Shown here: positions 1-64,000 of the stretch, one piece after another | Layout: every line of letters starts with the position of its first letter | Numbering within the stretch: the first letter of the stretch is position 1 | Assembly (NCBI GenBank): GCA_023253175.1 | Contig: JALRHH010000001.1 | Coordinates: 236,020 to 300,019, forward strand | Length of the DNA stretch: 64,000 nucleotides | Origin: Candidatus Saccharimonadia bacterium | GTDB lineage: Bacteria; Patescibacteriota; Saccharimonadia; Saccharimonadales; JALRHH01 | Direction: 5' to 3' | Notes under the pieces: generated by a model | What the model saw: the letters and a program-made list of their open reading frames with translations, nothing else | Databases searched by the model: none | What the model was told of the DNA's origin: nothing | Program-made: the position numbers and the translations under genes

Positions 1-199
1 TGCCGACGCGTCGTCCCGTAGGAGTTAGTTCATATTCACCGTTTTGATTTTTGACGACCAATCCAGTTGCAATCACTTTTTTCAGATGATAATCAAACAG
101 CTTATTTTCAATATCATCTGGCTTTAGGTCACTGAATCGCATACTCGGCGTCAGCGCCAAATTATAAACAATATTTTTCTGAATATAATGATCAAGCAT
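1..199 (-). CDS. wHTH regulator, N-terminal fragment (gene runs off the left edge)
   Basis: Reverse-strand ATG at 199..197 opens MLDHYIQKNIVYNLALTPSMRFSDLKPDDIENKLFDYHLKKVIATGLVVKNQNGEYELTPTGRRVG. This is collinear with the N-terminus of the 34734..35384 product (MIEHHIQRKILERL..LRFSELKPD..YHL). It is not in the ORF track because it is truncated. Confidence 0.55.
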   Translation of the reverse strand, partial: MLDHYIQKNIVYNLALTPSMRFSDLKPDDIENKLFDYHLKKVIATGLVVKNQNGEYELTPTGRRVG

Positions 200-219
200 G
201 CTGGTAGTATAGCCAAGGC

Positions 220-912
220 CTACGAAGCTGTATAGAGATTCATTACTGTGAAGAATATAGCGGGACGGATAACACGATCATAGTGCTCAAGATCGTCTTC
301 GGTCTGAAGAGAAAACGGCTCATCTACAAGTTTAGGAATAGCCGGATCAGTGAGCGAAGCGATTGTGTATAGCTCGCACACTGAAAGATCTAGATTGGAA
401 CCCAGTACAAGCGTATTAGGACTTACCTCCGGTATGTCTGCAAACATCTGCACGCATCTGCTACAAGGCGGCAGTGTTGCATGCATGTTCGGATTTGCGT
501 CATCATCAAAAGGGTCGGCGTAAACACTAATTCCGATAACCTTATTAAGCCCGCGTGACCTACCTTTTGCAATAGCAACTTGCTCGGCATGAAGATTCAG
601 CGAACTTGTGCCTGTTTCGGGCTTAACATTAAACCCATCAAATAGTCCGAATTGACCCAACTCAAAATTGAACATAACCGCACTTGCTCCAACATTATAG
701 TTTCGCCATGATAATGCGCGTCCAGAACTATCTTTTGCTCTATCGGCAGCATGTACCAGCTTAGACAAGGCTCCTACTGCTGTTCTTGCTTCTAGAGTTT
801 CTGGCGGTCCGGAGTAAATTTCTCCGCGTAGCGTGGGACTGTCGTGGACATATTCACCAGCACCCAGTGTCAAAAAAGCTGCAGGAACAGCGTCAATGAT
901 ATCGGTCTTCAT
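220..912 (-). CDS. cytidine/deoxycytidylate deaminase-fold protein (230 aa)
   Basis: Zinc-deaminase signature pair HAEQVAI (H-x-E) and PPCSRC (PCxxC). Ends 20 nt upstream of the wHTH ORF on the same strand. Confidence 0.7.
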   Translation of the reverse strand: MKTDIIDAVPAAFLTLGAGEYVHDSPTLRGEIYSGPPETLEARTAVGALSKLVHAADRAKDSSGRALSWRNYNVGASAVMFNFELGQFGLFDGFNVKPETGTSSLNLHAEQVAIAKGRSRGLNKVIGISVYADPFDDDANPNMHATLPPCSRCVQMFADIPEVSPNTLVLGSNLDLSVCELYTIASLTDPAIPKLVDEPFSLQTEDDLEHYDRVIRPAIFFTVMNLYTAS

Positions 913-981
913 GGCGCTATTAAAATAAAATATTGTCTACGGAGCAAGCATCAGCGGAATGACAGTGCAATAACATATGCA

Positions 982-1392
982 CTACTGTGCGCTTGGAATA
1001 TTCTCGCATCCACGTTTGATCAAAAAGGAAGCCGTTTTACTGTCGCCAGGGCCGTACCAACCATTGTCTACTTCGGTAATAAAGAGTACTGAGGTTTTGT
1101 GTGCATTGGCGTCTTTGGGCATGATGCGTACTGTATCTGTGTCACCGATTTTAATGAAGTCGATAACTGCGCCGTCACTCTCGTCGTAGGTTGTATTGTT
1201 TAGGCATCTACCGTTTGCTGTAAAGTTTTCTTTGACAGCCTGGATTGCACGATCTTGCTTTTCTTCTGCGTGCGAATAGACCATCGAAACAGCTATGCCG
1301 CCTACGCCAGCCGCAATCGCGTATCGAATGACAAAGCTTTCTGCTTGCTTGGCTCGTTCGACTGCATATTTCTTCAGACTAAATTCACTCAT
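982..1392 (-). CDS. hypothetical membrane-anchored protein
   Basis: ORF track gives 982..1416; the internal ATG at 1392 (MSEFSLKK..) is preferred. One hydrophobic helix (IRYAIAAGVGGIAVSMVY). No recognisable domain. Confidence 0.45.
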   Translation of the reverse strand: MSEFSLKKYAVERAKQAESFVIRYAIAAGVGGIAVSMVYSHAEEKQDRAIQAVKENFTANGRCLNNTTYDESDGAVIDFIKIGDTDTVRIMPKDANAHKTSVLFITEVDNGWYGPGDSKTASFLIKRGCENIPSAQ

Positions 1393-1623
1393 GAAAAATA
1401 ATAATGACACCCCCAAGAGCTAATTGCAAGAATCGCGCTACACGGTAATCATGCTCGAGCTTGTAATATGACAGTATGCGCTACACGCTTATTTTGAGTG
1501 CCCACTAAAGATACTCCCATAGTTAGTGGTTGATTATACGAACGACTTGTTACCTGATAAATTAAGAAGTAAGGCTTGCAGAATAATTACTTAGGATCAA
1601 TAATTATTCAAAAGAGGAAGATT

Positions 1624-2271
1624 ATGTCAGAAACATTTGTACCTAGGCCAGAATCAGCTCAAGAGCCGATATCTCTTGAGGAACTACTAGTTGACGCAGA
1701 TAACTATACTCAAGATGTATTAGAATACAGCATTATTCGATCTAAGAAGGATCTTATTCAGAACTGGCGCGCAGATGCCGAAAAGCTCACCGAAGATAGA
1801 CTCTTGCGTATTGTTGCTACAGAAGCTACATTTCCAGACGAAGAAACCATTGAGCTAATGCGTAGGCAGAAAGAAGAAGCGGACAAGGTATTGCGGGAAA
1901 AGTACAACATTAGCCAGTCGGCTGATCTTGATGTATTTTCTAAGATTGTCTCTGTTTTTGCCGCCAGTAGAGGTAATCAACTTGATAGTGAAGACAGGGC
2001 ACTAAGCCCTGGTGACATTGGTGAAAGCTTACCTAAATGTTTCGTAGCAGTCAGGGAGCTAGCGCGGCTCAGGCAACGGTCGTACGTAGTGGCGGGTAAT
2101 TATTTTTCTACAATATATCCATCTGTAAGTGCAGACAGTGATGTGACCGCACTCCTTTTTGAGGGGCGCCAAGAGGACACACATTGGCTCGAAAGAATTG
2201 CTGCCGATGAATTCTATGCGGACCTAAGGGGTGTAGCTATTGAGGATATTGATCAGTTTTATGAGGGGTAG
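1624..2271 (+). CDS. hypothetical protein
   Basis: ORF track gives 1576..2271; the ATG at 1624 (MSETFVPRP..) follows a GAGGAAG SD-like run. No recognisable motif. Confidence 0.5.
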   Translation: MSETFVPRPESAQEPISLEELLVDADNYTQDVLEYSIIRSKKDLIQNWRADAEKLTEDRLLRIVATEATFPDEETIELMRRQKEEADKVLREKYNISQSADLDVFSKIVSVFAASRGNQLDSEDRALSPGDIGESLPKCFVAVRELARLRQRSYVVAGNYFSTIYPSVSADSDVTALLFEGRQEDTHWLERIAADEFYADLRGVAIEDIDQFYEG

Positions 2272-2466
2272 GGGCGCCTTACATAGCCTCTCCTGTAAAC
2301 CCTGCTCGTAAGACAGGGCCTCGCTGCGCTCGCGCATTTCGTCATGCTCGATGTAAGACATCTGCGCGTGACTTCATTGGCGTCGAACCTCTGCTGCGCA
2401 GTATCGGTTCGAATCTAGTCATCCAGACAAGAAAAAACGACCTACCTATGGCAGATCGTTTCTTCA

Positions 2467-2543
2467 TGGCAGGACATACAGGACTTGTTTCGCAACCGCA
2501 CTTTGCCAATTCTCGACTTTAATCTACCGCTAGCTAAGGACAT
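2467..2543 (-). pseudogene. degenerate tRNA-Trp-like footprint, putative left attachment scar
   Basis: tggcagg-acat-acaggact-tgtttc-gcaacc here versus tggcagg-ggtg-acaggact-cgaacct-gcaacc at the tRNA-Trp 3' end (14278 onward). A D-arm-like ctaccgctagc lies further on. No acceptor stem is possible because AGGACAT is a direct repeat at 2471 and 2537. Confidence 0.4.
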
Positions 2544-2582
2544 ACTGCAACGCCACGCCTTAGCCTATGATTTAGAGTAAGC

Positions 2583-3008
2583 CTATTCAGCCAGTGATTG
2601 TAATAGTTTTAATTCGTGGACTAGTTGGTCGGGGTACTTTGCTAAGTCAATCTCAATCCAAGAGTTAAAAGCATTATGTTCATTTAGGGCTAAGCGTTCT
2701 CCGCTATAACAATCGTCGTCAAACCATAGAAAGGGTGTATTGAAGTCGATAGCCTCTGTTTTTGCTAATCCCCAAGTAACTGGCTTAAACTTCTCTAGAT
2801 ACGGTCGTAAATCATCATCAGTTGCTCGCAAAACGTATTCTATTGCGTGAGCTGTAGTGCCGTCCATACAGTGAGTAGTAAGCCAATACACCTCGAAGTT
2901 GTCTACTGCATACTTGATAAACTCGCTCGCACCAATTGCGAGGTTTTCCTCATTTGCTAGTAGGACACCGTCAATATCCAAGTACAGTCTAGGTTTCATA
3001 TTTACCAT
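2583..3008 (-). CDS. HAD-superfamily phosphatase-like protein (141 aa)
   Basis: N-terminal LYLDIDGVLL (DxDxV/T nucleophile motif) and a later acidic WFDDD motif. The small single-domain size is typical of phage/plasmid HAD proteins. Confidence 0.6.
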   Translation of the reverse strand: MVNMKPRLYLDIDGVLLANEENLAIGASEFIKYAVDNFEVYWLTTHCMDGTTAHAIEYVLRATDDDLRPYLEKFKPVTWGLAKTEAIDFNTPFLWFDDDCYSGERLALNEHNAFNSWIEIDLAKYPDQLVHELKLLQSLAE

Positions 3009-3031
3009 TATAAAGGCAGGGAGACACCCCC

Positions 3032-3239
3032 CCTACCTACTAAGTTTGCTTATTTTAGAACGACCATAAACGCACTACCTACCTACATTTTTGTCGCTAT
3101 CAAAAAATGGTTTGTTTTGCCCATTTCACCCAACAAAATCGAACAGGGGTGGACACAAAAATATCGCCCAACAATCAAAAAAGCTCACAACAGAGGTAGG
3201 TAGTTATAAGATTGTTGGATAAAATGCTAGTTTGTTGGG
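3032..3239. repeat. motif-dense intergenic region (CTACCTAC and CCCAACAA iterons in both orientations)
   Basis: CCTACCTAC at 3032..3040, CTACCTACCTAC at 3075..3086, inverted GGTAGGTAG at 3195..3203. CCCAACAA at 3129..3136 and 3167..3174, inverted TTGTTGG(G) at 3212..3218 and 3232..3239. Confidence 0.6.
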
Positions 3240-3240
3240 A

Positions 3241-3468
3241 CTATCTGCCTTGCTCATTACGAATATTCGTATTTGCAAACCCTCGTTTAGCCATAGCCTC
3301 GTCAAAAGTTTTGTCCATATAGAATAGGTCGCCGAGCCAGCCCATCAGTAAGTAGTTAGCACTAATACTTCGTCCGATTGCACCCTTGCCGTTGCCGAGA
3401 TACCAGCGGTTAATCGGTAGTATGAAACTACAGGCAGTTAGTATTTTGTATGTTTTTCGGTCTTTCAT
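3241..3468 (-). CDS. TM2-domain-like small membrane protein (75 aa)
   Basis: INRWYLGNGKGAIGRS...GWLGDLFYM resembles the TM2 pattern (h-R-F/W-Y-L-G ... W-h-h-D). Confidence 0.5.
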   Translation of the reverse strand: MKDRKTYKILTACSFILPINRWYLGNGKGAIGRSISANYLLMGWLGDLFYMDKTFDEAMAKRGFANTNIRNEQGR

Positions 3469-3511
3469 TTAAGCGTTCCTCGCTTTAGTTGATATGACCG
3501 TTGAAAATGCT

Positions 3512-3544
3512 CTAAATAAAAAGGGACACCGCCAACGGGTGTCT
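3512..3544 (-). terminator. intrinsic terminator downstream of the ATPase gene
   Basis: On the reverse strand: GACACC-CGTTGGC-GGTGTC hairpin followed by CCTTTTTATTTAG. Confidence 0.55.
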
Positions 3545-3710
3545 AGCCTGTTTGTTCCGCAATAAGTTTTAGCTTACTGTTTCGGGCGATGCCCCTTTCT
3601 AAAGCTAAAAATCATTACGGCAAAAAAAGCCGAGTGATGGTTATTGCGTATTAAACAAGCTAGACAATCTGATTATATCAAAAACAAGACAAATCTAATT
3701 TAGTAAGTGG

Positions 3711-5873
3711 CTATTTAGAGCCCAGGGTACTAACTCTATTGTATAAGTCCTTTAACTCGACATCGGACATATCGAGGATAGGCTCGTACATAAACGAGTT
3801 GATGTGTATATTCTGTGGCGTAATAAGATTAACTTTCTTGATAACGGCAATCTCTTCGTCTTTTGTAGGATTATCTGTAATGTACCTATCAGCTAGTTTA
3901 GCGGTTTGGTTTTTTGAGATTGACTCGACAAAAGCAGTATCGTTAATCTCGTTAATCATAAACTTCTCAGCCTTTAATCTAATTGCTACTGAAAGTACGA
4001 TTTTATTCTCAAGACCAAGAGAGCCGTTTTTGGATAGTAGAGTATCGGCGGTTTCCGTGAATAGGTCGGCAACAATCTTGTTCTCGTCAGATACTGTAAC
4101 GTCTTTGTTGAAGACGTCTTTGATAATATCTTTTACATTTTTAATGGTTATGGTTTCAGTATCTTTTTTGATATGTAAAGTAGAGGTTAGTAGGGTAAAG
4201 TCTGGGGCGTCCTCGCCTTTTGTGTACTCCACGATGTTGCGTACAAATGGTATTAGAGCTAATAGCTTAGCGTTCTCGGCTGTATTTTCTAGGAAATGCT
4301 TAAACGGATTGTTAATATACTCAGCCACAACTAGGTCGATACCGTCAGTCTTTTTATTGACCATTAGACAGTGCTTGTATGGTACGTATCGGCTCTGAAT
4401 TGTCCTAAAGAAGTCGAAGTTATGAGTTAGTATTATCTGGTAAAAGTTGTCTAGCTCAGCCGTGTCTTTTAAGTACTCGATAATTGCGTACTTATTTTTA
4501 TAGTCAAATGAGTCAGCGATATCATCAACGATTAAAAGTGTCTCCTCGCCTAAATCTTTCCTTGCCTCTATTTCAAACAGTACATTTAGTATGTAGAGTG
4601 CCTTTCGTTCGCCCGTACTCAGGACTTGTAGTAGCTCGTCTCGCTTGACGAGCTTTTTACTCTCCTCGTCTCTAAACTCGAAACTCAGTGAGGGAAGTAA
4701 GCCGTCTAGAATAACGTCGCTTTGATTTTCGACGCTCAATACAAACGGAACATTAAAGCGTGAGTTAAACACATCTACAACCTCAGCCCACCTAGTACGT
4801 TCTTGGTTGGCTTGCTCACGTATATCGTCTAATTCTTTCTTTGCGTCATTATGGGCTGTAATTAGGTTGTTAAAATCAGCTAGGCAAACCTTAAAGTAGT
4901 CTATCCAAATACGTTGCTTGAAGTAGTTGATATTAGCCAGTTCGGGTATAAGCTCTTTATGCTCGGTAATGTAATCCCTAAACTCTCGAACCTCGTTATT
5001 GCTAGTTAGTTTCTTATCTAACTTATCGAAAGCTTTACGAAGTTTCTCGTCTTTGAGTATCTCCTGTAGTTCGTCCTCGATAACTTTCTTTAGGTCAGCC
5101 TCAGAACTAATCTCACTTTTGGCAGTACCGTCAGAGAACGAGACAGTATGTGAGGCGTCAAAAAAGCCGTTTTGTACTAATGTTTTGGCGATTGTAGAGG
5201 CGTTGGTATGGTTGAATACGCCTTTACGAAAATATTTGGACTGTTCAACAAGTTCGTCATAGCGAGTTATATACTCGTTTAGGTCAGCTTGCACTGCCTT
5301 ATCCGACAGGAGCTTAACGACTTTTTCGTTAAAAAGTTTGCTGTACGAAACCTCGTTTAAAACAGGGTCTTTACCGTCGTTAACTTCTTTTTCAACACGC
5401 TGTACCGCCTCAAGAAACTTACCCTTAGTACTCATTATGACCTCGGATACTTCGTCGTCTATCCCTTTTGCTAGACCAGAGGGGGCTTTAAGTTTCTTTA
5501 CCAATTCGTCCTCTAGAGTTTTGATATTGAGCCAGATTTTGTCGTACTTATCCTTTAGCTCTTTATTTACCAATAATGTAGACGTTCTGCCAGAGGCGTA
5601 ATTTTCGTCGTATGGCTTTACTACGAAAACAGCACCAGAATCTAGCTCATTACCGTTTTCATCTGTTATCTCTCTGACCGTCTCACGCTCTGTAAAAATC
5701 ATATCTTTAGAGTCGTTACCGTCGCCGAAATCTCCAAAAGTCTTAGTAAATGACGTTTTCATCGAGCCATTAGTGGCGTAAATTGAGTACGTCTTTGTTT
5801 TATCGAAGTCAAACGTATGTTCAAGCTTCCTTATGCCGTAAGTGTTCTCTAGCTTGATGTTGAGCTTTTTCAT
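3711..5873 (-). CDS. RloC/PrrC-like (AAA_13-type) coiled-coil ABC ATPase, 720 aa
   Basis: Walker-A-like YATNGSMKTS. Long charged helical insert. ABC signature LSTGERKAL plus Walker B LLIVDDIADSFD plus ILTHNF (H-loop). C-terminal IPFVRNIVEY resembles the Arg-x3-Glu motif region of PrrC/RloC. No CxxC zinc hook. Divergent from the RM operon. Confidence 0.65.
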   Translation of the reverse strand: MKKLNIKLENTYGIRKLEHTFDFDKTKTYSIYATNGSMKTSFTKTFGDFGDGNDSKDMIFTERETVREITDENGNELDSGAVFVVKPYDENYASGRTSTLLVNKELKDKYDKIWLNIKTLEDELVKKLKAPSGLAKGIDDEVSEVIMSTKGKFLEAVQRVEKEVNDGKDPVLNEVSYSKLFNEKVVKLLSDKAVQADLNEYITRYDELVEQSKYFRKGVFNHTNASTIAKTLVQNGFFDASHTVSFSDGTAKSEISSEADLKKVIEDELQEILKDEKLRKAFDKLDKKLTSNNEVREFRDYITEHKELIPELANINYFKQRIWIDYFKVCLADFNNLITAHNDAKKELDDIREQANQERTRWAEVVDVFNSRFNVPFVLSVENQSDVILDGLLPSLSFEFRDEESKKLVKRDELLQVLSTGERKALYILNVLFEIEARKDLGEETLLIVDDIADSFDYKNKYAIIEYLKDTAELDNFYQIILTHNFDFFRTIQSRYVPYKHCLMVNKKTDGIDLVVAEYINNPFKHFLENTAENAKLLALIPFVRNIVEYTKGEDAPDFTLLTSTLHIKKDTETITIKNVKDIIKDVFNKDVTVSDENKIVADLFTETADTLLSKNGSLGLENKIVLSVAIRLKAEKFMINEINDTAFVESISKNQTAKLADRYITDNPTKDEEIAVIKKVNLITPQNIHINSFMYEPILDMSDVELKDLYNRVSTLGSK

Positions 5874-5983
5874 TAACTTTATTATACCCGATTTTGACGC
5901 CGTATTATTGTTATGCTTGAGCTTTTTGTGTAATATAATGGTAGGAAATGTTAAGTCAAAGGGTATGAGGAAAAATTAAAGAC

Positions 5984-7210
5984 GTGGACGACCTATTAAC
6001 TATTAGTGAAGCTTGCGACATCTTGAAAGTCCACCCTAACACACTTAGAAATTGGGACAACCAAGGCGTACTAAAGGCTAAGAAAATTGGGACAAAGGGC
6101 GTAAGGCGTTATTCAAAAGACGACTTGTCGAACTTTATTAACAAAACATCGGCTAGCTATCGACCACGGGTATTGGACTTATTCTCTGGTTGCGGTGGGC
6201 TTTCTTATGGTCTAGCTAAGGCTGGCTTTGATATTGTTGCTGGCGTTGATAATTGGGCAGACGCTTTAGTTACCTTTGAGCGTAACCACCCAGGAGCTAA
6301 ATCGGCACTTGTGGATTTGGGTAACTTTGACCCTGACGATATAGAAAAAATTGCTGGTTCTGATATAGACGTTGTTGTAGGTGGCCCGCCTTGCCAAGGC
6401 TTTTCTATCTCTGGTAAACGCAATCCTGACGACCCTCGAAATAAGCTCTACATAGGGTTTGTAGGTGTTGTAGCTCACTACAAACCAAAAGCCTTTATCT
6501 TGGAAAATGTACCTAATCTTATCTCTATGGCAGGGGGCAAGGTTAAAGACGAAATTATTAAAGAGTTTTCGGCACTAGGGTATAACGTTCAATACAGAGT
6601 GTTACTCGCCTCTGATTACGGAGTGCCCCAAAATCGTAAAAGGGTTGTGTTTGTAGGCGTGAGGGACGACTTAGAGTTTAATTATCCAGTCGCTACTTTT
6701 GCTGACGAAAAGCGTACTACGTCAGACGCAATTTCCGACCTTACGGAAGATAGTCTGGACGAGGGTGCTACCAATAAAAACCCAGCTCTTACTGAGTACC
6801 AGAAAATTATGCGTAAGAATACAGATAGAGTTTTTAATCACGAGATAAGTGAACACAGTGAGCAAACAGTATCTACTATCGCTCTCGTACCCGACGGTGG
6901 TAACTATAAAGATTTACCTGAGCACTTAAAGAATATCCGAAAACGTAATATTGCGTGGACACGCTTTGGTAGCTTTAAGCCGAGCAATACAATAGACACA
7001 GGGCATCGCCACCACTTCCACTACAAGTTTAACCGCATACCAACAGTAAGAGAGTCGGCAAGGCTACAATCTTTCCCTGACGACTTTATATTTTATGGCT
7101 CAAAGACAAGTCAATATAAACAAGTCGGTAATGCCGTGCCACCAATACTCGCAGAGGCTATTGGTCTTGAATTAAAGAAAACACTAGACTCTGCTAAAGG
7201 AGAGGCGTAA
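5984..7210 (+). CDS. DNA (cytosine-5) methyltransferase with N-terminal MerR/excisionase-type HTH
   Basis: GTG start. HTH LLTISEACDILKVHPNTLRNW. m5C motifs: FSGCGG (I), GGPPCQGFS (IV), ENV (VI), QNRKRVVFVG (VIII), GNAVPP (X). Confidence 0.9.
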   Translation: MDDLLTISEACDILKVHPNTLRNWDNQGVLKAKKIGTKGVRRYSKDDLSNFINKTSASYRPRVLDLFSGCGGLSYGLAKAGFDIVAGVDNWADALVTFERNHPGAKSALVDLGNFDPDDIEKIAGSDIDVVVGGPPCQGFSISGKRNPDDPRNKLYIGFVGVVAHYKPKAFILENVPNLISMAGGKVKDEIIKEFSALGYNVQYRVLLASDYGVPQNRKRVVFVGVRDDLEFNYPVATFADEKRTTSDAISDLTEDSLDEGATNKNPALTEYQKIMRKNTDRVFNHEISEHSEQTVSTIALVPDGGNYKDLPEHLKNIRKRNIAWTRFGSFKPSNTIDTGHRHHFHYKFNRIPTVRESARLQSFPDDFIFYGSKTSQYKQVGNAVPPILAEAIGLELKKTLDSAKGEA

Positions 7211-8640
7211 TGGCGGAGTATAAGATACCAGAGGAGTTTTACTACAGGATACACCACGCCCGTCCACGCTTTAAGAGCGACGTTGAGAGCGTACTTTTGT
7301 TTATGGCTGGCGAAATATCACGACTTGACCCAGCACCACGTAGCCCTTTTAGGGAGCAACTAAACTCTGCTATTAGGCTTTATCCAGGTAACGGTTCGGC
7401 AACTGAGAAAACTATAGACAACTGGCGAACTGAAATCTCTAGCCTCTTTGGTCTAATTGAACGTGAGGGAGAATTACAAAAAGCCGGACGTATGGCTTTC
7501 TTGCTTAGTGAGAACCAGGATTTAGTAGAGTTCTTTAGGTACTTCCTGTACTACTTCCAGTATCCAGGTGGACATTTGAAGTCTCAAGAGTCCCTAAAAA
7601 TGATTAACGCTGGCATAAAGTTTAAGCCTGCTAAGTACCTAATAGAGGTGTTGATTGAGGGTCAGAAACTAACCGAGGACGGCAAGTTCGGTATCACTAA
7701 AGCCGAGGCAACTCACTGTATCTTTAATGACCTACGTATTACAAGGGACGGTCAATCTCCTAAGATAACGGCGTCTCAAATAATAGCTCGTCAAAAAACG
7801 GGTGTTGAGTACGATAACGATGGCGATGTAACCCGATACGCAGGCGACATCTTAGACTATATGGAGCTAGCCGACCTTGCCCGTCAGCGTCCAAACTACA
7901 AGTACTACCTCAATATGGCTAACCTAGATGTGCTACAAGCTTTCGTATCTAGCGATAACTGGTTTAACTCATACGACGCTCTTTACGGTCAAAAAGACGT
8001 TACGCCTGCTGATGTAGCAGTCTACCTTGAGGATTGGTTCAAGTACGTTAATAACAAGCTCGACTCGACTATATTTGAGGCTAATATCCTCTCTATCATA
8101 GAGGACGCTAGCGAACAGACCACCACAACACCTAAGCAATCAGAGTTTATCGCCGAAGTGCTTGAAAGAATTAGAGCTAAACGAGCGTCTGAGCAGACAA
8201 TTAGGACTAAGGAGATTGGCGACGTTGGCGAGACTATCGTTATAGAACACGAAAAGAACCGCCTTACAAAACTAGACCGTACCGACTTGCTACACCTTAT
8301 CCAAAAGATACCAGAGATTTACGCTGTTGGTTATGACATCGGCTCATACGAGGGCGTAGGCACTACTCGACGCTTTATCGAAGTCAAGACAACCGTCAGT
8401 CGAGGCAAGATACACACCACTAACTTCCATATGACACCTAGTGAGTGGAGTGCGTCAGATACACTGGGTCAAACGTACTTTATCTACCGCCTAGCTATAT
8501 CGTCAGAAAGTGTATCGCTATTTGTAATTCAAGACCCAGTCGGTAAATACAAGCAAAGTCTAGTTGATATGATACCAAGGGACGGAGCTGACATTCGTTA
8601 CACAGAAAAATCAGGAGTATACGAGGAGTTATTGGTATGA
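7210..8640 (+). CDS. putative restriction endonuclease with C-terminal DUF3883-type PD-(D/E)xK domain
   Basis: C-terminus GDVGETIVIEHEKNRL..GYDIGSY..FIEVKTT..FHMTPSEW..YFIYRL matches the DUF3883 pattern (D...E-x-K). Start overlaps the M1 stop (TAATG) and stop overlaps the M2 start (ATGA). Confidence 0.6.
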   Translation: MAEYKIPEEFYYRIHHARPRFKSDVESVLLFMAGEISRLDPAPRSPFREQLNSAIRLYPGNGSATEKTIDNWRTEISSLFGLIEREGELQKAGRMAFLLSENQDLVEFFRYFLYYFQYPGGHLKSQESLKMINAGIKFKPAKYLIEVLIEGQKLTEDGKFGITKAEATHCIFNDLRITRDGQSPKITASQIIARQKTGVEYDNDGDVTRYAGDILDYMELADLARQRPNYKYYLNMANLDVLQAFVSSDNWFNSYDALYGQKDVTPADVAVYLEDWFKYVNNKLDSTIFEANILSIIEDASEQTTTTPKQSEFIAEVLERIRAKRASEQTIRTKEIGDVGETIVIEHEKNRLTKLDRTDLLHLIQKIPEIYAVGYDIGSYEGVGTTRRFIEVKTTVSRGKIHTTNFHMTPSEWSASDTLGQTYFIYRLAISSESVSLFVIQDPVGKYKQSLVDMIPRDGADIRYTEKSGVYEELLV

Positions 8641-9704
8641 GCAAAGTCTATAAGGTAGCGTCGTTTTTTACGGGGCTTGGTGGTATGGACTTGGGTGGCG
8701 AGGGCGATTTTGATTTTCTCGGGCAACACTACAAGAAAAATCCACTTAAAACAGTTTACGCTATGGACTTCGACAAGCCCATTTGCGACATCTACAACGC
8801 TAATTTTGGTATAGAGTGTCAGCATAAGGATATCAACTTAGTCTCTGCCGACGAGATACCAGACCACGACATATTAACGGGTGGTTTTCCTTGCCAGTCT
8901 TTCTCCGTAGTGGCACAAAATCCGAAACGTTTAGGCTACAAGGACGACAAAAAAGGTAAGCTATTTTTCGAGATGTGTCGGATACTCAAAGAGAAAAAAC
9001 CTGCTGTATTTGTTGCCGAAAATGTAAAGGGTCTCCTGTCAGCCAATAAGGGCGAGGCGTTTCCACTCGTGATACAGGAGTTTGAAAATGCTGGCTATCA
9101 CGTTAAATATAAGGTACTTAACGCCTCTCATTTTGGCGTCCCTCAAAAGCGTGAGCGTGTCTTTATTGTCGGCTTTAGAGATAAACAGGCTTATGACGCC
9201 TTTGAGTTCCCCGAGGCAGTAACGGTAGATAAGCCTCGTATTATCAAAGAGATTATCGACCCGGAGCATACTATTGAGGACAAGTATTATTTTAGTGAGC
9301 GAGCCGTTGAGGGTATGAAAGCCACTAAACACGCTAAGACTATGAACAAGGGACGAGCACAAGATGTTAATCTACCTAGCAATACCGTAGGAGCACACTT
9401 GGCTAAAGTGAGCCTCAATAGCACCGACCCCGTATTGTGTATTGACGGTCGTTACCGTATGTTTACTCCACGAGAAGTAGCCCGTATACAGTCGTTTCCC
9501 GAGTCGTTTAAGCTACCTGGCTCTAGGACTACAAACTACAAGGCTCTAGGAAACGCTGTAGCTCCTGTAGTTATGTGGCACGTTACTCAGAGCATAATCA
9601 CGGCTCTAAAGGCAGTAGAAAGCCCTAAAACAGCTCAAGTAACAGAACAGGACGCTGTAGAGATTGTGGACGAGGGGCTAAAGCTAGAGCCACTTGTTGC
9701 TTAG
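8637..9704 (+). CDS. DNA (cytosine-5) methyltransferase, second copy
   Basis: FFTGLGG (I), GGFPCQSFS (IV), ENVKGL (VI), QKRERVFIVG (VIII), GNAVAP (X). Confidence 0.9.
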   Translation: MSKVYKVASFFTGLGGMDLGGEGDFDFLGQHYKKNPLKTVYAMDFDKPICDIYNANFGIECQHKDINLVSADEIPDHDILTGGFPCQSFSVVAQNPKRLGYKDDKKGKLFFEMCRILKEKKPAVFVAENVKGLLSANKGEAFPLVIQEFENAGYHVKYKVLNASHFGVPQKRERVFIVGFRDKQAYDAFEFPEAVTVDKPRIIKEIIDPEHTIEDKYYFSERAVEGMKATKHAKTMNKGRAQDVNLPSNTVGAHLAKVSLNSTDPVLCIDGRYRMFTPREVARIQSFPESFKLPGSRTTNYKALGNAVAPVVMWHVTQSIITALKAVESPKTAQVTEQDAVEIVDEGLKLEPLVA

Positions 9705-10561
9705 GGCTTTAGTTTAGTACGTAGATTGCCACTTACGGCAGTCAAAGCTTTGAGAGCCGATTGTAACTCACTTTTTAGGTAAGTTACTTTTTGACCTTGA
9801 GTAGTACTGTCTAAGCCAAGATTAGCCGTATACTTTGCGTCGATAATACCGCCGTTGTGCTGTTCGATGTGGCGTTTCTCGAAAACAACCCTCATATCCT
9901 GTAAGTTTTGGCTATCCAAGCCCTCGAGTATTTCTATCCCTTGCTTATCTCTAAAGTATGCTTCTGACAGGCTGATGTTCTGAAAATTAATCTTTTTGTC
10001 TTTGCTAGCATAAAAACGACATAGGTTCTGAAACGCTATAACAACGTCATTGTATATTTGGCGTAAGCCCCTGTCTGTGTCTAGCTCTTTCTCTATAATG
10101 GCTAGGTTTGCGTCTAAAATCTTTACGTCCTCTGTACCGCAAAATGGACAGCGTGAGGCGATGCCGTAAATCTCGTATAAGCTCTCACAAGATGAGCAGA
10201 CCATATCGGTTGGTATCTCGGATTGTACTAGTACGGGTTGAGCGTCGTACCGTATTCTCGCTGGCTTAAACTTAACATTTTTAGAGCCTCTTAACCCACG
10301 AGCCAAGCTATTTTGTAGCTCTTTCATAACATCATATTTAATTTGGCGGAGACCCTCTTGAGTAGCATAGTCAAACTGTTCTGGTACGTTAAAATCTGGC
10401 AAACGACCACTCTTATTGCAATATGGACAGTGGATAGTGTCTGGAAAATCTTTGTCGACCGACCTAATACCAAACTTGATTGAGCAATCAGGACAAAGAC
10501 GGTGGGTGTAGCCCTTGCCGTCGGCTGGTATTGCTATCTCGTAATGCGACTTTAGTGCCAT
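9701..10561 (-). CDS. double zinc-ribbon protein with C-terminal R-x4-H (HEPN-like) motif
   Basis: CPDC..CPYC and CSSC..CPFC cysteine pairs. C-terminal helical region contains FEKRHIEQHNGG (R-x4-H). Convergent with M2, overlapping it by 4 nt. Confidence 0.55.
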   Translation of the reverse strand: MALKSHYEIAIPADGKGYTHRLCPDCSIKFGIRSVDKDFPDTIHCPYCNKSGRLPDFNVPEQFDYATQEGLRQIKYDVMKELQNSLARGLRGSKNVKFKPARIRYDAQPVLVQSEIPTDMVCSSCESLYEIYGIASRCPFCGTEDVKILDANLAIIEKELDTDRGLRQIYNDVVIAFQNLCRFYASKDKKINFQNISLSEAYFRDKQGIEILEGLDSQNLQDMRVVFEKRHIEQHNGGIIDAKYTANLGLDSTTQGQKVTYLKSELQSALKALTAVSGNLRTKLKP

Positions 10562-10605
10562 TAGTTATTACCCTCACAAGCTAGACTTATTATACAATAA
10601 TTAAA

Positions 10606-11157
10606 GTGAAAGACGATGTAATGAAAGATGACCGTAAGCGGTGGCATAATGAGGACGGATTAGAGTTTGTTACTCCTAGTCCTCGTCAAAATGGTATCGC
10701 CTCTAGCTATGGCATTATCGAGAGTACATACGATTATGACGACAAACTCTACACGCTGACTTATGACGAGGATATAAACAAGCTACTCATAAACCGCATT
10801 GGGATAAAGAGCTTTCAAATAAAAAATCCTGACGTAGAGCAAGTGTTTTTAGATGTTTTCACCAAGCTAAAAGAGGCGAACAAGTATAAAACCAAGTTTG
10901 ACCACGACTACGTTACTAAGACTGAGGTAGAGGTTAAAGCCAGCCAAGCTCACGTCGTCATAAACAACCTAAAAATACCCAAGCCACTCCGTAACATTAT
11001 GTTTAACTCGTCCGACGGTGGCAAAGTTCTGCACGTCCAAACAGTCGTAACTAAGCGATTAGCAATCAAAAATAATCTTGATATCAAAGCTACTAACGAG
11101 TGGCTAACTGACTTACTCCGTAAAGACCCTAAGTTGCGAGTACCAAAGACGTACTAA
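10606..11157 (+). CDS. hypothetical protein (183 aa)
   Basis: ORF only; no recognisable motif. Divergent from 9701..10561. Confidence 0.45.
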   Translation: MKDDVMKDDRKRWHNEDGLEFVTPSPRQNGIASSYGIIESTYDYDDKLYTLTYDEDINKLLINRIGIKSFQIKNPDVEQVFLDVFTKLKEANKYKTKFDHDYVTKTEVEVKASQAHVVINNLKIPKPLRNIMFNSSDGGKVLHVQTVVTKRLAIKNNLDIKATNEWLTDLLRKDPKLRVPKTY

Positions 11158-11204
11158 TAGCTACTAATTAACGTTAATAAACCGTCAGTCTATGGCGTTT
11201 TTAA

Positions 11205-11387
11205 GTGTACCTTGAGGCTATGAGCAATCCGTCAGCAAAACAAGTTGCCGAGCAAGTCAGTCCTACTGACCCAATGCTACGTTTGACTGAGTTACTGATA
11301 AGAATTGACCGCCGAGAAAATGTGATTAAAGACGAGAACGATGTTAATGATAACCGAGATACAGATAACACCAGTCAAGCCCAATAA
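11205..11387 (+). CDS. small hypothetical protein (60 aa)
   Basis: ORF only; acidic C-terminus; overlaps the SpoVG-like start. Could be a small DNA-binding/RDF-type protein, but nothing supports that. Confidence 0.3.
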   Translation: MYLEAMSNPSAKQVAEQVSPTDPMLRLTELLIRIDRRENVIKDENDVNDNRDTDNTSQAQ

Positions 11388-11649
11388 CGGTCTAATTGGT
11401 TTTGCTAGTTTTGTGCTTTATGGAGCTGTTTATTGTAGCTCTGTCGGCATATACACAAGACTAGACGGCGGTTATCGACTTACATACCCCACTAAGCAAG
11501 TTATGGGGCGTGATATGGGCATTTTCCACCCGATTAACAAAGAGCTAGGTTTAGAGATTGAAAAAGCGGTTACAGCCGTATACGACGATGTAATGAGGTT
11601 AAAAAATGCTAGATACGGTAGTGCTGTCGCTGGACATATCGGAGTTTAG
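11347..11649 (+). CDS. SpoVG-like nucleic-acid-binding protein
   Basis: MITEIQITPVKPNNGLIGFASFVL...YPTK...GIFHPINKELGLEIEKAV parallels SpoVG (MEITDVRL...AIASI...DIAHPIN). Confidence 0.6.
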   Translation: MITEIQITPVKPNNGLIGFASFVLYGAVYCSSVGIYTRLDGGYRLTYPTKQVMGRDMGIFHPINKELGLEIEKAVTAVYDDVMRLKNARYGSAVAGHIGV

Positions 11650-12745
11650 AATTATGTCGACCCACTACGGCAGGTGGTCGCCCGATATAACTAACTACAT
11701 TAAACCACCTTACGTAAAACTAGGAGGTCGGAAGTTTGCCGTCTCTACTCGAACACCTACACGAAACGACGAACTAAATGGTATCTACCTACCACGTCTC
11801 AAGCTTATTAAATCGACTAGGACTGGGGGTTACTCTACTCGGTTATACGTAGAGTTCTCAGCACCTAAAATCGTCTTTAATAATAACTTTGATGAGTTAG
11901 CCGACAGCGACTTCGATAACGTCTGTAAACAGCTCTCGAAAGCCCTGCGTCGCCTAGGTGTTGCCGTAGATAAAGAAACCATAAAGACAGCCCAAGTTAA
12001 TACCGTGCACTACAGCAAAAACGTGATTTTAACTGACGGCAAACTGGCTAAAATGTTCGTCAGAGAGCTAGCCAAGGCAAACATCTCGACACGTCGTCGT
12101 AGCAAGACTAAAACCTACGGCAACGACGGCGAGGCTATGTACTTTCATACAAGCAAGTGGGCGTTTGTCGCTTACGATAAACTCGCAGAGTTTCGACGCT
12201 CTCGAAATAATAAAAAGGAGCTACTGGAGAAAGACTACTATTGTCAGTTATCTCTCTTTGATGAGTTTACGCCAGCTACACCCTTTGAAGTCATACGACT
12301 TGAGGCTCGCTATACTGACCGTAGGACTATCAAAACCAACCTAAAGCGAGCTGGAGTAACATTTAGCGAGGAGCTGCCGTTTATTGAGCTATACTCCGAG
12401 GATACGGCAAAAAAGCTACTACTTTATGAGTTAAGCCAGTTAGAAACAGCAACACCCGATATTCTATCGACCGAGCGAGACTTAGACCGCTTTATTGACA
12501 ATTTACTAGCTAACCAAGCCAAGCCCGACCGTATCGTTTACGCCGTCGGTGTCAAAAAAATATTAGAGCAATATGGTAGTCGTGGGGCGAGGTCAAGGAT
12601 ACACGCTAGCTCTAGTCAATGGTCGAGACTAATAGCTAAAACAAACAGCCTTGGTTTCACTCGCCAAGATAACGATACGACAACCACGATACGACAAAGT
12701 ATCGAGGCGTTTCGTCGTGTCAAATTAACTAACTACAAGGAGTAA
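11606..12745 (+). CDS. Rep_trans / Phage_CRI-like rolling-circle replication initiator
   Basis: N-terminal MLDTVVLSLD. GEAMYFHTSKWAFVAYDK matches the Y-x-G-x3-S-x5-Y-D-K signature. FEVIRLEARY matches the R-h-E-h-R strand. Confidence 0.55.
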   Translation: MLDTVVLSLDISEFRIMSTHYGRWSPDITNYIKPPYVKLGGRKFAVSTRTPTRNDELNGIYLPRLKLIKSTRTGGYSTRLYVEFSAPKIVFNNNFDELADSDFDNVCKQLSKALRRLGVAVDKETIKTAQVNTVHYSKNVILTDGKLAKMFVRELAKANISTRRRSKTKTYGNDGEAMYFHTSKWAFVAYDKLAEFRRSRNNKKELLEKDYYCQLSLFDEFTPATPFEVIRLEARYTDRRTIKTNLKRAGVTFSEELPFIELYSEDTAKKLLLYELSQLETATPDILSTERDLDRFIDNLLANQAKPDRIVYAVGVKKILEQYGSRGARSRIHASSSQWSRLIAKTNSLGFTRQDNDTTTTIRQSIEAFRRVKLTNYKE

Positions 12746-12753
12746 ATAGTATA

Positions 12754-14289
12754 ATGAAAACAATGAAAAAAGATAGCGAGGTTAAACCACGAAAAGCGAT
12801 TATTTTCGCTCGGGTATCGACAGCTCGCCAAGAGAAAGAGGGCTTATCCCTCAAAGAGATACAACTACCTCTAGCTTACGAGTACGCTAAAAATCACAAT
12901 ATCGAGGTGGTCGCCGAGTACGCTATTAGCGAGACTGGTAGCGAGTACAAACTACGAGCCAAGTTCAACGATATGATTGCTTTCGTAAAACGTCGTAAGG
13001 ATATTACCGACATAATCTCGTTTAGGGTAGACCGTATCACTCGTAACTTTAAAGACGCTGTCGCTATCGACGACTTACGAACCAGCTACGGCAAGAACAT
13101 ACACTGCATTGACGACCGCTTAGTCTTGACCGAGGATAGTACATCAAACGACATCACTCAATGGGATATGAAAGTGCTTTTTGCCAAGCAGTTCCTCAAC
13201 CGTGTTAAAGAGGACGGTAATAATACCAAATACCGAAAGCTGGAGCGTGGCGAGTTGCCTTGGGGTACGCCGTATGGCTACAAGCACCACACTATCAGCC
13301 CTCAAAATAAAACTGTTATAGCCGAGGATTTTAAGGCTACTATCGTCCGAAAAATACACACTCTTTACTCGACTGGTTCTTACTCGTTAGAGACGCTAGC
13401 GAGAGCCATCAACAAAGAGTACGGCACTAAGTTTTATAAAAGTTCAATCCACCGTATTCTGACCGACAAGTTCTATATCGGCATTATGACCGATAAAAAA
13501 TCAGGGAAAGAATACCCTCATAACTACGAGCGTCTAGTCGGTTTTGATATGTTTGAGCTAAACCAGCAAATCATAGAGGGACACAATGTAAAACCTCGTA
13601 AATATGCTGGCATACCGTCAATCTACAGAGGTTTAATGCGTTGTAGCCATTGTGGTTGTACTATTACGTCAGAGTTAAAGAAAAAGACCCAAAAGAACGG
13701 TGTAAGACGTGAGTATATGTACTACCACTGTACCAACAAAAGGCGTCAGCACACCTCGCCTATCCAGTACATCAGCGAGAAAGAGTTAGACGGCGTGTTT
13801 AAGTCTCTGCTCGACAACTTTGCCAATATACCAAAGGACGAGATAGAACGTATCAAAGAGACGCTAAATAGCACTCACGACGCAAAGAATAAGTTTCAAG
13901 ACGACCAGCTTTCAGAGCTTAACGTCAGGCGGTCGCAACTGACGGCTCGTATCCGCAGGACATACGATATGCTTGCTGACGGTAGTATTACCCCAGAAGT
14001 TTATGAGGAAAACCGACAGCGTTACGAGGACGAGTTAAATGATGTTAAACGAAAAATCGACCGCTTAGATACAGCCGACAAAGAGTTCTGCATTACCGCC
14101 TCGTATCTGTTACGATTGTTTGAGAACGCTGGAAAAATCTACGAGGTTGCTGACGAGGACGAAAAACGGCAAATTATCGGTTTGATAAGCTCGAACCTCG
14201 AATTAGACAACAAAAACCTTGATTTCAATCTAAAAGAACCCTTCGCTACAGTCCTAAAACTGGCTAAGAGTTCTTTATGGCAGGGGTGA
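12754..14289 (+). CDS. large serine recombinase (integrase)
   Basis: Resolvase catalytic domain AIIFARVSTARQ...SFRVDRITRN, recombinase domain, zinc ribbon CSHCGC..YYHC, C-terminal coiled coil. Stop TGA at 14287..14289 lies inside the tRNA-Trp 3' end. Confidence 0.9.
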   Translation: MKTMKKDSEVKPRKAIIFARVSTARQEKEGLSLKEIQLPLAYEYAKNHNIEVVAEYAISETGSEYKLRAKFNDMIAFVKRRKDITDIISFRVDRITRNFKDAVAIDDLRTSYGKNIHCIDDRLVLTEDSTSNDITQWDMKVLFAKQFLNRVKEDGNNTKYRKLERGELPWGTPYGYKHHTISPQNKTVIAEDFKATIVRKIHTLYSTGSYSLETLARAINKEYGTKFYKSSIHRILTDKFYIGIMTDKKSGKEYPHNYERLVGFDMFELNQQIIEGHNVKPRKYAGIPSIYRGLMRCSHCGCTITSELKKKTQKNGVRREYMYYHCTNKRRQHTSPIQYISEKELDGVFKSLLDNFANIPKDEIERIKETLNSTHDAKNKFQDDQLSELNVRRSQLTARIRRTYDMLADGSITPEVYEENRQRYEDELNDVKRKIDRLDTADKEFCITASYLLRLFENAGKIYEVADEDEKRQIIGLISSNLELDNKNLDFNLKEPFATVLKLAKSSLWQG

Positions 14290-14353
14290 CAGGACTCGAA
14301 CCTGCAACCAACGGTTTTGGAGACCGCTACTCTACCAATTGAGCTACACCCCT
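14278..14353 (-). tRNA. trnW: tRNA-Trp (anticodon CCA), CCA-3' encoded
   Basis: Reverse strand AGGGGTG-TA-GCTC-AATTGGTA-GAGT-A-GCGGT-CTCCAAA-ACCGT-TGGTT-GCAGG-TTCGAGT-CCTGT-CACCCCT-G-CCA. All four stems pair. Confidence 0.9.
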
Positions 14354-14459
14354 ACGTCCGACAGTTTAAAACTGCGGAACAATTTGAATAAAAAGTGCCT
14401 AATTACTAAAAAGTAATTACAAGAGTTAATACTACCGAAAACTCAGCCATTTGTCACTG

Positions 14460-15101
14460 TTAATTATCTAAAACCGCAAAGGCATGGTCCCAGGTTTCAT
14501 GGGCAAGGCCATATTCAATCCAAAGTGCACAAAGGGGTTCCAATAAACGACTCTTTTCGATGCCACCAATGTCTGTCACATGTTGCCATCCCATTTGTCC
14601 GAGTAACTCGGCTACATAGAGCCTTACTGATGGATTATTGCCACACAAGAACATTGCCGGCTTGCCATCCTTAAAGGCCGGCTTTACGGCATGTCTGTGG
14701 CTGATAAAGTTGAGCGTCTTTATAACATGGCTGTCGGGGAGACTCTGCTGCACCATCTCGCCCCCACTAATATCATGGCCAAGGGCCAAGGTGGGAGGAC
14801 CGTCATCCTCGAACTCAAGCGGAGTCGTTATATCTATCAAAATTTTACCAGCAAGTTCTGGCCTGATCTGTTGCAAAACATCTTCCGTGGCTCGCCATGC
14901 AGTAGCTAGGAATGCTAATTCTGCAAAACTCGCAGCCTCTGTCGTTGTTCCGAGATGGGCGTTCTTGCTCCTTGTCCGTTTTTCCCACTTTTTGAGCTCG
15001 GAATCAGCGTGCGCACCAAGCATGACTTCGTGCCCAAGCTCCAGAAGTCCTTCTGCAAGGCTTTGTCCAGCCTCTGTGTCACCGATGATGCCTATTTTCA
15101 T
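14460..15101 (-). CDS. NADP oxidoreductase, F420-dependent-reductase-like Rossmann protein
   Basis: N-terminal MKIGIIGDTEAGQSLAEGL dinucleotide-binding start. Size and C-terminal pattern are typical of the NADP_oxidoreductase coenzyme-F420-dependent family. Confidence 0.6.
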   Translation of the reverse strand: MKIGIIGDTEAGQSLAEGLLELGHEVMLGAHADSELKKWEKRTRSKNAHLGTTTEAASFAELAFLATAWRATEDVLQQIRPELAGKILIDITTPLEFEDDGPPTLALGHDISGGEMVQQSLPDSHVIKTLNFISHRHAVKPAFKDGKPAMFLCGNNPSVRLYVAELLGQMGWQHVTDIGGIEKSRLLEPLCALWIEYGLAHETWDHAFAVLDN

Positions 15102-16261
15102 GTTATCTCCCGCTTGATGCGTGATTTTGCTTTGCTGTTTTTTATTGTACCGCGGCTTCGCTTTCGTTCGCTAGTCACAACTGGAGCATTTGCGGCGCGA
15201 GCATCGCGAGGCTTTGTGCTACGTTTAGGCGCTACTGCGTTAGCAATACCAGTAACATGCTCTAGTTTCTTGTAGCGTGAGCCTTTTGGTGCAAATTTAA
15301 CAAGCAGCAATATGGCTGCACCAATAAGAGCGAAAACAATGCCAGCGTTAATAAATGAAGTCTGGAAGTGAACGGATATTCTAGTCATCACATCTGTGGC
15401 CAGTAAATCGGTACTGCCATTAAATATCTGTGATTGATAATTTCGCATAATTCTTGGGACAAAGATCCCAAAGACCGCCGCAGAGACAGCTAGCACCACA
15501 CTACTGAATAGCAATGCTTTACCTAAATCACGCCATCCATTCCGTCGAACAGGACGTAGTAACACGAGTGCTGCGCTCAGGATCAGTAAGATAAATAGCA
15601 AAAAATACAGGAAGGGCTTCATGAGCCCATAAAAAATGGGCGCAACCCTGTACGAAGCTTCGATAGACTTTCCGGACTTGGTTTTAGGCAGGTCGTCTCC
15701 TGTATATGTTGTCTTCCCAAGAAAATCTTTTGAATTAAGCAAGGACTTCCTAAGGGATTCTTGTTCGTTTTTGTAATTAATGCCTGCGGGTTGGCAGGTG
15801 GCTTTGAAGGGATCAAGCTGTATCTCTGATTCAAAGGCTGTACATGTCGGTAACCCTGACAAGCGTTCAATTCCATAGATGCTCAACGCTTCGGCCAGTT
15901 TCTCGCGCTGAGACGCTATTTGTATATCAAATGCAATGAGCGAATTATCTCCTTTTAGCCAGGTGTATAGTCCGCCCAGAAAATCGTCTGACTCTTCTTG
16001 GACAAAGCTGGCAGGAAATGCGGTGGCTGTAATCTCTCTGACCCTATTATCGGCAAATATGCCACGTGGATCTTGCTTTGCGTTAGTCTCAAGAATGGCA
16101 GGAATAGCACGTTCATATGCATCTGCTTCTATAAGGGAGTTCCTGATTGTCGCCGGGCTGCTGAAGGTGGCTATAAAGGCGTACAGCGTGAGGATTGCAA
16201 GAAGTATAAGTCTAAAGCTGTTGCGAGCCAGACTAAGAGCCAGTCGTCTTGCGGGACTCAT
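15098..16261 (-). CDS. hypothetical membrane protein with basic C-terminal tail
   Basis: N-terminal TM, several C-terminal TMs, Lys/Arg-rich tail. ATGA overlap with 14460..15101. Confidence 0.55.
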   Translation of the reverse strand: MSPARRLALSLARNSFRLILLAILTLYAFIATFSSPATIRNSLIEADAYERAIPAILETNAKQDPRGIFADNRVREITATAFPASFVQEESDDFLGGLYTWLKGDNSLIAFDIQIASQREKLAEALSIYGIERLSGLPTCTAFESEIQLDPFKATCQPAGINYKNEQESLRKSLLNSKDFLGKTTYTGDDLPKTKSGKSIEASYRVAPIFYGLMKPFLYFLLFILLILSAALVLLRPVRRNGWRDLGKALLFSSVVLAVSAAVFGIFVPRIMRNYQSQIFNGSTDLLATDVMTRISVHFQTSFINAGIVFALIGAAILLLVKFAPKGSRYKKLEHVTGIANAVAPKRSTKPRDARAANAPVVTSERKRSRGTIKNSKAKSRIKREIT

Positions 16262-16393
16262 AAACTTATTCCACCAGTTATCATTTCTGTTTGCTCCTTA
16301 GCTGGACTGTTTACTCATTAGTATACAACGCTTATGCAAACCAGGGGCGAGACTTTTGCAAATTGCTAAAAATTGTTATAGTTTACAGCAGAA

Positions 16394-17056
16394 ATGAGTA
16401 AGCTTGCCCTCACGCGACCAACTTTGATTCTGTTATATGGTTATCCAGGATCAGGGAAAACATATCTTGCACGACAGTTAAGTGAAGATATACAGGCAGC
16501 GCATGTCCAGAGTGATCGCATCCGTTTTGAATTATTTGAGCAGCCTCGCTACGACCGACAAGAGAACCAGATTGTTGATCATCTCATGCAGTATATGACT
16601 GAAGAGTTTCTTAATGCGGGTATCAGTGTTTTGTATGACATTAATGCAATGCGTGTCACGCAGCGACGTGAGCTCCGTGAGCTTGCCCGTAAGCACAGAG
16701 CAGATGTACTCCTTGTATGGCTACAGATTGATCATGATAGCGCGTTTGTTCGTGCAACTAAGCGCGATAGGCGCAAGCTGGACGATCGGTTTACGGCTTC
16801 AATTGATCAAGGCACGTTCCGGCAAATTGCATCAGGTATGCAAAATCCAGAAACAACAGAAGATTACGTCGTTATCAGTGGCAAGCACACCTATCCAACG
16901 CAACGTAACGCGGTTATCAAAAAGTTGTATGATCTTGGGCTCGTTTCAACTGGCGGCGCAGGGACAAAGCTCGTGAAGCCGCAGCTCGTGAATCTTATTC
17001 CAAACCCATCTGCCGGTCGTGTTGACCCCAGTCGCCGCAACATTAACATTCGTTAG
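16394..17056 (+). CDS. P-loop kinase-like ATP-binding protein (AAA_33/zeta-like fold)
   Basis: Walker A LLYGYPGSGKTYLARQL. Confidence 0.6.
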   Translation: MSKLALTRPTLILLYGYPGSGKTYLARQLSEDIQAAHVQSDRIRFELFEQPRYDRQENQIVDHLMQYMTEEFLNAGISVLYDINAMRVTQRRELRELARKHRADVLLVWLQIDHDSAFVRATKRDRRKLDDRFTASIDQGTFRQIASGMQNPETTEDYVVISGKHTYPTQRNAVIKKLYDLGLVSTGGAGTKLVKPQLVNLIPNPSAGRVDPSRRNINIR

Positions 17057-17072
17057 AATAGATAGGCTTTAA

Positions 17073-17765
17073 ATGCCAGCTAAAATCATCGAAATAGACG
17101 GTATCGGAGCCGTTCATTTTTATAAGCGTCGCGCCGCACGTAGTATAAGGCTAAGCATTACGCACCAAGGCCAAATTAGGGTAAGTTTGCCATTTTGGGT
17201 TCCATTTGCAGCCGGTGTTTCATTTGTCCAGTCTAAAAAAGATTGGATCAATACAGAACGACCGGAAACAACCATTCTGACTGAGGGTTATCGTCTCGGC
17301 AAGGCCCACCACATCACGTTCTTAGCCGGCAGTGGCGACAATATAACAACCCGCATATCAGGTAACGAGGCGCGGGTGATGCTGCCGGTGGGCCTTAAAT
17401 GGGATAATCCCGACGTGCAGGCTGCAGCCCAGAATGTTGCGATTCGCGTCCTTAAAAAGGAGGCCCGCATGATACTCCCACCAAGACTCAAAAGCTTGGC
17501 ACAGCAACACGGTTTTACCTACAGAAGTGTCTCCGTAAAACAGCTTACGGGCAGGTGGGGAAGTTGTAGTAGTGAAAAGGATATCGTGCTCAACTGCTTC
17601 CTCATGCAGCTACCACTTGAACTGATTGATTATGTACTGCTCCACGAACTGACACATACCAATGTTATGGCCCATGGCCCAATATTCTGGAACGAAATGA
17701 GACGTGTCTTGCCAGACGTAGACGTGCGCCGGAAACAGATAAAGCAACACAAACCTGTTTTATAG
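17073..17765 (+). CDS. YgjP-like (DUF45/M48-type) metal-dependent hydrolase
   Basis: C-terminal YVLLHELTHTNVMAHGPIFW (HExxH plus downstream H). N-terminal layout is typical of the family. Confidence 0.75.
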   Translation: MPAKIIEIDGIGAVHFYKRRAARSIRLSITHQGQIRVSLPFWVPFAAGVSFVQSKKDWINTERPETTILTEGYRLGKAHHITFLAGSGDNITTRISGNEARVMLPVGLKWDNPDVQAAAQNVAIRVLKKEARMILPPRLKSLAQQHGFTYRSVSVKQLTGRWGSCSSEKDIVLNCFLMQLPLELIDYVLLHELTHTNVMAHGPIFWNEMRRVLPDVDVRRKQIKQHKPVL

Positions 17766-17808
17766 GTAATGACGCTTATGTTTTTGTAGGCAGTATCTTA
17801 TAATACGT

Positions 17809-18912
17809 TTGATGCCTACAGAACCTATTACCGATCCGCACAACGCTGAACTGGAAAGAGAGCGACTGACCAGCCTGATCAACAGCATGGCGGATGCGGT
17901 CATTGCTATTGATGAAAAGACACATATCGTTGTCTACAATGGTGCTGCATTGAATATCCTTGATGTGAATAGCACCATTACAGGGAAGTTACTTACAAAA
18001 GTAATCAAACTAATTGATAAAACAAATCAACCTGTTGATATCAAAACTATTATTCTTGATACCAAGACTCAAACTACGAACCGTGACTGGAGGCTCCAGT
18101 ATCCTGACGGGAGTACAGTTAACCTATACACCAGCATTGCTCCCGTAAAGCTTGGATACGGCCAAGAAGGCATGAGCGGCTACGTTATCCTACTTCGTGA
18201 TATCACCCGCGAGAAATCACTTGAGGAAGAACGAGACGAGTTTATAAGTGTCGTGAGTCACGAACTACGTACACCAATAGCAATTGCCGAGGGTAACATT
18301 GGAAATGCCGAATTTATTCTGGAAAAGACCGGCGACCAGACAAAGGTTAAAGAGGCCCTAGAACAGGCGCATGATCAGGTTAACTTCCTTAGTGGCATGA
18401 TCAACGACTTGTCGACCTTGTCACGTGCAGAGCGCGGCAAGCTCCAAGTAGATGTCGAGGACATAAACACTTACGAATTAATTGAAGAAATCGGCAAATT
18501 ATATACACCTGACGCAGAAGCAAAGGGTCTCAAGCTCTTTGCCGAGCCTGACCGAAGCCTTGAGCTTCTTAAATCATCCCGTCTATATGTGCGTGAAATC
18601 CTCCAGAACTTTGTAACCAATGCTATCAAGTACACAGAAGAAGGTCATGTTACGATCAGTGCCCGGAAACGCGATGGAGGTGTCGTCTTTGATGTTACCG
18701 ACACTGGAATTGGCCTGAGCAAGGCTGATAAAGAGCGTGTGTTTGATAAATTCTGGCGATCAGAGGATTTTCGTACTCGCCAAAACAATGGCACCGGTCT
18801 CGGTTTGTATGTAACTATGAAGCTAACGCGCCTTATTCATGCAGAAATAGACGTACAAAGCGAAATCAACAAGGGATCTACCTTTAGTATCTTCGTCCCC
18901 AATCTTGCGTGA
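17809..18912 (+). CDS. cytoplasmic PAS-domain sensor histidine kinase (no partner regulator in window)
   Basis: PAS-like N-terminus, H-box SHELRTPIAIAEGN, N box NAIKYT, G boxes DTGIGL and GTGLGLYV. Confidence 0.85.
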   Translation: MMPTEPITDPHNAELERERLTSLINSMADAVIAIDEKTHIVVYNGAALNILDVNSTITGKLLTKVIKLIDKTNQPVDIKTIILDTKTQTTNRDWRLQYPDGSTVNLYTSIAPVKLGYGQEGMSGYVILLRDITREKSLEEERDEFISVVSHELRTPIAIAEGNIGNAEFILEKTGDQTKVKEALEQAHDQVNFLSGMINDLSTLSRAERGKLQVDVEDINTYELIEEIGKLYTPDAEAKGLKLFAEPDRSLELLKSSRLYVREILQNFVTNAIKYTEEGHVTISARKRDGGVVFDVTDTGIGLSKADKERVFDKFWRSEDFRTRQNNGTGLGLYVTMKLTRLIHAEIDVQSEINKGSTFSIFVPNLA

Positions 18913-18996
18913 AAAGTATGCTAAGTTAAAGTTTTCACGAATTGACGCATATAAAGCTATGCCGTGAAAACCTTTGCTCAATATACTTTTCACGGC
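18908..18996. repeat. two tandem hairpins CGTGAAAA-N16-TTTTCACG
   Basis: CGTGAAAA at 18908 and 18963; TTTTCACG at 18932 and 18987. Both loops are exactly 16 nt with unrelated sequence. The second stem extends to 10 bp (GCCGTGAAAA/TTTTCACGGC). The outer 8-mers overlap the stop codons of the two convergent genes. Confidence 0.6.
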
Positions 18997-19253
18997 TGTG
19001 AGTGCCTGAGCGCTTCCTTATAGGGTTTTATACGATCATGGCGTATCTTTTCACCCACTAGAGCCAATCCGGTGCCGGCAGCTGCAAGCATACTACTTGC
19101 GAGTGCATCAGTTTGCTCGGTGACACTGCCGACCACAGACAGCGAAGTGAGAGTTGCCCAGATAGCAAAATTAGCCAGACGTACGCCTCTTTCGTATGTT
19201 TCGACATCGTGTCTAGTATATTCTACCTCTAAATCTGGGATGCGTACGTTCAT
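18990..19253 (-). CDS. small hypothetical membrane protein (87 aa)
   Basis: ORF immediately downstream of the GT2 gene on the same strand; two hydrophobic segments. Confidence 0.4.
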   Translation of the reverse strand: MNVRIPDLEVEYTRHDVETYERGVRLANFAIWATLTSLSVVGSVTEQTDALASSMLAAAGTGLALVGEKIRHDRIKPYKEALRHSQP

Positions 19254-19266
19254 TGATAAGCTCCTT

Positions 19267-20754
19267 TTACTCTATTTTAGGCAAATGTGGGACGACATGC
19301 ATCACTGGTATGCAAATGTTACGCTCTTTCCATATGACTTCGCCAAACTCGTATTTGTACATTGAATAGAGAGTCAGCCACATATCAATCGCTACGGCGT
19401 ATGGCAAATTCCATACGGCAGCCAAGATATTAACGGGATTGGTCAGGTGGATAATCGTGATGTGAGTTAATACGAGTAGCGCAGAACTAATGGCGCTGGC
19501 AATTAGAATGATTGAATTATCACTGATCAAGCCAATGAAAATCCCTCCGAACGGTCCGATCAATAGCACAAGCTGACTGATGACAGTAAAGATCACGAGC
19601 TCTGGACGCTTGCTAAGCTGCGGATATTTGACCCTAATGGCCGTATCACGTTGATCTGCAAATGATTTAGCAGTCTGTACATCAAGAATATCGTTAGCCC
19701 TAATGAAACTGTAGTCGTTCGTTTTGATAAGCTCACGTGCAAAAAACCGCTCAGGAATAATAGATCGACTAATTGCCGCAAATCCACCCAGTTTCTTGAG
19801 TTTCTTTTTCTTGATAAGCCAGCAGGTGCTCAGCACTGCAGGTTTGTTAAGCAGCGTTCTGGGCAATACCAGCTCCCACCAGTAACGCAGTGGCTGCACA
19901 AAGGCATGGCTGAGATTGCTCGAGAAACGACGCGGCAAAATACTAATCATCTGCTTGTCACGCGCCAACATCTCTGTCACGAGCGCACGGAATGCATGGG
20001 CACCAAAACGTACATCAACACCGGCAAATAACAAGATCTCGCCGCTCGCCTCAGCCGAGAGTCGTTCGTATGCTGCATTTTTCGCAAGCCACTTCTCGTC
20101 AGGTTCACTGCCTTTTATGAATCTGACTCCGTCCTGGGCGAATTTCTTAATAATTTCCGATGTTTGATGGTGTGAACAGTCATCGAGCACTACAATCTCA
20201 AGCTTTGGATAATCACTTGATAGGCAACTTCGCAGACAGAGCTCCAAGTCATCAGTTTCATTACGTGCCGGAATCAAAACAGACAGTGTCGGTAATTCTT
20301 TGTCAGCAAAGAATGTAGTACCTTGTCGATAGCTCGTCTTTCGTACGTTAAACAAGAGTAGACCGATCATGGCGAAAGCTGTGATTACCTGCGACACTGT
20401 GATTCCATACAAAGTACTCAGTCGCGGGACAAAAGACACGTCGAACCAGACTGCAGCAAGTGGCAGCGTAGAGACCAATAAAAGCCAGAATGATGTACGG
20501 CGGGTGGCCCGGAGTAAATAAGAATCATGCATACGGCCCTTGGCAATACGCAAGTAATTACCGATACGAAGTAGTCCTAGTAAAAGAATGATACCGGCGG
20601 CCAGGCTTGGCTGATCTAGTAGCAGTGAGACACTGGATGCAGAGACGGCAGCAGTCAATAAAATAACGAGGGGGGTTCTTACTCTCCAAAATACACCCCT
20701 ATACAGTAAAGCCTCGACAAAGATTGAGAGTATTAGTGCGCTCAAAAATAGCAT
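19267..20754 (-). CDS. membrane-embedded family-2 glycosyltransferase
   Basis: N- and C-terminal TM bundles flank a GT2 core: LSVLIPARNETDDL...IVVLDDCS. Confidence 0.8.
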   Translation of the reverse strand: MLFLSALILSIFVEALLYRGVFWRVRTPLVILLTAAVSASSVSLLLDQPSLAAGIILLLGLLRIGNYLRIAKGRMHDSYLLRATRRTSFWLLLVSTLPLAAVWFDVSFVPRLSTLYGITVSQVITAFAMIGLLLFNVRKTSYRQGTTFFADKELPTLSVLIPARNETDDLELCLRSCLSSDYPKLEIVVLDDCSHHQTSEIIKKFAQDGVRFIKGSEPDEKWLAKNAAYERLSAEASGEILLFAGVDVRFGAHAFRALVTEMLARDKQMISILPRRFSSNLSHAFVQPLRYWWELVLPRTLLNKPAVLSTCWLIKKKKLKKLGGFAAISRSIIPERFFARELIKTNDYSFIRANDILDVQTAKSFADQRDTAIRVKYPQLSKRPELVIFTVISQLVLLIGPFGGIFIGLISDNSIILIASAISSALLVLTHITIIHLTNPVNILAAVWNLPYAVAIDMWLTLYSMYKYEFGEVIWKERNICIPVMHVVPHLPKIE

Positions 20755-20815
20755 AACAACTATATAGTACCGTAGTTTGCCACATATGTGTCTAAGTGCT
20801 ATAACTAGTTTACTT

Positions 20816-21928
20816 ATGATGCCAGAAACACAATCAATCGCCAGAGCTATGCATGACCATGGCGCAGAAGCGCTTGCTAACGGATATGAAGCACTTCGCC
20901 AAAGTCTCGTGAAGCCTGCTGGTGAACTACTGATGGGGGCATCTTTGAGGGGTATAGATAACTATATGAATAAAACTGACAGAGAGCAGTTTAGGCAAAG
21001 GCGAGAGAATACTCAGTTTATACTTGAGTCAGCAAGTATCCTACCGGAATTCAATACGCTGAAACTACCTGGTAGACCTGATGAGCAACGATATGGAAAA
21101 GCAATGGTACAAGCCTACCTTCAAAGTGCAGGTTGCTCTCACCAGGGAGCTGTAGAGATTAATCCTATTAATGCGCTACGCCTTAGCGATAAGCCAGAAA
21201 ACTATCTTACACTGCATGGCCTAACAGATAGGGTTATATGGGCCTCCCAAAAGTTAGATAAATCCATCTTCGGAAAGTATGACTACAGAAGTCCGCTTTT
21301 TGTGGTCGGAACTAATCCGAAGCTAGGCATAATTGCCTTTGAGCCAGGCCATAAACTTCATTCACCTGGAGGAGGAAGGCTTTACAAGCTTGAAGGGCGA
21401 CAAGGCAGGAGATTGGCCAAGCAGTACGCTATAGCGCTCAAACACATAGACACTGATAACGTAAAACCATTTTATGAATCTGGAAGTAACTCGTATCTTA
21501 TTCATGGATACCATAAGAATGCTACTACTGTAGAAAAGAGCCAATTTGAGGATGTTACTTTAGGTGTACCTGATTATGACATTCATAACTACAATATACT
21601 TGCTCATTTGATGAATCTATCTGCACTTTTCGGTGTTGAGAGCCATTATGCAGAGATACTTGATAAATACACACAAGATGCCCCAGTCCATGAGGTTAGA
21701 CTTCTGAAAGGAATACTAGAAGGCCACCTTGATATTGGAGACCTGTCCGAGCTAGATGCGCGGTGGAGTATATATGAGGAGCCGATCCATGCCAGTGATG
21801 AAGCGCACGAAGAGACCACGACTATAGACATCAAATCATTGAACAAAGAAAGAAGACGCAACGCCTTAAGAGCAATACCAGAAGAGGGACTAAGAAGAAA
21901 GTTCCCGGATATCGTAATCATTGATTAA
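20816..21928 (+). CDS. hypothetical protein (~370 aa)
   Basis: ORF track gives 20777..21928; the ATG at 20816 lies 10 nt after TGcTATAAC (20797..20805). No recognisable domain. Confidence 0.5.
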   Translation: MMPETQSIARAMHDHGAEALANGYEALRQSLVKPAGELLMGASLRGIDNYMNKTDREQFRQRRENTQFILESASILPEFNTLKLPGRPDEQRYGKAMVQAYLQSAGCSHQGAVEINPINALRLSDKPENYLTLHGLTDRVIWASQKLDKSIFGKYDYRSPLFVVGTNPKLGIIAFEPGHKLHSPGGGRLYKLEGRQGRRLAKQYAIALKHIDTDNVKPFYESGSNSYLIHGYHKNATTVEKSQFEDVTLGVPDYDIHNYNILAHLMNLSALFGVESHYAEILDKYTQDAPVHEVRLLKGILEGHLDIGDLSELDARWSIYEEPIHASDEAHEETTTIDIKSLNKERRRNALRAIPEEGLRRKFPDIVIID

Positions 21929-21978
21929 GTAATGTATCTTGCGAAGTGTCAGTTAGTTTGATATATTGACACGTGAAC

Positions 21979-22006
21979 GAACCTATATATGTAGGTTCTT
22001 TTTATT
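21979..22006 (+). terminator. intrinsic terminator
   Basis: GAACCTA-tatatg-TAGGTTC followed by TTTTTATT. Confidence 0.65.
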
Positions 22007-22122
22007 ATCTACGCAGCAACAGATGGCTATGCCAGATGGTGTGACCGAGCGAAAGCGAGGATGGACGGCATGTGCCGGACAGGTGGAAATATCAAGTCAT
22101 TAGGCTTAAATGGAGAAACAAG

Positions 22123-22557
22123 ATGGCAGATACGGGTGAGAACAAGCCAGCCAAAAAGCGGCAACTTAAAAAAGTAGAGACTGTTAGGCAGCGCGTAGAG
22201 CGTGGCGATACCGCCCAGCCAAAGCGTCGTCATGTAAAGAAGGCCGCAGGAAAGCTTAGCTTGCCGTTTCGTCTTCTATGGAAGGTCGTTCGATTCATTG
22301 CGCGTCCATTTGCATTTCTGTTAATTCCGTTCAAGACAAAGCCTGCGCGTTTTGTAGGGCGAATCCTGGCAAAGGTGCTACTGTTCAAGTTCTTCCGTGA
22401 ATCATGGCAGGAGCTCCGCCAAGTACAATGGCCAACCGCACGTGAAACGACTCGTCTTACAACGGCAGTATTTGTATTCTCTCTCGTGTTCGGCACCATT
22501 ATCGCATTGACTGATTTTGGACTTGAGAAAGTATTTAAAGCAATATTCATTAATTAA
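22123..22557 (+). CDS. secE: preprotein translocase subunit SecE with long basic N-terminal extension
   Basis: C-terminus ELRQVQWPTARETTRLTTAVFVFSLVFGTIIALTDFGL is the canonical SecE TM3 region. ATG at 22123 is preceded by GGAG. Lies immediately upstream of nusG. Confidence 0.8.
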   Translation: MADTGENKPAKKRQLKKVETVRQRVERGDTAQPKRRHVKKAAGKLSLPFRLLWKVVRFIARPFAFLLIPFKTKPARFVGRILAKVLLFKFFRESWQELRQVQWPTARETTRLTTAVFVFSLVFGTIIALTDFGLEKVFKAIFIN

Positions 22558-22566
22558 GGAATTACT

Positions 22567-23112
22567 ATGACAAGCAAACGATATGATGCAAGCAAACAGT
22601 GGTACGCAATCCACACCTACAGTGGCTATGAAGAAAAGGTAGCTGAAAGCATTCGCCAGCGCGCGGATTCACTGGATATGGCAGATAAGATCTTCCAGGT
22701 TATTGTGCCAAAAGAAAAGATGATCGAAGTAAAGAACGGCAAACGTAAGGTCGTTGAAAAGCGTATCTTCCAGGGTTACGTTATGGTTCAGATCAAAATG
22801 AGCGAGGACGCATGGTACATCGTACGTAATACGCCTTCAGTCACTGGCTTCGTTGGAAGTGGTACGGAACCAACCCCAATCCCTAACGATGAAATTGAAA
22901 AAATTATGAAGCGTATGGGCCGTGAAGAACCAAAGCACAAGATCGATTTCAATATTGGCGAAGTTGTCAACATCACTGACGGTCCGTTCAAGGGCTTTGA
23001 TGGCTCAATCAACGAGATTGACCCAGCCAAGGGCAAGCTTAAGGTTCTTGTGAACATGTTTGGGCGTGAAACTCCTGTTGAACTCGACAGCCTTCAAGTA
23101 AAGCGAGTGTAA
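22567..23112 (+). CDS. nusG: transcription termination/antitermination factor NusG
   Basis: WYAIHTYSGYEEKV (NGN) and GEVVNITDGPFKGFDGSINEID (KOW). Confidence 0.95.
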   Translation: MTSKRYDASKQWYAIHTYSGYEEKVAESIRQRADSLDMADKIFQVIVPKEKMIEVKNGKRKVVEKRIFQGYVMVQIKMSEDAWYIVRNTPSVTGFVGSGTEPTPIPNDEIEKIMKRMGREEPKHKIDFNIGEVVNITDGPFKGFDGSINEIDPAKGKLKVLVNMFGRETPVELDSLQVKRV

Positions 23113-23387
23113 TGACCGATCCGGAGCATCTGCACACACCGGAAAACGAATCAGAAAAGGCGCGAAGTAACGTCGTTGGCGCTGCTGCATGCCTCGCGGT
23201 CACCGCCGTGTTTGCAACGGCAGGCTCAAGACTAGATGGAATTGAATCTATGTCATGTGGCATAGTGGCAGGTGTGGCGCTTATCGAGTCACTCACTTGC
23301 ACTAAAAATGGCTTGGCACACTATCAAGCTAGCCGTGAACTGAGAATAGCCAAAGACCACAGTAGGGAACATTATGACGGACAGTGA
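23112..23387 (+). CDS. small two-TM protein, paralog A
   Basis: Start overlaps the nusG stop (TAATG). MTDPE..; two hydrophobic helices; C-terminal HYQASRELRIAKD. Confidence 0.45.
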   Translation: MTDPEHLHTPENESEKARSNVVGAAACLAVTAVFATAGSRLDGIESMSCGIVAGVALIESLTCTKNGLAHYQASRELRIAKDHSREHYDGQ

Positions 23388-23679
23388 GATAAAACTACAC
23401 ACTGATGCGGCGAATCGTAACCGTGAGGACGCAGAAAATGATTTTCGTGAAGCAGCACTGACGGCTGCAGGTTTTGCCGCAGCGACTCTGATAGCAAGAG
23501 AAGTAGTGGAGTTTATACTGCCAGAAAGTAAATTCAGAGAAGAGGTCAGTTCAAGAGTGATTACCCTTGGATTGGCTACAACAGGAATAGTATTTGGCGC
23601 TGGAAGTATTGCTGCCTCCCTATCGAGATATCAAGAACTACAAGAGCTACGAATAGTGGCAGAACTCAAGAAAAGCTGA
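23374..23679 (+). CDS. small two-TM protein, paralog B
   Basis: MTDSE..; two hydrophobic helices; C-terminal RYQELQELRIVAE. Same layout as 23112..23387. Confidence 0.45.
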   Translation: MTDSEIKLHTDAANRNREDAENDFREAALTAAGFAAATLIAREVVEFILPESKFREEVSSRVITLGLATTGIVFGAGSIAASLSRYQELQELRIVAELKKS

Positions 23680-23700
23680 TTTTTATACTATAGAATGCAT

Positions 23701-23736
23701 AAATAGCGCATCATCGGTGCACTATTTATTTTGCTT
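23701..23736 (+). terminator. intrinsic terminator-like hairpin
   Basis: AAATAGCGCA-tcatcgg-TGCACTATTT (one mismatch) followed by ATTTTGCTTTG. Confidence 0.5.
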
Positions 23737-23788
23737 TGAAATAGAAACGCTGGCAGTGTATAGTCATGCGAAACATAGCGGAGATGTC

Positions 23789-24007
23789 ATGGCAGCCGAG
23801 CAAGAACCAAGCGTAATGAATCACACTTTAGAACTTGAACATGCCCAATATCTGGCAGCAATGTCCCCAAAAGAAGCTAAAGACACTATGAATAAATTGC
23901 TTTTTAGGGCAGCCCAACTAGGTATGAGTAACGCGAAGGATCCGGAAGAATACGCAGAATGGACATCAATCTATTTAGAAGCCGTGGGCGATAGCGACTA
24001 CATATAG
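23789..24007 (+). CDS. small hypothetical protein (72 aa)
   Basis: ORF track gives 23717..24007; the ATG at 23789 is preceded by GGAG. No motif. Confidence 0.4.
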   Translation: MAAEQEPSVMNHTLELEHAQYLAAMSPKEAKDTMNKLLFRAAQLGMSNAKDPEEYAEWTSIYLEAVGDSDYI

Positions 24008-24121
24008 ACAATTAAGGGTAAATCTGGTAGGATTAACAGGTTACGCACTACTAAAAGGTAGGAGATAATCGGGCCAAAGCTTCATTAAGGTCACGATCAT
24101 CGTAATAAGGAGATAAAACTT

Positions 24122-24550
24122 ATGGCAAAAGCAGTAAAAGCCAATTTAAAGATGAAGATTAAAGGTGGACAAGCGTCAGCAGCTCCTCCAGTAGGTTCAT
24201 CTTTAGGTCAGCACGGTGTTAACATGATGGATTTCATCAACCCGTTCAACGACCAAACTAAAGACATGATGGGCAAGGACGTTACTGTTCACATTACCAT
24301 CTACGAAGACCGCACCATGGATTGGCGCGTTGTCAGTGTTCCTACTGACATCCGCATCATGAATGAACTTGGTATCAAAAAGGGTTCTGGTCGTCCAAAC
24401 AGCGAAAAGATCGCTAAAAAGCTTACGGATGCACAGCTTACAAAGATTGCAGAAGAAAAAGCAGCTGACATGAACACACAAGATGTTCCAGCAGTTAAAA
24501 AGATGGTTGCTGGTACAGCACGATCAATGGGTGTAGAGATCGAAGCCTAG
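24122..24550 (+). CDS. rplK: 50S ribosomal protein L11
   Basis: KGGQASAAPPVGSSLGQHGVNMMDF... canonical L11; AAGGAG SD. Confidence 0.95.
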   Translation: MAKAVKANLKMKIKGGQASAAPPVGSSLGQHGVNMMDFINPFNDQTKDMMGKDVTVHITIYEDRTMDWRVVSVPTDIRIMNELGIKKGSGRPNSEKIAKKLTDAQLTKIAEEKAADMNTQDVPAVKKMVAGTARSMGVEIEA

Positions 24551-24553
24551 GTT

Positions 24554-24775
24554 ATGACGTTTGAGTTTGAGCAAGATACATTCGAGCCAACAAACAACAT
24601 AAGCCAAGATCAGGGTGTGTTTACAGGAGTAGACGTATCCCACCTAGCAGAAGAGTCAATACCGTTTACATACGTCAGGAAAGTTGGCGGAGATTTGATT
24701 AAGACCTATCTTGGAGATCACCCAGATGCTCCAATGCTAAACAGCCCGATTAGGAACGGTGAACTCCGAAAGTAA
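24554..24775 (+). CDS. small hypothetical protein (73 aa)
   Basis: ORF only; wedged between rplK and rplA; weak SD. Confidence 0.35.
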   Translation: MTFEFEQDTFEPTNNISQDQGVFTGVDVSHLAEESIPFTYVRKVGGDLIKTYLGDHPDAPMLNSPIRNGELRK

Positions 24776-24790
24776 ATTGAGGGAGGTTAT

Positions 24791-24952
24791 ATGACCGAAC
24801 ATCAACCAAATAGATTTGAAGTAGTGCCCAACCCAGACGAGGATTTTCTTGAAAGGTGCAAGACACGAGCTAATCAAGAGACACATTATCAGCTTACCGG
24901 CGAGACAGTAAGCAGTGTTGCAGTAAAAGCAATCGTCTCAATCGAAGAATAA
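24791..24952 (+). CDS. small hypothetical protein (53 aa), below ORF-track cutoff
   Basis: GAGGGAGG SD 5 nt before ATG. MTEHQPNRFEVVPNPDEDFLERCKTRANQETHYQLTGETVSSVAVKAIVSIEE. Confidence 0.35.
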   Translation: MTEHQPNRFEVVPNPDEDFLERCKTRANQETHYQLTGETVSSVAVKAIVSIEE

Positions 24953-25004
24953 TAACGAGATGTGGGAGGCCAATCGGCCGCTATTACCACAAAGGAGAAC
25001 AATT

Positions 25005-25967
25005 ATGGCAAAGACCAAAGCCGAACTACTCGAGGAAGCAAAGACTTTGAACCTCGAAGTTACAGAAAAGAATACCGTAGCTGAGATTACCACAGCTATC
25101 GAAGGTGCGGCAGCGCCTGCAGAAGAAAAGAAGGCTGCAAAGAGCGGCAAGCGCAGTGAAAAGGGTATCCAAGAAGCCGAAGAAAAGGCAGCCAAGAAGG
25201 ATGCTCAGGAGCACCGTGCAGAAGACGAAGCCGAAGAAGCCGCAAAGCCAAAGCAGCCACAGCGCGCGACTACTGTGCTTGAGCGCAGGGCAAAGGGCTA
25301 CCGCAAGGCAGCTGAATCAGTTGAAAAGGGCAAGGTTTACAGCCTTAAAGAAGCACTTGATCTTGCAGTTAAGACAAGCTACGTAAAGTTTGACGCAACT
25401 GTTGAACTTCACATCAACCTTGGCGTTGATCCTCGTCAGGCTGATCAGAACCTTCGTGACACTATCCAGCTTCCAGCTGGTACTGGTAAGACTGTTCGTG
25501 TTGCCGTGTTTGCAGACGCTGATGATGCAGCTGCGGCCAAGAAGGCTGGTGCTGATATCGCTGGTAGCGACGAGTTCCTCGCACAGCTAGATAAGGGTAA
25601 GATTGACTTTGACATCCTAATTGCAACACCTGCAATGATGGCAAAGCTTGGTAAGTACGCACGCGTACTTGGTCCAAAGGGACTAATGCCAAACCCAAAG
25701 AGCGGTACTGTTACGACTGACGTTGTAAAGGCTGTTACTGAATCAAAGGCTGGCCGTGTTGAATACCGTGTTGATAGCACTGGTATCGTACACGTTGGCG
25801 TTGGTAAGGTAAGCTTCGGCGCTGACAAGCTCAGCCAAAACGTTAAGGCTGTATTCGCTAGCATCAAGAACAACAAGCCAAGCTCAATCAAGGCTGCGTA
25901 TGTTCAGGCAATTCACCTTACGACTACAATGGGTCCTTCAATCAAGGTAGAAGTTAGCGAAATCTAA
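25005..25967 (+). CDS. rplA: 50S ribosomal protein L1 with ~95-aa N-terminal extension
   Basis: AAAGGAG SD before the ATG at 25005. Canonical L1 begins near RRAKGYRKAAE..KFDATVELHINLGVDPRQADQ. The extension is KTKAELLEEAKTLNLEVTEKNTVAEITTAI (HeH/Rho_N-like) plus a K/E/A-rich linker. Confidence 0.9.
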   Translation: MAKTKAELLEEAKTLNLEVTEKNTVAEITTAIEGAAAPAEEKKAAKSGKRSEKGIQEAEEKAAKKDAQEHRAEDEAEEAAKPKQPQRATTVLERRAKGYRKAAESVEKGKVYSLKEALDLAVKTSYVKFDATVELHINLGVDPRQADQNLRDTIQLPAGTGKTVRVAVFADADDAAAAKKAGADIAGSDEFLAQLDKGKIDFDILIATPAMMAKLGKYARVLGPKGLMPNPKSGTVTTDVVKAVTESKAGRVEYRVDSTGIVHVGVGKVSFGADKLSQNVKAVFASIKNNKPSSIKAAYVQAIHLTTTMGPSIKVEVSEI

Positions 25968-25982
25968 TTTAAAAACCCACAA

Positions 25983-26027
25983 ATAATAAAACAGCCGTTG
26001 GCAGAAGCTAGCGGCTGTTTTATTATT
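25983..26027 (+). terminator. intrinsic terminator after rplA
   Basis: AATAATAAAACAGCCG-loop-CGGCTGTTTTATTATT. Confidence 0.65.
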
Positions 26028-26054
26028 AAGGAGTACAGCTAGGGAGAAACAAAA

Positions 26055-26432
26055 ATGAATGCGTTCAGATCAGAAGACGACGCTGCGGCGTATAGTGTTT
26101 ATCTGCAAAATAACAATCAAGATACGGCCTGTCCATTCTGTGCTATACGACTCGGCAATGAACAGTATGTAACCGAAAGTGAACACTTCGTAATAATGCG
26201 TAACAAATTTCCGTATGTTACATGGGACGGAGGAGAGGTTTCAGAACATTTGATGATCATACCAAAATCTCATCTTACTGCTTTGTCGGAACTTAACGAA
26301 CACGAAAGCAAGGAGTACCTTACGATCGTGTCAGAGTATGAAGACAATGGATTTAATGTTTACGCTCGTACCGCCGCCTCAAAGGCTCGCTCGATCAAGC
26401 ACCAGCACACTCACTTTATAAAACTATACTAA
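26055..26432 (+). CDS. HIT-family nucleotide hydrolase/transferase
   Basis: Histidine triad HQHTHFI near the C-terminus; HLMIIPKSH. Confidence 0.85.
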   Translation: MNAFRSEDDAAAYSVYLQNNNQDTACPFCAIRLGNEQYVTESEHFVIMRNKFPYVTWDGGEVSEHLMIIPKSHLTALSELNEHESKEYLTIVSEYEDNGFNVYARTAASKARSIKHQHTHFIKLY

Positions 26433-27005
26433 CTGTATCTCAACTGCCGGCTGAGCGGTCAGCGGATCGATTACATATACAAAATAGGCATTTAGTTCAC
26501 CATTAATCATTCGCGGGAATAACGTAGGCTTGATAACCAGCAGGTTCTTCTCAAGAGAAATTTCGGTGATCGTACCTTTGATATTCTTTTTCTTATTGGG
26601 ATTCGACCTATAACCTGTTTGCTGATTGAACCAAACTGTATCGAAGGGACTTTCCGACGCTTCAAACGGCGTAATAAGCACCTTCTTGCCAATATAATCC
26701 CTAGAGACCTGATCTTGTAGCGCAACTAATTGCTGCTGACTCATTTGCTGCAACTGCTCTGCCTGAACCTTCATAACATGTGCGTTAACACTTGCACGTC
26801 CAATATCATTTTGCCTGACTGGGCTGATACTCCCGGGATTGAGGTACGACTGACTGCTCAAAGACTGAAGCTCAGACACCACGGCTTCTTCAGACCTATG
26901 CGCTTCGGCCTGCGCGTACTGGGCCGTAGCCAGTCCTATGAAAGCAGATTGATAATCTGCCACGAGCAGCTGACCTGAAACTGGAGTTTTCTGTTTCTTC
27001 TTCAC
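26424..27005 (-). CDS. hypothetical protein (193 aa)
   Basis: ORF only; Gln-rich helical middle. Confidence 0.45.
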   Translation of the reverse strand: MKKKQKTPVSGQLLVADYQSAFIGLATAQYAQAEAHRSEEAVVSELQSLSSQSYLNPGSISPVRQNDIGRASVNAHVMKVQAEQLQQMSQQQLVALQDQVSRDYIGKKVLITPFEASESPFDTVWFNQQTGYRSNPNKKKNIKGTITEISLEKNLLVIKPTLFPRMINGELNAYFVYVIDPLTAQPAVEIQLV

Positions 27006-27077
27006 TTATCTATTCTATCAAAGCTACTCAAATTGATTTATACAGTCATATTCCTGCAAGGTTGTTAGAATAGGATA

Positions 27078-27872
27078 ATGATCACGGAGCAAGCACAGAA
27101 CGAACCTATCACAATCGGTATACACGGCGCTATCAGACATGGCAAAACTACTTTTGCAGAAGCGCTCCAAATGGCCGAACCTAACAGTCTATACTACGAA
27201 TCAAGTACAATTATCTCTGAAGTGCTGGATCGTGCACACGAAGAAATGACCGAACCCTTTTCTGATGATCGGGTTACGCTTATCAACGAACTTCTATCAA
27301 AGCTACCTCCTATACTGAAAGAAGTGGTGCATGTTGATACCGAGGTAAAGCAGCTACTTTTTACCGAAGCCGATGCCATAAATAATCTAGATATGCATAA
27401 AAAGCTACTTGAACATGCAGTTAGGCTCCAACAGATGCCTGGCCTAGCTAAGCAGCGGGTCACGCCAGAAAATAAGGAATACTACCGTGCTGGACTTCAA
27501 GGAATAGGTGGCTACCTTGTTGCAAAAGTAAGTAATACTATCTGGTACGATGAAATTATACGCAGATCAAAGGCAGATGCCACTGATGCCACAAAACTCG
27601 TTGTTGTCGGAGGATTACGGTATCCCGCCGATGCAGAGGTCGTCCGCGGTAATCACGGTTTTATCGTGGAGGTGGTTCGCCCTTTTGCTCCAGAGACAGA
27701 TACTACCGATCCTACAGAATTCTACAGAAAGCAAATAAAGAGCCATTCCAAAATAATTAATAACGGTGACATCGATGATATGCATGCGATTGGCAAAATA
27801 TTCTATGATGACTTACAGACGGGTATTATCAAGCCGGTTTATATCGCCTCCACTAGCTCAGCGGACGCATAA
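27078..27872 (+). CDS. P-loop NTPase / nucleotide-kinase-like protein
   Basis: Walker A GIHGAIRHGKTT. TGtTAGAAT -10 box ends 6 nt before the ATG. Confidence 0.5.
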   Translation: MITEQAQNEPITIGIHGAIRHGKTTFAEALQMAEPNSLYYESSTIISEVLDRAHEEMTEPFSDDRVTLINELLSKLPPILKEVVHVDTEVKQLLFTEADAINNLDMHKKLLEHAVRLQQMPGLAKQRVTPENKEYYRAGLQGIGGYLVAKVSNTIWYDEIIRRSKADATDATKLVVVGGLRYPADAEVVRGNHGFIVEVVRPFAPETDTTDPTEFYRKQIKSHSKIINNGDIDDMHAIGKIFYDDLQTGIIKPVYIASTSSADA

Positions 27873-27993
27873 GTACGTCACATTATTTACAAAACTACAA
27901 CAAATATGACGCGCTAATGCCTTGCAACATGCTTTTGACAACCCGTACAATGTAGGGAACGTACACGGGTGGATAACGAGAGGGGAATTTTAC

Positions 27994-28707
27994 GTGGGGG
28001 TATATAGCAATATTCAAATCCGTGAGGCACTAGAAACTGGGCACATTGTTTGCGTGCCATTCAATCCAAAACATGTCGCCCACGCCAGTCTTGATGTAAC
28101 ACTTGGTTATTACTACTACCGAACTGGCCAGTCAAAGCGCGGCTTTGTCTATAATCCATTTAGCGAAACAGATACAAAGCGCTACTTTGGCGAAGTCCAC
28201 CAGGCCGTCCCACACCAGGACTGGTGCAACGCCAATAACGTACAGCTTCAGGAAAACATCCCTGCAGACCACCCGGTCATCCCACTCCGTCCCGGAGAGC
28301 GCATTCTCGCGCACACCCACGAATTCTTTGGGATCAAGCCACCTGGCGCCTACCAGGTAAAAGCCCGTTCAAGCTGGGGCCGTAATGGTGTTGCTGTTTG
28401 TTTCGACGCGGGCTGGGTCGATCCAGGTTACATCAACCGCCTGACGCTTGAAATCTACAACCTAAACGAACACGAAACAGTGCTGCTGCCTGTTGGTGAG
28501 CGCATTGCCCAAGCTGTATTCCTCGAGACCGGTGAAGTAGAGGGCAGCTATGGTGAAGGCCGTGACAATGGAATGAGCGGCAAGTACCAACAGGGAACTG
28601 ATCTTGACGAAATTATTACCAACTGGCGCCCCGAAGCAATGCTTCCACGTGCATACAAAGACAGCCGCGTCCTTCCAGCGGAGATTAAAGGTTTAAAAGC
28701 ACGATGA
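27994..28707 (+). CDS. dcd: dCTP deaminase family protein
   Basis: KARSSWGRNGVAVCFDAGWVDPGYINRLTLEIYNLN..GERIAQAVF. ORF track starts at 27922 (TTG); the GTG at 27994 after GAGGGG gives a typical N-terminus. Confidence 0.8.
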   Translation: MGVYSNIQIREALETGHIVCVPFNPKHVAHASLDVTLGYYYYRTGQSKRGFVYNPFSETDTKRYFGEVHQAVPHQDWCNANNVQLQENIPADHPVIPLRPGERILAHTHEFFGIKPPGAYQVKARSSWGRNGVAVCFDAGWVDPGYINRLTLEIYNLNEHETVLLPVGERIAQAVFLETGEVEGSYGEGRDNGMSGKYQQGTDLDEIITNWRPEAMLPRAYKDSRVLPAEIKGLKAR

Positions 28708-31043
28708 GCAAAGAACGAGCACCAGCACCAGAAAAAGGTACATTCCTTGTTATAGAAGGTACTGACGGTTCCGGCAAAGGAACGCAGTTTAATCTCTTAG
28801 TAGAGCGCCTCACAAAAGAAGGCTACGACGTTGCTACCTTTGATTTCCCCCAGTACGACCAACCATCAAGCTTCTTCGTTAAAGAGTACCTAAATGGAAA
28901 CTATGGCTCTGCAGAGGCAGTTGGACCGTATACCGGTTCTCTTTTCTACGCGCTTGACCGCTACCAGGCAGCACCAGCTATTCGCGAAGCGTTGGAAGCT
29001 GGAAAGGTCGTGCTTGCAAACCGCTTTACAGGATCAAATATGGGTCACCAGGGAACCAAATTTGCCAATCACGAAGAGCGTCGTGGCTATTTTATCTGGC
29101 TTGATAATCTAGAATTCCAGATGCTTCACATACCTCGCCCTGACAAGTCGTTCGTGCTCCGTGTTCCAGCAGCAACCGCACAAAAGCTTGTTGATCAGAA
29201 AGCAGAACGATCATACACCGACAAAAAGCGTGATCTGCACGAAGCAGACCTGTCGCATCTAGAACGTGCCGTAGAAGTCTACGATGACCTCTGCAACTTA
29301 TTCCCTAAAGATTTCCAGCGCATTGACTGTGTTCGTGGGGGTGAACTCCTGTCAATTGATACGATTCAGGAAATGCTGTGGCAAACCGTAAAACCACTTC
29401 TACCAAATAAGCCTAAGAAGTCAAAGACAGCGGCAGTAACTAAAAAATCGGCCATAAGTGATGAAAATCCTTATGTAAAGAAGACCGAGACAGGATACAA
29501 AATAACTTCTGCCGGTAAAGCCTTCTTGGATGAAGCTGTTACCAGCACGGATGGCGATGTATACGCTTTCAACGAAACACTCAGCCCAACAACTGTTGCA
29601 GCCGCAATGGCGAGGCTAAGCCGCCGTGGCGATGATATGCGTATCACTATTTTGGATGAGTTTGCACACGCAATGGGCAAGGACGAAAAGCTACTACAGC
29701 GCGTTATTACCGCATATGGTGACGACTCTGTGCAGCAGCTCGTCGGACTGCAATTCGTCGTCGAAAATGCTTCTAATCTTTTGACTAAGAAACTAGAGTG
29801 GGGACGTCTTGCAGCCTACCTAGAACAATCCACACGCTACATCTACTTTGACCAAAAGGATGACAACGGCAAGTACAAGTACCACGTCCCAGATCATTTT
29901 GATGATGACACAACAGCTATTTACGTTGATGCCATGGATACTATTTTTGATAACTACTCGGATATGGTCCACAAACTGACCGAATATGTTGCGCATAATT
30001 CAGATACCCCAGAAGCAGAGCGTGACATTGCATGGAAGGGCGCTGTTCGGGCACAGGCATGTGATGCGGTTCGTGCGGTACTACCAGTCGCAACTAAATC
30101 TACAGTGGGTATTTATGCCTCTGGTCAAGCAACAGAGAACCTGATTATGAATCTACTCGCCGACGAGCTACCAGAAGCACGTAAAAAAGGCCAAGAAATT
30201 CTTGAGCAGGCCAGAAAGATCATTCCAACGTTCCTAGAGCGAGCCGACAAGCCAGAGCGCGGCGGTGCAACAATTGCCTACCGCGCCAATACTAAGAATG
30301 CTGTAGCGGAGCTTGCCAAGGAACTTCTGCCGACTAACCACGCAAGTGACACTGACGCAGTTACATTGACTAACTTCTGGCCACGCAACGAACTCGACCT
30401 TGTGCCTGACATGCTCTATGAACACAGCTCACTCCCACTCAATGAACTACAGAATGAAGTAAGTAAACTTAGCTACGACAAAAAGGAAGACGTATTCAAG
30501 GCCTACATTGGCGAACGACTGAACCGACGCCACAAGCCAGGCCGCGCACTTGAAAAAGCCCACTATTCATGGGATCTGGTCTGTGACTACGGTATTTTCC
30601 GCGATTTGCAGCGTCACCGTATGGTTGACGACCTAAACTGGCAGCTTCTAACACCGCGCTATGGTTATGATATTCCTGCGCTCATCGATGAAGCTGGTTT
30701 GACCGATCAGTTTGAGGCATGCTTTGACCTGAGTCTTAAGCTTTACAGCGTACTTCAGGAAAAGGGCTATGACCTAGACGCGCAGTATGCAACACTACTC
30801 GGTCACCGCATGCGCTGGAAGATTACCTATAATGCACGTGAGGCGTTCCACTTCCACGAACTACGTACCAGCCCTCAGGGTCACCCAGGCTACCGCAAGT
30901 TAGTGCTCGAGATGCACGAAAAGCTCGCGGAGGTGCATCCACTCATGGCTGAATCCATGAAGTTTGTGAACACCGGCGAAGACGAGACATTGACCCGTCT
31001 TGCAGCCGAACGCTACACGCAGTACAAACTGAACAATCTATAA
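28704..31043 (+). CDS. tmk-thyX: thymidylate kinase fused to tandem-domain flavin-dependent thymidylate synthase ThyX (779 aa)
   Basis: N-terminus LVIEGTDGSGKGTQ (Tmk P-loop). ThyX half 1: AAAMARLSRR...LEWGRLAAYLEQSTRY (RHR degraded to WGR). ThyX half 2: FRDLQRHRMVDD...TPRYGY and FHFHELRTSPQGHPGYR. ATGA overlap with dcd. Confidence 0.8.
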   Translation: MSKERAPAPEKGTFLVIEGTDGSGKGTQFNLLVERLTKEGYDVATFDFPQYDQPSSFFVKEYLNGNYGSAEAVGPYTGSLFYALDRYQAAPAIREALEAGKVVLANRFTGSNMGHQGTKFANHEERRGYFIWLDNLEFQMLHIPRPDKSFVLRVPAATAQKLVDQKAERSYTDKKRDLHEADLSHLERAVEVYDDLCNLFPKDFQRIDCVRGGELLSIDTIQEMLWQTVKPLLPNKPKKSKTAAVTKKSAISDENPYVKKTETGYKITSAGKAFLDEAVTSTDGDVYAFNETLSPTTVAAAMARLSRRGDDMRITILDEFAHAMGKDEKLLQRVITAYGDDSVQQLVGLQFVVENASNLLTKKLEWGRLAAYLEQSTRYIYFDQKDDNGKYKYHVPDHFDDDTTAIYVDAMDTIFDNYSDMVHKLTEYVAHNSDTPEAERDIAWKGAVRAQACDAVRAVLPVATKSTVGIYASGQATENLIMNLLADELPEARKKGQEILEQARKIIPTFLERADKPERGGATIAYRANTKNAVAELAKELLPTNHASDTDAVTLTNFWPRNELDLVPDMLYEHSSLPLNELQNEVSKLSYDKKEDVFKAYIGERLNRRHKPGRALEKAHYSWDLVCDYGIFRDLQRHRMVDDLNWQLLTPRYGYDIPALIDEAGLTDQFEACFDLSLKLYSVLQEKGYDLDAQYATLLGHRMRWKITYNAREAFHFHELRTSPQGHPGYRKLVLEMHEKLAEVHPLMAESMKFVNTGEDETLTRLAAERYTQYKLNNL

Positions 31044-31045
31044 GA

Positions 31046-31072
31046 AAAAGCTCCCTTGTTAAGGGAGCTTTT
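31046..31072. terminator. bidirectional intrinsic terminator
   Basis: AAAAGCTCCC-ttgttaa-GGGAGCTTTT between convergent genes. Confidence 0.75.
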
Positions 31073-31093
31073 AAGTTTCCAGGATCCTAATTC

Positions 31094-31735
31094 TCATTTG
31101 ACATCAAATCCAGCAAAGGATAGTCGATACTTCACGTCATAATGTCCAATGCGAGGTTCGTCGTGGTGCTTTGGCATTCTATAGCGGTGAAGTTCGGTGA
31201 TCATGTTAACCATTGGGTTTTCCGTTGCAATCCTAAAAAGATAAGAACGGTGCGGTCTTGCCCAATTGAGATCAATCCGCGGTCGTCCATGATCAAAATG
31301 GCCACTAAGTCCAATCCTGCCTATAGTCGACCGAATGGCCTCGTCAGTTAGCTTACCGTCTCTATCGCAGATCGCCAGCTTAAGGTCTGGGAAAATCTCC
31401 TGAGTATCAACTTCTGGCAAGCTATCGTCATGCACGGCCTGAAGCATCGCATGTGCACTAGTATATATTGCACGATTGACTCTACGTACTTCCTGCCTAA
31501 TGGGCAGCGGTGTATTTTCTTTTGCAAAATGTTCAGTCATTGCACGAGAAGAGGCAGTCTTTATATCTTCACAGGTAACAATAGCTAGCCCACCTATAGT
31601 CTCCGCTAGCTCACCATGACGTTCAGGAATGTCAGTACTAATACTTAACAAGCCCTCGATAGGGGGCTCATCGTTTAAGCCGTACGACGTAGTGGCGGGC
31701 AGATCCGCGCCTCTCTCCAAACTCACAATACTCAT
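31094..31735 (-). CDS. hypothetical protein (213 aa)
   Basis: ORF only; no motif. Confidence 0.45.
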   Translation of the reverse strand: MSIVSLERGADLPATTSYGLNDEPPIEGLLSISTDIPERHGELAETIGGLAIVTCEDIKTASSRAMTEHFAKENTPLPIRQEVRRVNRAIYTSAHAMLQAVHDDSLPEVDTQEIFPDLKLAICDRDGKLTDEAIRSTIGRIGLSGHFDHGRPRIDLNWARPHRSYLFRIATENPMVNMITELHRYRMPKHHDEPRIGHYDVKYRLSFAGFDVK

Positions 31736-31863
31736 TTCTGTATCTCGTTTACCATATACATTTGTACATGAAGTTATATCTTTAAGACAATTTGACGAGA
31801 ACTAAATATTCAGTAATAACTTACATTATTCTTCTGGTGATATAATCATCACCTCAATATTAT

Positions 31864-31892
31864 ATTATAGCAAATTAAAGTTATATTGTCAA
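31864..31892 (-). promoter_or_regulatory. consensus sigma70-type promoter
   Basis: Reverse strand TTGACA-17 nt-TATAAT, abutting the stop of 31894..32757. A GGTGAT/ATCACC palindrome lies at 31836..31853 in the predicted leader. Confidence 0.45.
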
Positions 31893-31893
31893 T

Positions 31894-32757
31894 CTAACTG
31901 GAGCGTTCCAGAATTTCATCGCTCGTAATAATACCGGCTATTATCCTGTTAATACAGGCTACGCTTCCGTCTTCGAATGCAGGACAACCATTAAACGGAG
32001 CAGAAAGATCTGCCGATAGTTTACTTTGTACTGCTGTTTCAATTGTTAATCGACCAGCGCTCCGGGCCACCACTCTAAACTTAGAGGGATCAAACGTGAG
32101 TGTTTCATAATTGATGCTGTCATTAAAATCACCCGTGTCTTTTTGCAAATTCTTGATAATCAAGTCATTGCCGTGCTTACTGTGACGACTCATCTTTACA
32201 TTAAAGACCCGTGCTGATGCTAAGAGCTCTCGTCTTGCGGTGATCCGGCTTGTATCTGGGAACTTTAGGCGAGCAGATCGAACGAGTGACGGGATTACCT
32301 GGTAGACTGCCATACAAGTAAAAATACCTTCGCTGACGGCGTGGCTAACAAGCTGCTGACCTTCTTGCATAAAAACTTCTCTACGCTCTTCATCAGATCG
32401 TTCAGGGATAGGGGTGTGGTGTCTTAATTCACGATATCTATCATAGACATAGCCAATAGAGTTCCTGTAGGCATCGTCATCTCTTAATAAATCCCAGTGC
32501 GAGGCCACATAAGTATCAACTAGTTCACCGGCAAAAGCATGCCAGCCGGCTGGATCCGTAAAGTCCATATCTGTTGTATCAATAGGATAATTAGCAAGTC
32601 TCTTTTCAAATGTTTCCGTAGCGTGTCTAAACACATCGGCTGTCTGCACAAGTAGCTCCTTGCGCTCCCTGCTAAGCATCGGCCCACCAGCAACAGCGGT
32701 GTATGAACTTGTCTGGGGTGAATCGAGCACCCAAATTGGAAGTCTCTCTGATGACAT
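31894..32757 (-). CDS. hypothetical protein (287 aa)
   Basis: ORF only. TAAAGT -10-like box 8 nt upstream of the ATG. Confidence 0.45.
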   Translation of the reverse strand: MSSERLPIWVLDSPQTSSYTAVAGGPMLSRERKELLVQTADVFRHATETFEKRLANYPIDTTDMDFTDPAGWHAFAGELVDTYVASHWDLLRDDDAYRNSIGYVYDRYRELRHHTPIPERSDEERREVFMQEGQQLVSHAVSEGIFTCMAVYQVIPSLVRSARLKFPDTSRITARRELLASARVFNVKMSRHSKHGNDLIIKNLQKDTGDFNDSINYETLTFDPSKFRVVARSAGRLTIETAVQSKLSADLSAPFNGCPAFEDGSVACINRIIAGIITSDEILERSS

Positions 32758-32800
32758 AAGCTACAACTTTACAATATTTTGCCTAAATTGTATAGAATCC

Positions 32801-32829
32801 TTGACATCAAATACTTACAGGTCTATAAC
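32801..32829 (+). promoter_or_regulatory. near-consensus promoter
   Basis: TTGACA (32801..32806), 17-nt spacer, TATAAC (32824..32829). Confidence 0.5.
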
Positions 32830-32881
32830 GTTATGTATGCATTCAATCGCACAGAAGCTGATTATTCTACTCGGTCTATCA

Positions 32882-32970
32882 GGACTGTGCTTCAGTACGA
32901 TTGAAGCCTACCGCAAATAACGCGGCACAGCACAGTCCAAGACAACAGGCTTCAATCAGAAGTCTTTTTT
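32882..32970 (+). promoter_or_regulatory. structured leader with two interleaved perfect inverted repeats (pseudoknot or switch topology)
   Basis: a GGACTGTGCT 32882..32891 pairs with a' AGCACAGTCC 32929..32938. b GATTGAAGCCT 32899..32909 pairs with b' AGGCTTCAATC 32947..32957. Order is a-b-a'-b'. T6 run at 32965..32970, then SD and the ATG at 32992. Confidence 0.5.
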
Positions 32971-32991
32971 AATTCTAAGAGGAAACAAGTA

Positions 32992-33231
32992 ATGTTTTTA
33001 CATCAATCAGTATCAAATGTAGTTGCACATGGGATGAGCAGCAGCGAGGAGGCAAAGTATCGCAACTGGGATGTTGACCCAGAGTTGTTACAAGACCCAT
33101 TTGATGTCGCGCAGGAGGCAGAGGCCAAGAGGGCAAGAGAGACCGAGGAAGAGGCCAGGGCAGCCGCCAGTCAGCACTACGTAGATCTCGAAGTTGGACG
33201 CATATCCGTAGCGGGAATGGTAGAAGAATAA
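32992..33231 (+). CDS. small hypothetical acidic protein (79 aa)
   Basis: AAGAGGAAA SD; no motif. Confidence 0.4.
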   Translation: MFLHQSVSNVVAHGMSSSEEAKYRNWDVDPELLQDPFDVAQEAEAKRARETEEEARAAASQHYVDLEVGRISVAGMVEE

Positions 33232-33233
33232 TT

Positions 33234-33521
33234 ATGCGCGAGACAGATTACACCGAGCCACTCCATGTACTGCTTGATTGGCGCAAGCAGAATCAACCTT
33301 TTACAGAGGAGGAAAGTCGTTTCGTCGATAAGACTATCGATGACACAGAGAGGCAGATTATTGCATACGCAGGTTACCCAGATATACAAGAAGATGCGAC
33401 CATCGATGGTCTAGCAAAGCTTGAGGCTTTGAGGGTCACTGTCGCCGGACATGTTGCAAAAGTTGTCCCAATACGTACCGTATATGTGGTAACAAGCTCG
33501 CCCGTCCGCGAACAGGCTTAG
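33234..33521 (+). CDS. small hypothetical protein (95 aa)
   Basis: Starts 2 nt after the previous stop; no motif. Confidence 0.4.
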   Translation: MRETDYTEPLHVLLDWRKQNQPFTEEESRFVDKTIDDTERQIIAYAGYPDIQEDATIDGLAKLEALRVTVAGHVAKVVPIRTVYVVTSSPVREQA

Positions 33522-33524
33522 GAC

Positions 33525-33553
33525 TTGTTATTTAAGGAGTAATCAAGTATAAT
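33525..33553 (+). promoter_or_regulatory. rplJL promoter
   Basis: TTGTTA-17 nt-TATAAT. Confidence 0.55.
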
Positions 33554-33562
33554 TACTCCCAA

Positions 33563-33674
33563 GTTGCCAAAGACAGTGACTGACCATAGGTCTTAATTTG
33601 TCACCGAGGTACAAACAATCTCTTTTAGAGCGTTTGAACATCTTTGGAAACAGAGATGTTTTTTGTTTGGCAAC
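33563..33674 (+). promoter_or_regulatory. rplJ leader with long-range helix and terminator-like hairpin (L10-leader-type attenuator candidate)
   Basis: GTTGCCAAA 33563..33571 pairs with TTTGGCAAC 33666..33674. Hairpin AACATCT/AGATGTT (33637..33660) is followed by TTTTGTTT, which overlaps the 3' arm of the long helix. Confidence 0.4.
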
Positions 33675-33745
33675 GCAAAATAACGGTGAAGCAAGTAGGT
33701 CGATCGTTTCATCACAGTTTTAAACCTAAATTCCAAAGGAATTAC

Positions 33746-34270
33746 ATGGCTTTAACAAAAGACAAGAAAAACGAAGTTATTGCAGAAGTTTCTGACTTGC
33801 TCAGCAGCTCTAAGATGACTGTCGTTGCAGCCTACAAGGGTACTCCTGTTAAGGCAATGCAGCAGCTCCGAAAGAACGGTGCCGAAAACGGTACTAAGCT
33901 TAAGGTTGTTAAGAACCGTCTTGTTATCCAGGCAGTAAAAGGCCAGGCTAACCTGAAGGATGTAGACACTTCTGCGCTAAACGGAATGCTTCTGTACGCT
34001 TTCAACAGCGAGGACGAAGTAGCTCCTGCAAAAACTTTGGCTGAATTCGCTAAGACTCAGCCAACCCTAGAGTTTGTTGGTGCAATCTCTCCAGAAGGAC
34101 ACTTTGTGTCAGCTGACGAGGTAAAGGCACTTGCAACCCTACCAAGCAAGAACGAACTTATCGGTTCTGTTGTTGCAACATTACTATCACCAGTCAACGA
34201 TGTTACCAACGCGCTTTCAGGCAACTTGCATGCATTACTTGATGGTGTTGAATCTAAGGCTACTGCCTAA
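33746..34270 (+). CDS. rplJ: 50S ribosomal protein L10
   Basis: MALTKDKKNEVIAEVSDLL..VVAAYKGTPVKAMQQLR; ATG at 33746 chosen over the ORF-track 33644. Confidence 0.9.
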   Translation: MALTKDKKNEVIAEVSDLLSSSKMTVVAAYKGTPVKAMQQLRKNGAENGTKLKVVKNRLVIQAVKGQANLKDVDTSALNGMLLYAFNSEDEVAPAKTLAEFAKTQPTLEFVGAISPEGHFVSADEVKALATLPSKNELIGSVVATLLSPVNDVTNALSGNLHALLDGVESKATA

Positions 34271-34291
34271 TTTAACTAAGGAGATTTAAAA

Positions 34292-34672
34292 ATGGCTGAT
34301 GTAAAGAAGCTTGCAGAAGAGCTAACTAAGCTAACTGTACTAGAAGTAAACGAACTAAAGACCATCCTTAAGGATGAATACGGCATCGAGCCAGCTGCTG
34401 CAGCTGTTGCTGTTGCTGGTCCTGCTGCTGGTGGCGACGCTGGCGCTGCTGCTGACGAGAAGAGCGAATACGACGTTGTTCTTAAGGATGCAGGTGCTCA
34501 GAAGGTAGCTGTTATCAAGGCTGTTAAGGACATTACTGGTCTTGGTCTTGGTGAAGCTAAGGCTATCGTTGACGGCGCTCCAAAGACTGTCGTTGAGAAG
34601 GCTAAGAAGGAAGACGCAGAAGCACACAAGAAGGCTCTTGAAGAGGCTGGTGCTACTGTTGAACTTTCATAG
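34292..34672 (+). CDS. rplL: 50S ribosomal protein L7/L12
   Basis: Ala-rich hinge and C-terminus [28 protein letters not shown]. Confidence 0.95.
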
Positions 34673-34701
34673 TTTAACCGCAGGTTACCCTGCACACGAG
34701 A

Positions 34702-34736
34702 AAACCGCCCGGGATACATCCCAGGCGGTTTTTTTA
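34702..34736. terminator. strong intrinsic terminator (bidirectional)
   Basis: AACCGCC..GGGA-tacA-TCCC..GGCGGTT followed by TTTTTT. An A-run lies upstream; it overlaps the stop of the convergent 34734..35384 gene. Confidence 0.75.
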
Positions 34737-35384
34737 TACGTGCAAATCTACAGAAAAGGGTGCGTCGCTGCGAATTAATTCATAAATTTCGCGTGTTCCT
34801 GCAACTAATTTAATACTGGTGTCAGCAAAATCGTGCCAAGCATAACGGAAGCGATCATCTTCGTCGGGCGCGTCGCCGTTATATGTTCCATAGTGTACGT
34901 GAGCAAAAACATGCGTCAGTAGCTCATCTTGGTAACTGATTTGTACATCAGCTATGCCACGATACTCCATCGGTATACTAGGCAAACCTTTTTCCTGCAG
35001 CTCGCGGGTAGACTGCTCCAAGAATGATTCATTAAAGTGCTGCGTGCCGCTCATGAACATACGGGTTCCGACATACGGCTGTGTTTTACGCTCGGCCAAT
35101 AGAAACTGACCCTCGCTATTCTCTAGAATTACGATGGCAATAAGCTTTGGCTGCCTATAGGGCTTTAGTGTGCCTGACTGTAGCCCATCAACGTACTGCA
35201 GTCCCTTATGCGCGAGACTATACCCATCCTCGGTTTTGTTTATAAAATCTTGCTTCTGCAGCTGCCTCAGATGATACATAAAGATATTGCTTTCCATGCC
35301 ATCTGGCTTCAGCTCGGAAAAGCGGAGCGATTCACTAGTCATCAAGCGCTCTAATATTTTGCGCTGAATGTGATGTTCAATCAT
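34734..35384 (-). CDS. wHTH plus Nudix-like domain regulator
   Basis: N-terminal wHTH (KILERL..LRFSELKP..YHLRQL). Degenerate Nudix box GTQHFNESFLEQSTRELQEKGL. Paralog of the fragment at 1..199. Confidence 0.55.
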   Translation of the reverse strand: MIEHHIQRKILERLMTSESLRFSELKPDGMESNIFMYHLRQLQKQDFINKTEDGYSLAHKGLQYVDGLQSGTLKPYRQPKLIAIVILENSEGQFLLAERKTQPYVGTRMFMSGTQHFNESFLEQSTRELQEKGLPSIPMEYRGIADVQISYQDELLTHVFAHVHYGTYNGDAPDEDDRFRYAWHDFADTSIKLVAGTREIYELIRSDAPFSVDLHV

Positions 35385-35431
35385 ATGAGGTTATTCTATG
35401 GTAAGTTTCTGATAAATCGCAAGCACGAGCG

Positions 35432-36067
35432 TTACGCCACGGCTACTTCACGGCTCAAAATGCTACTTGTAACCCGAGCCAATCTAGCGTCAAAATCATG
35501 GTCACTAAACACCTCAAACCCAGGGTGCATATCAAGCGTGCGTCTATTGTTATCACATGTTTGACGTGCCCCCGCAGCGTCCTCATAACGCGCGTCATTA
35601 GTGCTCATAAGTTTTTCATAGAGATCGGGGTCATGGTGCGCAAGACTTGGCATGTAGGCAATCTTGTTAACAAGCGTCAAATGAGGCGCACGGTCATAGC
35701 CAAGGCGACGAGTGATTTGCTCGTATTCATGTGGCTTTACGTAGGCAGCTACATCACAGCGATCAGCGAGAATAATACTATTTTTACCGGCTTCACTTTG
35801 CTGCGCCCGCTTAATCCCGCTTACAATCAGATCAAGAAGCTCCGTTTCAAGGTCTATAAATTCTGCACGGCTATTCTGGGCCAACCATGGCACATCAACC
35901 TGTTTTTCATTAATGAAGTCCGTAGCTACCTCGGGTAATACAACAAGGCGCACCCCTCTTTGGAGTGCCTGACGGGCGACGTACTCTACTGCTGTTGTTT
36001 TGCCGCCGCAAGGGCCACCCTCAAGCGCTACAGTGTATGGTTGTGATTCTGGTGATGTGTATCTCAT
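35432..36067 (-). CDS. AAA_28 / NadR-type P-loop kinase-like protein
   Basis: Walker A LEGGPCGGKTT; Walker B-like IILADR. Confidence 0.6.
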   Translation of the reverse strand: MRYTSPESQPYTVALEGGPCGGKTTAVEYVARQALQRGVRLVVLPEVATDFINEKQVDVPWLAQNSRAEFIDLETELLDLIVSGIKRAQQSEAGKNSIILADRCDVAAYVKPHEYEQITRRLGYDRAPHLTLVNKIAYMPSLAHHDPDLYEKLMSTNDARYEDAAGARQTCDNNRRTLDMHPGFEVFSDHDFDARLARVTSSILSREVAVA

Positions 36068-36115
36068 AACCTTACAGTAAAAGGCTGTGGCCTATGTCGC
36101 AGTGGAATAGTTTTG

Positions 36116-36133
36116 AGTCAAAATGATTTGACT
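36116..36133. promoter_or_regulatory. operator-like palindrome in divergent promoter region
   Basis: AGTCAAA-atga-TTTGACT. Confidence 0.3.
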
Positions 36134-36197
36134 TACCTAAGCCCAACTCTTTGCTAGTATAGTTACACCGTATAGATAATTAATAAAGGAGAAGTCC

Positions 36198-36704
36198 ATG
36201 CCAGAAGCACTACATACCAATCCAGAACGAGCACCGCAGCCTAAAGAAATTGAGCGCAAATGGACTATAGTAGAAGCCCCGACCAATTTGCATGAATTTG
36301 ACCATAAAAGAATCAGGCAAGGCTACATTGCAATTGACGATCAGGGCACCGAGGTACGACTTAGGGACAAAGAAGGTACATACACTCTTACCGTAAAGTC
36401 AAAGGGTGACTTGGTACGCGGCGAGTTTGAGACACCTATCTCTGCTGATCAATTTGATAGCCTATGGGCAACAACAGAAGGTAAACGCGTTGAAAAGACT
36501 CGTTATTCTATACCATCAGATGAAAATACTATCGAGCTTGATGTATATGAGGGTGATCTGGCGGGTCTTGTGACAGCCGAAGTAGAGTTTACATCTATTG
36601 ACGCAGCATACCAATTTATAGCGCCGGACTGGTTTGGTGCTGATGTTACAGAAAATAGTGCTTACAAGAACCAAAACTTGGCTCAAGCCGGTCTTCCTCA
36701 GTAG
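36198..36704 (+). CDS. CYTH-domain triphosphate tunnel metalloenzyme
   Basis: N-terminal EIERKWTI (ExExK signature); later acidic/basic strands (VRLRD, ELDVYEG, AEVEF). Confidence 0.8.
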   Translation: MPEALHTNPERAPQPKEIERKWTIVEAPTNLHEFDHKRIRQGYIAIDDQGTEVRLRDKEGTYTLTVKSKGDLVRGEFETPISADQFDSLWATTEGKRVEKTRYSIPSDENTIELDVYEGDLAGLVTAEVEFTSIDAAYQFIAPDWFGADVTENSAYKNQNLAQAGLPQ

Positions 36705-36720
36705 CGTCTTATACATATAA

Positions 36721-36756
36721 ATACCACCAGCATAAAGGAGGGTGGTATTTATTTTT
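36721..36756 (+). terminator. intrinsic terminator
   Basis: ATACCACC-loop-GGTGGTAT followed by TTATTTTT. Confidence 0.65.
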
Positions 36757-36782
36757 AGCTACTTTTGTGGTATAATATAAAC

Positions 36783-37274
36783 ATGAGTGAACCAATAAGT
36801 GACAAGGCACTATTCGAAAGTATTTCGCAGGTTGTTAAAGGTCATTACTACGGCAAAGACGACGATGTTCACATGTGGGAATACCAGTTAAGTGCTGCCG
36901 AAGTTGAAGAAGCAAACCGTATCTTAGTAGAACATGGTCTAGAGTCCGCTGATAAGATTTATTTAGGACGGGAGACAGAGCAGGGCGAGCAAGCAAATCA
37001 AGTCACTACAGAAATCAATAATATAAATCTGGATTCTAGTGGATTGATTCGCTACTACCACTTCACAAAGCACGGCGGTATGTCTGAAGTAATCGCTGAA
37101 AAGGATATTATGGTTGACGGTGATAGTACTGATCTTCGTGTATTACTCAGGTCCTGGCTAGGGCACACTGATCCACACGGTGGCCTTAGCGAGTACCACC
37201 AAGAGATGAAGCAGATCGAACTACAAGAGCGATTCGCACTTTCTGCACTCGTGCAACTCCTTAAATCTAAATAA
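36783..37274 (+). CDS. hypothetical protein (163 aa), leaderless-type start
   Basis: TGgTATAAT (36768..36776) ends 6 nt before the ATG at 36783. Confidence 0.5.
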   Translation: MSEPISDKALFESISQVVKGHYYGKDDDVHMWEYQLSAAEVEEANRILVEHGLESADKIYLGRETEQGEQANQVTTEINNINLDSSGLIRYYHFTKHGGMSEVIAEKDIMVDGDSTDLRVLLRSWLGHTDPHGGLSEYHQEMKQIELQERFALSALVQLLKSK

Positions 37275-37424
37275 AAACACACCTATAACGCTTAGTTCTA
37301 TTAAATTATCCACAGATTTATTTCAGATTCTTTGACAACTAGTCAGGCGCGTGGTACGGTAGAGCCAGAAGTATGCCTTGAGAGCGGCAATACTGGAGTA
37401 GAAAACAAAGCGAGAAACCTCACC

Positions 37425-37934
37425 ATGGCAGATGTACCAGAAAAACAAATCAAACGATTGAAAAGCCTGATTCAGGAAGCTGAAACAAGCCTTGCTGCAG
37501 CTAAAGAACTTCTCGTCAGCCTTGTCGGCGAAGATAATGTCGTAACTAACGCGATGAGCGAAGATGCAAGCGGTAAGATTATCGAAGGTGTTTTTGATGG
37601 TCAAACGATGGTCGGTTCAGACGGTAAAAGCTACCCAGTTCCCGCTAACTACGCCAGCAAATCAAAGCTGGTACAGGGCGATATCCTTAAGCTAACCATC
37701 GCTGATGATGGTGCATTTATGTACAAGCAGATCGGTCCAATCCCACGTAAGCAAGTTGTTGGTGTTTTGATCCAAGAGAACGGTCACTACTACGTTGATG
37801 TCAATGGACGACGACTCCGTGTACTCCTCGCGAGCGTAACCTACTTTAAGGCCAAGCCAGGCGACCAAGTCAGCGTTAACATCCCAGAAGATGACGCACA
37901 CGCCGAATGGGCGGCACTCGAAGCAGCGCTATAG
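37425..37934 (+). CDS. hypothetical protein (169 aa)
   Basis: ORF track starts at a TTG that is part of a TTGACA box (37332); the ATG at 37425 (MADVPEKQIKRL..) is preferred. Confidence 0.45.
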   Translation: MADVPEKQIKRLKSLIQEAETSLAAAKELLVSLVGEDNVVTNAMSEDASGKIIEGVFDGQTMVGSDGKSYPVPANYASKSKLVQGDILKLTIADDGAFMYKQIGPIPRKQVVGVLIQENGHYYVDVNGRRLRVLLASVTYFKAKPGDQVSVNIPEDDAHAEWAALEAAL

Positions 37935-37941
37935 CAAAATT

Positions 37942-37961
37942 GCCCCGAAAGGGGCTTTTTT
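37942..37961 (+). terminator. intrinsic terminator
   Basis: GCCCC-gaaa-GGGGC followed by TTTTTT. Confidence 0.75.
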
Positions 37962-37985
37962 GTTAGTTTCATATACAATACATTT

Positions 37986-38525
37986 ATGACTATAACCAAA
38001 AAAGATATCTTTAGCCCAGCAAATGCAGTCAGCATTATTGGGCTGGTTCTGACAATTTGGGGGTCACTCCATATCAGCAGCCTAGCTGGAGTACTGACAC
38101 TTGGCGCTGGCAGATTTATAGATATCTTTGATGGCAAAATAGCACGTGCAACGCATGTAAGCCCGCTTGGCGCACTTGTCGATGCAACCTGTGACAAAAT
38201 AGGGATCGCGTTTTTGGTTCCGGCAATATGGTTTGCTGGCATCGCACCATACTGGCTACTGATCTATATTCTGGCTCAAAACATACTGAACGTTATCCTA
38301 AGCTCACTGACTGCGGCCAGGAAGAGCGTTCCTGCAGCATCTCGGTATGGCAAACATGCTTTGTTTCTACAGAACATCAGCCTTGGTTCATACGCCCTTG
38401 GTAACACTATAGACAATAGTGGATTTACAACGGCAGGACTTATTATCGGTATTGCGAGCATCTATTGGGCAGCCCGTGCAACTTATGGCTACTTCAAGCT
38501 TGTACCCGAAAAGCCAACAAAATAA
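37986..38525 (+). CDS. CDP-alcohol phosphatidyltransferase family protein
   Basis: DIFDGKIARATHVSPLGALVDATCD matches D-x2-DG-x2-AR-x8-G-x3-D-x3-D. TACAAT box 6 nt before the ATG. Confidence 0.8.
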   Translation: MTITKKDIFSPANAVSIIGLVLTIWGSLHISSLAGVLTLGAGRFIDIFDGKIARATHVSPLGALVDATCDKIGIAFLVPAIWFAGIAPYWLLIYILAQNILNVILSSLTAARKSVPAASRYGKHALFLQNISLGSYALGNTIDNSGFTTAGLIIGIASIYWAARATYGYFKLVPEKPTK

Positions 38526-38572
38526 GAAATTACTACAGACCATATTCCTGAAAACTCGTATACTATTCGTAA

Positions 38573-40078
38573 ATGGGTAAGGCATTATATCGAAAGTACC
38601 GTTCAAAGTCTCTTGATGAGATTATTGGGCAAGAACACATAACCACTACGCTGAAAAATGCGATTGCTGCGGGCAATATTAGCCACGCATATCTATTTAC
38701 CGGACCACGCGGCGTAGGCAAGACCAGCATCGCCAGAATACTCGCACATGAGATCAACCAGTTGCCGTACGAAGATGAGGCAACACACCTAGACATTATC
38801 GAAATTGATGCAGCCAGCAATCGTCGCATTGATGAAATTCGCGACCTTCGCGAACGAGTCCACATCGCGCCGACCAGCAGCAAGTACAAAGTGTACATTA
38901 TCGATGAGGTACACATGCTTACTAAGGAGGCGTTTAATGCGCTCCTAAAGACTCTCGAGGAGCCACCAGCGCACGCAGTGTTCATCCTTGCAACCACTGA
39001 ATCGCATAAGCTTCCAGATACCATTATTAGCCGTACGCAGCGCTTTACCTTTAAGCCGGTAGATCAAAGTAAAGTCGTCTCCCATCTGCAGACAATCGCC
39101 AAGCAAGAAGGCTTTGCTATTGACGATGAGGGTATGAACCTGCTTGCAAATCATGGTGGTGGCAGCTTCCGTGACAGCATTAGCATGCTTGACCAGGCAA
39201 GGGGGCACGGTGACAAAGTGTCACTCAAGGATGTGCAGCAGCTCCTTGGCATTGCGCCTGAGGAACTAATCTCCCAGATCCTAAACACGCTGGCGAACGG
39301 CAGCCCGGCTGAAATCATCGAGAACCTTGAAGCAATAAGGAACCAGGGCTTCCAGGCGGGACAGATCGCTAAACAGCTTTCTACGGCCATACGAGCCGGT
39401 ATAGTGCGTGGTGAGCCTGTCGTGACGCCAGCTGTAGCGGTTGCACTACTCGATAAGCTACTTAGTGTCCCAAGTGCGCATGATCAAATGGCTAAACTGG
39501 AACTTATTTTGATTGAAGCTACTATGCACCGCACCCACATGGCTGCAGAACCTAAGCCAGTGCAGTCCGTCCAAGCACTTGCCTCCAAGGCCCCAGCTCC
39601 TGCGCAAGAGACCAAGCCCAAGGCAGAACCTAAGCCAGAACCCATCCAGGAGGCTGAATCCGTGGAGCCAGAGAAAAAGCCAGTAGTGGCCAAGAAAACA
39701 GCGGCCAAGCCCGGTGCTCCTGCAAATTTTGACCTCAGCGCGTGGAACACTGCACTTGATACCCTGAAGCAGACGCACAACACGCTCTATAGCGTTGCAC
39801 GCATGGCAGAACCCACTATATCTGGTGACGAGCTAACATTGACCTTTAAATTTGCCTTTCATCAAAAGCGACTTGATGAAGTAAAAAACCGACAAGTTAT
39901 TAGTGATGTGCTCGAAACGGTCATTGGAAAACCAGTTCAAATTAGCTGCGTCGTGGGCAAGGTAACAGAGAAGCCAAAAGAACTTGTTGTAGAGCCTCCG
40001 GTGGCAGCAGCAGCCAGCTCCGATCCACTTTCAACCATTAGCAATATCTTCGGTAGCGCCGAAGTGCTAGAATCATAG
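38573..40078 (+). CDS. dnaX: DNA polymerase III subunit gamma/tau
   Basis: GQEHITTTLKNAI..FTGPRGVGKTS..IIDEVHMLT..SRTQRF. Confidence 0.9.
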   Translation: MGKALYRKYRSKSLDEIIGQEHITTTLKNAIAAGNISHAYLFTGPRGVGKTSIARILAHEINQLPYEDEATHLDIIEIDAASNRRIDEIRDLRERVHIAPTSSKYKVYIIDEVHMLTKEAFNALLKTLEEPPAHAVFILATTESHKLPDTIISRTQRFTFKPVDQSKVVSHLQTIAKQEGFAIDDEGMNLLANHGGGSFRDSISMLDQARGHGDKVSLKDVQQLLGIAPEELISQILNTLANGSPAEIIENLEAIRNQGFQAGQIAKQLSTAIRAGIVRGEPVVTPAVAVALLDKLLSVPSAHDQMAKLELILIEATMHRTHMAAEPKPVQSVQALASKAPAPAQETKPKAEPKPEPIQEAESVEPEKKPVVAKKTAAKPGAPANFDLSAWNTALDTLKQTHNTLYSVARMAEPTISGDELTLTFKFAFHQKRLDEVKNRQVISDVLETVIGKPVQISCVVGKVTEKPKELVVEPPVAAAASSDPLSTISNIFGSAEVLES

Positions 40079-40084
40079 GTAATC

Positions 40085-41458
40085 ATGGCAGGTCAATCAG
40101 ATAGGGTACCAGAAGGGGCACGAATACCGCCCCAGAATACAGAGGCAGAAGCCAGTCTTCTTGGTGCAATCCTAATTGACACTGACGCAATTGTAAAAAT
40201 TGCTGATCTTATCCGTGCCGAGGACTTCTACGAAGAACGTCACCAACGTATCTATGAAGCGATTGTATATCTATACGAACGCCACAGCCCAATTGATGTA
40301 CTCACACTGTCTGACCAACTAAAAGGAACTGGCTTCCTTGATATGGTGGGCGGTGCATCGTACCTCACGGAACTTACTAACTTCGTACCAACTGCCACAC
40401 ACGTTGAGCAGTACGCGCAGATTGTTTCGCAGAAATCACTGAGACGACGACTCATCAAGGCATCACAAGACATCGTTGGCTTTGGTTATGACGAAGCCCG
40501 TGGACTTCAGGAACTCATTGAAGAGGCCGAGAGCCGCCTATTTGAGGTCAGTCAGCGCCACGTAAAGCAAGATATTACCAGTATTGAGACTATTCTGTCA
40601 GAAAGTTTTGACCGCCTGGATGAACTCCACAAGGACAGCGGCAAGCTCCGTGGCGTGCCGACTGGATTCAAGGACATGGATAACATTCTGGCCGGCCTGA
40701 ACCGATCTGATCTACTTATCCTCGCCGCCCGTCCTGCAATGGGTAAAACTGCATTTTCACTGAATCTTGCGCACAATGTAGCAGTACAATCAAACGAAGC
40801 AGTACTGATCTTTAGTCTTGAGATGAGTAAAGAGCAGCTCGTTGACCGCATGCTGTCTATGGAATCAGGTGTTGATGCCTGGGCGCTCCGTACCGGCAAC
40901 CTGACTGATGCTGATTTTGAAAAGATTGGCCAAGCCATGGGTACACTATCCGAAGCACCGATCTTTATTGACGATACGCCTGGCATCACCGTAAGTGACC
41001 TACGTACAAAAGCAAGGCGCGAAGCACACCTTCGCCCAATTGGATTGATCGTTGTTGACTACCTGCAGCTTATGAGTGGCGGTGCCAGGTTTGGCGGTGA
41101 GGGAAATCGCGTGCAAGAAATCTCCGAAATCTCGCGTGGGCTTAAAGGAATTGCCCGTGAGCTTAATGTGCCACTGATTGCGCTGAGTCAGCTGAGTCGT
41201 TCTGTCGAAAACAGACACCCACAGATCCCGCAGCTTGCTGACCTTCGTGAATCAGGTTCGATCGAGCAAGATGCCGACGTTGTAGCCTTTATCTACCGTG
41301 AAGAGTACTACAACCCAGAGACTGATCGCAAAAATATCACAGATATCCTTATAAAGAAACACCGTCATGGTGCCACTGGAACCGTAGAGCTGTACTTTGA
41401 TCGTGACAAGCAGCGTTTCCGCGGCGTCGACAGCAAACACAGTACGCCATTTGGCTAA
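40085..41458 (+). CDS. dnaB: replicative DNA helicase DnaB
   Basis: PPQNTEAEASLLGAIL; Walker A ARPAMGKTAF; IVVDYLQLM; ALSQLSR. Confidence 0.95.
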   Translation: MAGQSDRVPEGARIPPQNTEAEASLLGAILIDTDAIVKIADLIRAEDFYEERHQRIYEAIVYLYERHSPIDVLTLSDQLKGTGFLDMVGGASYLTELTNFVPTATHVEQYAQIVSQKSLRRRLIKASQDIVGFGYDEARGLQELIEEAESRLFEVSQRHVKQDITSIETILSESFDRLDELHKDSGKLRGVPTGFKDMDNILAGLNRSDLLILAARPAMGKTAFSLNLAHNVAVQSNEAVLIFSLEMSKEQLVDRMLSMESGVDAWALRTGNLTDADFEKIGQAMGTLSEAPIFIDDTPGITVSDLRTKARREAHLRPIGLIVVDYLQLMSGGARFGGEGNRVQEISEISRGLKGIARELNVPLIALSQLSRSVENRHPQIPQLADLRESGSIEQDADVVAFIYREEYYNPETDRKNITDILIKKHRHGATGTVELYFDRDKQRFRGVDSKHSTPFG

Positions 41459-41485
41459 GCAGTAGTGGTATACTAATACGAAGCA

Positions 41486-42712
41486 ATGCAGAGAAAGATA
41501 AAGCATATACGCGCCTTTGTGTTGGACAACTGGAAGGTTGTCCTATTGGCGACTACTACCATTGGATTCTTGGGACTGCTACTTGTATTCAAGCTCGGTA
41601 GTTTGGTTGGCGGCCTATCTGGTTCAGAATACCAACTACAGCAATTAATTGCACATGATGGACTGGGTCTTGGAACTGTTGCCCGCGATGCATTATTCCT
41701 GCCGTACAACTTTATGCTGTATCTGCTGCAATTCACACCATTTACGGGCCCGACTGGCGTACGACTTACCGGAGTACTCTTCGGGCTGCTCGGTGCCGCA
41801 GGTATGTTCTACATATTCAGAACATGGTACACAACCAGGGTGGCAATGCTCGGAACCATCCTATTTGCAACCTCCAGTTGGTTTATTCATGCTGCACGAT
41901 TCGCCGACCCAGCAGTAAGCTATCTGTTATTGCCGCTACTTGTTGCTGCAATGATTGCACTTCAGTCCAAGGTTCGATCACGTCTTGCAATTGCAGCTGT
42001 CGTTGTTTTTGGCATGGCGATGATGTACCTGCCAGGAGTCGTATTATTCATTATTCCGGCGCTCATTATAAAGCGCAAAGTAATTCTTGCGTCATTTAAG
42101 GCACAACCGATATGGTACAAGATAACACTCGGTCTTATATCAGTTATAATGCTCATCCCGCTACTACTAACACTTGTTAGGCCTTTGCCGGGCGTCAGTA
42201 CACTTTCGAACGCATTTTCACTCTTTGGTTTTCCAGGGACAGATCTTCACAGCATTTATGCAATGATTAGTCAGCTGCGTGAAAGCCTGCTGGGTATTTT
42301 TGCGTATAGCAACGCCGGGGCACTTTACACGCCAGGGCACATGCCGTGGTTTGATATTTGCACAAGCGTGCTTGCAATCATTGGCATAGTGCAGTTTGCG
42401 CGCTACTGGAGGCTTGACCGCAGCAAGCTCATCGGTATAGCAGCGCTCCTGAGTATTATCTTGATCGCTCTGGGCGGCGCGGTTAGTAGTGTCGTACTGT
42501 TGCCGTTCCTGTTCCTGTTTGTCGTAGAGGGACTAAAATGGCTGCTTGAAACTTGGCTGGAAGTTTTCCCAAAGAACCCGTTTGCACGGAGCTTTGCAAT
42601 TATTATGATTTGCCTCTTAACCGCATCAGTCGTGTCATTCCACATCAACAAATACTACCTAGCCTGGGGAAGAGCCCCAGAAACCCGCCAAGTATTCAAT
42701 AACATACCGTAA
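41486..42712 (+). CDS. polytopic membrane protein (possible ArnT/PMT-like glycosyltransferase)
   Basis: About 10 or more hydrophobic helices. The family assignment is only a guess from topology. Confidence 0.5.
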   Translation: MQRKIKHIRAFVLDNWKVVLLATTTIGFLGLLLVFKLGSLVGGLSGSEYQLQQLIAHDGLGLGTVARDALFLPYNFMLYLLQFTPFTGPTGVRLTGVLFGLLGAAGMFYIFRTWYTTRVAMLGTILFATSSWFIHAARFADPAVSYLLLPLLVAAMIALQSKVRSRLAIAAVVVFGMAMMYLPGVVLFIIPALIIKRKVILASFKAQPIWYKITLGLISVIMLIPLLLTLVRPLPGVSTLSNAFSLFGFPGTDLHSIYAMISQLRESLLGIFAYSNAGALYTPGHMPWFDICTSVLAIIGIVQFARYWRLDRSKLIGIAALLSIILIALGGAVSSVVLLPFLFLFVVEGLKWLLETWLEVFPKNPFARSFAIIMICLLTASVVSFHINKYYLAWGRAPETRQVFNNIP

Positions 42713-42888
42713 ACTGCTACAATATCCATTGTCCAACTAACTACTGATAAGTGGTATTTTGAGCCAAGGGTCATTTGCGTTTAGGGGAGGCCTCCATTTC
42801 GTAAGACGTATACATAATACGACTTAGAAATGTCCTCAGCTAAGCGGAAATGACCGCTCTCAAAATGCTACGCACACAAGGAGTACAC

Positions 42889-43182
42889 GTGAGTAAATTT
42901 GATCAGGCAAAGATGTTACTACAGCTAAAGAAAATGCAGAAAGAACTGCAGAAAATGACCATCGAAATAGAAAAAGGCGATGGCGCCGTTCGTGTTGAAA
43001 TCACTGGCGAACAGAAGCTCAAGAAAGTACACATTGACCCGGATTACGTAGATCTTGATGACATTGGTCAGCTAGAGCGCTGGGTTGAGGATGCCGTTAA
43101 AGAAGCTATCCAGCAAAGTCAAAAAGTTGCAGCCGAAAAGATGGGTCCAATGATGGGCAGTCTTGGCAATCTCGGACTATAA
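42889..43182 (+). CDS. ybaB: YbaB/EbfC nucleoid-associated protein
   Basis: GTG at 42889 after AAGGAG. KMQKELQKM..GDGAVRVEITGEQKLKKVHIDPD. Confidence 0.8.
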   Translation: MSKFDQAKMLLQLKKMQKELQKMTIEIEKGDGAVRVEITGEQKLKKVHIDPDYVDLDDIGQLERWVEDAVKEAIQQSQKVAAEKMGPMMGSLGNLGL

Positions 43183-43353
43183 ACGGTATAGACCTCTTTG
43201 CTAATAAGAATTTGGATTCAATAGTAATGATTTTCGTCAGTAAACAGCATATTGTGACAAGGTGTAGCCATAGCTACGCCGCGAAGCAATTGGCTGGATT
43301 ACGGGCGGAAAGCACATTTTTGAAACAAAAAATTATTAGGGAAGCGGTCTAGC

Positions 43354-43962
43354 GTGCAGATACTTCCTCCGGCTCTTAGCGAACTCATTGAAGCGCTCGG
43401 CGCATTGCCGGGTGTTGGGCCACGCACTGCCGAACGGTATGCGTACTACCTATTGAAGGCAGATCGTTCGGTAGGACATCGACTTGCGGACGCTAGCAGC
43501 CAAATCCATGACAAAATCGCATACTGCAAGAAAACCTTTGCGCTTATTGAAAGTGGTAAGGAGTTATCTGATTTATACACCGACCCATCGCGCAGTAAAC
43601 AGCTTGTGGCTGTTGTTGCAGAACCCTTTGATATCCTTGCACTAGAGAAAACAGGACAGTTCAAAGGCACCTACCACGTACTAGGTGGCCTAGTATCACC
43701 AATTGACGGCGTCGGGCCAGAGCAGCTCCACATACAAGAGCTCGTGAAGCGTGTAGAGGATGACGAAGTAGAAGAGATTATCCTTGCAACCAACGCCAGC
43801 GTAGAAGGCGAATCAACCGCCTTATATATTCAGCAGCAACTATATGGCAAATCAGTTACCATTACACGACTTGCACGCGGCCTGCCGGTAGGCGTAGATC
43901 TCGAATACGCCGATCAAATAACCCTCGGCCGTGCACTCGAGGGAAGAACCCAGCTGCTGTAG
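43354..43962 (+). CDS. recR: recombination protein RecR (zinc-finger Cys residues missing)
   Basis: HhH LPGVGPRTAERYAYYLL; Toprim VVAEPFDILALEKTGQFKGTYHVLGG..ILATNASVEGESTA. Only 1 of the 4 canonical Cys is present (AYCKKTFALIESGKELSDLYTDPSR). Confidence 0.85.
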   Translation: MQILPPALSELIEALGALPGVGPRTAERYAYYLLKADRSVGHRLADASSQIHDKIAYCKKTFALIESGKELSDLYTDPSRSKQLVAVVAEPFDILALEKTGQFKGTYHVLGGLVSPIDGVGPEQLHIQELVKRVEDDEVEEIILATNASVEGESTALYIQQQLYGKSVTITRLARGLPVGVDLEYADQITLGRALEGRTQLL

Positions 43963-43987
43963 CAAATTTGCGCAATCTTTCATAATA

Positions 43988-44016
43988 TTGCATTAAATAC
44001 TCAGCGCTGTTAAGAT
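43988..44016 (+). promoter_or_regulatory. promoter giving a leaderless transcript
   Basis: TTGCAT-17 nt-TAAGAT, then 6 nt to the ATG at 44023. Confidence 0.45.
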
Positions 44017-44022
44017 TATCGT

Positions 44023-44916
44023 ATGCATATTCCAGATGAAGTCCTTAAGGGCATTGGCGTATTTACTCCAAATGGCAAAAATGACGCCATGCGAGTCGAT
44101 GAAACACGTACACCATTCTGGTCTATTGATTGTTTCAACCCCCACGAAATCGATGATGCGATACGGGTAACCCGAGGACGTGCAGGGTCGTTTATCGCGG
44201 ACGTGGCACTTGCGGACGGAAGCCAACTCAGTGATGAGGAAGCGATTATACAAGACGCCATGGACAGAGTTGAATCCCAGTATGGCTACAGACAAAGACT
44301 GATGCTTCCAACAGAGGTGACTTCTCAGCTTGAACTGAAAACAAATGAAACAAGACGAGCACTTGTTATGCGGCAGATGTTTGACACTTATATGGCACCG
44401 GTCGGTGACCCTACGTTTAGACCAGCATTCGTTTATACTAGGCGCATCCTTCCGGTATCTCTTGGGAAAAAGTTTGCAACTGAATCTACAGAATTCTCGG
44501 CAATGGAAGCCGTAGCAAACGAACACGGGGTGACAACCAAAATCGACAGTCTTTCTCCATCAAAATACCAATTACAGGAAGTCGGCTACAAAACGGTACA
44601 GTTTTTCATGCAGTTAACTAATGAAAACTTTGCAAAATGGGCACTTGGCAACGAAGTTCCAGTACTCAACCGTGCGTTCCAGCAAAATGCAGACCAAACC
44701 GTCGTCACCAGGGCTTTTTATACTACTGACGCCATTGGTCATACAGGGGTAGAAGCTGGTAGAGAGCTCATGTACAGCCGTATTACATCACAGCTTCGTC
44801 GTGCATCTGACCTACTCAATGGCATAAATGCCGGCGCATTCTTTGCCAAAGAAGCATTTCCTTATGGCCAATCAGACTTAGAATCATTCGCCCTAAAGGC
44901 GAGCCCTGTTCGCTAA
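44023..44916 (+). CDS. RNB-domain-only (RNase II/R catalytic core) exoribonuclease-like protein, 297 aa
   Basis: IDCFNPHEIDDAIRV (RNB motif I), ADVA, LMLP, ITSQLRRASDL (motif IV-like). No CSD or S1 domains. Confidence 0.6.
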   Translation: MHIPDEVLKGIGVFTPNGKNDAMRVDETRTPFWSIDCFNPHEIDDAIRVTRGRAGSFIADVALADGSQLSDEEAIIQDAMDRVESQYGYRQRLMLPTEVTSQLELKTNETRRALVMRQMFDTYMAPVGDPTFRPAFVYTRRILPVSLGKKFATESTEFSAMEAVANEHGVTTKIDSLSPSKYQLQEVGYKTVQFFMQLTNENFAKWALGNEVPVLNRAFQQNADQTVVTRAFYTTDAIGHTGVEAGRELMYSRITSQLRRASDLLNGINAGAFFAKEAFPYGQSDLESFALKASPVR

Positions 44917-44935
44917 TCTGTTAAAATAAACAGTA

Positions 44936-45931
44936 ATGATACAACAAATAGCAGATATTATTAGTGGCGCACAACGTATTGTCGTGATTCAAGCCGATAA
45001 CCCAGACGCGGACTCATTGGGCGCCGCACTCGCGCTAGAGCAAATCTTGGGCGAAATGGGTAAGAGCGTCTATCTATACTGCGGTGTTGAAACACCTACT
45101 TATTTGCGGTATTTAGAAGGCTGGAGTCGAATCAATCAAGAGCTCCCGAGTAATTTTGATGCGAGTATTATTGTTGACGCCTCCACGATGACCCTGCTTG
45201 AAAAGCTTGAACAATCCGGGGGCAGAGGCTGGCTGGCGGCGAAGCCATGCATCGTCATAGATCACCACGAAACAACTGACAATTCCATTGATTTTGCAAA
45301 TGTTATCTTGAACGAGCCGACCAAAAGCTCTACAGGTGAGGTTATTTTCGATCTAGCCAAGCAGCTGAATTGGAGACTCGATGTAGCTTCGGGTGAATAC
45401 ATCATGACCTGTATTCTTGGAGACACTCAGGGCCTCACTAACGAGCTTACTGGCAGTCGTACCTATGAAATCATGGCCGAACTTACACAGCTTGGCGTTA
45501 ACCGGCCAAAGCTTGAAGAACTCCGCCGCGAATCTAGCAAAATGGACCCTAGAATCTTTAGGTACAAAGCAGATCTTATTCAGCGAACCGAGCTGCATAG
45601 TGACGGAAAGCTAGCGCTTGTAACCGTACCACAGGCAGAGATTAACGAATACAGCCCATTGTATAATCCAGCACCGCTTATTCAATCAGATATGCTCATG
45701 ACACTAGATGTAGCGGTTTCAGTTGTCATGAAACACTACGATGATGGAAAGATCCTTGCCTCGATCCGCTGCAACAGTAGTGCACCAATCGCAGCCAAAA
45801 TCGCAGAACATTTTGGCGGTGGTGGGCACACCTATGCAGCTGGATTCAAGATAACTGACGGCCGCCCCGTGAACGAGATAAAGTCAGAGTGTATTAACCT
45901 TACTTCAGAATTACTCGATAATCTAACCTAA
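44936..45931 (+). CDS. nrnA: DHH/DHHA1 phosphoesterase (NrnA-like nanoRNase/pAp phosphatase)
   Basis: IQADNPDADSLG, IVIDHHETT (DHH), GGGGHTYAAGF (DHHA1). Confidence 0.8.
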   Translation: MIQQIADIISGAQRIVVIQADNPDADSLGAALALEQILGEMGKSVYLYCGVETPTYLRYLEGWSRINQELPSNFDASIIVDASTMTLLEKLEQSGGRGWLAAKPCIVIDHHETTDNSIDFANVILNEPTKSSTGEVIFDLAKQLNWRLDVASGEYIMTCILGDTQGLTNELTGSRTYEIMAELTQLGVNRPKLEELRRESSKMDPRIFRYKADLIQRTELHSDGKLALVTVPQAEINEYSPLYNPAPLIQSDMLMTLDVAVSVVMKHYDDGKILASIRCNSSAPIAAKIAEHFGGGGHTYAAGFKITDGRPVNEIKSECINLTSELLDNLT

Positions 45932-45940
45932 GGAACTACC

Positions 45941-47323
45941 ATGAAGATCCAAGATACACTGACCAGATCACTCCAAGACATACAATCCCTCAATGAAAAT
46001 GAAATCAAACTATATACCTGTGGCCTAACCGTCTACAGTCAGCCACACATCGGCAACTGGGTCGCCTATATTTACTGGGATATCCTTGTCCGTACACTAA
46101 AAGCAAGCGGCTACAACGTAACGCGCGTCCAAAATATTACAGATGTCGGGCATCTCACATCAGACGAAGACGCCGGTGAAGACAAAATGCTGAAAGGTGC
46201 GCTAAAGGAAGGCATCACTGCCTGGCAAGTTGCGGAGAAGTATATAGCGATCGCCGATGACGAAGCGTACAACCAGCTTGGTCTATTACGCCCCGACCAC
46301 ATGCCGCGCGCAACAGACTATATTCCGCAGCAAATCGCATTTGTAAAAGAGCTAGAGGACGAAGGCTATACGTACACCATCGAGGATGGTGTCTACTTTG
46401 ATACTTCAAAACTAGACAATTACGGAGAACTCGCCCGATTAGACATTGACGGCCTCCAGTTTGGCGCCCGCGTTGAAGATACCGGCAAAAAGAACCCAAC
46501 AGACTTTGCGGTTTGGAAATTTAGTAGCCCGGGCGAAAAACGCGACATGGAATGGGAAAGCCCATGGGGCATTGGCTTCCCAGGCTGGCACCTAGAATGT
46601 TCTGTCATGGCGCGTGAGATACTCGGTGATCAGATAGACATTCATACCGGTGGTATTGACCATATTCCGGTCCACCACACAAATGAAATTGCCCAGACAG
46701 AAGCGGTCACCGGTAAACAATTCAGCCATTACTGGGTTCACGCTAACCACATCAAGGTAAATGGCGAAAAGATGTCTAAATCGCTCGGCAACATCTATAC
46801 ACTGAAAGACATTACTGATAAAGGTTTTGACCTGCAGGCCTTCAAGCTCATGGTATTGTCAAAACATTACAGCACAGAAGGCAATTTCACCTGGGAGATC
46901 CTAGAAGCAGCCCAGAATCGTCTAAAACACTGGCAGGAAGTAGCTGATTTGCGTTGGCAAATTCCATCCAAATCTGAAACACAAACTACTGAAACATCCA
47001 ACTTTAATGATGAACTTCTAAATGCCCTCCAGAATGACTTAGACACCCCAGCAGCAGTAGCCATAATTGATGCTGCACTTGGTTTCTATGAGTCAAACAA
47101 TCAGCAGCCCACTGAAGCTTTCCTTACTGACATTAAATCACTGCTAGGCATAAATCTTTTATATGCTGGCATTACAGACGATCAAAAATCATTGATTACA
47201 GCAAGACAAGAAGCTAGGGATTCAAAAGACTGGGCAGAATCAGACCGTATACGTCATGAACTAGCTGAACAGGGTATCGGCATCAAAGATACCTCCACTG
47301 GCCAAATTTGGTACAGAGTGTAG
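45941..47323 (+). CDS. cysS: cysteine--tRNA ligase
   Basis: HIGN (HIGH), KMSKSLGN (KMSKS), CGLTVY, WHLEC. Confidence 0.95.
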   Translation: MKIQDTLTRSLQDIQSLNENEIKLYTCGLTVYSQPHIGNWVAYIYWDILVRTLKASGYNVTRVQNITDVGHLTSDEDAGEDKMLKGALKEGITAWQVAEKYIAIADDEAYNQLGLLRPDHMPRATDYIPQQIAFVKELEDEGYTYTIEDGVYFDTSKLDNYGELARLDIDGLQFGARVEDTGKKNPTDFAVWKFSSPGEKRDMEWESPWGIGFPGWHLECSVMAREILGDQIDIHTGGIDHIPVHHTNEIAQTEAVTGKQFSHYWVHANHIKVNGEKMSKSLGNIYTLKDITDKGFDLQAFKLMVLSKHYSTEGNFTWEILEAAQNRLKHWQEVADLRWQIPSKSETQTTETSNFNDELLNALQNDLDTPAAVAIIDAALGFYESNNQQPTEAFLTDIKSLLGINLLYAGITDDQKSLITARQEARDSKDWAESDRIRHELAEQGIGIKDTSTGQIWYRV

Positions 47324-47470
47324 ATTTCCTTAACCTGCAGCTTCAAATATTTGAAGGTACAGGGAAAGAGAGTAGAGATGAATAGAATATTAGTAGAAGG
47401 GTTCTCGCGCATATCAGCGTGAGGGGCAAATCTGACATGTGCCAGCAGCCCCTCGACAATAGAGAGCAGC

Positions 47471-47716
47471 TCATTGGAGCGACTTCTCTGTCTTGTTTGA
47501 GCGCTGTCCGGTCTTGACGAGCTCCATGACGACTCCTGTGGTCACCACGATCAAGGCAACGATCAAGAAGGTGAGCAACGCAGATGCCAGTAAGAAGTAA
47601 ATCGAGTACTCGAAGTTGCTCAGAGTTTCCTTCTCATGGATGAGCTCGACAAACGCCCTACCTACAGTGAAGCCCGTGAGTACGATGCAGAACAGGAGGC
47701 TCAAGCCACGCTTCAT
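47471..47716 (-). CDS. small two-TM membrane protein (81 aa)
   Basis: GAGGAG SD; two hydrophobic helices. Confidence 0.45.
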   Translation of the reverse strand: MKRGLSLLFCIVLTGFTVGRAFVELIHEKETLSNFEYSIYFLLASALLTFLIVALIVVTTGVVMELVKTGQRSNKTEKSLQ

Positions 47717-47859
47717 TATTTTTCTCCTCTGCTAACAAACTGAAACTTTCAGCTGCGCAAGCAAACCATGAGTCTATGCATACTCTATTCGCGCAGTTGA
47801 AAGGTGTATCTCTACTCTGTAAAGGTGCATAGGAGCAGATACTCAACTATACTTTTTTT

Positions 47860-47889
47860 ATTATAGCACATTATGTGCTATTTTGTCAA
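47860..47889 (-). promoter_or_regulatory. near-consensus promoter overlapping an 8-bp-arm palindrome
   Basis: Reverse strand TTGACA-18 nt-TATAAT. The spacer contains ATAGCACA-taa-TGTGCTAT. Confidence 0.45.
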
Positions 47890-47903
47890 TATTTAGTAGA
47901 AAT

Positions 47904-49007
47904 CTATTTAGATTCTTGGAGGGCGGCCTTGGCGGTTGCTTCAGGTATAAGATTGCGGCGATGTAGATAATCAATCACGAGTACACGCAGGGATCCAGCA
48001 ACTGGGATCGCCACAAGTCCGCCTAATATACCGCCAAAGCTCACACCTATGATTACAGAAGCAAAGACGAGTAGCGGTGACATATTAGTAGCATTAGACT
48101 GAATACGAGGCTGTATAACGTAGTTTTCAATTTGTTGGTACAGGAAGTAGTACAAAAGGATAATTACAGCTGCAATTGGTGATGTAAAGAGCGCGACCGT
48201 ACTGACAATAACGGCACCAATCGTGTGTCCAACCATTGGGATAAGACCACAGATAAATACAATCAGCATCAGGGCGATAGGGTAGCCTACTCCAAGGATG
48301 AGCAGTGGCACCAAAATCATGACCGCAGCAAGTGCAGCCAAGATTACCTGACCGTTTACAAAGCCCTTTACAACGCGGTACATGTCCTCAAGCAGTGCAT
48401 CAGTACGCTTTTGCTTGTCTTTAGGCAGCATCCCCTTGAACAGCTTGATCCAGTGCGGACCCTCGATCAGCATCATAAAGGTAAGCACCAAAATAGTTAG
48501 CATTGAGAAAATGCTGCCAGACACCTTTGTGACACCACTCACGGCGCCAGAGCCAACATTACTGAGCCTGTCTGATAGCTGTGAGGAGAATTTTTCAACC
48601 TGATCCTCTAGGTTGTAGCGGCGAACGAAATTACCGAGGCTGGAATTCTCATTACGAACATCTTCTACGATACCTGGGGCAGCTTTAATGAAGTTATTGG
48701 TCTGCTGCACAAGTGGTGGAACGATGCTGGCCAGGAATCCAGCCAAGAATGCGATGACAATAATAAAGGATACCGCCGTGCCAATTTTACGGCTACCACG
48801 GCGCTTGCCAGGTAAGTGTTCGGCAATCCAGTGAACTGGTGCGTTCAGCGCCAATGCAAGGAAAAAAGCAGTAAAAATAAGTACAAGCGCATGTGTTGCT
48901 TTACGCAGTGCAGCTAAAAGCAGCAGCCAGGCAAGCACTGCAGCGAGCACCTTAAAGATGGTTCTATTTGAAATCGTAAATTCGGTCTTGGGTTGTGATG
49001 TTGCCAT
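47904..49007 (-). CDS. AI-2E family (PerM/YhhT-like) transporter
   Basis: Eight-TM layout with the large central loop and Gly/Pro-rich C-terminal helices typical of the family. Confidence 0.75.
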   Translation of the reverse strand: MATSQPKTEFTISNRTIFKVLAAVLAWLLLLAALRKATHALVLIFTAFFLALALNAPVHWIAEHLPGKRRGSRKIGTAVSFIIVIAFLAGFLASIVPPLVQQTNNFIKAAPGIVEDVRNENSSLGNFVRRYNLEDQVEKFSSQLSDRLSNVGSGAVSGVTKVSGSIFSMLTILVLTFMMLIEGPHWIKLFKGMLPKDKQKRTDALLEDMYRVVKGFVNGQVILAALAAVMILVPLLILGVGYPIALMLIVFICGLIPMVGHTIGAVIVSTVALFTSPIAAVIILLYYFLYQQIENYVIQPRIQSNATNMSPLLVFASVIIGVSFGGILGGLVAIPVAGSLRVLVIDYLHRRNLIPEATAKAALQESK

Positions 49008-49009
49008 GA

Positions 49010-50161
49010 TTAATCCTTATTATGCTGCTTTTCTTTCACACTTGCAATTGCCATTTCGTACTCTGAAATAAGTTTTGGCCCCACAACGCTGACGTCAAAA
49101 TTTTTGACATACTCTCGGCCCCAGTCGGCGGCGTCTTTCCGCATGACTCCATCCATGATCAATTCCTGAAGCTTCGCGGCAAATGCCTGAGTATCCTTAG
49201 GGTCAATTAACAGCTCAGGCCGTGGCTGCATAACCGTTGCATAGCCAGGATTGCTGCCCGCCAATACGGCTGCGCGGCCCGATGCCATTGCCTCGAGCAG
49301 CACAATGCCAAAGCTTTCGCCGCTCGTACTTGGAAACACTGAAATATCTGCTGATGCGTAATAATCAGGCTTGTCATCCTCTGATACAAAGCCAGCAAAC
49401 TCTACAATTTCTGACAAACCATGCTGTGCGGCATACGATTGCAGCTCTTCCAGCAGTGCACCCTTACCGCAAATAACGACTCGGATTTTAGGCAGGGTAG
49501 CTAGGTCAAGCCCTGCAAGCGCTTGAAGTAGATGCTGACAGCCCTTACGTTCCACCAAACGACCCAGGAATAGAATAGTGATTGCGTCTGATTTAGGAAG
49601 AAGTGGCTGTGCACCCTCGAACCTCGGATAATCAAACACGTTTGGAAGCACCTTGCTCTTAACACCAAAAGTCTGCGCCTGGAATTCAGCGGCGGCACTG
49701 GATACAGACAAAAAGGTATTAATTTTCTTAAGTGAAGGCTTCAGTGTGAAACCGAGTAATCTGCTAGCGAATGCTGCCAGTCCGCCGTACGGCAAAATGT
49801 GGAACGTACTAACTACACCAGCCGTCTTGTTTCTATGAAGAATATACTGTGCCATGAGCGGGTGATACGGAGATTGGACATGCAGAATATCAAACTGTTT
49901 CTCGACAAGTAGCTTCTTTACTTTTGATCTGTGTGCCCATAATGGGATCGTCATTTTGTTGCCGTTAAATGTCACCGTCACGTTTCGTGACAAGCTGTGT
50001 ACATTTGCAATATCAGTGCGCTTTGTTTCACCAACGAGGTAATGTACCTCGTGGCCCTGCGCGGTCATCCATTCGCCGAGTCTTAGAATATACTGCTGGA
50101 CACCGTCTGGTGGATCCAGTGACGTATCAAGCACAAACCCAATCTTAAGCTGCTTTGCCAC
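49010..50161 (-). CDS. GT4-family glycosyltransferase
   Basis: FPSTSGESFGIVLLEAMASG (E-x7-E region). GTG at 50161 (VAKQLKIGFVLD) is preferred over the ORF-track 50230. Overlaps the upstream paralog. Confidence 0.8.
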   Translation of the reverse strand: MAKQLKIGFVLDTSLDPPDGVQQYILRLGEWMTAQGHEVHYLVGETKRTDIANVHSLSRNVTVTFNGNKMTIPLWAHRSKVKKLLVEKQFDILHVQSPYHPLMAQYILHRNKTAGVVSTFHILPYGGLAAFASRLLGFTLKPSLKKINTFLSVSSAAAEFQAQTFGVKSKVLPNVFDYPRFEGAQPLLPKSDAITILFLGRLVERKGCQHLLQALAGLDLATLPKIRVVICGKGALLEELQSYAAQHGLSEIVEFAGFVSEDDKPDYYASADISVFPSTSGESFGIVLLEAMASGRAAVLAGSNPGYATVMQPRPELLIDPKDTQAFAAKLQELIMDGVMRKDAADWGREYVKNFDVSVVGPKLISEYEMAIASVKEKQHNKD

Positions 50162-51281
50162 GACTACTCTTGTTCTCACAGGCTTTGTTGTACAAATCCT
50201 CGTACTGATCAACAATGTGACGGTAATCAAACTGTTTTACGTAGGTTTTGGCCCATCCTTGCCATAGTTTCTTAAAATTTTGATCAGTCAAAAAGATCTG
50301 AAGCCGACGAGCAAATTCCGACGCGTCTTTGGAATTCACAATGCCGAGCGCACCCGTTTCTTTGAGCACCGTTTCGTAACCTGGATTAGAACCCGCAACG
50401 GTTGGTGTGCCGCATGCCATTGCCTCGAGCAGCACAATACCAAAGCTTTCGCCGTACAGCGCAGGGGAACAGAACACATCAGCTTTCTGCATAATACGAA
50501 TCTTTTCCGCATCATCCAGGTAACCGAGGAATTCTATGTTCGGAATCTCTTGTTCAAGCGCGTACTGTTCTAGCTTTTCTTTATCTGGGCCCGCACCACC
50601 AATCAGGAGCTGCGCATCAGGCATGCGCTGCTGCAGCAATTTGAATGCCTTGAGGAGATACTTTACGCCCTTGCGTTTTTCTAGGCGCCCTACGTAGAAA
50701 ATTGTTGGCCTATCAAAGCTTGCTTCTGGATCTGGACGATATTTCTTTAGATCAATGCCGTTGGTAATCATGTTAACGTCTACATCCGCCAGGTGACGAA
50801 GGTACTGGGCAGCAGGATCAGACACGGCCGTGAAGAAATCGATGTATTTGAGAATTGATTTGGTATACGGCTTAATAACGCGCTCGATCGTTTTGCTGAC
50901 ACGGGTATCAGGGAGACGCGCGTGAAAGGTGCCGATATTTACCGATTGACTGCGGCTGAGCAGTTGGCGACTAACAATTGGGATCCATGGCTCATGAATG
51001 TGCAGCACATCAAACTGCTCCCTCGTTAAGATTTCATCGATTTTTTCTATGCTACCGGTTGCAGAAACCTGCACAACTGTATGCATTGGGGACTTAAAAT
51101 CAGCAGAGCCACCAATGAATAACATGTGCTCTGGGGCCTCGCCCTTATAACTCCGCGGCTGAGGCGTCAAAATAATCGCATCGTGGCCACGACGGCGCAG
51201 TTCAGCTTGGGTAGCGAGTATATGCTCCTGCACACCGCCACCCTTGAACATGTCATAGGGCGAAAACAATCCTATTTTCAT
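50145..51281 (-). CDS. GT4-family glycosyltransferase (tandem paralog)
   Basis: MKIGLFSPY..; CSPALYGESFGIVLLEAMACGTP. Confidence 0.85.
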   Translation of the reverse strand: MKIGLFSPYDMFKGGGVQEHILATQAELRRRGHDAIILTPQPRSYKGEAPEHMLFIGGSADFKSPMHTVVQVSATGSIEKIDEILTREQFDVLHIHEPWIPIVSRQLLSRSQSVNIGTFHARLPDTRVSKTIERVIKPYTKSILKYIDFFTAVSDPAAQYLRHLADVDVNMITNGIDLKKYRPDPEASFDRPTIFYVGRLEKRKGVKYLLKAFKLLQQRMPDAQLLIGGAGPDKEKLEQYALEQEIPNIEFLGYLDDAEKIRIMQKADVFCSPALYGESFGIVLLEAMACGTPTVAGSNPGYETVLKETGALGIVNSKDASEFARRLQIFLTDQNFKKLWQGWAKTYVKQFDYRHIVDQYEDLYNKACENKSSRGKAA

Positions 51282-51322
51282 CTTGTATACAGTATACCCG
51301 AAGCGGAAGTGAAATTGCGAGC

Positions 51323-52246
51323 TTACTTCGACAGTACTTTGCGGATTTCTTTTGGAACAAGCGGGGAAGCTTGGGCTTTAGTTGCCAGAATGCTTGGGGC
51401 ATGGTTATCAAGCTTAGACATGGCGACATTGAAGTCACTAAATATAATTCGGTAGTGTTGTTCGACCATTGTATTGTCAAAGTATTTCTCGCCGGCGACA
51501 GCCACATGCCAGACAGGTAAATCAACTCGCTTCTTGAGATTATTTACGTTTAGCATTTCAACCGTGGTCGCCATGTGCGTTCGTGCGTCATTTGCATGCC
51601 AGAGATGAATTTCAAAATCCATCATACGGTTGAATTCTGATTTATTCGTATTCTTGAACTTGTGTTTAGCATTATGTGTCTTGGCATACGCCGCACGGAG
51701 CAGTGAAGGATGCAGTAGTACGTTTCTAAAGAAAATAGATGGGAGCTTGTGGGACAATGCACGGGCTGCAAGTACATAACCGGTATGACGACTACGAGTA
51801 AACGTAAAGTCGTCCTTGTGCGCAAAACCTACCACACTGACCAGCAGATCAACCTTCTTGGCCAGGTCAGGGTAGCGCTGCAACATGCGCGTTACGACAA
51901 TGAATCCGAACGACAGCCCAGCAATTGAAACGCGGCGGCGCTTGTACTGCATTTTAATAAACGTAGCCAGATAATCCGCCATTGTATCGAGATCTGGCTT
52001 TTTACCGATCTTATAGAAACTGTCCATGCCGCCGAACCCCGGAAGGTCAGGGGCTGTCACAGTACCGTAATCCCCAAGTACTTGAATCAGACCCCACCAA
52101 CGTTCAATTGTAGAGTGATGCCCATACACGAACAGAATCTCGCGGTTTTTATCCTTGTTTGGCATACGTAGCATACGACCATTCAGACCGTTGACATACA
52201 GTGGCACAATGTAGTCTTCTGGACTACGCTTCTTTTTATCGCTCAT
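51323..52246 (-). CDS. alpha/beta-fold hydrolase
   Basis: HG-like oxyanion region FVYGHHS; nucleophile elbow GLSFG. Confidence 0.65.
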   Translation of the reverse strand: MSDKKKRSPEDYIVPLYVNGLNGRMLRMPNKDKNREILFVYGHHSTIERWWGLIQVLGDYGTVTAPDLPGFGGMDSFYKIGKKPDLDTMADYLATFIKMQYKRRRVSIAGLSFGFIVVTRMLQRYPDLAKKVDLLVSVVGFAHKDDFTFTRSRHTGYVLAARALSHKLPSIFFRNVLLHPSLLRAAYAKTHNAKHKFKNTNKSEFNRMMDFEIHLWHANDARTHMATTVEMLNVNNLKKRVDLPVWHVAVAGEKYFDNTMVEQHYRIIFSDFNVAMSKLDNHAPSILATKAQASPLVPKEIRKVLSK

Positions 52247-52301
52247 TGCCGCCTATTGTAATACATTTACCGTAGATTTACAGCGGTAATATTGGCCGTA
52301 A

Positions 52302-53537
52302 CTAGAATCGGGGCATCAGTCGCCACAGAACTGTAGGCTCGGACGCATCTTTCGAAATTACAACTGCACTCTGAGCCGTATCACGTCCCGTATTAGCCTT
52401 GATGGTGCCCACCCTTGATCCTGCCTTTGCAAATGCCTTAGGGTCATCGAGTGTTAGTTCTGTACTTGCAGAAGAATCCTGCCAGATGATGCCTTTTAGG
52501 TCAGATTCGACTGTCAGTGGAATGGAATCTGCCCAAGCTTGTTCGTACGTACCAACCTGTTGACCAGCCTTTGCAATTGTCACCTCAGAAAATCCGTTCA
52601 AAACAGAGTTTACGAGGGGCACTGAATCCCGCAGTGCCGCACCAAGATTCGGAGCACCCATGATAACGCTGACAGCGATGATTTTCTTACCGCCAACTTC
52701 ACGCACCGCAGCTGCCATGAAGCAGCCACCAGCTTCTTCAGTATTACCAGTCTTTACGCCAACAATGCCGTTACGGCCAAGCAGCATATTCACGTTGTAG
52801 ATACGGCCAGCGACGGGAATAGTCGCTTCCTGCTGTGATGCAATCTCTGCAATAACAGGGTTGTCCATGGCATTTACGGCGAGCTTGACTAGGTCAGATG
52901 AGGTACTAACTGTTTTTGGCGAATAGCCACTCGCGTCGTCAAAGTTAGTGTTCTCCATGCCCAGTGATTTCGCAAAGTTATTCACAAATCGCAGGTAGTT
53001 TTCTTCTGACCCATACGCCCACTTAACTAGGGTGTATGCCATGTTGTTAGCAGAGGGGAGTAACAGTGCCTGCAGCGCCTCATACTGCGTGATTTCCTCA
53101 CCAAGCTGCACCGGTACATTTGATCCATCCATGGCTATTGTGCGGTAATACTCGTCGACATCATCTTGCGTAATCGTGATTGTCGGACCCTTCTCACCAA
53201 CTTTTAATGGACGCTGCTTTAGAACGGCGAGGGCAGTCATAACCTTAGCGACACTAGCCGTTGGCAAGGCTTTTTGTTCACCTTTTTTGCCGAGCACGCC
53301 ATATCCCACGGCGCCAATTGCAGCCTGACCGTAGCTTGGCCAGTTAACGGATACTGATTGAGATTTGGTAGGCAGGGTAGGCTGCGGAGTGGCCTTTGCC
53401 AATGGCAGCGCGCGGCCCATCATAGCAGCGACATAAATAGCCAGAACAATCACGATCACAAATGGAACAAGCGCAGACTTGCCGCGCTTCTTTGGATGCT
53501 TCACGCTCTTAAAAGCGTGTGGTTCTACTACCCTCAT
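52302..53537 (-). CDS. D-alanyl-D-alanine carboxypeptidase (S11, PBP5-like)
   Basis: SVAK (SxxK), SANN (SxN), KTGNT (KTG); N-terminal membrane anchor. Confidence 0.85.
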   Translation of the reverse strand: MRVVEPHAFKSVKHPKKRGKSALVPFVIVIVLAIYVAAMMGRALPLAKATPQPTLPTKSQSVSVNWPSYGQAAIGAVGYGVLGKKGEQKALPTASVAKVMTALAVLKQRPLKVGEKGPTITITQDDVDEYYRTIAMDGSNVPVQLGEEITQYEALQALLLPSANNMAYTLVKWAYGSEENYLRFVNNFAKSLGMENTNFDDASGYSPKTVSTSSDLVKLAVNAMDNPVIAEIASQQEATIPVAGRIYNVNMLLGRNGIVGVKTGNTEEAGGCFMAAAVREVGGKKIIAVSVIMGAPNLGAALRDSVPLVNSVLNGFSEVTIAKAGQQVGTYEQAWADSIPLTVESDLKGIIWQDSSASTELTLDDPKAFAKAGSRVGTIKANTGRDTAQSAVVISKDASEPTVLWRLMPRF

Positions 53538-53591
53538 ACGTTACCTGTAAGTATACATAACCATTACCACTTGTGGGAAGTGCATTTTAGA

Positions 53592-53620
53592 TTGTATTGT
53601 TGCTAATTTTCCGGTAGAAT
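53592..53620 (+). promoter_or_regulatory. tRNA-Gln promoter
   Basis: TTGTAT-17 nt-TAGAAT, about 27 nt upstream of the tRNA 5' end. Confidence 0.45.
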
Positions 53621-53647
53621 CTACACCTGTAATTCACCACGACATAT

Positions 53648-53722
53648 TAGGGCGTCGCCAAGTGGTAAGGCACTGGTTTTTGGTACCAGCATTCGGGGGT
53701 TCGAATCCCTCCGCCCTAGCCA
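53648..53722 (+). tRNA. trnQ: tRNA-Gln (anticodon UUG), CCA-3' encoded
   Basis: TAGGGCG-TC-GCC-AAGTGGTAA-GGC-A-CTGGT-TTTTGGT-ACCAG-CATTC-GGGGG-TTCGAAT-CCCTC-CGCCCTA-G-CCA. The U1:A72 pair fits bacterial tRNA-Gln. Confidence 0.9.
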
Positions 53723-53729
53723 TTGAAAG

Positions 53730-53753
53730 AGTCCAGCAAGTCTGGGCTTTTTC
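53730..53753 (+). terminator. intrinsic terminator after tRNA-Gln
   Basis: AGTCCAG-caagt-CTGGGCT followed by TTTTT. Confidence 0.55.
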
Positions 53754-53784
53754 AATGACTTGATGAATTCAAACTCCCGACTGA

Positions 53785-53904
53785 AGCATTCGGGGTGAAA
53801 ATTGCCAGTGGCAATTTGCAAGGCAATCTTCACTTGAAAACTTGTTTTCAAAGCAGAAGTTGCGGGCCTGCTGAAAGTAGGTCGAAATCCCTCCGCCCTA
53901 GCCA
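53785..53904 (+). pseudogene. split duplicate of the tRNA-Gln 3' portion
   Basis: AGCATTCGGGG (53785..53795) equals tRNA 53688..53698. AATCCCTCCGCCCTAGCCA (53886..53904) equals tRNA 53704..53722. The two parts are separated by 85 nt carrying two perfect hairpins: AAATTGCC/GGCAATTT 53799..53817 and TTGAAAAC/GTTTTCAA 53834..53851. Confidence 0.65.
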
Positions 53905-53951
53905 ATCATAAGCACTTTGCAAAAGCAGAGTGTTTTTGTTTATGCTTGCAT
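53902..53951 (+). repeat. cassette-boundary module copy 1 (fused to pseudo-tRNA CCA end)
   Basis: CCAATCATAAGC-ACTTTGC-AAAA-GCAGAGT-GTTTTTGTTT-ATGCTTGCAT. Confidence 0.7.
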
Positions 53952-54002
53952 CAAGGTATCTAATTCTTTAGTCTACAAAGTATGTAAGTTTGGAGTGATG
54001 AA

Positions 54003-54407
54003 ATGACAAAGTTTTGTGAAGAGTGTCCGATGAAGGGCTCGATGAAGGAAGAGATGAGTGGATTTATTGCTGGCCCTTACAGATTCAGAGCCTATAAATG
54101 GAGTAATCGCGCAAATGAGTCAGGTTATGTAGGCAGCTTAGTAGATGATTTTGGCGGTTTTTCAGAACCGATGTACCTTCCATCGGACAACCTAGCGGAT
54201 ACAGCCATTGAGTCACGTATCAATGCATGTACTGAACCCACAGAGCGCTTTGAAAAACGTGGAATAAGGGGAAGAGATCATAGGATCCTCGGTTGTCCTG
54301 CAGTAGGAGCATTAGTAGTGACAGATCACGAATTACGTACTCGTAGTTTACGTAATTTTGAAAAAATTGTATTAGCGAGCGCACAGTTACGAACAGATGA
54401 GGCTTGA
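54003..54407 (+). CDS. cassette 1: hypothetical Cys-containing protein (134 aa)
   Basis: GGAG SD; MTKFCEECPMKG..; no recognisable domain. Confidence 0.5.
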   Translation: MTKFCEECPMKGSMKEEMSGFIAGPYRFRAYKWSNRANESGYVGSLVDDFGGFSEPMYLPSDNLADTAIESRINACTEPTERFEKRGIRGRDHRILGCPAVGALVVTDHELRTRSLRNFEKIVLASAQLRTDEA

Positions 54408-54433
54408 GCATAGCTTGCTCTAATATTCAAAAC

Positions 54434-54516
54434 TAGTTTGAAGTTCGTCAATAAGCAGAAGCCAAGCATAAGCACTTTGCGGAAGCAGAGTGTTTTTGTT
54501 TTGCTTATGCTTGCAA
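54434..54516 (+). repeat. cassette-boundary module copy 2 (full length)
   Basis: TAGTTTGAAGTTCGTCAATAAGC-AGAAG-CCAAGCATAAGC-CACTTTGC-GGAA-GCAGAGTG-TTTTTGTTTT-GCTTATGCTTGCAA. Confidence 0.75.
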
Positions 54517-54544
54517 ATAATAACTAATATATTAAACTTCCAGT

Positions 54545-55042
54545 ATGTCAAACGAAATCAACTCAAATGCTGGCGATCAAGTGTCTAGCTTAACCTTCGC
54601 AGAGCTCGCTAGTCTTAGTCAGTCTGTAGCCGAGATCCGCAAAGCAGTCAGCGAGTTACCAACCACAGAGGAAATTTCCCTTATTGTTGAGGGGGAAGTA
54701 TCGCAGCGAGCAGCCGCTCTTGCTCAAAGTGCAGGTCGCTTAGCGCTTGCCGAGGCAGGCAGTGATGAATACAATGAAAGCCTCACTTCATTCCAAGAAG
54801 CCATGGAGGATCTGGGCCTATCGAATCTTTTGGCGCGCTCCATATATGGGGCTCCCCACGAAAGACTACGCCATGAGCGTATCCGTCGAGGCCTAACCCA
54901 GGAACAAGTTGCAGCACAAATGGGCATTACTTCCGCATACTTGTCTCGAATAGAGAGAGGAGAGAGGGACAGCGATACTACTCTCTCAAAAATCATAAAC
55001 TTTTTCGAGTCTAATAAATTTGACCAGATCCCGACTGAATAG
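54545..55042 (+). CDS. cassette 2: protein with C-terminal XRE-family HTH (165 aa)
   Basis: LRHERIRRGLTQEQVAAQMGITSAYLSRIERGER. TAAACT box (54533..54538) 6 nt before the ATG. Confidence 0.65.
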   Translation: MSNEINSNAGDQVSSLTFAELASLSQSVAEIRKAVSELPTTEEISLIVEGEVSQRAAALAQSAGRLALAEAGSDEYNESLTSFQEAMEDLGLSNLLARSIYGAPHERLRHERIRRGLTQEQVAAQMGITSAYLSRIERGERDSDTTLSKIINFFESNKFDQIPTE

Positions 55043-55050
55043 TCATTTAC

Positions 55051-55086
55051 ACTGTCAAGTAGGACAGTTTTTGGTTATGCTTGCAT
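55051..55086 (+). repeat. cassette-boundary module copy 3 (own hairpin, conserved right arm)
   Basis: ACTGTC-aagtag-GACAGT-TTTTGG then TTATGCTTGCAT. Confidence 0.6.
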
Positions 55087-55115
55087 GTAACTTTTAAGGC
55101 GATATACTTCGAATT

Positions 55116-55898
55116 ATGGATATGTTCACGGGAGACATGGAGAATTGGCTCAATTACGTAGAGGTAAATGATACGGAGCATGCTCGCTTACTGCGCGATA
55201 TGTTTAAGCGGCGTAATTTTACGGATCACGACGATGCGTCCAATGTGGCGTATGCCTCGGAGTTGGCACATTGGGTACATGGACATTTTGAGTATGTGAC
55301 ATATGCTCGATCTAACGAGATTCCGGGCGAACAACTACCTAGAGCACTTCGTGTGCTCACCGCACGAGAATGGAGTCCTGGCGGTGAGCTAAACATCGTG
55401 TACCCATCAGGTAGCTCAGTTGCGCTACGTCGGGAAGATGAACGAAGGGGTAATGTTGGCGGCCATTCTACACTCGAGAAAATTGTCCGTGACAGTATTG
55501 ATACTGGTAAAACATTCGATCAGACCGTAGATGACGCTACGGAGTTGATATCACTTGATGGCAACCTTGTGGGTGAACACCTTGCACTTAAAGGCCTGCG
55601 TAACACGATTGCATCAACTAAGATAACCATAGATTGGCAACACCCCCTCAGCCATACGAGCGGCTTACTACTTACAGTGAATTCCTTTGGCATAGATATT
55701 GTGCCGTACGATGAGCCAGCAGTTATGCCTGAATTATTTTCATTCGCCACTGAGAGCCTGCGAAACCCCTCAGAGCTTGCTATGCTTGCGAGCGAACTCA
55801 TGGTAATAGCCGCCGAGTACTGTCCACCGCGCAGTAGACAGTACTATACCGACAGAGAGGATATTATTCAGCTCGAACAGCTACTAAACTGCATTTAG
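55116..55898 (+). CDS. cassette 3: hypothetical protein (260 aa)
   Basis: TTGCAT-16 nt-TATACT, then 7 nt to the ATG; no domain recognised. Confidence 0.5.
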   Translation: MDMFTGDMENWLNYVEVNDTEHARLLRDMFKRRNFTDHDDASNVAYASELAHWVHGHFEYVTYARSNEIPGEQLPRALRVLTAREWSPGGELNIVYPSGSSVALRREDERRGNVGGHSTLEKIVRDSIDTGKTFDQTVDDATELISLDGNLVGEHLALKGLRNTIASTKITIDWQHPLSHTSGLLLTVNSFGIDIVPYDEPAVMPELFSFATESLRNPSELAMLASELMVIAAEYCPPRSRQYYTDREDIIQLEQLLNCI

Positions 55899-55963
55899 CT
55901 GAACCGTTCCACTAATTTAGTAAATTGCATCTACCAGAAGTAAGTCGATCATAATAATTTACG

Positions 55964-55992
55964 GGAGCAGAGTGTTTTTATTTTGCTATGAT
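55964..55992 (+). repeat. cassette-boundary module copy 4 (partial)
   Basis: GGAGCAGAGTGTTTTTATTTTGCTATGAT retains the inner 3' arm and T-run. TGcTATGAT is an extended -10. Confidence 0.45.
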
Positions 55993-55998
55993 GTATCC

Positions 55999-56565
55999 AT
56001 GGCTGATTCCCGACTAAAAATACGAGATGCCGTTGAATCCATTAAACCTTTTGATGTCTTAGAAAAGAAGCATAAAGAGGATGTCTTGGAGTGGATCGAC
56101 AGCGGCTCTCCACTTTTTCGCATTAGTAAACCGGATAATCCACCAAAACATCTTGTTTCGTACTTTGTGCTATACGATCCACAAGCCCAGTCTCTAATGT
56201 TGATTGACCACATCAAAGCAGGACTTTGGCTCCCAACTGGCGGACATGTTGATATAGATGAAGACCCCCGCGATACTGTAGTCCGTGAAGCCGAAGAGGA
56301 GTTAAAGATCAACGCAGACTTCGGCACTATATTTGGTGATGACCCGTTCTTTGTTACTGTCACTGAGACTAGGAATGCAGGAGTACATACTGATGTTAGT
56401 CTATGGTACATCATTAAAGGTAGTCTTGATGCTGGTTTGGATTTTGACACTGGCGAGATGAATGGCGTCCGTTGGCAAACCACCGAAGAAATACTGAAGT
56501 CAAATATTGATGAGCTAGACCCTCATATGCATCGCTTCACCAACAAAATGAAAGAGTTTAATTGA
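55999..56565 (+). CDS. cassette 4: Nudix hydrolase
   Basis: Nudix box GGHVDIDEDPRDTVVREAEEELKI. The ATG at 55999 (6 nt after TATGAT) is preferred over the ORF-track GTG at 55972. Confidence 0.75.
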   Translation: MADSRLKIRDAVESIKPFDVLEKKHKEDVLEWIDSGSPLFRISKPDNPPKHLVSYFVLYDPQAQSLMLIDHIKAGLWLPTGGHVDIDEDPRDTVVREAEEELKINADFGTIFGDDPFFVTVTETRNAGVHTDVSLWYIIKGSLDAGLDFDTGEMNGVRWQTTEEILKSNIDELDPHMHRFTNKMKEFN

Positions 56566-56577
56566 TAAAGTTAGCGC

Positions 56578-56663
56578 CTAGTTCGACTTTCGTCCACTAG
56601 TGTAGCCTTAAGCATTTGAGTTCTGTGATTTAGCAGAGGTTTTTGTCTTGGTTATGGTTGCAA
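56578..56663 (+). repeat. cassette-boundary module copy 5 (diverged full length)
   Basis: CTAGTTCGACTTTCGTCCA...CCTTAAGCATTTGAG...GCAGAGGTTTTTGTCTTGGTTATGGTTGCAA. Confidence 0.55.
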
Positions 56664-56692
56664 ACAGATATTAATGTCACATAATAAGCTAC

Positions 56693-57094
56693 ATGTTTAA
56701 GAATAACAACTCTGATGCCATGGGATTCCGTGAAGGATTAAGATATATATTCATTGCAGCACGCAAAGGCTATCCAGCACCTAACGAACTTATCAAAACC
56801 CTTGAGCCAAATAGTCCGGAGCTGCGCTATGCCAAACTTAGGTACGGCATTGGGAGCGCAGTGTTCGCTGGACTGTCCATGGCAGGGCTGTCATACTCGA
56901 TGCCTCATGAAGTAAACGTTATAGAAGATATTCGTGCTGGCCTAGATCAGCAGGAACTACCTTCTATAGATGAAACTTTAGGCCTTCTGCTACATTCACC
57001 GTTCATCGCACTTGAAGCCTTGATGATGGCCCATGGACTAGCACATTTGCACACTGCTCGTAACGCCGGAAGGCAGGAGAAAAGCGACCCTTAA
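56693..57094 (+). CDS. cassette 5: hypothetical membrane protein (133 aa)
   Basis: TTGCAA-16 nt-CATAAT, then 7 nt to the ATG; two hydrophobic segments. Confidence 0.5.
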   Translation: MFKNNNSDAMGFREGLRYIFIAARKGYPAPNELIKTLEPNSPELRYAKLRYGIGSAVFAGLSMAGLSYSMPHEVNVIEDIRAGLDQQELPSIDETLGLLLHSPFIALEALMMAHGLAHLHTARNAGRQEKSDP

Positions 57095-57176
57095 GGCCGT
57101 CATATGAATTCATTCAAGAATCACATTGACAATAAATAGCATTTCGCCTATCCCTGACTCCACTAACGAGCTTCAT

Positions 57177-57218
57177 CAAGCATAAATCATGTACAAATTA
57201 GTATTTTTGTGGTATAAA
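57177..57218 (+). repeat. cassette-boundary module copy 6 (remnant)
   Basis: CAAGCATAA...TATTTTTGTGGTATAAA; only the left-arm core and the T-run/-10 are retained. Confidence 0.35.
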
Positions 57219-57225
57219 GTAAATT

Positions 57226-57411
57226 ATGAAGCCACAACACTTTGAGAACATTGATCAGCGTGATCCAGAGGAGATAGTGAACACTGAGCAATCATTTTCG
57301 TTTACGCGTTCTAAAAAGGCAGGCGAAGATGTAATGCGTCTACTCTCTAAAGATCAGCGTGATCCAGAAGAGATAGCCACAAAAACACTGACTAACACCC
57401 TTTACTCATAG
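57226..57411 (+). CDS. cassette 6: 61-aa protein with internal DQRDPEEI repeat
   Basis: TGgTATAAA 7 nt before the ATG. DQRDPEEI occurs twice. The TAG stop is the first triplet of module copy 7. Confidence 0.4.
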   Translation: MKPQHFENIDQRDPEEIVNTEQSFSFTRSKKAGEDVMRLLSKDQRDPEEIATKTLTNTLYS

Positions 57412-57492
57412 TTCGAAGTTCGTCAATAAGCGGCAGCCAAGCATAAGCACTTTGTGAAAGCAAAGTGTTTTTTTGTTTTGCTTATGCTCGCA
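57409..57492 (+). repeat. cassette-boundary module copy 7 (full length)
   Basis: TAGTTCGAAGTTCGTCAATAAGC-GGCAG-CCAAGCATAAGC-CACTTTGT-GAAA-GCAAAGTG-TTTTTTTGTTTT-GCTTATGCTCGCA. Confidence 0.75.
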
Positions 57493-57523
57493 AAATAATT
57501 GCTAAGCTGACAAAATATCTTGG

Positions 57524-58246
57524 ATGACCGAAAGATTTATTGTTCCAGAAGAAAACGGAGGTAATGGCTTTCTTGAAGACGCATGCGTTGTTTATGGCGA
57601 AGAGGCCGCAATGGTTATTTCTGACTCAATTATCAGTGGCCTGGGGTATGCTCAGGCGATGCTATCATTAGACAATATTGACACACTCAGGCTTCATCTT
57701 GCCGTAATGCGCCCACCAGGTAAGCACGACAGAGATCACCCTGTCCATGCATGGGCAAATGGCTCAGAAAACAGTATTGCTTTCATGATTAACCCAGATG
57801 CTACTACGGCCGAGATTGCCGAATCACTTTATCGTGCTGTCCCGCATGAACTTGGCCATATTGCGCATTACCGATGCAATCCTAAGTTTGGTAATGAATC
57901 GGCAGAAGCAAAACCGTATAACCACTTTAGCTCAGCAATTCAAGAAGGGATCGCAAGAAGTGCGGAAGTGCTCGAAAATCCAGATGCGAACATATTAGCA
58001 CGAGGCTTTTATAAGTATCGTCTAGGTATTAAAGAGGGGGTGAGACTGCTCTTAGACCCTGAAGCAACTGCTGACTTCGAGAGCTATGACGTATTGTACG
58101 GGAATATCAAAGAGCTTGATGATGTATACGCGATTGGACATTATGTCGTTTCAAGCTTAGCACTAGCTGAGAAGCGTGACTTTCAAGCTCTTTTGCGAAC
58201 ACCGCTCATGGAATATGTAGAATTTGCACAGGCTGAACTTACATAG
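57524..58246 (+). CDS. cassette 7: HExxH zinc-metalloprotease-like protein (240 aa)
   Basis: AVPHELGHIAHY. CAAAAT box 7 nt before the ATG. The TAG stop is the first triplet of module copy 8. Confidence 0.5.
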   Translation: MTERFIVPEENGGNGFLEDACVVYGEEAAMVISDSIISGLGYAQAMLSLDNIDTLRLHLAVMRPPGKHDRDHPVHAWANGSENSIAFMINPDATTAEIAESLYRAVPHELGHIAHYRCNPKFGNESAEAKPYNHFSSAIQEGIARSAEVLENPDANILARGFYKYRLGIKEGVRLLLDPEATADFESYDVLYGNIKELDDVYAIGHYVVSSLALAEKRDFQALLRTPLMEYVEFAQAELT

Positions 58247-58262
58247 TTTCGAAGTTCGCCAG
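58244..58262 (+). repeat. cassette-boundary module copy 8 (left part only, array end)
   Basis: TAGTTTCGAAGTTCGCCA, then unrelated sequence and the 3' end of a convergent gene. Confidence 0.55.
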
Positions 58263-58287
58263 AGAACGGCAAAGCAAAAGAAAGCAC

Positions 58288-58734
58288 TTATTTGCTTGCA
58301 GTAGATGGGTGTTTTTTCTTTGGTATTATTCTACCTTTTTCGTCTCGCTCTGCGCTACGTAGCCCACTAACCATCCCATATAAACCTATTAGCAGCACAA
58401 AACCCGAGATAACGTATCCTAGTTGCCACCAAGCCCCTAGTGAATAGAAAAACCAGGAAAGGTAAGCCCCGATTGGCGTAAAGATAAGCCCAATTGCGAT
58501 CTCCGTCCCATCCCGCCGATGCTGAGTTGATTCTTTTATATATTTGTTCACGCTTTTATCGATATGGTTTAAAAGCGCGACTTTCTGCGCCGAGTTTTTA
58601 GGAAGTAGACCAAAGAGCTCGAGATCTTTTTTTATACCGTAGTGCTTTCTGGCAAAGACTTCAGTTTTGCTAATGAAGGCCACACTGATTGCGACAATGC
58701 CAGATATGATAGCTATGATGATCTCTGTGGTCAT
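58288..58734 (-). CDS. hypothetical membrane protein (148 aa)
   Basis: N-terminal TM and two C-terminal TMs; no motif. Confidence 0.45.
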   Translation of the reverse strand: MTTEIIIAIISGIVAISVAFISKTEVFARKHYGIKKDLELFGLLPKNSAQKVALLNHIDKSVNKYIKESTQHRRDGTEIAIGLIFTPIGAYLSWFFYSLGAWWQLGYVISGFVLLIGLYGMVSGLRSAERDEKGRIIPKKKHPSTASK

Positions 58735-58931
58735 GTGCTAATTATATCGTAAATCAAGGATCCTATTACTATATGACACCAAGGACTTGGGCGGCACACG
58801 AGACCACTAGCAACTTTTACCAGCATGGGTGACTATCCTTCATTGAACCATTCCATTATTTACGCAAACTTTTTGCTTGTTTTTGTCAGCTACTATTTAC
58901 CCAACAGCTATTCTCTTTATCCAGTGAGTTA

Positions 58932-59120
58932 TTAACGAGAGAAAAGTTTCTCTATCGATATTTTTAATACACTTGCTAATTCAAATGCCAGAGAAAGACT
59001 TGGGTCAAACTTATTCTTCTCAATCGATATAATCGTCTGTCGGCTGACGCCAACTTTACCGGCAAGCTGCTCTTGAGTTAGCCCAATTTCTGTGCGATAT
59101 TCCTTAACTCTATTATTCAT
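58932..59120 (-). CDS. XRE-family HTH transcriptional regulator (62 aa)
   Basis: LTQEQLAGKVGVSRQTIISIEKNKFDPSL; classic short Cro/CI-type protein. Confidence 0.85.
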   Translation of the reverse strand: MNNRVKEYRTEIGLTQEQLAGKVGVSRQTIISIEKNKFDPSLSLAFELASVLKISIEKLFSR

Positions 59121-59524
59121 TACGACTCTCTTTTTTTCACGATGACCAGCTTGCCAATAAAATCTATGACAATAATTGCGATCGTCGCAAAATTCGCAAG
59201 CTGCCAGCCAATGACGTCAAACAATGCCAGTAACGTGCCGATTGTTATAGATCCGAAAGCGATCACAAAACTTGATGCAGCTGCGTCCTTGAGCCATTTT
59301 TTTTCAATCGTCTTTGTATTCCCGACCGGCCCAGCAACGAGTGACATCACTAGTATCGATAGCCCAACGATACCCGCCCCAAATACACTATCCCAACTTG
59401 CCTCGACAGGGAAAAACAGTATTACTATCGTGGCGATAAAAGTATAAACCGCGAGAAGGTAATAAATGTTTGGATAAAAATATCGTTTAGCTGATTGAGG
59501 TTCTTTGCTGACATTTTTGTTCAT
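59120..59524 (-). CDS. four-TM membrane protein co-transcribed with the XRE regulator
   Basis: Overlaps the XRE start by 1 nt; four hydrophobic helices. Confidence 0.55.
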   Translation of the reverse strand: MNKNVSKEPQSAKRYFYPNIYYLLAVYTFIATIVILFFPVEASWDSVFGAGIVGLSILVMSLVAGPVGNTKTIEKKWLKDAAASSFVIAFGSITIGTLLALFDVIGWQLANFATIAIIVIDFIGKLVIVKKRES

Positions 59525-59537
59525 ATTGTTCCTTACT

Positions 59538-59603
59538 ATGTAAAGTTATGTTTACATTTTTATCCTATCAATTATAGATATATATGTAAAGTAGACTTTA
59601 CAT
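59538..59603. promoter_or_regulatory. two operator-like palindromes sharing the ATGTAAAGT half-site
   Basis: ATGTAAA-gttatg-TTTACAT at 59538..59557. ATGTAAAGT-ag-ACTTTACAT at 59584..59603. Both lie just upstream of the membrane/XRE operon. Confidence 0.45.
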
Positions 59604-59783
59604 ATTACACATGCCTGAGGTGTTTAATATCCCAAATTTATTAAAGCTAGGGGGTATGTAATAACCGTACGTACGGAGTAATAGAGAGACCTTACGCAGG
59701 ATGCAGACAGTAAAAGCCACATGATATTGTTAATAACAGAAAATGGTGGTAGTGTAGGTTTAACTTAAAAGGGAGATATTTAT

Positions 59784-60329
59784 ATGCCACCACTTAGCCA
59801 TGGCACGCCAGAAAGCCATCCAGAACTCGAAACTAGAGAACAGATTAGAAATATAGAAGAGTCTATGTGTCGTGAGGCAATTAGTCTCTTAAGCAACATC
59901 AGATATTTGGAGCAACAAGAACTAGGCGGCCTTAAGGCAAGTTTTCATCACCGCAAACCAGTCGAATCAGAAAGTGTGCGTTATGAAACAGAAGCTCATA
60001 ACGGAGACTACGCCGTTCGCGCAAAGCTTGTACACAATGGAAGCAAAAAAGAAGACACTATCTCGCTGCTCACACAAGTCGTGAGAGACGTTGAACTCCC
60101 CGGAGAACGAGAGGGAGACGAACGAGTGGATGAGGTATCAATCTCTCCATGGGTGGAGCGAGTCCGCCTTAAGGGCTCTATGATTGGCGAGTGCGGTGTC
60201 AGCATTCTTGATGCAAATACCCGAATCATCACCCCCCAGCAACACCTAGAATTAGTCCAGAATATGAACGATACCATTACGCTTGTCGTAGAAAACCACT
60301 ATTCACGATTGTTTGAAACGGCATTATGA
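59784..60329 (+). CDS. hypothetical protein (181 aa)
   Basis: GGGAGA SD; no motif. Confidence 0.45.
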   Translation: MPPLSHGTPESHPELETREQIRNIEESMCREAISLLSNIRYLEQQELGGLKASFHHRKPVESESVRYETEAHNGDYAVRAKLVHNGSKKEDTISLLTQVVRDVELPGEREGDERVDEVSISPWVERVRLKGSMIGECGVSILDANTRIITPQQHLELVQNMNDTITLVVENHYSRLFETAL

Positions 60330-60576
60330 GAGGATAATCGCAATGAAATCCGGTTCAATTACAGAGAAAGAACCGGCACCAATCCTATGGCGAGTTTATA
60401 GAAGAGCAGCAACAAAGGAAGCAAGCCTATAAACTAGCCAGGCCCACGGCACCCAACTTTAACTTATAAAATCCTGTTGAAATTGTACCCATAACCTTAA
60501 GATGTGTAGATGCTGGATTCGATGTAACTTATTATCACAAGTTAGAAGAGTACGAAAAATATACCCACCTCATTTT

Positions 60577-61227
60577 TTAAAGCTTCTTGTAGGCAAACAT
60601 AATTCGCTGGCCTACGGTGATTGCCGATAGGATCAATAGGATCAAGAAAGTTATTGTAATAAGATTCTGATCAAATAGTTCAACGTGTTGCCATACGGCA
60701 TATACTGCAAGACCGACAAAGATCAGGACAAGACGTTCCGTGCGTTCCATAATGCCAACACTGGCTACTAGTTTACCTTTTGCCGCAAGTTCGGTCCGGG
60801 AACGAATGTAGCTAATTAGGTAAGTGAGCAATACAACCGTCAGTACAATCTCCCAGCCAACCAGACCCGCAAAACCGAAGGCTACAATGACTACGAAGTC
60901 AGCGAAACGATCGACCGTTGAATCAAGGAAGCCACCAAAAGCAGTTACCTTGTTCTGGGCACGCGCCACCAGACCGTCTAATAGATCAACTGCATTAAAA
61001 ATGAATGCTACGAGCGCCAACAGATACTCTCCGTTTACTAAACATACAAGAAATAGCACTGGGAAGATCAGTCCCAATAATGTAATAAAGTTTGGGTTTA
61101 CATTGCGAAGCAAGTGCGCGACAGGTTGCAGCGACTTCTCGGTGATGGGTTTTAGAACACTAAGCATTTGCATAGCAGTATACCTTATAGGGGCAACCTT
61201 CTCAATTCCCGGAGTGGCAGGCGGCAT
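60577..61227 (-). CDS. CDP-alcohol phosphatidyltransferase family protein (second paralog)
   Basis: DLLDGLVARAQNKVTAFGGFLDSTVDRFAD matches the family signature. Confidence 0.8.
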   Translation of the reverse strand: MPPATPGIEKVAPIRYTAMQMLSVLKPITEKSLQPVAHLLRNVNPNFITLLGLIFPVLFLVCLVNGEYLLALVAFIFNAVDLLDGLVARAQNKVTAFGGFLDSTVDRFADFVVIVAFGFAGLVGWEIVLTVVLLTYLISYIRSRTELAAKGKLVASVGIMERTERLVLIFVGLAVYAVWQHVELFDQNLITITFLILLILSAITVGQRIMFAYKKL

Positions 61228-61248
61228 TTATTTGCTATGCTTAGGTAA

Positions 61249-62034
61249 ATGATTATTCTGCTACATACTTCCAAGACGATGCGTGATGACGTGTTAATTC
61301 ATAAACCAACTAGTACGCCGCAGCTACTCGATCAGGCGAGTGAGCTTGCGGGCTATATTGCCAAGCTACCACTACAGAAACTACAGAAATGTATGGCAGT
61401 ATCTGAACAGTTAGCAGAGAAGACCCATCAAACCTTCGCTCATTGGTCTACAGATCCGTCCGGGCGATCTGCCGTAAATAGTTTTGTGGGTGATATCTAT
61501 AGCGGTTTACAAACGGGACAGTGGACCAGTGATGACGCCGCGTTTGCACAAAAGCATCTAAGAATTTTGTCTGGACTATACGGAATATTGAAACCGCTCG
61601 ATGACATACGTCCGTATCGGCTCGAAATGGGCTATAGGTTTCCAGATGAGCCCTACATTAGCCTGTATAAGTTTTGGGGTGACACTGTCGCAAAACAGTT
61701 ACCTGAATCTGGGCCAATTCTCAACCTCACAGCGGTCGAATACTCTAAGGTACTAACTCCATTTATAGACAAAGAACGCCTCATAACACCCGCCTTTATG
61801 ACTATCAGCCCAAAAACAGGCGAGCCAACCTTTGTTACCGTACATGCCAAAATAGCACGCGGTGCTTTTGCAAACTGGATGATTAAAAATAGGATTACCG
61901 AAACAGCCCAGATTACAGAGTTCAATGACCTAAACTATCGATATGATCCTACGCAAAGCACGCCAGAACGCCCAGTATTTATTTGCAAAGAGTTCGGTGG
62001 AATCGGCCTCAGCATCAGACTGAAGAAGTCTTAA
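61249..62034 (+). CDS. yaaA: YaaA-family (UPF0246) peroxide-stress protein
   Basis: MIILLHTSKTM start and the RPYRLEMG..FWG pattern are typical of YaaA. Confidence 0.8.
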   Translation: MIILLHTSKTMRDDVLIHKPTSTPQLLDQASELAGYIAKLPLQKLQKCMAVSEQLAEKTHQTFAHWSTDPSGRSAVNSFVGDIYSGLQTGQWTSDDAAFAQKHLRILSGLYGILKPLDDIRPYRLEMGYRFPDEPYISLYKFWGDTVAKQLPESGPILNLTAVEYSKVLTPFIDKERLITPAFMTISPKTGEPTFVTVHAKIARGAFANWMIKNRITETAQITEFNDLNYRYDPTQSTPERPVFICKEFGGIGLSIRLKKS

Positions 62035-62483
62035 CCAAATAGTCTCGCGAGCGCGATGTAATCGCTATGCAGGGATGTACTGTCGGCTGCGATTTGGCGG
62101 ATGAAAGGCTTTTCCGTAGGACGAAGCATGTCCTTTAGAATTCTAAAGAAAATCATGAACGGCGTTATTTGTACTGTCTCCGAAACTCGTTCTATCTTGT
62201 CGACAAAATCACTAACAGCATGTCTTTGATCGGCAGTCATAGTAGGACGTAGGAGCCGGGCAGCAAACCAAGCTATAGTCAGTAATATTGTCCCGAGAAT
62301 TATCCACGTAATGATTACGATCAAGAGTATCCACCACCAGCTACTGATTGTCGTGAGCCAGATTCCTAGTCCCAAAAATACTGCCGATAGAATAGCGATA
62401 ATAACCGTAACGCCAGTTAGCTTGCGGCGCACAAATTCAGCCCCAACGGCGCGCGATGTTTTGATATGAGCATCTGCTTTCAT
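62031..62483 (-). CDS. hypothetical membrane protein (150 aa)
   Basis: Two long hydrophobic helices, Trp-rich (SSWWWILLIVIITWIILG). Confidence 0.45.
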   Translation of the reverse strand: MKADAHIKTSRAVGAEFVRRKLTGVTVIIAILSAVFLGLGIWLTTISSWWWILLIVIITWIILGTILLTIAWFAARLLRPTMTADQRHAVSDFVDKIERVSETVQITPFMIFFRILKDMLRPTEKPFIRQIAADSTSLHSDYIALARLFG

Positions 62484-62500
62484 AGATGAATTATATCAAC

Positions 62501-63472
62501 TTACTGATTGAAAGAGGTAAAAGAAGCTTTTGCGACACGAGTAAAGATATCTGCGCCTACCGTTGGATCATAGACGCCAGTCCGGGACTTCGTAAAGATC
62601 ACCAGCACATAAGGCCGTCCGCCATTATCAACAATGGCAGCATCATGCATACGGTCCTTTAGATAGCCAGGCTTGTGATATACGGTTGTACCATTGGGTG
62701 CCAGGTCCGGAATATATTGCACCTGCGCCTCATAGGCTTGCTTCATGTATGACAGTAGTAAATTAGTATGTTCTTCGTTAAGGAGCCGTTTTTGATAAAA
62801 GTTGGACAATAGCTTTGCGAGACTACCGGGCGTAATAGTGTTCTTGTCCGGGTCGTAACTACTAAAGCCAATCTTGTTGGCATATTCTGCTAGTTCCTCG
62901 TGACTCATGACTGTGTTGTTGAAGTCGTGCCAAGCATCATTGTCGCTCTTCACAATCATAGCCTCCAGCGCAGCCTTAGCAGAGCGAGAGCCCACTGTGT
63001 CGTTCAGACTGTTTGTGCCATTTTCGACGTCATGCAAAAAGGCAATTGCGGTTAGAAGCTTTGCGGTACTGGCCGCCACAAAGGGATCCTGAACCCCGTA
63101 ATCATGCGAATCGCCCGTTTCGATATCAATCCAGGATACGCCAATATCTACAGACTTGTATTCCGCAATAACCGCATTGATCTCTGCAGAAAAGGCAGTA
63201 TGATCAAGCTGCTTTGGTGCTGGCGGTAATGCTTCCTTCTGCGGCGTCTGTGAGTTGCTGCTCGCTTCAAGCGTGTGCTCGTTACTACCACCCGGGGATA
63301 AAAACAAAAATCCGGCTAGGCCGACCGCGAATATGGCAACGAGCACTTTGCCAGTATTCCAGAAACGCTTTGGCCGCGGCGGAGCGGTGCGGGTACCGTG
63401 AACCTGGTAAGGGTAGCTGACGCTCCGCACTAGTTCCGGTCTTCGTGTTTGTCTTGGTGTATGTAAGCCCAT
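62501..63472 (-). CDS. membrane-anchored class-A beta-lactamase-fold serine hydrolase
   Basis: STAK (SxxK), SDN (SxN), HKPGY (KxG variant); N-terminal TM anchor. Confidence 0.65.
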   Translation of the reverse strand: MGLHTPRQTRRPELVRSVSYPYQVHGTRTAPPRPKRFWNTGKVLVAIFAVGLAGFLFLSPGGSNEHTLEASSNSQTPQKEALPPAPKQLDHTAFSAEINAVIAEYKSVDIGVSWIDIETGDSHDYGVQDPFVAASTAKLLTAIAFLHDVENGTNSLNDTVGSRSAKAALEAMIVKSDNDAWHDFNNTVMSHEELAEYANKIGFSSYDPDKNTITPGSLAKLLSNFYQKRLLNEEHTNLLLSYMKQAYEAQVQYIPDLAPNGTTVYHKPGYLKDRMHDAAIVDNGGRPYVLVIFTKSRTGVYDPTVGADIFTRVAKASFTSFNQ

Positions 63473-63811
63473 AGATTTGCAAATTAGCTTATATCAGTAT
63501 AACGCACCTTTACTCCCGTGGCGAGCCGCTTATGGTAGATTTTCTAATAGCCGGGCCGTAAGAAATGTCACTGAGCCATACCTGAAAAGACTCTATGATG
63601 TATTTGGAGTAGAGAAGGGGGCGTTCATGAAATTCAATAAAGATCACATGCACATCAACAAGCGAAAAGAGCACCAGACACAAAGCTGGAATCAATATCT
63701 TTTGTACTAACTGAGATAAGCATAAGCAGAACTTGTGAATTATTTCACTGCCTGCTCAGCAAAAGTCATATAGCATAGCAGTACCATCAATCAAAGAAAA
63801 GGGGAACTCAC

Positions 63812-63958
63812 ATGAGTAAAAGTATACTCAGAAACGTTAGCACCAAGGACGCAATGTCATTCGATGATTTGTATGAGGAGATTTCGAGCAACTGGCAAGC
63901 TCGCGCAGAAGACTTAATCCGTCGACGTGACGCAAGACTAAAGCGAGCAGAAAACTAA
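63812..63958 (+). CDS. small hypothetical protein (48 aa), below ORF-track cutoff
   Basis: AAAGGGG SD-like run before the ATG. MSKSILRNVSTKDAMSFDDLYEEISSNWQARAEDLIRRRDARLKRAEN. Confidence 0.3.
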   Translation: MSKSILRNVSTKDAMSFDDLYEEISSNWQARAEDLIRRRDARLKRAEN

Positions 63959-64000
63959 CCCCAAAGTAATCTCTAAAATTCAACCAATTAAAATACTCCC

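Follow-up and report, generated by a model that had tools for sequence, protein, structure and literature searches.

Positions 2467-14284 of the window, a term used here for the whole 64,000-nucleotide stretch of DNA that was analyzed, very probably represent an 11,811-bp integrative element which entered the extreme 3' end of a tRNA-Trp gene through the action of its own large serine recombinase (LSR). The host would be a Patescibacteria with a small genome, probably a Saccharibacteria-like one. The element, that is, is a carrier of defence genes, and one employing a class of enzyme that as of 2015 was reported as 'not known to specify' tRNA gene targets, with tRNA 3' ends described as the classical targets of tyrosine integrases (Hudson et al. 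2015, PMC4383910). Features are collected in Table 1.

The left boundary, position 2467, is seen with independent insertions (L020/L021, L025/L026, and L106) that share the element and diverge beyond it, with identity starting at exactly 2467 in four independent attL junctions. L020/L021 match window positions 6387-2467 at 99.6% and then switch to a different flank, in L025/L026, where the host is another one and its tRNA-Trp allele differs, the element measures 3.8 kb and is 94% identical over the backbone, and L106 is an 8.2-kb version. As other contigs share the element as far as 2467 precisely, with complete divergence past that point, this boundary is more than a matter of chance. At the other end, attR junctions (window, L025, and L022) have in common the P arm, i.e., the left half-site of attP, plus TGGCAGGGG, after which each follows its own host tRNA. 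The right end of the element is 14284 at most, rather than 14353, to which the preliminary description had extended it.

An empty site is found in a related genome, L105, which possesses an unoccupied tRNA-Trp gene without the element but with a syntenic right flank. There the 115 nt directly after tRNA-Trp are homologous to window positions 2367-2466 (z = 6.7; 0 of 1000 shuffles). The hairpin that abuts the element from the left is the original tRNA-Trp terminator, now 11.8 kb away from its tRNA. A second ATGGCAG at 2448, pointed to in the preliminary description, is indeed present but is not meaningful, sitting as it does in the stem of this strong host-flank terminator; the window contains 19 copies of this 7-mer, and the homologous L105 flank none. 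The junctions in other contigs and L105 nonetheless bear out the proposal of a mobile integrative element whose bounds are 2467 and the 3' end of tRNA-Trp, and no conserved core context for the genes between 2.5 and 14.3 kb was found in relatives.

It could be supposed that the element is an immobile remnant, with the overlap of LSR and tRNA genes being the fossil of one ancient, vertically inherited insertion. An identical occupied site does exist in contigs from several samples, an IMG/VR search returned no attP circle junction of the window element, and an empty site was found in the related genome (L105) but not for the exact element and host strain. Such immobility is highly unlikely, however, given the nearly identical copies in the unrelated flank of L020/L021, the closely similar backbone in the L025/L026 host, whose tRNA-Trp allele differs, the intactness of all ORFs, and the purifying selection on the C-terminal tail considered below. 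In addition, one relative, L030, is a perfect 5,208-bp concatemer with an attP-type tail, a sign of a circular replicon.

Table 1. Features of the element and of its host flanks, in window coordinates.
Feature	Position	Strand	Basis or remark
Host-flank hairpin + U-run, outside element	2431..2465	-	-23.8 kcal/mol, z = -5.3
attL core TGGCAGG	2467..2473	+	identity start of 4 attL junctions; predicted crossover AG 2471-2472
P' arm, attP right half-site	2467..2497	+	GGAC 2481-2484, TT 2488-2489, CGCAACC 2491-2497
Tail ORF, 37 codons + TAA (WQDIQDLFRNRTLPILDFNLPLAKDILQRHALAYDLE, then stop)	2467..2580	+	sole open frame
141-aa accessory gene	2583..3008	-	no family match; missing from 3.8-kb L025
75-aa backbone ORF	3241..3468	-	no assigned function; kept in L020, L106, L107
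ABC/SMC-like ATPase, 720 aa, PDC-S46	3711..5873	-	PADLOC; weak SMC_N match
Type II restriction-modification cargo, three genes	5984..9704	+	BpuJI-like
HTH-fused C5 methylase	5984-7210	+	DNA_methylase family match
BpuJI-like endonuclease	7210-8640	+	BpuJI_N 1.2e-94 plus NOV_C
Second C5 methylase	8637-9704	+	DNA_methylase family match
Zinc-ribbon protein, 286 aa, accessory	9701..10561	-	weak PDC-M14A 3.4e-14; Lar-like below cut-off
183-aa ORF	10606..11157	+	no family match; missing from L025
60-aa backbone ORF	11205..11387	+	part of 11205..11649 backbone stretch
SpoVG-like protein, 102 aa	11341..11649	+	SpoVG 9e-6, below cut-off
Replication initiator (Rep), 379 aa, putative Rep_trans/gpII rolling-circle kind	11606..12745	+	PF05144, PHROG 702
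LSR, 511 aa when integrated	12754..14289	+	Resolvase, Recombinase, Zn_ribbon_recom domains
P arm, attP left half-site, within LSR coding sequence	14250..14277	+	GTTC 14270-14273
attR core TGGCAGG	14278..14284	+	junction alignment; predicted crossover AG 14282-14283
tRNA-Trp(cca), intact host gene, attB target	14278..14353	-	ARAGORN; Rfam 70.4 bits
attP junction of free circle	...AGAGTTCTTTATGGCAGGACATACAGGAC...		predicted sequence

The LSR ORF ends inside tRNA-Trp, just as had been noticed (Table 1). Read in reverse complement, its last codons, TGG CAG GGG TGA (14278-14289), give the CCA, discriminator, and acceptor 3' strand of the tRNA. From this overlap it had been proposed that the element supplies the functional 3' end of the tRNA. 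That proposal holds for at most 7 nt (TGGCAGG), because the host contributes the stop codon and most of the acceptor strand. By sequence comparison, LSR codons up to about W509/Q510 would be element DNA, with GGG TGA belonging to the host tRNA, and from about 14285 onward tRNA-Trp is host DNA (the B' arm). The element-derived part of the tRNA probably is the discriminator plus CCA only. A 99% identical LSR, whose host possesses a differing tRNA-Trp allele, runs instead to 526 aa.

Identity between attL and attR is limited to TGGCAGG (2467-2473 and 14278-14284). As only this block is common, and as crossover is placed inside of it, the tRNA would be rebuilt with at most seven element-derived bases, and the predicted crossover dinucleotide, AG, corresponds to tRNA positions 71-72. 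Recombination would join attP, which straddles the last LSR codons, with attB, which would consist of terminator-proximal flank, CCA, discriminator, acceptor 3' strand, and T-arm. At the junctions examined, four of them attL and three attR, the arms swap as would those of hybrid sites.

When the consensus of 11 P' arms is compared with that of 44 B' arms, GGAC is found equidistant from the centre in P' arm and tRNA T-arm, with a CGAACC-like motif lying about 5-6 bp further outward in the P' arm. An outward-shifted motif in attP versus attB is the geometry expected of serine-integrase half-sites. The P' arm motif is present as well in attP of relatives which target other tRNAs. GTTC in the P arm mirrors GGAC of the P' arm around the predicted centre, attP possessing 12 dyad matches of 27; over 11 attP sites dyad symmetry peaks, if modestly, at core position 5.5 (36% vs. 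a background of about 24.5%). The attB sites have 3-5 dyad matches of 27, i.e., no dyad symmetry, which is unusual for serine-integrase sites. Within the P arm, 'GT' is kept across Arg, Ser, and Gly codons, thus suggesting a DNA-level constraint.

A tRNA-Trp-like similarity at the left end was part of the preliminary description and is well founded, with 2460-2485 and 14271-14296 identical at 21 of 26 positions, including the blocks TGGCAGG, ACAGGACT, and GCAACC, and with the stretch 2467-2543 indeed non-folding (z = +1.18). This 'footprint', however, is not a displaced piece of tRNA. It is the right arm of the element's attP, and it codes as well for an alternative LSR tail. The suggestion that the element's far end contains a tRNA-mimicking site is, by comparison, an apt one, since the P' arm is T-arm-like.

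It is only through attP that the tail ORF continues the LSR reading frame, attP falling at codon 509 of 545 in the resulting LSR ORF, so the excised form, a free circle, would encode a 545-aa enzyme ending with a conserved 37-residue tail. Integration would replace that tail, leaving the end of the integrated enzyme to be set by antisense tRNA sequence, here WQG followed by a stop. Versus L025 the tail displays 15 synonymous and 4 non-synonymous codon changes, third codon positions account for 17 of the 22 nucleotide differences (p = 3e-5), and open homologous tails are found at attL of L048, L077, and L106. As judged from this pattern of substitution, 2467-2580 is under purifying selection. 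A contrary reading traces the same conservation to a site acting at the DNA level, or to a small gene in its own right, with attP merely abutting the LSR gene, and the first 31 or so nucleotides do, by their sequence, clearly resemble a protein-binding arm. Yet past nucleotide 35 there still are 16 of 21 differences at third positions (p = 7e-5), the LSR-continuous frame alone is open and its stop is conserved, the tail has no start codon of its own while upstream host flanks vary by insertion, and the annotated ORF of free-form relatives is the long one, their tails being mutually conserved. On these grounds that reading is unlikely.

That the element would be driven by an LSR, as had been stated, is supported by the enzyme's three domains (PF00239, 2.8e-10; PF07508, 8.2e-10; PF13408, 1.2e-9) along with its catalytic serine, and by a PHROG integrase match (1e-56). 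Across 121 aligned homologues the motif A19-R20-V21-S22-T23 (ARVST, with Ser22) is nearly invariant and the zinc-ribbon cysteines Cys297, Cys300, and Cys326 are invariant. Likeness to solved or named LSRs is low (3guv catalytic domain, 1e-8; CcrB, 73 bits vs. a cut-off of 900). Directionality of serine integrases is governed by a coiled-coil that interrupts their zinc-ribbon domain; in the element's LSR, residues of about 380-450 appear by eye to be a charged, helical-looking stretch. No recombination directionality factor was identified for the element.

The few source-named organisms among the 244 LSR homologues are Patescibacteria/CPR (Saccharimonadales, Nomurabacteria, and Pacebacteria), which are tiny-celled bacteria. 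At 54 of 83 related loci a tRNA gene (Asn, Trp, His, Gln, or others) is encoded on the strand opposite the LSR, its 3' end coinciding with the point where the LSR match stops, and in all 49 of these that were checked base by base the tRNA CCA falls on the conserved LSR Trp codon, a codon which specifies Trp in 97 of the 121 aligned LSRs. Relatives of the element, by this sequence evidence, also use tRNA genes across the Patescibacteria. Integration could in principle have been the work of a tyrosine integrase, a class whose classical targets are tRNA 3' ends (Hudson et al. 2015, PMC4383910), with the LSR a passenger, e.g., a resolvase for a Rep plasmid. This is extremely improbable, as there is no tyrosine recombinase among the element's ORFs (no Phage_integrase match), the block of identity spans just 7 bp, those 54 loci, which involve several tRNA species, have the LSR stop or Trp codon fixed against the tRNA CCA, and the enzyme has the full LSR architecture rather than that of a small resolvase.

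Integration by the LSR places the element next to well-known serine-integrase systems (phiC31, Bxb1, A118/LI integrase, TP901-1, CcrB, and XisF), with which it shares a three-domain architecture with Ser nucleophile, a short common core instead of a long identity block, and an int gene that adjoins attP. Unlike these, it targets tRNA 3' ends, has its attP inside of its own LSR ORF, and uses an attB without dyad symmetry. LI integrase half-sites reportedly have their outer motif further out in attP than in attB, by about 5-6 bp, and an outward shift of that size is seen on the right arms here. With Islander-type tRNA/tmRNA islands the element has in common tRNA 3'-end insertion, tRNA regeneration, and an adjacent integrase gene, and like them it carries cargo, here of defence genes. 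It lacks their tyrosine integrase, however, its repeat is 7 bp rather than a longer displaced tRNA fragment, and the 'fragment' at its far end is a mimic with a shifted motif and not a copy. A classical tRNA island under the Islander definition was considered and rejected, the displaced-fragment direct repeat and the tyrosine integrase both being missing.

The SSV1-type archaeal integrases, or 'suicidal integrases', similarly have attP in the integrase ORF and a tRNA target, and for both these and the element integration therefore alters the integrase gene product; SSV1-type integrases, though, are tyrosine recombinases that are split into two inactive halves (PMC7253208). The element's serine recombinase swaps just its last 36 or so residues, with catalytic and DNA-binding domains left intact. 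Mycobacteriophages are said to possess an integration-dependent immunity for which attP is found in the repressor gene. There too an intragenic attP swaps a protein C-terminus, giving rise to free versus integrated isoforms, but it is the repressor that is affected, and by a tyrosine integrase, whereas with the element the affected gene is that of the recombinase itself.

It is possible, though rather doubtful, that these enzymes constitute a Patescibacteria-wide LSR clade specialised on tRNA genes and reading universal tRNA features, with intragenic attP a built-in switch by which the tail, or its loss, helps to set directionality or stability. The encoded CCA plus acceptor end would then appear to be the crossover core, with T-arm GGA..TTCGAACC the half-site. 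If so, then the clade could move among the genes for tRNA-Asn, Trp, His, Gln, Ser, and Arg. The free replicon would make the long enzyme, with its conserved tail of about 36 residues, and the integrated copy a tail-less or scrambled one while also meeting convergent read-through from the tRNA promoter. Any such effect of the tail could operate without, or on top of, a separate directionality factor.

The element's backbone, as assigned by sequence, would consist of a Rep_trans/gpII-like rolling-circle Rep, a SpoVG-like protein, which may bind nucleic acid, and the LSR. Window positions 3028-3562 are 81% identical to L025, and the backbone genes at 11205..11649 adjoin Rep also in L024, L025, L022, and L106. 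A rolling-circle-type Rep had been recognized from the start and is supported, if by weak scores: Rep matches Pfam PF05144 (Phage_CRI/G2P) at 24.9 bits versus a gathering score of 21.7, matches PHROG 702 'replication protein', and in its AlphaFold model (pLDDT 89) weakly resembles RepDE/RepDS (Foldseek to 4cwe and 4cwc, probabilities of 0.98 and 0.91, E of about 1e-2, TM of 0.47). Its Y190-D-K is invariant, and this YDK Tyr, putatively catalytic, along with Pfam family and fold-level resemblance likens Rep tentatively to pT181/pC221 Rep_trans and filamentous-phage gpII, from which the element differs in its very weak scores and in the coupling of its Rep to an LSR and to chromosomal integration. 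Following excision the circle presumably would be copied by this initiator.

The Phage_CRI/G2P match, together with those to PHROG replication protein and PHROG integrase, could be taken as signs that the element is a phage satellite or an ssDNA prophage of filamentous type in integrated form, instead of a plasmid-like integrative element, the gpII-like Rep then being a phage replication protein. This is improbable given that none of the profile libraries turned up a Zot-like ATPase or any coat or morphogenesis gene, that the smallest relative is 3.8 kb with just five ORFs, that neither 50,697 phage nor 72,556 plasmid records contain a match to Rep, and that IMG/VR contains only one of the family's LSRs.

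Defence cargo, as also had been claimed, is present in two forms. The PDC-S46 match covers residues 1-717 of 720 (E = 1.2e-269; PADLOC, as a candidate defence system), an anti-phage function being a candidate one for this family. The BpuJI-like restriction-modification genes form one operon, with the endonuclease between two C5 methylases (DNA_methylase, 1e-79 and 6e-77). At the position of the 183-aa ORF, L011, L022, L106, and L107 possess genes of a similar size, 164-180 aa.

The 511-aa ORF that ends at tRNA-Trp (coordinates are tabulated below) is, by its domains, a large serine recombinase (LSR), and its final codons, TGG CAG GGG TGA, do indeed read as the antisense of the tRNA's CCA, discriminator and acceptor 3' strand, as the preliminary description had it. 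The similarity blocks claimed for the left end are likewise present, as a sequence check and repeat D9 indicate. Exact-protein look-ups then returned the same locus in many assemblies as well as the element in other contexts. Contigs L020 and L021 match window 6387-2467 at 99.6% and continue into unrelated genes (NUDIX, HAD), contigs L025 and L026 (646 and 667 kb) carry a 3.8-kb element with a 94% identical backbone in a different host, and locus L106 holds a version of 8.2 kb. At four left junctions identity starts exactly at TGGCAGGACATACAGG, preceded by four unrelated T-rich host arms, while three right junctions (window, L025, and locus L022) have the LSR 3' end plus TGGCAGGGG in common, followed by three different tRNA-Trp alleles. 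Between them, attL and attR, i.e., the left and right junctions, therefore share the sequence TGGCAGG.

Two earlier claims are set aside by these comparisons. Rather than the element supplying the functional tRNA 3' end, GGG TGA and the remaining acceptor strand are host DNA, as seen at the right junctions. Nor is the tRNA-like footprint (2467-2543) a displaced piece of tRNA, as from 2474 onward it is, by left-junction identity, element DNA. That this 77-nt footprint does not fold was correctly described (z = +1.18), whereas the true tRNA-Trp does fold. The L025 LSR, 99% identical, extends to 526 aa (WQGHVESNHDLRFWRPLY) because the early stop is absent from that host's tRNA. The left end of L106 was not found between its 75-aa gene and HAD gene; a motif search places it 1.2 kb beyond that interval. 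Contig ends lying inside the tRNA (L009, L010, L014) were considered as strain-level breakpoints and rejected, being off the core.

Positions of features in the window and in related loci
Feature	Sequence	Position	Strand	Detail
tRNA-Trp(cca)	window	14278-14353	minus	ARAGORN; Rfam concurs, 70.4 bits
LSR ORF	window	12754-14289	plus	domains Resolvase, Recombinase, Zn_ribbon_recom
Left-end repeat D9	window	2460-2485; 14271-14296		21/26 identity
TGGCAGG, attL and attR	window	2467-2473; 14278-14284		copies 11,811 bp apart
Predicted AG crossover	window	2471-2472; 14282-14283		tRNA positions 71-72
LSR frame continued across attP	window	2467-2580		
Reconstructed attB arms	window	2400-2466; 14278-14320		
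Stretch aligned to L105, with hairpin and U-run	window	2367-2466		
Cargo missing from L025	window	2586-3027; 3563-11116		
AGTCCT/AGGACT, rejected as inverted repeat	window	14250-14255; 2480-2485		centre 4 bp left of TGG
Possible decayed TTCTGCGCACCCCTGCCA copy	window	2316-2335		aligned position
Ribosomal protein L10 leader	window	33549-33674		Rfam, 63.5 bits
tRNA-Gln(ttg)	window	53648-53722		
Second TTCTGCGCACCCCTGCCA copy	L105	~10985-11005		
LSR	L108	1305-2897		47% identity
5,208-bp tandem	L030	1-13128		perfect tandem, three copies in the locus, 18.8-kb contig
HTH_17 protein	L024	2490-2684		64 aa
attP-like right arms	L093	1897; 11453		9.6 kb apart

An empty site, expected in related genomes, is seen in L105, a 117-kb contig (74-84% nucleotide identity) reached through a protein in the 90% cluster of the oxidoreductase that flanks the element. 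Its tRNA-Trp is without the LSR element, and its right-hand synteny is that of the window: F420-type oxidoreductase, 388-aa membrane protein, AAA_33, YgjP, HisKA, secE, nusG. The 115 nt past this tRNA align collinearly with the window stretch ending just before the element, with a global score of 46 vs. 14 ± 4.8 for dinucleotide shuffles (0 of 1000 as high). That stretch forms a strong hairpin with a U-run, which I read as tRNA-Trp's own terminator, now 11.8 kb distant from its tRNA. The second ATGGCAG of the preliminary description sits within this terminator stem, is unconserved in L105, and is one of 19 occurrences of that 7-mer across the window. No same-strain empty site was found, and a scan of genome contigs with the flanking F420-type oxidoreductase gave only distant homologues in unrelated phyla and no empty site. 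The predicted junctions are attP ...GCTAAGAGTTCTTTATGGCAGGACATACAGGACTTGTTTCGCAACC... and attB ...GATCGTTTCTTCATGGCAGGGGTGACAGGACTCGAACC...; the attP junction had no exact match in IMG/VR, nor was a circle junction found.

Beyond the ~120 nt adjoining the tRNA, window 200-2466 and L105 10824-12933 differ, the former encoding 230-aa, 144-aa and 231-aa proteins and the latter a 181-aa, a flavodoxin-like and a 174-aa protein. Variation in the tRNA-Trp neighborhood thus goes beyond the LSR element, making it a hotspot. Some 160 nt downstream of its LSR-free tRNA-Trp, L105 also repeats the final ~20 nt of that tRNA (TTCTGCGCACCCCTGCCA). This repeat resembles an att site or scar left by another element, one of the tyrosine type, and the window may retain a decayed copy of it.

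The association of this LSR with tRNA 3' ends extends to its family. Homologues number 244 at E ≤ 1e-10, the few with a source name being labelled Saccharimonadales, Nomurabacteria, Pacebacteria or Patescibacteria, and 97 of 121 aligned sequences have Trp at the W509 column. Such labels, together with gene content and a longest contig of 0.95 Mb that carries the window's proteins, point indirectly to a Saccharibacteria-like host within Patescibacteria. The residues past that Trp are of two kinds, antisense tRNA translations (e.g., WLGMRDSNPR..., WQGHVESNHD...) and mutually conserved tails unlike tRNA. At 54 of 83 related loci the LSR match stops where an opposite-strand tRNA has its 3' terminus, with the ORF stop at or beyond that terminus in 52, and with CCA being that TGG codon in the 49 compared base by base. 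Occupied are tRNAs for Asn (32), Trp (8), His (6), Gln (5), Ser (1), Arg (1) and Thr (1). The other loci are mostly attP-type forms or contigs that break off within a tRNA. Locus L030, a perfect tandem with an attP-type long LSR ORF, probably represents a circular replicon belonging to this family. The only family LSR found in IMG/VR, that of L108, ends ...SSVCV and then stop, lacking the TGG codon, and no tRNA adjoins it; its attachment site therefore probably is different.

At five loci (L038, L041, L055, L057, L097) no more than the 3' 25-45 nt of a tRNA comes after the LSR, with unrelated sequence beyond; stacked insertions may explain this, or tRNA fragments that other elements left behind. 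In locus L093, attP-like right arms occur both at the LSR end and upstream, which may reflect tandem elements.

Why, then, does the element's left end resemble a tRNA? One answer is that it is a decayed whole tRNA, and the footprint's local alignment with the anticodon/D-arm part of the tRNA (score 20, reached by 22 of 2000 shuffles) was considered in this light. The block that matches there, the window's GTTTCGCAACCG, recurs, however, in relatives whose attP sites are aimed at different tRNAs, and the decayed-tRNA reading was rejected on that ground; GTTTCGCAACCG thus is a recombinase motif and not a tRNA-Trp relic. The tRNA-side arm of attB (B') has, over 44 distinct arms, the consensus TGGC....GGAtTCGAACC, with GGA at 15-17 and TCGAACC at 19-25, while in the 11 right arms of attP (P') gGAc lies at 15-18, TT at 22-23 and cG.aACc at 25-31. 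The T-arm look-alike of attP thus has its inner motif unmoved and its CGAACC-like motif shifted 5-6 bp outward. Such an outward shift is said, after Rutherford and colleagues in 2013, to be how attP relates to attB half-sites among serine integrases.

Scanning the 11 attP sites for dyad symmetry, with 31 candidate centres, gave one peak, at core position 5.5 (108/297, 36%, vs. ~24.5% elsewhere and 30% for the runner-up), which falls within the 7-bp core as independently set by the junctions. This predicts a crossover at AG, and if that prediction holds then the element gives the rebuilt tRNA its discriminator and CCA only. Reconstructed attB (window, with L025 and L105 equivalents) has no dyad symmetry, at 3-5 of 27 matches vs. 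12 of 27 for attP, its terminator-side arm being merely T-rich with a partial GTTC. AGTCCT/AGGACT was rejected as the site's inverted repeat, since at its centre independent insertions have unlike host arms and no crossover can lie there.

Joined over attP, the LSR ORF runs from W509 on through WQDIQDLFRNRTLPILDFNLPLAKDILQRHALAYDLE to a stop, for 545 aa in total. Compared with L025, this tail is the only open frame and its stop is conserved; codon changes are 15 synonymous and 4 conservative non-synonymous, and third positions account for 17 of 22 nucleotide differences (p = 3e-5). Open, related tails with the motif D-[LVIA]-F-x-N are found at attL of L106 and two further loci (L048, L077), and also in free forms. 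With attP thus inside the ORF, integration swaps a conserved tail for antisense-tRNA-encoded sequence. That exchange may regulate the recombinase, should the tail have such a role, and displacement of the terminator could allow the convergent tRNA promoter to drive antisense transcripts into the LSR gene.

The backbone in common with the 3.8-kb relative consists of a 75-aa ORF, a 60-aa ORF, a SpoVG-like protein, a 379-aa Rep and the LSR. Rep matches Pfam PF05144 above cut-off (24.9 vs. 21.7 bits) and PHROG 702, has an invariant Y190-D-K, and yields a predicted model of pLDDT 89, for which the only high-probability Foldseek matches are the staphylococcal rolling-circle initiators 4cwe (0.98) and 4cwc (0.91), with weak E and TM values. 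Rep function and recombinase activity are both inferred. Cargo comprises a 141-aa protein, PDC-S46 (E = 1e-269), a BpuJI-like restriction-modification system that includes two C5 methylases, a zinc-ribbon protein weakly matching PDC-M14A, and a 183-aa ORF; relatives have AAA_13, SLFN_AlbA_2, NUDIX or HAD genes at that position. Searches turned up neither capsid nor morphogenesis genes. Locus L024 encodes, between Rep and LSR, a small HTH_17 protein that may be an excisionase or directionality factor; the window element has no equivalent small gene there, its HTH_17 being found only fused to the first methylase.

By the textbook account, it is tyrosine integrases that target tRNA genes, and Hudson et al. 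(PMC4383910) put it in 2015 that serine integrases are not known to do so. The LSR described here has the domains and core site of large serine recombinases but is remote from characterized members. Nowhere does the LSR survey of Durrant et al. (PMC10083194) mention tRNA, later island and provirus surveys find that it is tyrosine integrases which prefer RNA genes, and tycheposons include a few LSR-bearing elements, whose sites are not described in the text consulted. SSV-type tyrosine integrases are a known precedent for attP lying within a gene at a tRNA target (PMC7253208). An LSR clade locked base-for-base to tRNA 3' ends would, as far as an incomplete literature search goes, fill a gap concerning serine integrases and, if so, bring a further kind of mobile element to a CPR mobilome of which little is known. 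Defense systems (PDC-S46 and restriction-modification, with other candidates in relatives) are seen to travel on 4-12 kb integrative, putatively rolling-circle replicons among these reduced genomes. Serine integrases are wanted as well for genome engineering, and these appear retargetable, with short defined sites and a possible self-encoded isoform switch, all directly testable.

Elsewhere in the window, the ribosomal protein L10 leader lies downstream of a secE-nusG-L11-L1 cluster, an ordinary host context. The window's tRNA-Gln(ttg) is 88% identical to the LSR-occupied tRNA-Gln of locus L027, is itself unoccupied and directly followed by a terminator-like hairpin, and might serve a sister element as attB.

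Follow-up and report, generated by a model that had tools for sequence, protein, structure and literature searches.

The window analysed here, a stretch of 64,000 nucleotides from Candidatus Saccharimonadia bacterium, carries a minus-strand gene for a 720-aa ABC ATPase that profile searches place in the PDC-S46 / phrog_38705 family. The match to the PADLOC PDC-S46 profile (E=1.2e-269, 894.9 bits) covered residues 1-717 of the protein and positions 1-718 of 719 of the profile, and phrog_38705 matched at E=9e-212 (1-717 of 723); the window protein has the same length and the same single-gene architecture as the family, with nothing different between them. PDC-S46 was found by guilt-by-embedding as one of 145 PADLOC phage-defence candidates (PDCs), each of them a bioinformatic candidate and by definition a gene embedded in BREX, DISARM or type I restriction-modification (RM) systems (Payne et al. 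2024 preprint). It is accordingly treated here as a candidate defence family, defined bioinformatically, and neither PDC-S46 nor the homolog accessions were named in the papers found. The candidate defence role advanced in the original prediction was supported by this match and by the RM- and defence-rich neighbourhoods of the homologs. The reading that we prefer, to which we give an even chance, is that of a stand-alone, horizontally mobile, ATPase-gated immune protein acting against phages or other mobile elements with an RloC-like logic.

Table 1. Features of the ATPase gene, the adjacent restriction-modification operon and the island (window coordinates).
Feature	Position	Strand	Evidence
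Terminator-like hairpin, ~170 nt past the ATPase stop codon	3525..3543	-	Sequence reading
PDC-S46-family ABC ATPase gene, whole CDS, 720 aa	3711..5873	-	ORF, ATG start
Family-specific all-helical C-terminal domain, putative effector, residues 517-720	3714..4325	-	Domain model and conservation
ABC signature LSTGE, Walker B/D-loop VDDIADSFD and H-loop THN, residues 418-489	4407..4622	-	Conservation
Helical insert between ATPase lobes, residues 104-372	4758..5564	-	Predicted secondary structure
Non-canonical Walker A, A-T-N-G-S-M-K-T-S, residues 33-41	5751..5777	-	Conservation and predicted structure
Promoter-like site TTGACT-16-TATATT, in the 110 bp between the divergent genes, oriented to the ATPase gene	5932..5959	-	10/12 consensus match only
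M1, m5C DNA methyltransferase with N-terminal HTH (MerR/HTH_17)	5984..7210	+	PF00145 E=1e-79, HTH_17 E=4e-11
BpuJI-like type IIS restriction endonuclease	7210..8640	+	BpuJI_N E=1.2e-94, NOV_C E=1.6e-11, PADLOC REase_II
M2, second m5C DNA methyltransferase	8637..9704	+	PF00145 E=6e-77
Zn-ribbon-like cargo gene, second defence-candidate match, PDC-M14A	9701..10561	-	PADLOC E=3.4e-14
Rep-like island gene	11606..12745	+	phrog_702 replication protein E=1e-4, weak
Large serine integrase	12754..14289	+	phrog_95 integrase E=1e-56
tRNA-Trp, right-hand island junction	14278..14353	-	ARAGORN; Rfam tRNA 70 bits

The open reading frame is real, and all the motif strings that had been quoted for it were located in its translation: YATNGSMKTS (residues 32-41), LSTGERKAL (418-426), LLIVDDIADSFD (446-457) and ILTHNF (481-486), as well as the C-terminal IPFVRNIVEY (541-550), TLHIKK (565-570) and QNIHINSF (687-694). 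The proposed layout, a split ABC-type head with a helical insert and a C-terminal domain, was supported by an AF2 model of the whole protein (pLDDT 84.8) and by the conservation of its motifs among 195 distinct homologs with 42-100% identity to the window protein, in which K39, S41, S419, G421, E422, D450, D451, S455, D457, H484 and N485 are invariant. The canonical Walker A motif GxxxxGK[ST] is not satisfied. The P-loop, placed by the model between strand 28-32 and helix 39-51, reads A33-x-N-G-x-M38-K-T-S, with Met instead of Gly before the Lys. This deviation, pointed out in the original prediction, is genuine: N35, G36, M38 and K39 were each present in 194 of 194 aligned homologs and Ala33 in 185 of 195, and since M38 is invariant, the Gly-to-Met change reads as a hallmark of the family and not as decay. 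No invariant Q-loop Gln was found between Walker A and the insert, where S98-T99 is conserved instead. The invariant Ala-x-Asn-Gly-x-Met-Lys-Thr-Ser P-loop and the missing conserved Q-loop Gln point to a slow switch gated by nucleotide, not to a motor; the P-loop Met could also mean impaired nucleotide binding, which counts against the preferred explanation.

The insert is helical, as had been proposed, but the coiled coil that had been attributed to it is not a long one of Rad50/RloC type: residues 104-372 are predicted to form about 15 short helices and a small beta hairpin, and only two helices reach 27-29 residues. A conserved patch lies within it (F220-N221-H222...N235-F237-F238...H242), with F220, F238 and H242 in all 195 homologs. 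The reported absence of a CxxC zinc hook was borne out, CxxC being present anywhere in just 7 of the 195 homologs and never conserved, and the insert of the window protein contains none.

Comparison with known structures revealed that the head is an ABC ATPase of the SMC/Rad50/RecF type. Foldseek matches (E=5e-7 to 1e-4) comprised SMC, Rad50, RecF, retron PtuA (9e8z, 9n69, 9kjx) and Lamassu LmuB (9hqu). At the profile level the window protein gave weak RecF and SMC_N matches, and SMC_N matched all 40 family members searched, but under the gathering score. PDB sequence relatives were found neither with the single sequence nor with a C-terminal profile, and the family profile retrieved only Smc4 (E=0.049), whose head aligns marginally with residues 418-489. 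Weak Bro-N matches in 12 of 40 members were discarded as spurious, as they cover the Walker B strand (residues 435-497) and fall far under threshold. The head fold is thus like that of the SMC/Rad50-type defence ATPases (Septu/retron PtuA, Lamassu LmuB, Gabija GajA, PARIS AriA, OLD); these proteins, however, cannot act without a partner or are fused to a TOPRIM/HNH nuclease. For PDC-S46 neither a conserved partner nor a nuclease domain was recognisable, and none of the PADLOC models of Septu, Lamassu, Gabija, PARIS and OLD-type systems matched the window ATPase.

The C-terminal domain was predicted with high confidence (pLDDT 89.7, pTM 0.88). It was found in the PDC-S46 family only, always at the C-terminus and in one architecture (at least 1,264 representative clusters), and it contains about 20 invariant polar residues, including R545, N546, H567, K624, R632, E636, H690, N692, E697 and D701. 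The Arg-x3-Glu and His residues that had drawn attention to this region are real, E549 being present in 187 of 195 homologs. They fall into two R-x3-E pairs, R545/E549 followed by H567 (x17) and R632/E636 followed by H690 (x53); an internal duplication as the source of the two sets was rejected (hhalign probability 0.2%). Within the domain model, confidence is lowest in the loop that holds the invariant His (residues 685-698).

A structure search with the predicted domain gave no significant fold match. All five compact Foldseek matches were HEPN proteins (2q00, 2jpu, 6m6u, 6m6w, 1wwp), none of them significant (probability 0.30-0.77, TMt 0.49-0.55, E at least 1.4). The HEPN motif Rx4-6H, which closes core helix 3 in that superfamily, is absent: residues 517-720 contain no R-x4-6-H, and five residues beyond the Arg of R545-N546 comes Y550 and not His. 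A polar residue after the motif Arg is typical of HEPN, and R545 of PDC-S46 likewise has Asn next to it. Searches of Pfam, NCBIfam and PDB sequence profiles detected no nuclease family in the window protein. The structure prediction that had been advised for this region thus gave a confident helical domain with invariant Arg, Glu and His but no significant match to a nuclease fold; nor did any match place the protein in a non-nuclease family devoid of such a cluster. The ABC-HEPN fusions (APECO1_4465-like and ERFG_01251-like) follow the same architectural concept, in which a helical domain of RNase type is placed C-terminally of an ABC ATPase, and they also occur on prophages and mobile islands and in RM neighbourhoods (Anantharaman et al. 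2013). Compared by their descriptions, these fusions carry Rx4-6H whereas PDC-S46 does not, and the resemblance to HEPN consists of the non-significant Foldseek matches given above.

RloC is a wobble-nucleotide-excising anticodon nuclease in which a Rad50-like ABC ATPase is joined to a C-terminal ACNase, and PrrC cleaves the anticodon of tRNA-Lys and is kept silent by EcoprrI, a type Ic RM system. Membership of the window protein in this group, as originally suggested, was rejected on the basis of the AAA_13 model (PF13166; 713 positions, including the C-terminal nuclease part; gathering score as criterion), which gave no match to it at E up to 1; 2 of 40 relatives scored 32 bits against a cutoff of 36, over model positions 338-604 only, which correspond to the ATPase lobe. 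No PrrC or RloC proteins were encountered among 1.6 Mb of fetched loci. The likeness of the Arg-x3-Glu...His arrangement holds in form, but the spacing to the His (x17 or x53) lies outside the published ranges, x31 in PrrC and x36-52 in RloC, and the C-terminal domains of RloC and PDC-S46 are unrelated at the sequence level. Like PDC-S46, RloC stands alone as an ABC ATPase whose lobes are separated by an insert and followed by a C-terminal helical domain with invariant Arg-x3-Glu and His, and linkage to RM is facultative in both (8/72 for RloC; 18/79 loci within 3 kb for PDC-S46). RloC differs in its CxxC zinc hook atop a long antiparallel coiled coil, both lacking in PDC-S46, in having the Walker A Gly that PDC-S46 replaces with Met, and in matching AAA_13. 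PrrC shares with the window protein an ABC ATPase N-domain, the C-terminal R-x3-E...H, a DD-type Walker B and, in the window, linkage to RM. It is, however, an AAA_13 protein of about 400 aa with no large insert, encoded co-directionally within hsdMSR, whereas the window gene points away from the type IIS m5C system beside it and most PDC-S46 loci have no RM neighbour. In summary, PDC-S46 has a layout like that of PrrC and RloC but does not belong with them, and its mode of action would be closer to that of RloC.

Profile matches to the three neighbouring genes upheld the divergent pairing of the ATPase gene with a type II m5C M-R-M operon. The operon is predicted to encode a BpuJI-type type IIS RM system, composed of a BpuJI_N and NOV_C endonuclease (the BpuJI_N match spans the full 278-position model) and two PF00145 methyltransferases. 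This agrees with the BpuJI type, in which the endonuclease joins an N-terminal recognition domain to a C-terminal nuclease of PD-(D/E)XK type and is accompanied by two m5C methyltransferases. CCCGT, the BpuJI site, which may not be the site of this enzyme, is not avoided (56 observed versus 66 +/- 8 expected). The TTGACTTAACATT block of the promoter-like site is conserved in two other loci with the same arrangement, L003 and L088, and the terminator-like hairpin suggests that the ATPase gene is monocistronic. A previously considered high conservation of the divergent intergenic region was dismissed, since the column identity of 91% is inflated by two near-identical sequences and the pairwise values (72-78%) are unremarkable. 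Rfam revealed no regulatory RNA near the ATPase gene.

The ATPase gene and the BpuJI-like RM genes are cargo of a serine-integrase island of ~11.8 kb located beside tRNA-Trp, so that the earlier claim of a mobile element holds and can be made more precise. The island is common to distant Saccharibacteria: between the window and L003 it shows 70-94% identity, versus 34-45% for the host flanks. The serine integrase of L003 is 88% identical and occupies the same position beside tRNA-Trp, and the Rep-like and PDC-M14A-type genes have copies there with 71.5 and 77% identity, respectively; in L088 the place of the latter is taken by an SLFN_AlbA_2 gene. No convincing att-type direct repeats were found for the island, as is expected with a serine integrase. 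Within the island the ATPase has 70% identity versus 93% for the RM genes, which indicates different histories; dN/dS was uninformative on fast evolution versus allele swapping, as dS was saturated. The divergent pairing is kept in three deeply diverged loci, namely the window (identical in L001), L003 and L088, and only within this one Saccharibacteria island lineage.

The family comprises at least 6,563 clusters at 90% identity and at least 1,264 at 50% identity, spread over at least 429 species across bacterial phyla, CPR lineages and archaea. For an accessory gene it is unusually conserved, with 42-50% identity between phyla and constant length. An E. coli homolog (WP_096983205.1, strain E8) also fits PDC-S46 (E=2.4e-274), and copies truncated by IS1 were found in ~40 genomes. 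Some members carry the legacy annotation 'phage infection protein'.

Genomic context was analysed at 79 diverse loci, in which m5C or N6-gamma methyltransferases were counted. Such a gene was present within 3 kb at 18 of them, a lower bound on RM linkage, and lay upstream in 15 of the 18, mostly co-directionally; density within 3 kb was 5.0-5.4 per 100 kb versus 1.0-1.2 beyond. The proposed co-occurrence of homologs with RM genes was thus confirmed as an approximately 5-fold enrichment, and RM linkage in the family is frequent but facultative, with examples at L089 and at the E. coli locus L100. The neighbours included components of type I, IIG and II RM systems, nSTAND3, TIR, Schlafen, AAA_15/21 and toxin-antitoxin genes and transposases, and occasionally DUF2130, RmuC, Metallophos and helicase genes. 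The E. coli copy comes after HmaB- and HmaA-like genes. A conserved partner gene was sought and rejected, the best neighbour cluster being present at only 8 of 80 loci. Some copies occupy contexts that are not obviously defensive, beside repABC or in the leading region of an F-like plasmid near an antirestriction gene and an hsdM fragment.

These data bear on three other explanations. A guard of PrrC type would be silenced by contact with the RM enzyme next to it, and loss of that enzyme's function to a phage anti-restriction factor would free it to act as a suicidal nuclease of tRNA anticodons. It would account for the maintained divergent adjacency to the BpuJI-like operon in the Saccharibacteria loci, the enrichment and upstream polarity of methyltransferases, the R-x3-E...His motif, the start/stop coupling of a 58% homolog to a type IIG-like methyltransferase, and the first detection of PDC-S46 embedded in RM, BREX or DISARM systems. 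We nevertheless consider it decidedly improbable. No methyltransferase was detected within 3 kb at 61 of the 79 loci, a 71% homolog has no RM nearby, and the RM systems linked to the family are of several kinds (type I, IIG, IIS and HmaAB-like). Nearly all known PrrC genes lie inside type I RM loci; the window gene is flanked by promoter-like and terminator-like signals of its own. Its product is not an AAA_13 member, and its history is distinct from that of the RM genes of its island. The guard idea, unproven in the window, is not general in the family, given those 61 loci and the lack of a partner gene that recurs in more than 8 of 80.

An unlikely reading, although one that draws on the nearest structures (SMC, Rad50, PtuA and LmuB heads), on the lack of a detectable nuclease family in the C-terminal domain and on the DUF2130, RmuC, Metallophos and helicase genes that sometimes adjoin homologs, is that of a nuclease-less SMC/Rad50-like sensor of nucleic acids. 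Its C-terminal domain and insert would bind or adapt, and the protein would restrict invaders by DNA clamping, by ATP-dependent remodelling or by recruitment of nucleases from the host or from variable neighbouring genes, as in Lamassu LmuB, Septu/retron PtuA and Wadjet JetC. An obligate effector gene accompanies the known ATPases of this type, whereas no partner here exceeds 8 of 80 loci; the invariant polar residues, with two His and two Arg among them, resemble an active site and not a binding surface, and a long coiled coil for DNA entrapment is missing. That the protein has no part in immunity and serves maintenance, repair or competition of mobile elements, as a RecF/RecN/SbcC-like repair ATPase or an anti-defence factor hitch-hiking in variable regions, is very improbable. 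The weak RecF and SMC_N matches, the repABC and F-like plasmid contexts, the existence of a PHROG family and the legacy name favour it, but the patchy and rare distribution (6 intact copies in 5,426 E. coli genomes; presence on 29 of 72,556 plasmids and in 1 of 50,697 phages) is unlike that of a core mobile-element function, IS-disrupted copies exist, the neighbours are defence rather than repair genes, and a Mre11/SbcD-type partner is not conserved.

According to the preferred explanation, that of a stand-alone ATPase-gated immune protein, the ATPase head and insert would sense a cue related to infection or to DNA, and nucleotide-dependent engagement of the heads would pair two C-terminal domains. 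The paired domains may then switch on an effector site built of the invariant Arg, Asn, Glu, His and Lys residues, probably that of a metal-independent RNase of HEPN-like fold, whose activity would lead to growth arrest or abortive infection. A bolder version, which we hold to be possible but doubtful, is that PDC-S46 represents a hitherto undescribed type of single-gene immune module with a pan-prokaryotic range. In such a module an ABC head with the obligatory Gly-to-Met P-loop and no Q-loop Gln would serve as a nucleotide-gated switch, not as a hydrolytic motor. It would control an all-helical catalytic domain that has so far escaped recognition and that would be a new nuclease fold or else a HEPN so divergent that it lacks Rx4-6H. 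The module would have been recruited time and again into the final position of methylase (and helicase) operons, to back up restriction.

PDC-S46 ranks with the larger of the single-gene defence candidates that still await characterisation, and the intact E. coli homolog makes the question of defence directly testable. Should the protein prove to be a nuclease gated by its ATPase, the immune repertoire of ABC ATPases would gain a new effector domain, and the Gly-to-Met P-loop would be a natural experiment on how such a change affects an ABC switch. The concept of a back-up to restriction, established for type I (PrrC), would then reach type II, IIG and Hma-like systems as well. For the Saccharibacteria, episymbionts with tiny genomes, the results indicate the exchange of a compact island in which an RM system, the ATPase and a further candidate gene are stacked.

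The original prediction had placed a 720-aa ATPase exactly where translation now located it, and every peptide quoted there was found in the translated ORF. The type II methyltransferase-endonuclease-methyltransferase operon described on the opposite strand was also recovered, and domain matches revealed that it is a BpuJI-like type IIS system (M1, R, and M2). For an asymmetric recognition site, as in BpuJI, two methyltransferases are expected. The 110-bp divergent region contains a promoter-like site for the ATPase gene, and a terminator-like hairpin lies about 170 nt past its stop codon, both being consensus matches only. An exact 11-nt direct repeat, TTGAGCTTTTT, overlaps the ATPase start codon with one copy and recurs 57 nt upstream, within the divergent promoter region. 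Two other loci, L003 and L088, keep both copies; the repeat could serve the HTH-methyltransferase as an operator or could be due to chance. Elsewhere, the window carries an unusual fusion ORF with thymidylate-kinase-like (residues 9-208) and thymidylate-synthase-like (residues 296-489) PHROG matches, along with a tRNA-Gln and an Rfam match (63.5 bits) to the ribosomal protein L10 leader; the remainder is ordinary chromosome.

Features of the window and parts of the ATPase protein
Feature	Position	Strand	Description
Small genes downstream of ATPase gene	2583-3008; 3241-3468	-	
ATPase gene	3711-5873	-	720 aa, ATG start
ABC N-lobe	residues 1-100		AF2 model
Helical insert	residues 104-372		AF2 model
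ABC C-lobe	residues 377-516		AF2 model
C-terminal domain	residues 523-720		AF2 model, all-helical
11-nt direct repeat	5860-5870; 5917-5927		
M1	5984-7210	opposite to ATPase gene	HTH-fused m5C methyltransferase
R	7210-8640	opposite to ATPase gene	Endonuclease; full-length BpuJI_N (E=1.2e-94), C-terminus NOV_C/PD-(D/E)XK-type
M2	8637-9704	opposite to ATPase gene	Second m5C methyltransferase
Zn-ribbon-like protein	9701-10561	-	286 aa, convergent with M2
Large serine integrase	12754-14289		
tRNA-Trp	14278-14353		
Fusion ORF	28704-31043	+	779 aa
L10 leader	33549-33674	+	
tRNA-Gln	53648-53722	+	

The ATPase belongs to PDC-S46, a family that is catalogued but uncharacterised: the PADLOC profile spans it end to end (E=1.2e-269), and phrog_38705 ('unknown function') matches it with E=9e-212. 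Pfam gave a sub-threshold SMC_N match only, and the NCBIfam search nothing useful. The PDCs, 145 candidate systems that are all untested, derive from genes found inside BREX, DISARM or type I RM, and a later preprint still terms them unvalidated. The literature searched, supplements included, made no mention of PDC-S46 or of homolog accessions, and in public records its proteins go under 'hypothetical', 'AAA family ATPase' or the legacy name 'phage infection protein'. At least 6,563 matches were found in a 90%-clustered database and at least 429 species genomes carry a member, in Saccharibacteria, Proteobacteria, Bacteroidota, Cyanobacteria, Actinomycetota, Firmicutes, and up to Methanohalophilus, with cross-phylum identities to the window protein of 42-50% and near-constant length. 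The family occurs on 29 of 72,556 plasmids and in one of 50,697 phage records; an intact copy is present in 6 of 5,426 complete E. coli genomes, and about 40 further copies are IS1-truncated, retaining only the first 366 nt. The E. coli copy of the E8 chromosome (L100, 8998-11184) weakly matches PADLOC PDC-S06 (E=2.5e-11, residues 416-587), possibly a sister family.

The AF2 model (pLDDT 84.8) divides the protein into four parts, and as a whole resembles the heads of SMC, Rad50, RecF, retron PtuA, and Lamassu LmuB (E=5e-7 to 1e-4), while the family profile retrieved Smc4 alone from the whole PDB (E=0.049). Conservation, scored over 195 distinct sequences, revealed invariant signature (S419, G421, E422), Walker B (D450, D451), D-loop (S455, D457), and H-loop (H484, N485) residues, with no conserved Gln at the expected Q-loop position of the alignment. 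The proposed Met-for-Gly change in Walker A is present: the family motif is A-x-N-G-x-M-K-T-S, and because Met is kept in 194 of 194 sequences, the atypical P-loop is a hallmark under selection and not degeneration. The insert contains no CxxC, as predicted for a missing zinc hook, and has a conserved patch (F220, N221, H222, N235, F237, F238, H242); the long coiled coil expected there was not borne out by the model.

Modelled alone, the C-terminal domain was predicted confidently, with a pLDDT of 89.7 and a pTM of 0.88. About 20 polar residues are invariant, among them R545-N546-x2-E549, T563-S564-x2-H567, E622, K624, R632-x3-E636, and Q656, together with the loop T685-P-x-N-I-H690-x-N-S-F-M-Y-E697-P-x2-D701. 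Internal duplication was rejected as the source of the two R-x3-E sets. Used as a query, the domain yielded at least 1,264 representative clusters (50% identity), all of one architecture. Sequence searches of the PDB found no relative, and fold searches of the PDB and BFVD nothing significant; compact superpositions, not significant as fold matches, were obtained only with five proteins whose HEPN status is confirmed in the literature (2q00, 2jpu, HepT 6m6u and 6m6w, 1wwp; rmsd 4-5 A, TMt 0.49-0.55, probability 0.30-0.77). The domain lacks the Rx4-6H motif that is canonical for HEPN proteins. The suggested likeness to PrrC and RloC is thus fair in form and any homology putative; AAA_13 was not matched in the Pfam search and membership was rejected. 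The published triad, R-x3-E-x31-His in PrrC and R-x3-E-x36-52-His in RloC, differs in spacing from that seen here (x17 to H567 or x53 to H690). The protein belongs to neither family, and in its working it would be more RloC-like than PrrC-like, being stand-alone and only facultatively RM-linked.

The ATPase gene is cargo of an integrative island, ordered on the plus strand as orf141, orf75, ATPase, M1-R-M2, Zn-ribbon protein, small ORFs, a Rep-like gene, the large serine integrase, and tRNA-Trp. In L003, a different Saccharibacteria genome, the same genes occur in the same order at 1512-13272, beside its tRNA-Trp, with island proteins 70-94% identical and host genes past the tRNA only 34-45%; window ORFs left of ~2300 lack a counterpart there. 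Because order is kept, flanks diverge and left ORFs are unmatched, the island is taken to span ~11.8 kb (~2500-14289) and to be horizontally mobile, in agreement with the predicted mobile-element carriage. The ATPase is its most diverged gene (70-71% amino acid identity, where the RM genes each reach 93-94%; dN ~0.22 against ~0.04 within the shared island), and since synonymous sites are saturated, fast evolution and allele replacement are not separable. The dS values of M1, R, and M2 are unequal between L003 and L088, and therefore the block is a mosaic. L088 is an island variant with a Schlafen/AlbA_2 (SLFN_AlbA_2) gene in place of the Zn-ribbon gene. The Zn-ribbon-like protein matches PADLOC PDC-M14A (E=3e-14) and, weakly, Lar-like restriction-alleviation profiles. 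Downstream of the ATPase, the two small genes accompany it in L003, L088, and L001, whose locus is identical to that of the window; orf75 shares 75-77% identity with its L003 and L088 counterparts and 60% with that of L086, and orf141 has an N-terminal DxDGVL motif, HAD-phosphatase-like by eye, with no Pfam match.

Across the family, the most frequent neighbour family occurred in at most 8 of 80 diverse loci, and the ATPase therefore has no obligate partner gene. Abundant among the genes one or two places away are N6 and m5C methylases, Eco57I-type enzymes, HsdS, ResIII, HpaII, DpnII, and type ISP enzymes, as well as nSTAND3, AAA_15/21/23/27 ATPases, RmuC, DUF2130, resolvases, and transposases. 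Methyltransferases lay within 3 kb in at least 18 and within 10 kb in at least 25 of 79 loci, lower bounds from local HMMs for two methyltransferase classes and crude ORF calling; inside these loci their density was 5.0-5.4 per 100 kb within 3 kb and 1.0-1.2 beyond. They were upstream in 15 of the 18 loci and co-directional in 11, the divergent layout of the window being a minority arrangement. One homolog (58%) is start/stop-coupled behind a type IIG-like methyltransferase and a PLD-SNF2 helicase, the intact E. coli copy directly follows HmaB-like methylase and HmaA-like SNF2 helicase genes before a pglX remnant, another lies amid TIR, Schlafen-helicase, MazG, PIF1, and CTD10/MC6 genes, and some adjoin toxin-antitoxin modules, plasmid rep genes or an antirestriction gene. 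DUF2130 genes recur directly beside homologs as occasional companions (L089:8176-9411, start/stop-coupled; L099:4697-5950), and also turn up in 2 of 149 immediate neighbours. The homolog of Providencia plasmid pPROV188-1 (L085, 6998-9184), with an hsdM fragment on one side and an antirestriction gene on the other, lies in an F-like leading region upstream of traM; such regions are more often linked with anti-defence genes.

In this family the ABC head and the insert are both conserved, the head having an altered P-loop, and the C-terminal domain, which is the family's own, carries an active-site-like set of residues; the gene is mobile, partnerless, and RM/defence-associated. If RloC/PrrC and further fusions of the ABC-HEPN kind are a guide, nucleotide-dependent head dimerisation would gate an effector at the C-terminus, with a metal-independent RNase the likeliest kind, and would lead to growth arrest. 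A defence role is probable, the RNase effector is a tentative candidate on this analogy, and the two combined as an ATPase-gated defence effector stand at about even chances. A PrrC-style guard of the neighbouring RM, as originally proposed, is unlikely: it is possible in the island lineage of the window, where RM adjacency survives deep divergence, but fails as a family-wide rule. A sensor or clamp without a nuclease of its own is rather doubtful, and a non-immune function for the mobile element is quite improbable.

The locus itself is ordinary for a defence-associated family that is large, conserved, odd in its mechanism, and open to direct tests in E. coli. Set against characterised systems, PDC-S46 would vary the ABC-ATPase-plus-effector theme in a new way.

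Follow-up and report, generated by a model that had tools for sequence, protein, structure and literature searches.

A possible tRNA-3′-end-anchored accretion locus of promoter-ORF-terminator cassettes in Candidatus Saccharibacteria

Repeats of 17–19 nt of a tRNA 3′ end are a classic mark of site-specific integration. Islands that are anchored at tRNA genes and contain scattered partial tRNAs are an already known kind of locus, and in Prochlorococcus these partial tRNAs arise by the wreckage of elements (10.1101/2020.12.28.424599). Integrons follow the attC rules, from which the repeated module described below departs, as an earlier note on this DNA had stated. We rejected an integron identity, and the description in that note of an integron-like locus with an undescribed mechanism is unproven.

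Within the window (the whole stretch of 64,000 nt that was analysed), we delineated an array next to a tRNA-Gln gene of Candidatus Saccharibacteria. We read it as an accretion locus anchored at the tRNA 3′ end, that is, a small flexible island, composed of autonomous promoter-ORF-terminator cassettes, and give this reading a probability of about one half. From the left to the right flank, the features are:

52302..53537, minus strand: D-Ala-D-Ala carboxypeptidase (Peptidase_S11; Pfam E 1.3e-30), conserved left flank
53648..53722, plus strand: tRNA-Gln(UUG), CCA encoded, array anchor (ARAGORN; Rfam tRNA 60.8 bits)
53718..53760, plus strand: T1, hairpin terminator directly 3′ of the tRNA CCA, first part of the T1+X unit
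53786..53904, plus strand: X, 3′ third of tRNA-Gln (variable loop to CCA) with a T-loop insertion
53905..53950, plus strand: module copy 1, canonical; ATCATAAGCAC trailer, 8-bp hairpin, T-run, TTTATGCTTGCA (nhmmer E 7e-15)
54003..54407, plus strand: cassette 1, 134 aa, no family match
54434..54516, plus strand: module copy 2, canonical; pseudo-end TAGTTTGAAGTTCGTCAATAAGCAGAAGCCA, AGCATAAGCAC, hairpin, T-run, GCTTATGCTTGCA (nhmmer E 2e-16)
54545..55042, plus strand: cassette 2, 165 aa, C-terminal XRE-type HTH (HTH_3, E 5.9e-11)
55043..55085, plus strand: module copy 3, diverged; different terminator hairpin and GGTTATGCTTGCA
55116..55898, plus strand: cassette 3 (c3), 260 aa
55958..55998, plus strand: module copy 4, partial; 3′ half of the hairpin, T-run, extended -10 TGCTATGAT (nhmmer E 8e-4)
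55999..56565, plus strand: cassette 4, Nudix hydrolase, 188 aa (NUDIX, E 3.6e-13)
56579..56662, plus strand: module copy 5, diverged; pseudo-end TAGTTCGACTTTCGTCCACTAGTGTAGCC, different hairpin, GGTTATGGTTGCA (repeats D3, D5)
56693..57094, plus strand: cassette 5, 133 aa, no family match
57095..57225, plus strand: spacer without recognisable module; just CAAGCATAAATCA and an extended -10 ahead of cassette 6
57226..57411, plus strand: cassette 6, 61 aa, internal 25-nt repeat (D8, 96% identity)
57409..57492, plus strand: module copy 7, canonical; opens with TAG, the stop codon of cassette 6 (nhmmer E 3e-14)
57524..58246, plus strand: cassette 7 (c7), 240 aa, HExxH motif (HELGH)
58244..58330, plus strand: module copy 8, diverged; pseudo-end TAGTTTCGAAGTTCGCCAGAGAACGGCAAAGCA, long hairpin, T-run, orphan extended -10 TGGTATTAT (repeat D4)
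58288..60576, no single strand: distal variable region, four genes without modules, three of them on the minus strand
60577..61227, minus strand: CDP-alcohol phosphatidyltransferase, conserved right flank (annotation; ortholog in L048)

ARAGORN and Rfam confirmed the tRNA-Gln reported in the earlier note, and the ORF calls confirmed the seven co-oriented ORFs downstream of it. Pfam matched only the 165-aa and 188-aa proteins of the seven, in agreement with the XRE-HTH and Nudix assignments made before, and none of the other five. The junctions share a core in which (A)GCCA is followed by AGCATAAGCAC, the 8-bp hairpin, a T-run and a promoter. Where eight copies of one module had been described, the alignment resolves three canonical and four diverged or partial ones; in the spacer at 57095-57225 neither the alignment nor the nhmmer profile finds a copy. 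The outer arms of copy 2 are complementary as claimed (12/12, inverted repeat I18), and its RNA fold has -32.6 kcal/mol with z = -5.4. At 57409 and 58244 the module opens with the TAG stop codon, according to the ORF ends, and a terminator-like hairpin with T-run is predicted for copies 1, 2 and 7, with further terminator-like calls at diverged copies (55051 and 58279). Copy 5 contains a promoter-like TTGCAA-16-CATAAT. Copy 8 folds with z = -3.3, and its extended -10 has no ORF downstream. The motif is missing at several junctions of the window, and we count this against the accretion reading.

The module motifs are limited to 53.9-58.3 kb of the 64-kb window, and the nhmmer profile finds no copy elsewhere in it. 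There are five clustered matches to TTATGCTTGCA, four to AGCAGAGTGTTTTT against 0.8 expected from shuffles, and five to GCCAAGCATAAGCA against 0.75 expected, a number reached in 0 of 100 shuffles. By reading, the -10-like hexamer previously placed 6–7 nt before the start codons is present at cassettes 2–7 and not at cassette 1; this short distance to the ATG suggests leaderless mRNAs. Judged from these sequence elements, each unit is probably an autonomous transcription unit of promoter, one ORF and intrinsic terminator. The hairpin would end the transcript of the upstream cassette and abut the next promoter, insulating each cassette.

The same junction core occurs 3 nt past the true CCA of tRNA-Asn, Gln(CTG), Trp and Met in other Saccharibacteria-like contigs (metagenome contigs, whose taxonomic origin is mostly inferred), and 3′ of tRNA-end-like pseudo-ends within other arrays. 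We counted 53 distinct strong copies in the 377 kb of DNA examined. Nine of them start 3 nt past the CCA of a complete tRNA (Asn, Gln-CTG, Trp or Met), 32 lie at the same offset 3′ of a GCCA pseudo-end and four 3′ of another NCCA. The modules are confined to tRNA-linked places: nhmmer found none in the housekeeping flanks of the window, L001-L003, L045, L047 and L048, and in contigs with lengths of 1.2 Mb, 365 kb, 247 kb, 216 kb and 174 kb the exact hairpin pattern is limited to one stretch each. Of the iterated insertion at a tRNA-Gln att site proposed earlier, the hotspot at a tRNA 3′ end stands, whereas the specificity for tRNA-Gln and the derivation of the pseudo-ends from it do not.

The left part of the module, said to resemble the T-loop and acceptor region of tRNA-Gln, aligns no better than dinucleotide shuffles (Smith-Waterman, 2000 shuffles; p = 0.05, 0.18, 0.20 and 0.63 for four copies). 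The pseudo-ends of the window are more like an Asn-type end than tRNA-Gln; a derivation from tRNA-Gln is not detectable, and they belong to a conserved cross-genome sequence family of constant length, for which no conserved fold was found. We count the lack of significant likeness to tRNA-Gln and of a conserved fold against the accretion reading, together with the mutual likeness of copies 2 and 7 (88% identity over 69 nt, repeat D1). These two are closer to each other than to the tRNA, so duplication or gene conversion fits as well.

Across contigs, including species with ~60% identical flanking proteins, column identity of the module is ~92%; in contrast, T1, the other terminator of the tRNA, drifts with compensatory changes. 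In the hairpin alignment 98.8% of cells pair, and the variation (U-G/U-A and C-G/U-G) retains pairing on the plus strand only. Together with the terminator-like sites, this suggests a sense-strand RNA terminator; no evidence supporting a role of the hairpin in recombination was found.

To compare orthologous loci, we used the Peptidase_S11 protein of the left flank as anchor (orthologs 61–91% identical). Between the tRNA-Gln and the CDP-alcohol phosphatidyltransferase the window has 11 genes, whereas L048, with an 86% identical flanking protein, has two unrelated small genes and lacks the distal variable part. In L002 (flank identity 61%), the same module joins three other cassettes, and in L001 (77%) the module is absent. 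Relatives with 61–86% identical flanking proteins hence have other cassettes, or none, at the same tRNA-Gln, so that content turns over between relatives. All contigs with an identical flank have an identical array; neither excised circles nor polymorphism within a population were seen, which counts against accretion. The comparisons between relatives support an insertion hotspot at the tRNA 3′ end and not a vertically inherited cluster. With the same junction at several other tRNAs and differing gene content, such loci look like gene-capture hotspots.

The earlier note offered an alternative, in which duplication or gene conversion multiplied a terminator/promoter spacer locally within a set of ordinary, vertically inherited genes. 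It would account for the likeness of copies 2 and 7 despite their unrelated genes, and agrees with a predicted working-type terminator whose right arm has promoter elements. We consider it very unlikely, because other tRNAs and other species have the module too, relatives do not keep the genes that lie between modules, relatives with the same genes in the same order were not seen, and the near-orphan cassettes turn up at other anchors.

For c3 there are just three homolog clusters among 5.8 billion proteins; its AF2 model (pLDDT 73) has no match in the PDB. One homolog lies in the tRNA-Trp island of L049. Another, in L051, lies directly 3′ of an Ala-like tRNA end (...TGCTCCACCA; ARAGORN does not call that end) and upstream of sequence read as the start of a 23S rRNA. 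The promoter (T)GCTTGCA-N17-TATACT-N7-ATG moves with the gene, and GCTTGCA-N17-TATACT is retained in all c3 homologs. For c7, likewise with just three clusters, homologs are the first and second cassettes 3′ of tRNA-Arg(TCT) at two orthologous loci (L054, L055), and a third (L056) lies between module variants; one c7 homolog (P0128) has a weak DUF2268 match. The same cassettes thus have homologs at different tRNA anchors. Because c3 and c7 homologs are only 46–55% identical, any transfers would be old, and we count this identity, as well as the cassettes without modules in L055, against accretion.

Filled and empty sites exist across genomes for a small non-coding unit, T1+X, which spans ~180 nt (53723-53904) in the window and at whose border the tRNA 3′ end is repeated exactly over 19 nt. 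T1 is an inverted repeat (I7; 19-nt arms, 84% complementary) whose stem covaries in relatives L045 and L048. X has a structured insertion of 84 nt in the T-loop (53796-53879) and terminates in 53886-53904, an exact repeat of 53704-53722, the last 19 nt of tRNA-Gln (D11, 19/19). The duplicated tRNA-Gln 3′ end noticed before is therefore real, but is not bare: a structured piece of 119 nt (53786-53904) ends in it. The structure of X is kept in L002 and L003, with compensatory changes in 10 of 39 pairs, and matches no Rfam family. Relatives of T1+X were found 3′ of tRNA-Asn, Gly and Arg. The CCA of tRNA-Asn is directly joined to AGCATAAGCAC in L013, L022, L025, L033, L034 and L037, and is followed by T1+X and then AGCATAAGCAC in L029, L008, L031 and L036. 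The inserts carry a 17–19-nt repeat of the local tRNA 3′ end; T1+X also lies 3′ of pseudo-ends where the shared sequence is ~5 nt only (AGCCA), too short for homologous recombination.

A dispersed selfish repeat of the REP, MITE or PATE-like type, for instance with non-autonomous IS200/IS605-type ends and a short 5′ target, that clusters by chance would fit units that begin right after (A)GCCA and finish with the same pentanucleotide, hairpins close to both unit ends, and the several copies per contig of T1+X. Such an origin is extremely unlikely: with nothing but a 5-nt target, copies should be scattered over the whole genome, which is not observed, the copies being few per genome and always tRNA-linked, and no Y1/HUH or other transposase was seen in the annotated loci or, among the matches listed, in the other loci.

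As the earlier note held for the window, no recombinase gene is adjacent: six annotated loci have none less than 10 kb from the anchor, and none adjoins the other anchors. This counts against accretion and leaves two candidates, site-specific recombination in trans, and natural transformation followed by homologous exchange. Under the accretion reading, new DNA would enter immediately 3′ of a CCA-type end, either a true tRNA end or a pseudo-end, most likely by site-specific recombination with a recombinase encoded elsewhere in the genome. The inserted unit would bring its own (A)GCCA-type end and regenerate the site, so that units accumulate in one orientation and older ones are displaced away from the tRNA; we infer this order of events. 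In favour of accretion we count the tie between junction and tRNA ends, the content turnover, the cassettes with homologs at different anchors, the filled and empty sites, the sense-strand terminator, the high column identity of the module across contigs, the foreign origin of some cassettes and the element integrated at tRNA-Trp.

Saccharibacteria have natural competence, and linear DNA is integrated in them through homologous recombination (PMC10633639), so RecA might swap cassettes in and out, with the ~75-nt modules or flanking core genes as homology arms and no dedicated recombinase. The unusual conservation of the module between species, the 88% identity of copies 2 and 7 and the absence of a recombinase adjoining the anchors agree with this exchange. 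We nevertheless find it doubtful, since T1+X and some cassettes share just the AGCCA with their flanks, c3 and c7 homologs follow Trp, Ala-like, Arg and Gln ends with no common left-hand homology, the arrays of L049 and L055 vary in content without the hairpin module, and the tRNA 3′-end repeats are a hallmark of site-specific integration.

Single genes might also be left where successive integrase-carrying elements (prophages or integrative plasmids) at the tRNA were deleted, their single-gene grain being an accident of genome reduction rather than a property of mobile units. This has the Prochlorococcus precedent, and fits a truncated 3′-end fragment directly after the tRNA-Gln of L002 (a Saccharibacteria MAG contig) and, by reading, putative truncated tRNA-Asn 3′ pieces beside modules in L028 and L032. 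Wreckage is unlikely, however, as no array has integrase fragments or phage genes (among the matches listed), both c3 and c7 reappear elsewhere as single genes, next to different neighbours and each with a promoter of its own, and the pseudo-ends form a conserved constant-length family across genomes instead of independently decayed local tRNA copies. An element with a large serine recombinase, integrated within the window and joined to the 3′ end of tRNA-Trp, agrees with wreckage and indicates that recombination at tRNA 3′ ends occurs in this organism.

GC content is 0.40–0.45 in the array versus 0.47–0.51 in the upstream flank, and L029 and L049 contain high-GC cassettes; both observations count for a foreign origin of some cassettes.

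The sequences 3′ of tRNA-Gln in the window are best explained as an accretion locus of autonomous single-gene cassettes anchored at a tRNA 3′ end. ORF calls bore out the seven co-oriented reading frames (cassettes 1-7) that the earlier note had described downstream of this tRNA. Two of them gave family matches, and for the remaining five no family was found in Pfam, PHROGs or PADLOC. PHROGs and PADLOC returned only generic HTH and Nudix matches for the cassettes, and a phage or defence function was not indicated. The cassettes are separated by a module that comprises a pseudo-tRNA 3′ end ending in (A)GCCA (in the following called pseudo-end), a AGCATAAGCAC core, an 8-bp hairpin, a T-run and a promoter. 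Where the earlier note had counted eight modules, we recognized three canonical and four diverged or partial copies; alignment yielded no recognisable copy in the spacer 57095-57225. The elements of the array are as follows:

53648-53722 (+): tRNA-Gln(UUG), the array anchor
53905-53950, 54434-54516 and 57409-57492 (+): canonical modules, from repeat analysis
55043-55085, 55958-55998, 56579-56662 and 58244-58330 (+): diverged or partial modules, from alignment
54545-55042 (+): cassette 2, XRE-type HTH protein, from a family match
55999-56565 (+): cassette 4, Nudix hydrolase, from a family match
54516-54547, 55085-55118, 55984-56001, 56662-56695, 57208-57228 and 57492-57526 (+): predicted promoters of cassettes 2-7, with a -10 hexamer, several TGn-extended

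Module copies 2 and 7 are 88% identical across 69 nt, and the outer arms of copy 2 are complementary at 12/12 positions. The module motifs exceed shuffled controls and, within the 64-kb window, are restricted to the array. By sequence reading, cassettes 2-7 have a -10-like hexamer, often with a TGn extension, whose end lies 6-7 nt upstream of the ATG. This leaves no space for a Shine-Dalgarno sequence between the two, which suggests that the transcripts of these cassettes are leaderless or nearly so. The last module, a diverged one, retains an extended -10 (TGGTATTAT) at 58322-58330, which is directed into the 3′ end of the convergent gene 58288-58734; because no ORF follows, it is likely an orphan promoter. 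Cassette 6, a 61-aa ORF, contains a 25-nt direct repeat (57253-57277 and 57352-57376, 96% identity, 99 nt apart) that codes for a duplicated DQRDPEEI peptide segment.

Its GC-containing stem-loop and U-run mark the module hairpin as a predicted intrinsic (rho-independent) terminator. An alignment of 41 copies shows pairing in 98.8% of the cells of the 8-bp stem, whose variation consists nearly entirely of U-G to U-A or C-G to U-G changes, which keep pairing on the + strand only. A terminator scan found terminator-like sites at the modules, and RNA folding gave z-scores of -5.4, -2.5 and -3.0 for module copies 2, 7 and 1, respectively. Stem pairing, wobble pattern, T-run and terminator scan together argue for a sense-strand RNA terminator. 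The stem sequence is ~92% column-identical across contigs, including species with flanking proteins ~60% identical. T1, the other terminator, directly after the CCA of tRNA-Gln, drifts with compensatory changes. Structure alone is insufficient to explain the near invariance of the stem; this conservation suggests that the module spread recently, underwent gene conversion or has an additional role that depends on its sequence.

Scanning metagenomes with the hairpin pattern yielded 34 loci. The sequence CCA-AGC-ATAAGCAC-TTTGC-loop-GCAGAGTG-TTTTTG starts 3 nt past the CCA of tRNA-Asn (at several loci), tRNA-Gln(CUG), tRNA-Trp and tRNA-Met; judged from these sequences, the module is not confined to tRNA-Gln. 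Within arrays (e.g., L029, L012, L023 and L017) it is also found behind tRNA-end-like pseudo-ends. Modules always have the orientation of the anchoring tRNA. In 377 kb of sequence we counted 53 distinct strong copies: 9 lie after a full tRNA, 32 after GCCA at the same offset and 4 after another NCCA; 8 do not fit. The most invariant portion is GCCA followed directly by AGCATAAGCAC. This core is retained in L012 and L017, where the hairpin is swapped for other terminators. L024 and L011 carry a AGCATAAGCAC module behind the CCA of tRNA-Trp, where the window has a serine recombinase gene instead. Local duplication of a terminator/promoter spacer is a further explanation; with the same junction behind several tRNAs on separate contigs, we regard it as very unlikely.

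On contigs of 1.2 Mb, 365 kb, 247 kb, 216 kb and 174 kb the exact hairpin pattern occurs in one stretch each, which argues against a dispersed repeat of the REP or MITE type. Module copies outside the array were found neither in the window nor in ~100 kb of the relatives' housekeeping flanks. The fixed (A)GCCA junction and near-terminal hairpins would fit single-strand transposon ends of the IS200/IS605 type (PATE-like), which have subterminal hairpins, insert 3′ of a fixed target of 4-5 nt and depend on a Y1 HUH transposase (or TnpB) in the genome; no transposase was seen in the sequences compared. That the module is a selfish PATE-like repeat seems highly improbable. In viral contigs the hairpin pattern gave 0 matches and the 16-mer AGCCAAGCATAAGCAC gave 77 (L057-L133), mostly to one conserved phage coding region that, by reading, encodes YLAKHKH and appears ThyX-like. 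This region is a trap for motif searches using the module core. One further match, L096, was set aside as an unrelated HNH-protein locus.

The 30 nt upstream of the module core form a sequence family with the consensus (T)AGTTcGAAnnnCGTCCACTAGGGGGAGCCA. Their length is constant, ~5 nt longer than the true T-loop-to-CCA segment. The final 9-12 nt of the pseudo-ends resemble the end of the array's own tRNA in the Asn, Gln(CUG) and Trp arrays. In three tRNA-Gln(UUG) arrays, including that of the window, they are unlike their own tRNA and look Asn-like. The similarity to tRNA-Gln proposed earlier for the window modules did not hold, as single copies aligned to tRNA-Gln no better than shuffles (p = 0.05-0.63). 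On the basis of the constant-length family, the Asn-like ends in Gln(UUG) arrays and this lack of excess over shuffles, we treat the pseudo-end as a probable conserved cassette end with a CCA-type terminal pentanucleotide, rather than as a local tRNA copy that has decayed. RNAalifold found no conserved structure in 22 pseudo-ends, and the idea that they mimic T-arms was dropped.

Homologs of two window cassettes were found at other anchors; in 50 other loci compared, there was no homolog of any window cassette. Cassette 3 (260 aa) has just three homolog clusters among 5.8 billion proteins. In L049/L050 its homolog lies in a variable region between tRNA-Trp and AAA_33/YgjP/histidine-kinase core genes. 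In L051 it lies directly 3′ of an Ala-like tRNA 3′ end (...TGCTCCACCA, uncalled by ARAGORN) with a T1-type terminator and, by reading, upstream of the putative 23S rRNA start. The promoter GCTTGCA-N17-TATACT-N7-ATGGATATG is common to all three copies. The AF2 model of cassette 3 (pLDDT 73) had no significant PDB fold match, so that, as modeled, it is not recognisable as a recombinase.

Cassette 7 (240 aa, HExxH) also has three homolog clusters. Its homolog is the first cassette past tRNA-Gly/tRNA-Arg(UCU) in L054 and the second at L055, the orthologous locus; the L056 homolog is flanked by module variants and ends in TAGTTCTAACC...GGGAGCCA. Other gene families stand 3′ of the module with differing upstream neighbours in the metagenome loci L005/L012, L015/L027/L037 and L006/L018/L021. 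Genes with high GC content and GC-rich terminators occur inside low-GC arrays (L029 1895-2268; L049 8920-9279 (-)), which suggests that they are foreign and derive from a high-GC donor. The hosts of Saccharibacteria are Actinobacteria.

The flanking D-Ala-D-Ala carboxypeptidase gene retrieved three Candidatus Saccharibacteria MAGs and relatives of graded similarity. Wherever the flank was 100% identical the array was identical too, and no strain-level gain or loss was seen among these contigs. The interval from tRNA-Gln to the CDP-alcohol phosphatidyltransferase gene holds eleven genes in the window; in L048, whose flank is 86% identical, it holds two small unrelated genes and one canonical module. 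L001 (77%) has another gene set past tRNA-Gln and no module. L002 (61%) carries three to four copies of the module, which lie among other genes: an ORF of 99 aa, one for a small membrane protein and an unrelated Nudix gene. L003 has an inverted tRNA and one module fragment. Comparing the window with these four loci thus confirmed that content varies between related genomes with conserved flanks.

The tRNA-Gln locus itself is rearranged in some relatives. A second tRNA-Gln copy, whose anticodon loop and T-loop both contain insertions, is split by a ~125-nt piece carrying the intact tRNA; with respect to the carboxypeptidase gene, the tRNA of L003 and L053 is inverted. The rearranged loci are:

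L002 9560-9900 (-)
L003 9600-9930
L052 1-262
L053 1-162

Six independent short-read contigs (L040, L045, L046, L047, L052 and L053), four from relatives with 86-91% identical flanks and two with an identical flank, break off at the tRNA-Gln locus, where 75-290 nt separate their ends from the carboxypeptidase gene downstream. These assembly breaks suggest repeats or population heterogeneity.

Directly after tRNA-Gln lies a unit (window 53723-53904) composed of the T1 terminator, a linker and a copy of the tRNA-Gln 3′ third with an 84-nt T-loop insertion, the latter called X. A repeat of the tRNA 3′ end, identical in 19/19 nt, closes the unit. The same ~180-nt non-coding T1+X layout follows tRNA-Asn (L029, L008, L031 and L036), tRNA-Gly (L010) and tRNA-Arg (L054), as well as pseudo-ends in L029, L023, L012 and, twice, L019. 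The empty form, CCA joined directly to AGCATAAGCAC, exists at other tRNA-Asn loci. Repeats of 17-19 nt of the tRNA 3′ end are present in L010, L031, L036 and L054, and further junctions have degenerate pseudo-ends only. These filled and empty sites with 17-19-nt tRNA end repeats are the clearest sign of site-specific insertion.

We estimate a probability of about one in two that the cassettes arrived through site-specific insertion by a trans-acting enzyme. Insertion would occur after a CCA-type end, and each inserted unit would restore such an end. This reading is favoured by junctions at fixed nucleotides, by as few as 5 nt common to insert and flanks, and by cassette homologs at unrelated tRNAs. 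Homologous exchange following natural transformation, a process known in Saccharibacteria (PMC10633639), would have to accommodate the same short shared sequence; we consider it unlikely, though a serious candidate.

In agreement with the earlier note, annotation and Pfam detected neither a Phage_integrase nor any other recombinase up to 10 kb from the array in the window, where the upstream neighbour is the carboxypeptidase. In six annotated loci the 10 kb around the anchor contained none, and none lay beside other anchors; among 99 ORFs of other array loci no integrase stood out in the 25 commonest of 87 Pfam families. The single recombinase of the window belongs to an integrated element that abuts tRNA-Trp (11606-14353):

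11606-12745: Phage_CRI-like, filamentous-phage-type replication protein, adjoining the recombinase
12754-14289: large serine recombinase with Resolvase, Recombinase and Zn_ribbon_recom domains
14278-14353 (-): tRNA-Trp

The last four codons of the recombinase gene are antisense to the 3′ end of tRNA-Trp, and no second copy of that end delimiting the element was found in the window. The joining of the serine recombinase to tRNA-Trp indicates that recombination at tRNA 3′ ends occurs in this genome; its position does not imply that it acts on the array.

Among known systems, tRNA-anchored islands in which partial tRNAs are scattered are probably closest to the array in how they work; the array is set apart by its single-gene grain, the lack of a local integrase and a terminator/promoter junction shared across genomes. 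Prochlorococcus islands are shaped by tycheposons (10.1101/2020.12.28.424599). As in those islands, the array is anchored 3′ of a tRNA, with scattered full and partial tRNA copies; in both, new arrivals are thought to displace older ones inward, content varies between close relatives, and the genome is streamlined with few classical mobile elements. The position on the 3′ side of a tRNA holds at orthologous and non-orthologous loci, and bounding direct repeats are present. Tycheposons, however, span several kb and encode a recombinase of the tyrosine or large serine type, often together with replication genes, whereas the array consists of single genes of 0.2-0.8 kb, each with its own promoter and terminator, and no integrase in or near the arrays. 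Moreover, its junction is a conserved cross-genome family (pseudo-end, AGCATAAGCAC and hairpin), not simply a local tRNA copy. Decay of larger integrase-bearing elements, as in the Prochlorococcus islands, would account for the anchoring and the partial tRNAs; set against these differences, it appears rather improbable to us.

The likeness to integrons lies in a one-directional row of mostly single-gene cassettes with unrelated functions, a palindromic element at each boundary that sometimes contains the stop codon, and an inserted unit that regenerates the insertion point. In contrast to integrons, the array has no intI nearby, lacks R/L boxes (GTTRRRY) and is anchored at a tRNA 3′ end; its cassettes have their own promoters and no common Pc, and the hairpin variation fits a sense-strand RNA terminator. 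Inspection of the module consensus upheld the absence of attC boxes (RYYYAAC ... GTTRRRY), and cassettes 2-7 each have a predicted -10, with predicted terminators between them. With neither intI nor attC boxes, and with promoters of their own, these cassettes do not form an integron.

Acinetobacter plasmids carry pdif modules, in which short recombination sites enclose one or a few genes and the recombinase (XerC/XerD) is encoded elsewhere in the genome. The pdif sites are 28 bp long (XerC-6 nt-XerD), alternate in orientation, are plasmid-borne and have no tRNA link, whereas the junctions here are ~75-nt direct repeats, all on the + strand. A dif-like (Xer) 11-6-11 site was not present on inspection; the GCATAA...TTATGC arms are ~31 nt apart, not 6. 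Phage morons are self-contained promoter-ORF-terminator blocks between other genes inside prophages. They lack the common junction and tRNA anchor of the array, where phage genes or matches were not found; comparison of the whole array with phage and plasmid collections by BLAST matched only tRNA-Gln itself. In Streptococcus thermophilus, ICEs and cis-mobilizable elements (CIMEs) accumulate in tandem by site-specific recombination at a repeated att site, some of them lacking a recombinase of their own. Unlike the cassettes, they span many kb, the integrase is encoded in the array or by a partner ICE, and they insert at the 3′ end of a protein-coding gene. Our search of the Saccharibacteria full-text literature found no description of such a tRNA-linked array.

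Saccharibacteria and other CPR have tiny genomes and depend on host bacteria, and to our knowledge their acquisition of accessory genes is poorly understood. In Saccharibacteria, natural transformation is the sole experimentally shown route (PMC10633639). We tentatively suggest, while holding it doubtful, a dedicated cassette-capture system of Saccharibacteria that evolved independently of integrons and uses a trans-acting recombinase. In such a system genuine tRNA 3′ ends would be the primary insertion site, the ~75-nt junction (pseudo-tRNA end ending in AGCCA, AGCATAAGCAC, hairpin) would be the attC counterpart, and the cassettes would be complete leaderless transcription units. The recombinase would be encoded elsewhere in the genome, and X might help or guide it. 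A recurrent, sequence-defined capture junction at the 3′ ends of tRNAs would account for where strain-specific genes collect and serve as a simple marker of flexible genes in CPR metagenomes. It would also offer natural 'landing pads' and portable promoter/terminator parts for new Saccharibacteria genetic tools. If insertion indeed uses a trans-acting or structure-guided recombinase, this would be a new integron-like system.

X is an uncharacterised structured nucleic acid with covariation, linked to tRNA genes. In Gln, Asn, Gly and Arg tRNAs it keeps the local T-stem, and the T-loop is replaced by a hairpin or three-way junction of 54-85 nt. Compensatory changes in the insertion affect 11/20 pairs (six sequences) and 10/39 pairs (three sequences). 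In many arrays X is located tRNA-proximally; in L002 and L003 the Gln-type X lies within a second, full-length, itself interrupted tRNA-Gln copy. It was located at:

window 53786-53904
L002 ~9900-9720 (-)
L003 ~9620-9790 (+)
L029 320-404 and 3919-4002
L008
L023 565-651
L054 7910-7992
L012 3080-3161 (-)
L019 4065-4158 and 6231-6326

Rfam, searched at gathering thresholds over the whole window and at permissive E-values over the tRNA-Gln region of the window and L003, returned nothing for the module or X, the sole matches being tRNAs and an L10 leader. Two further candidates, a hammerhead-like core (CUGAUGA in the X elements from L002 and L003) and a group II intron domain V, were rejected by inspection. 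At L019 1-400, a tRNA-Asn(GUU) uncalled by ARAGORN holds a group I intron in its anticodon loop (Rfam RF00028, 83.5 bits, E 7e-22).
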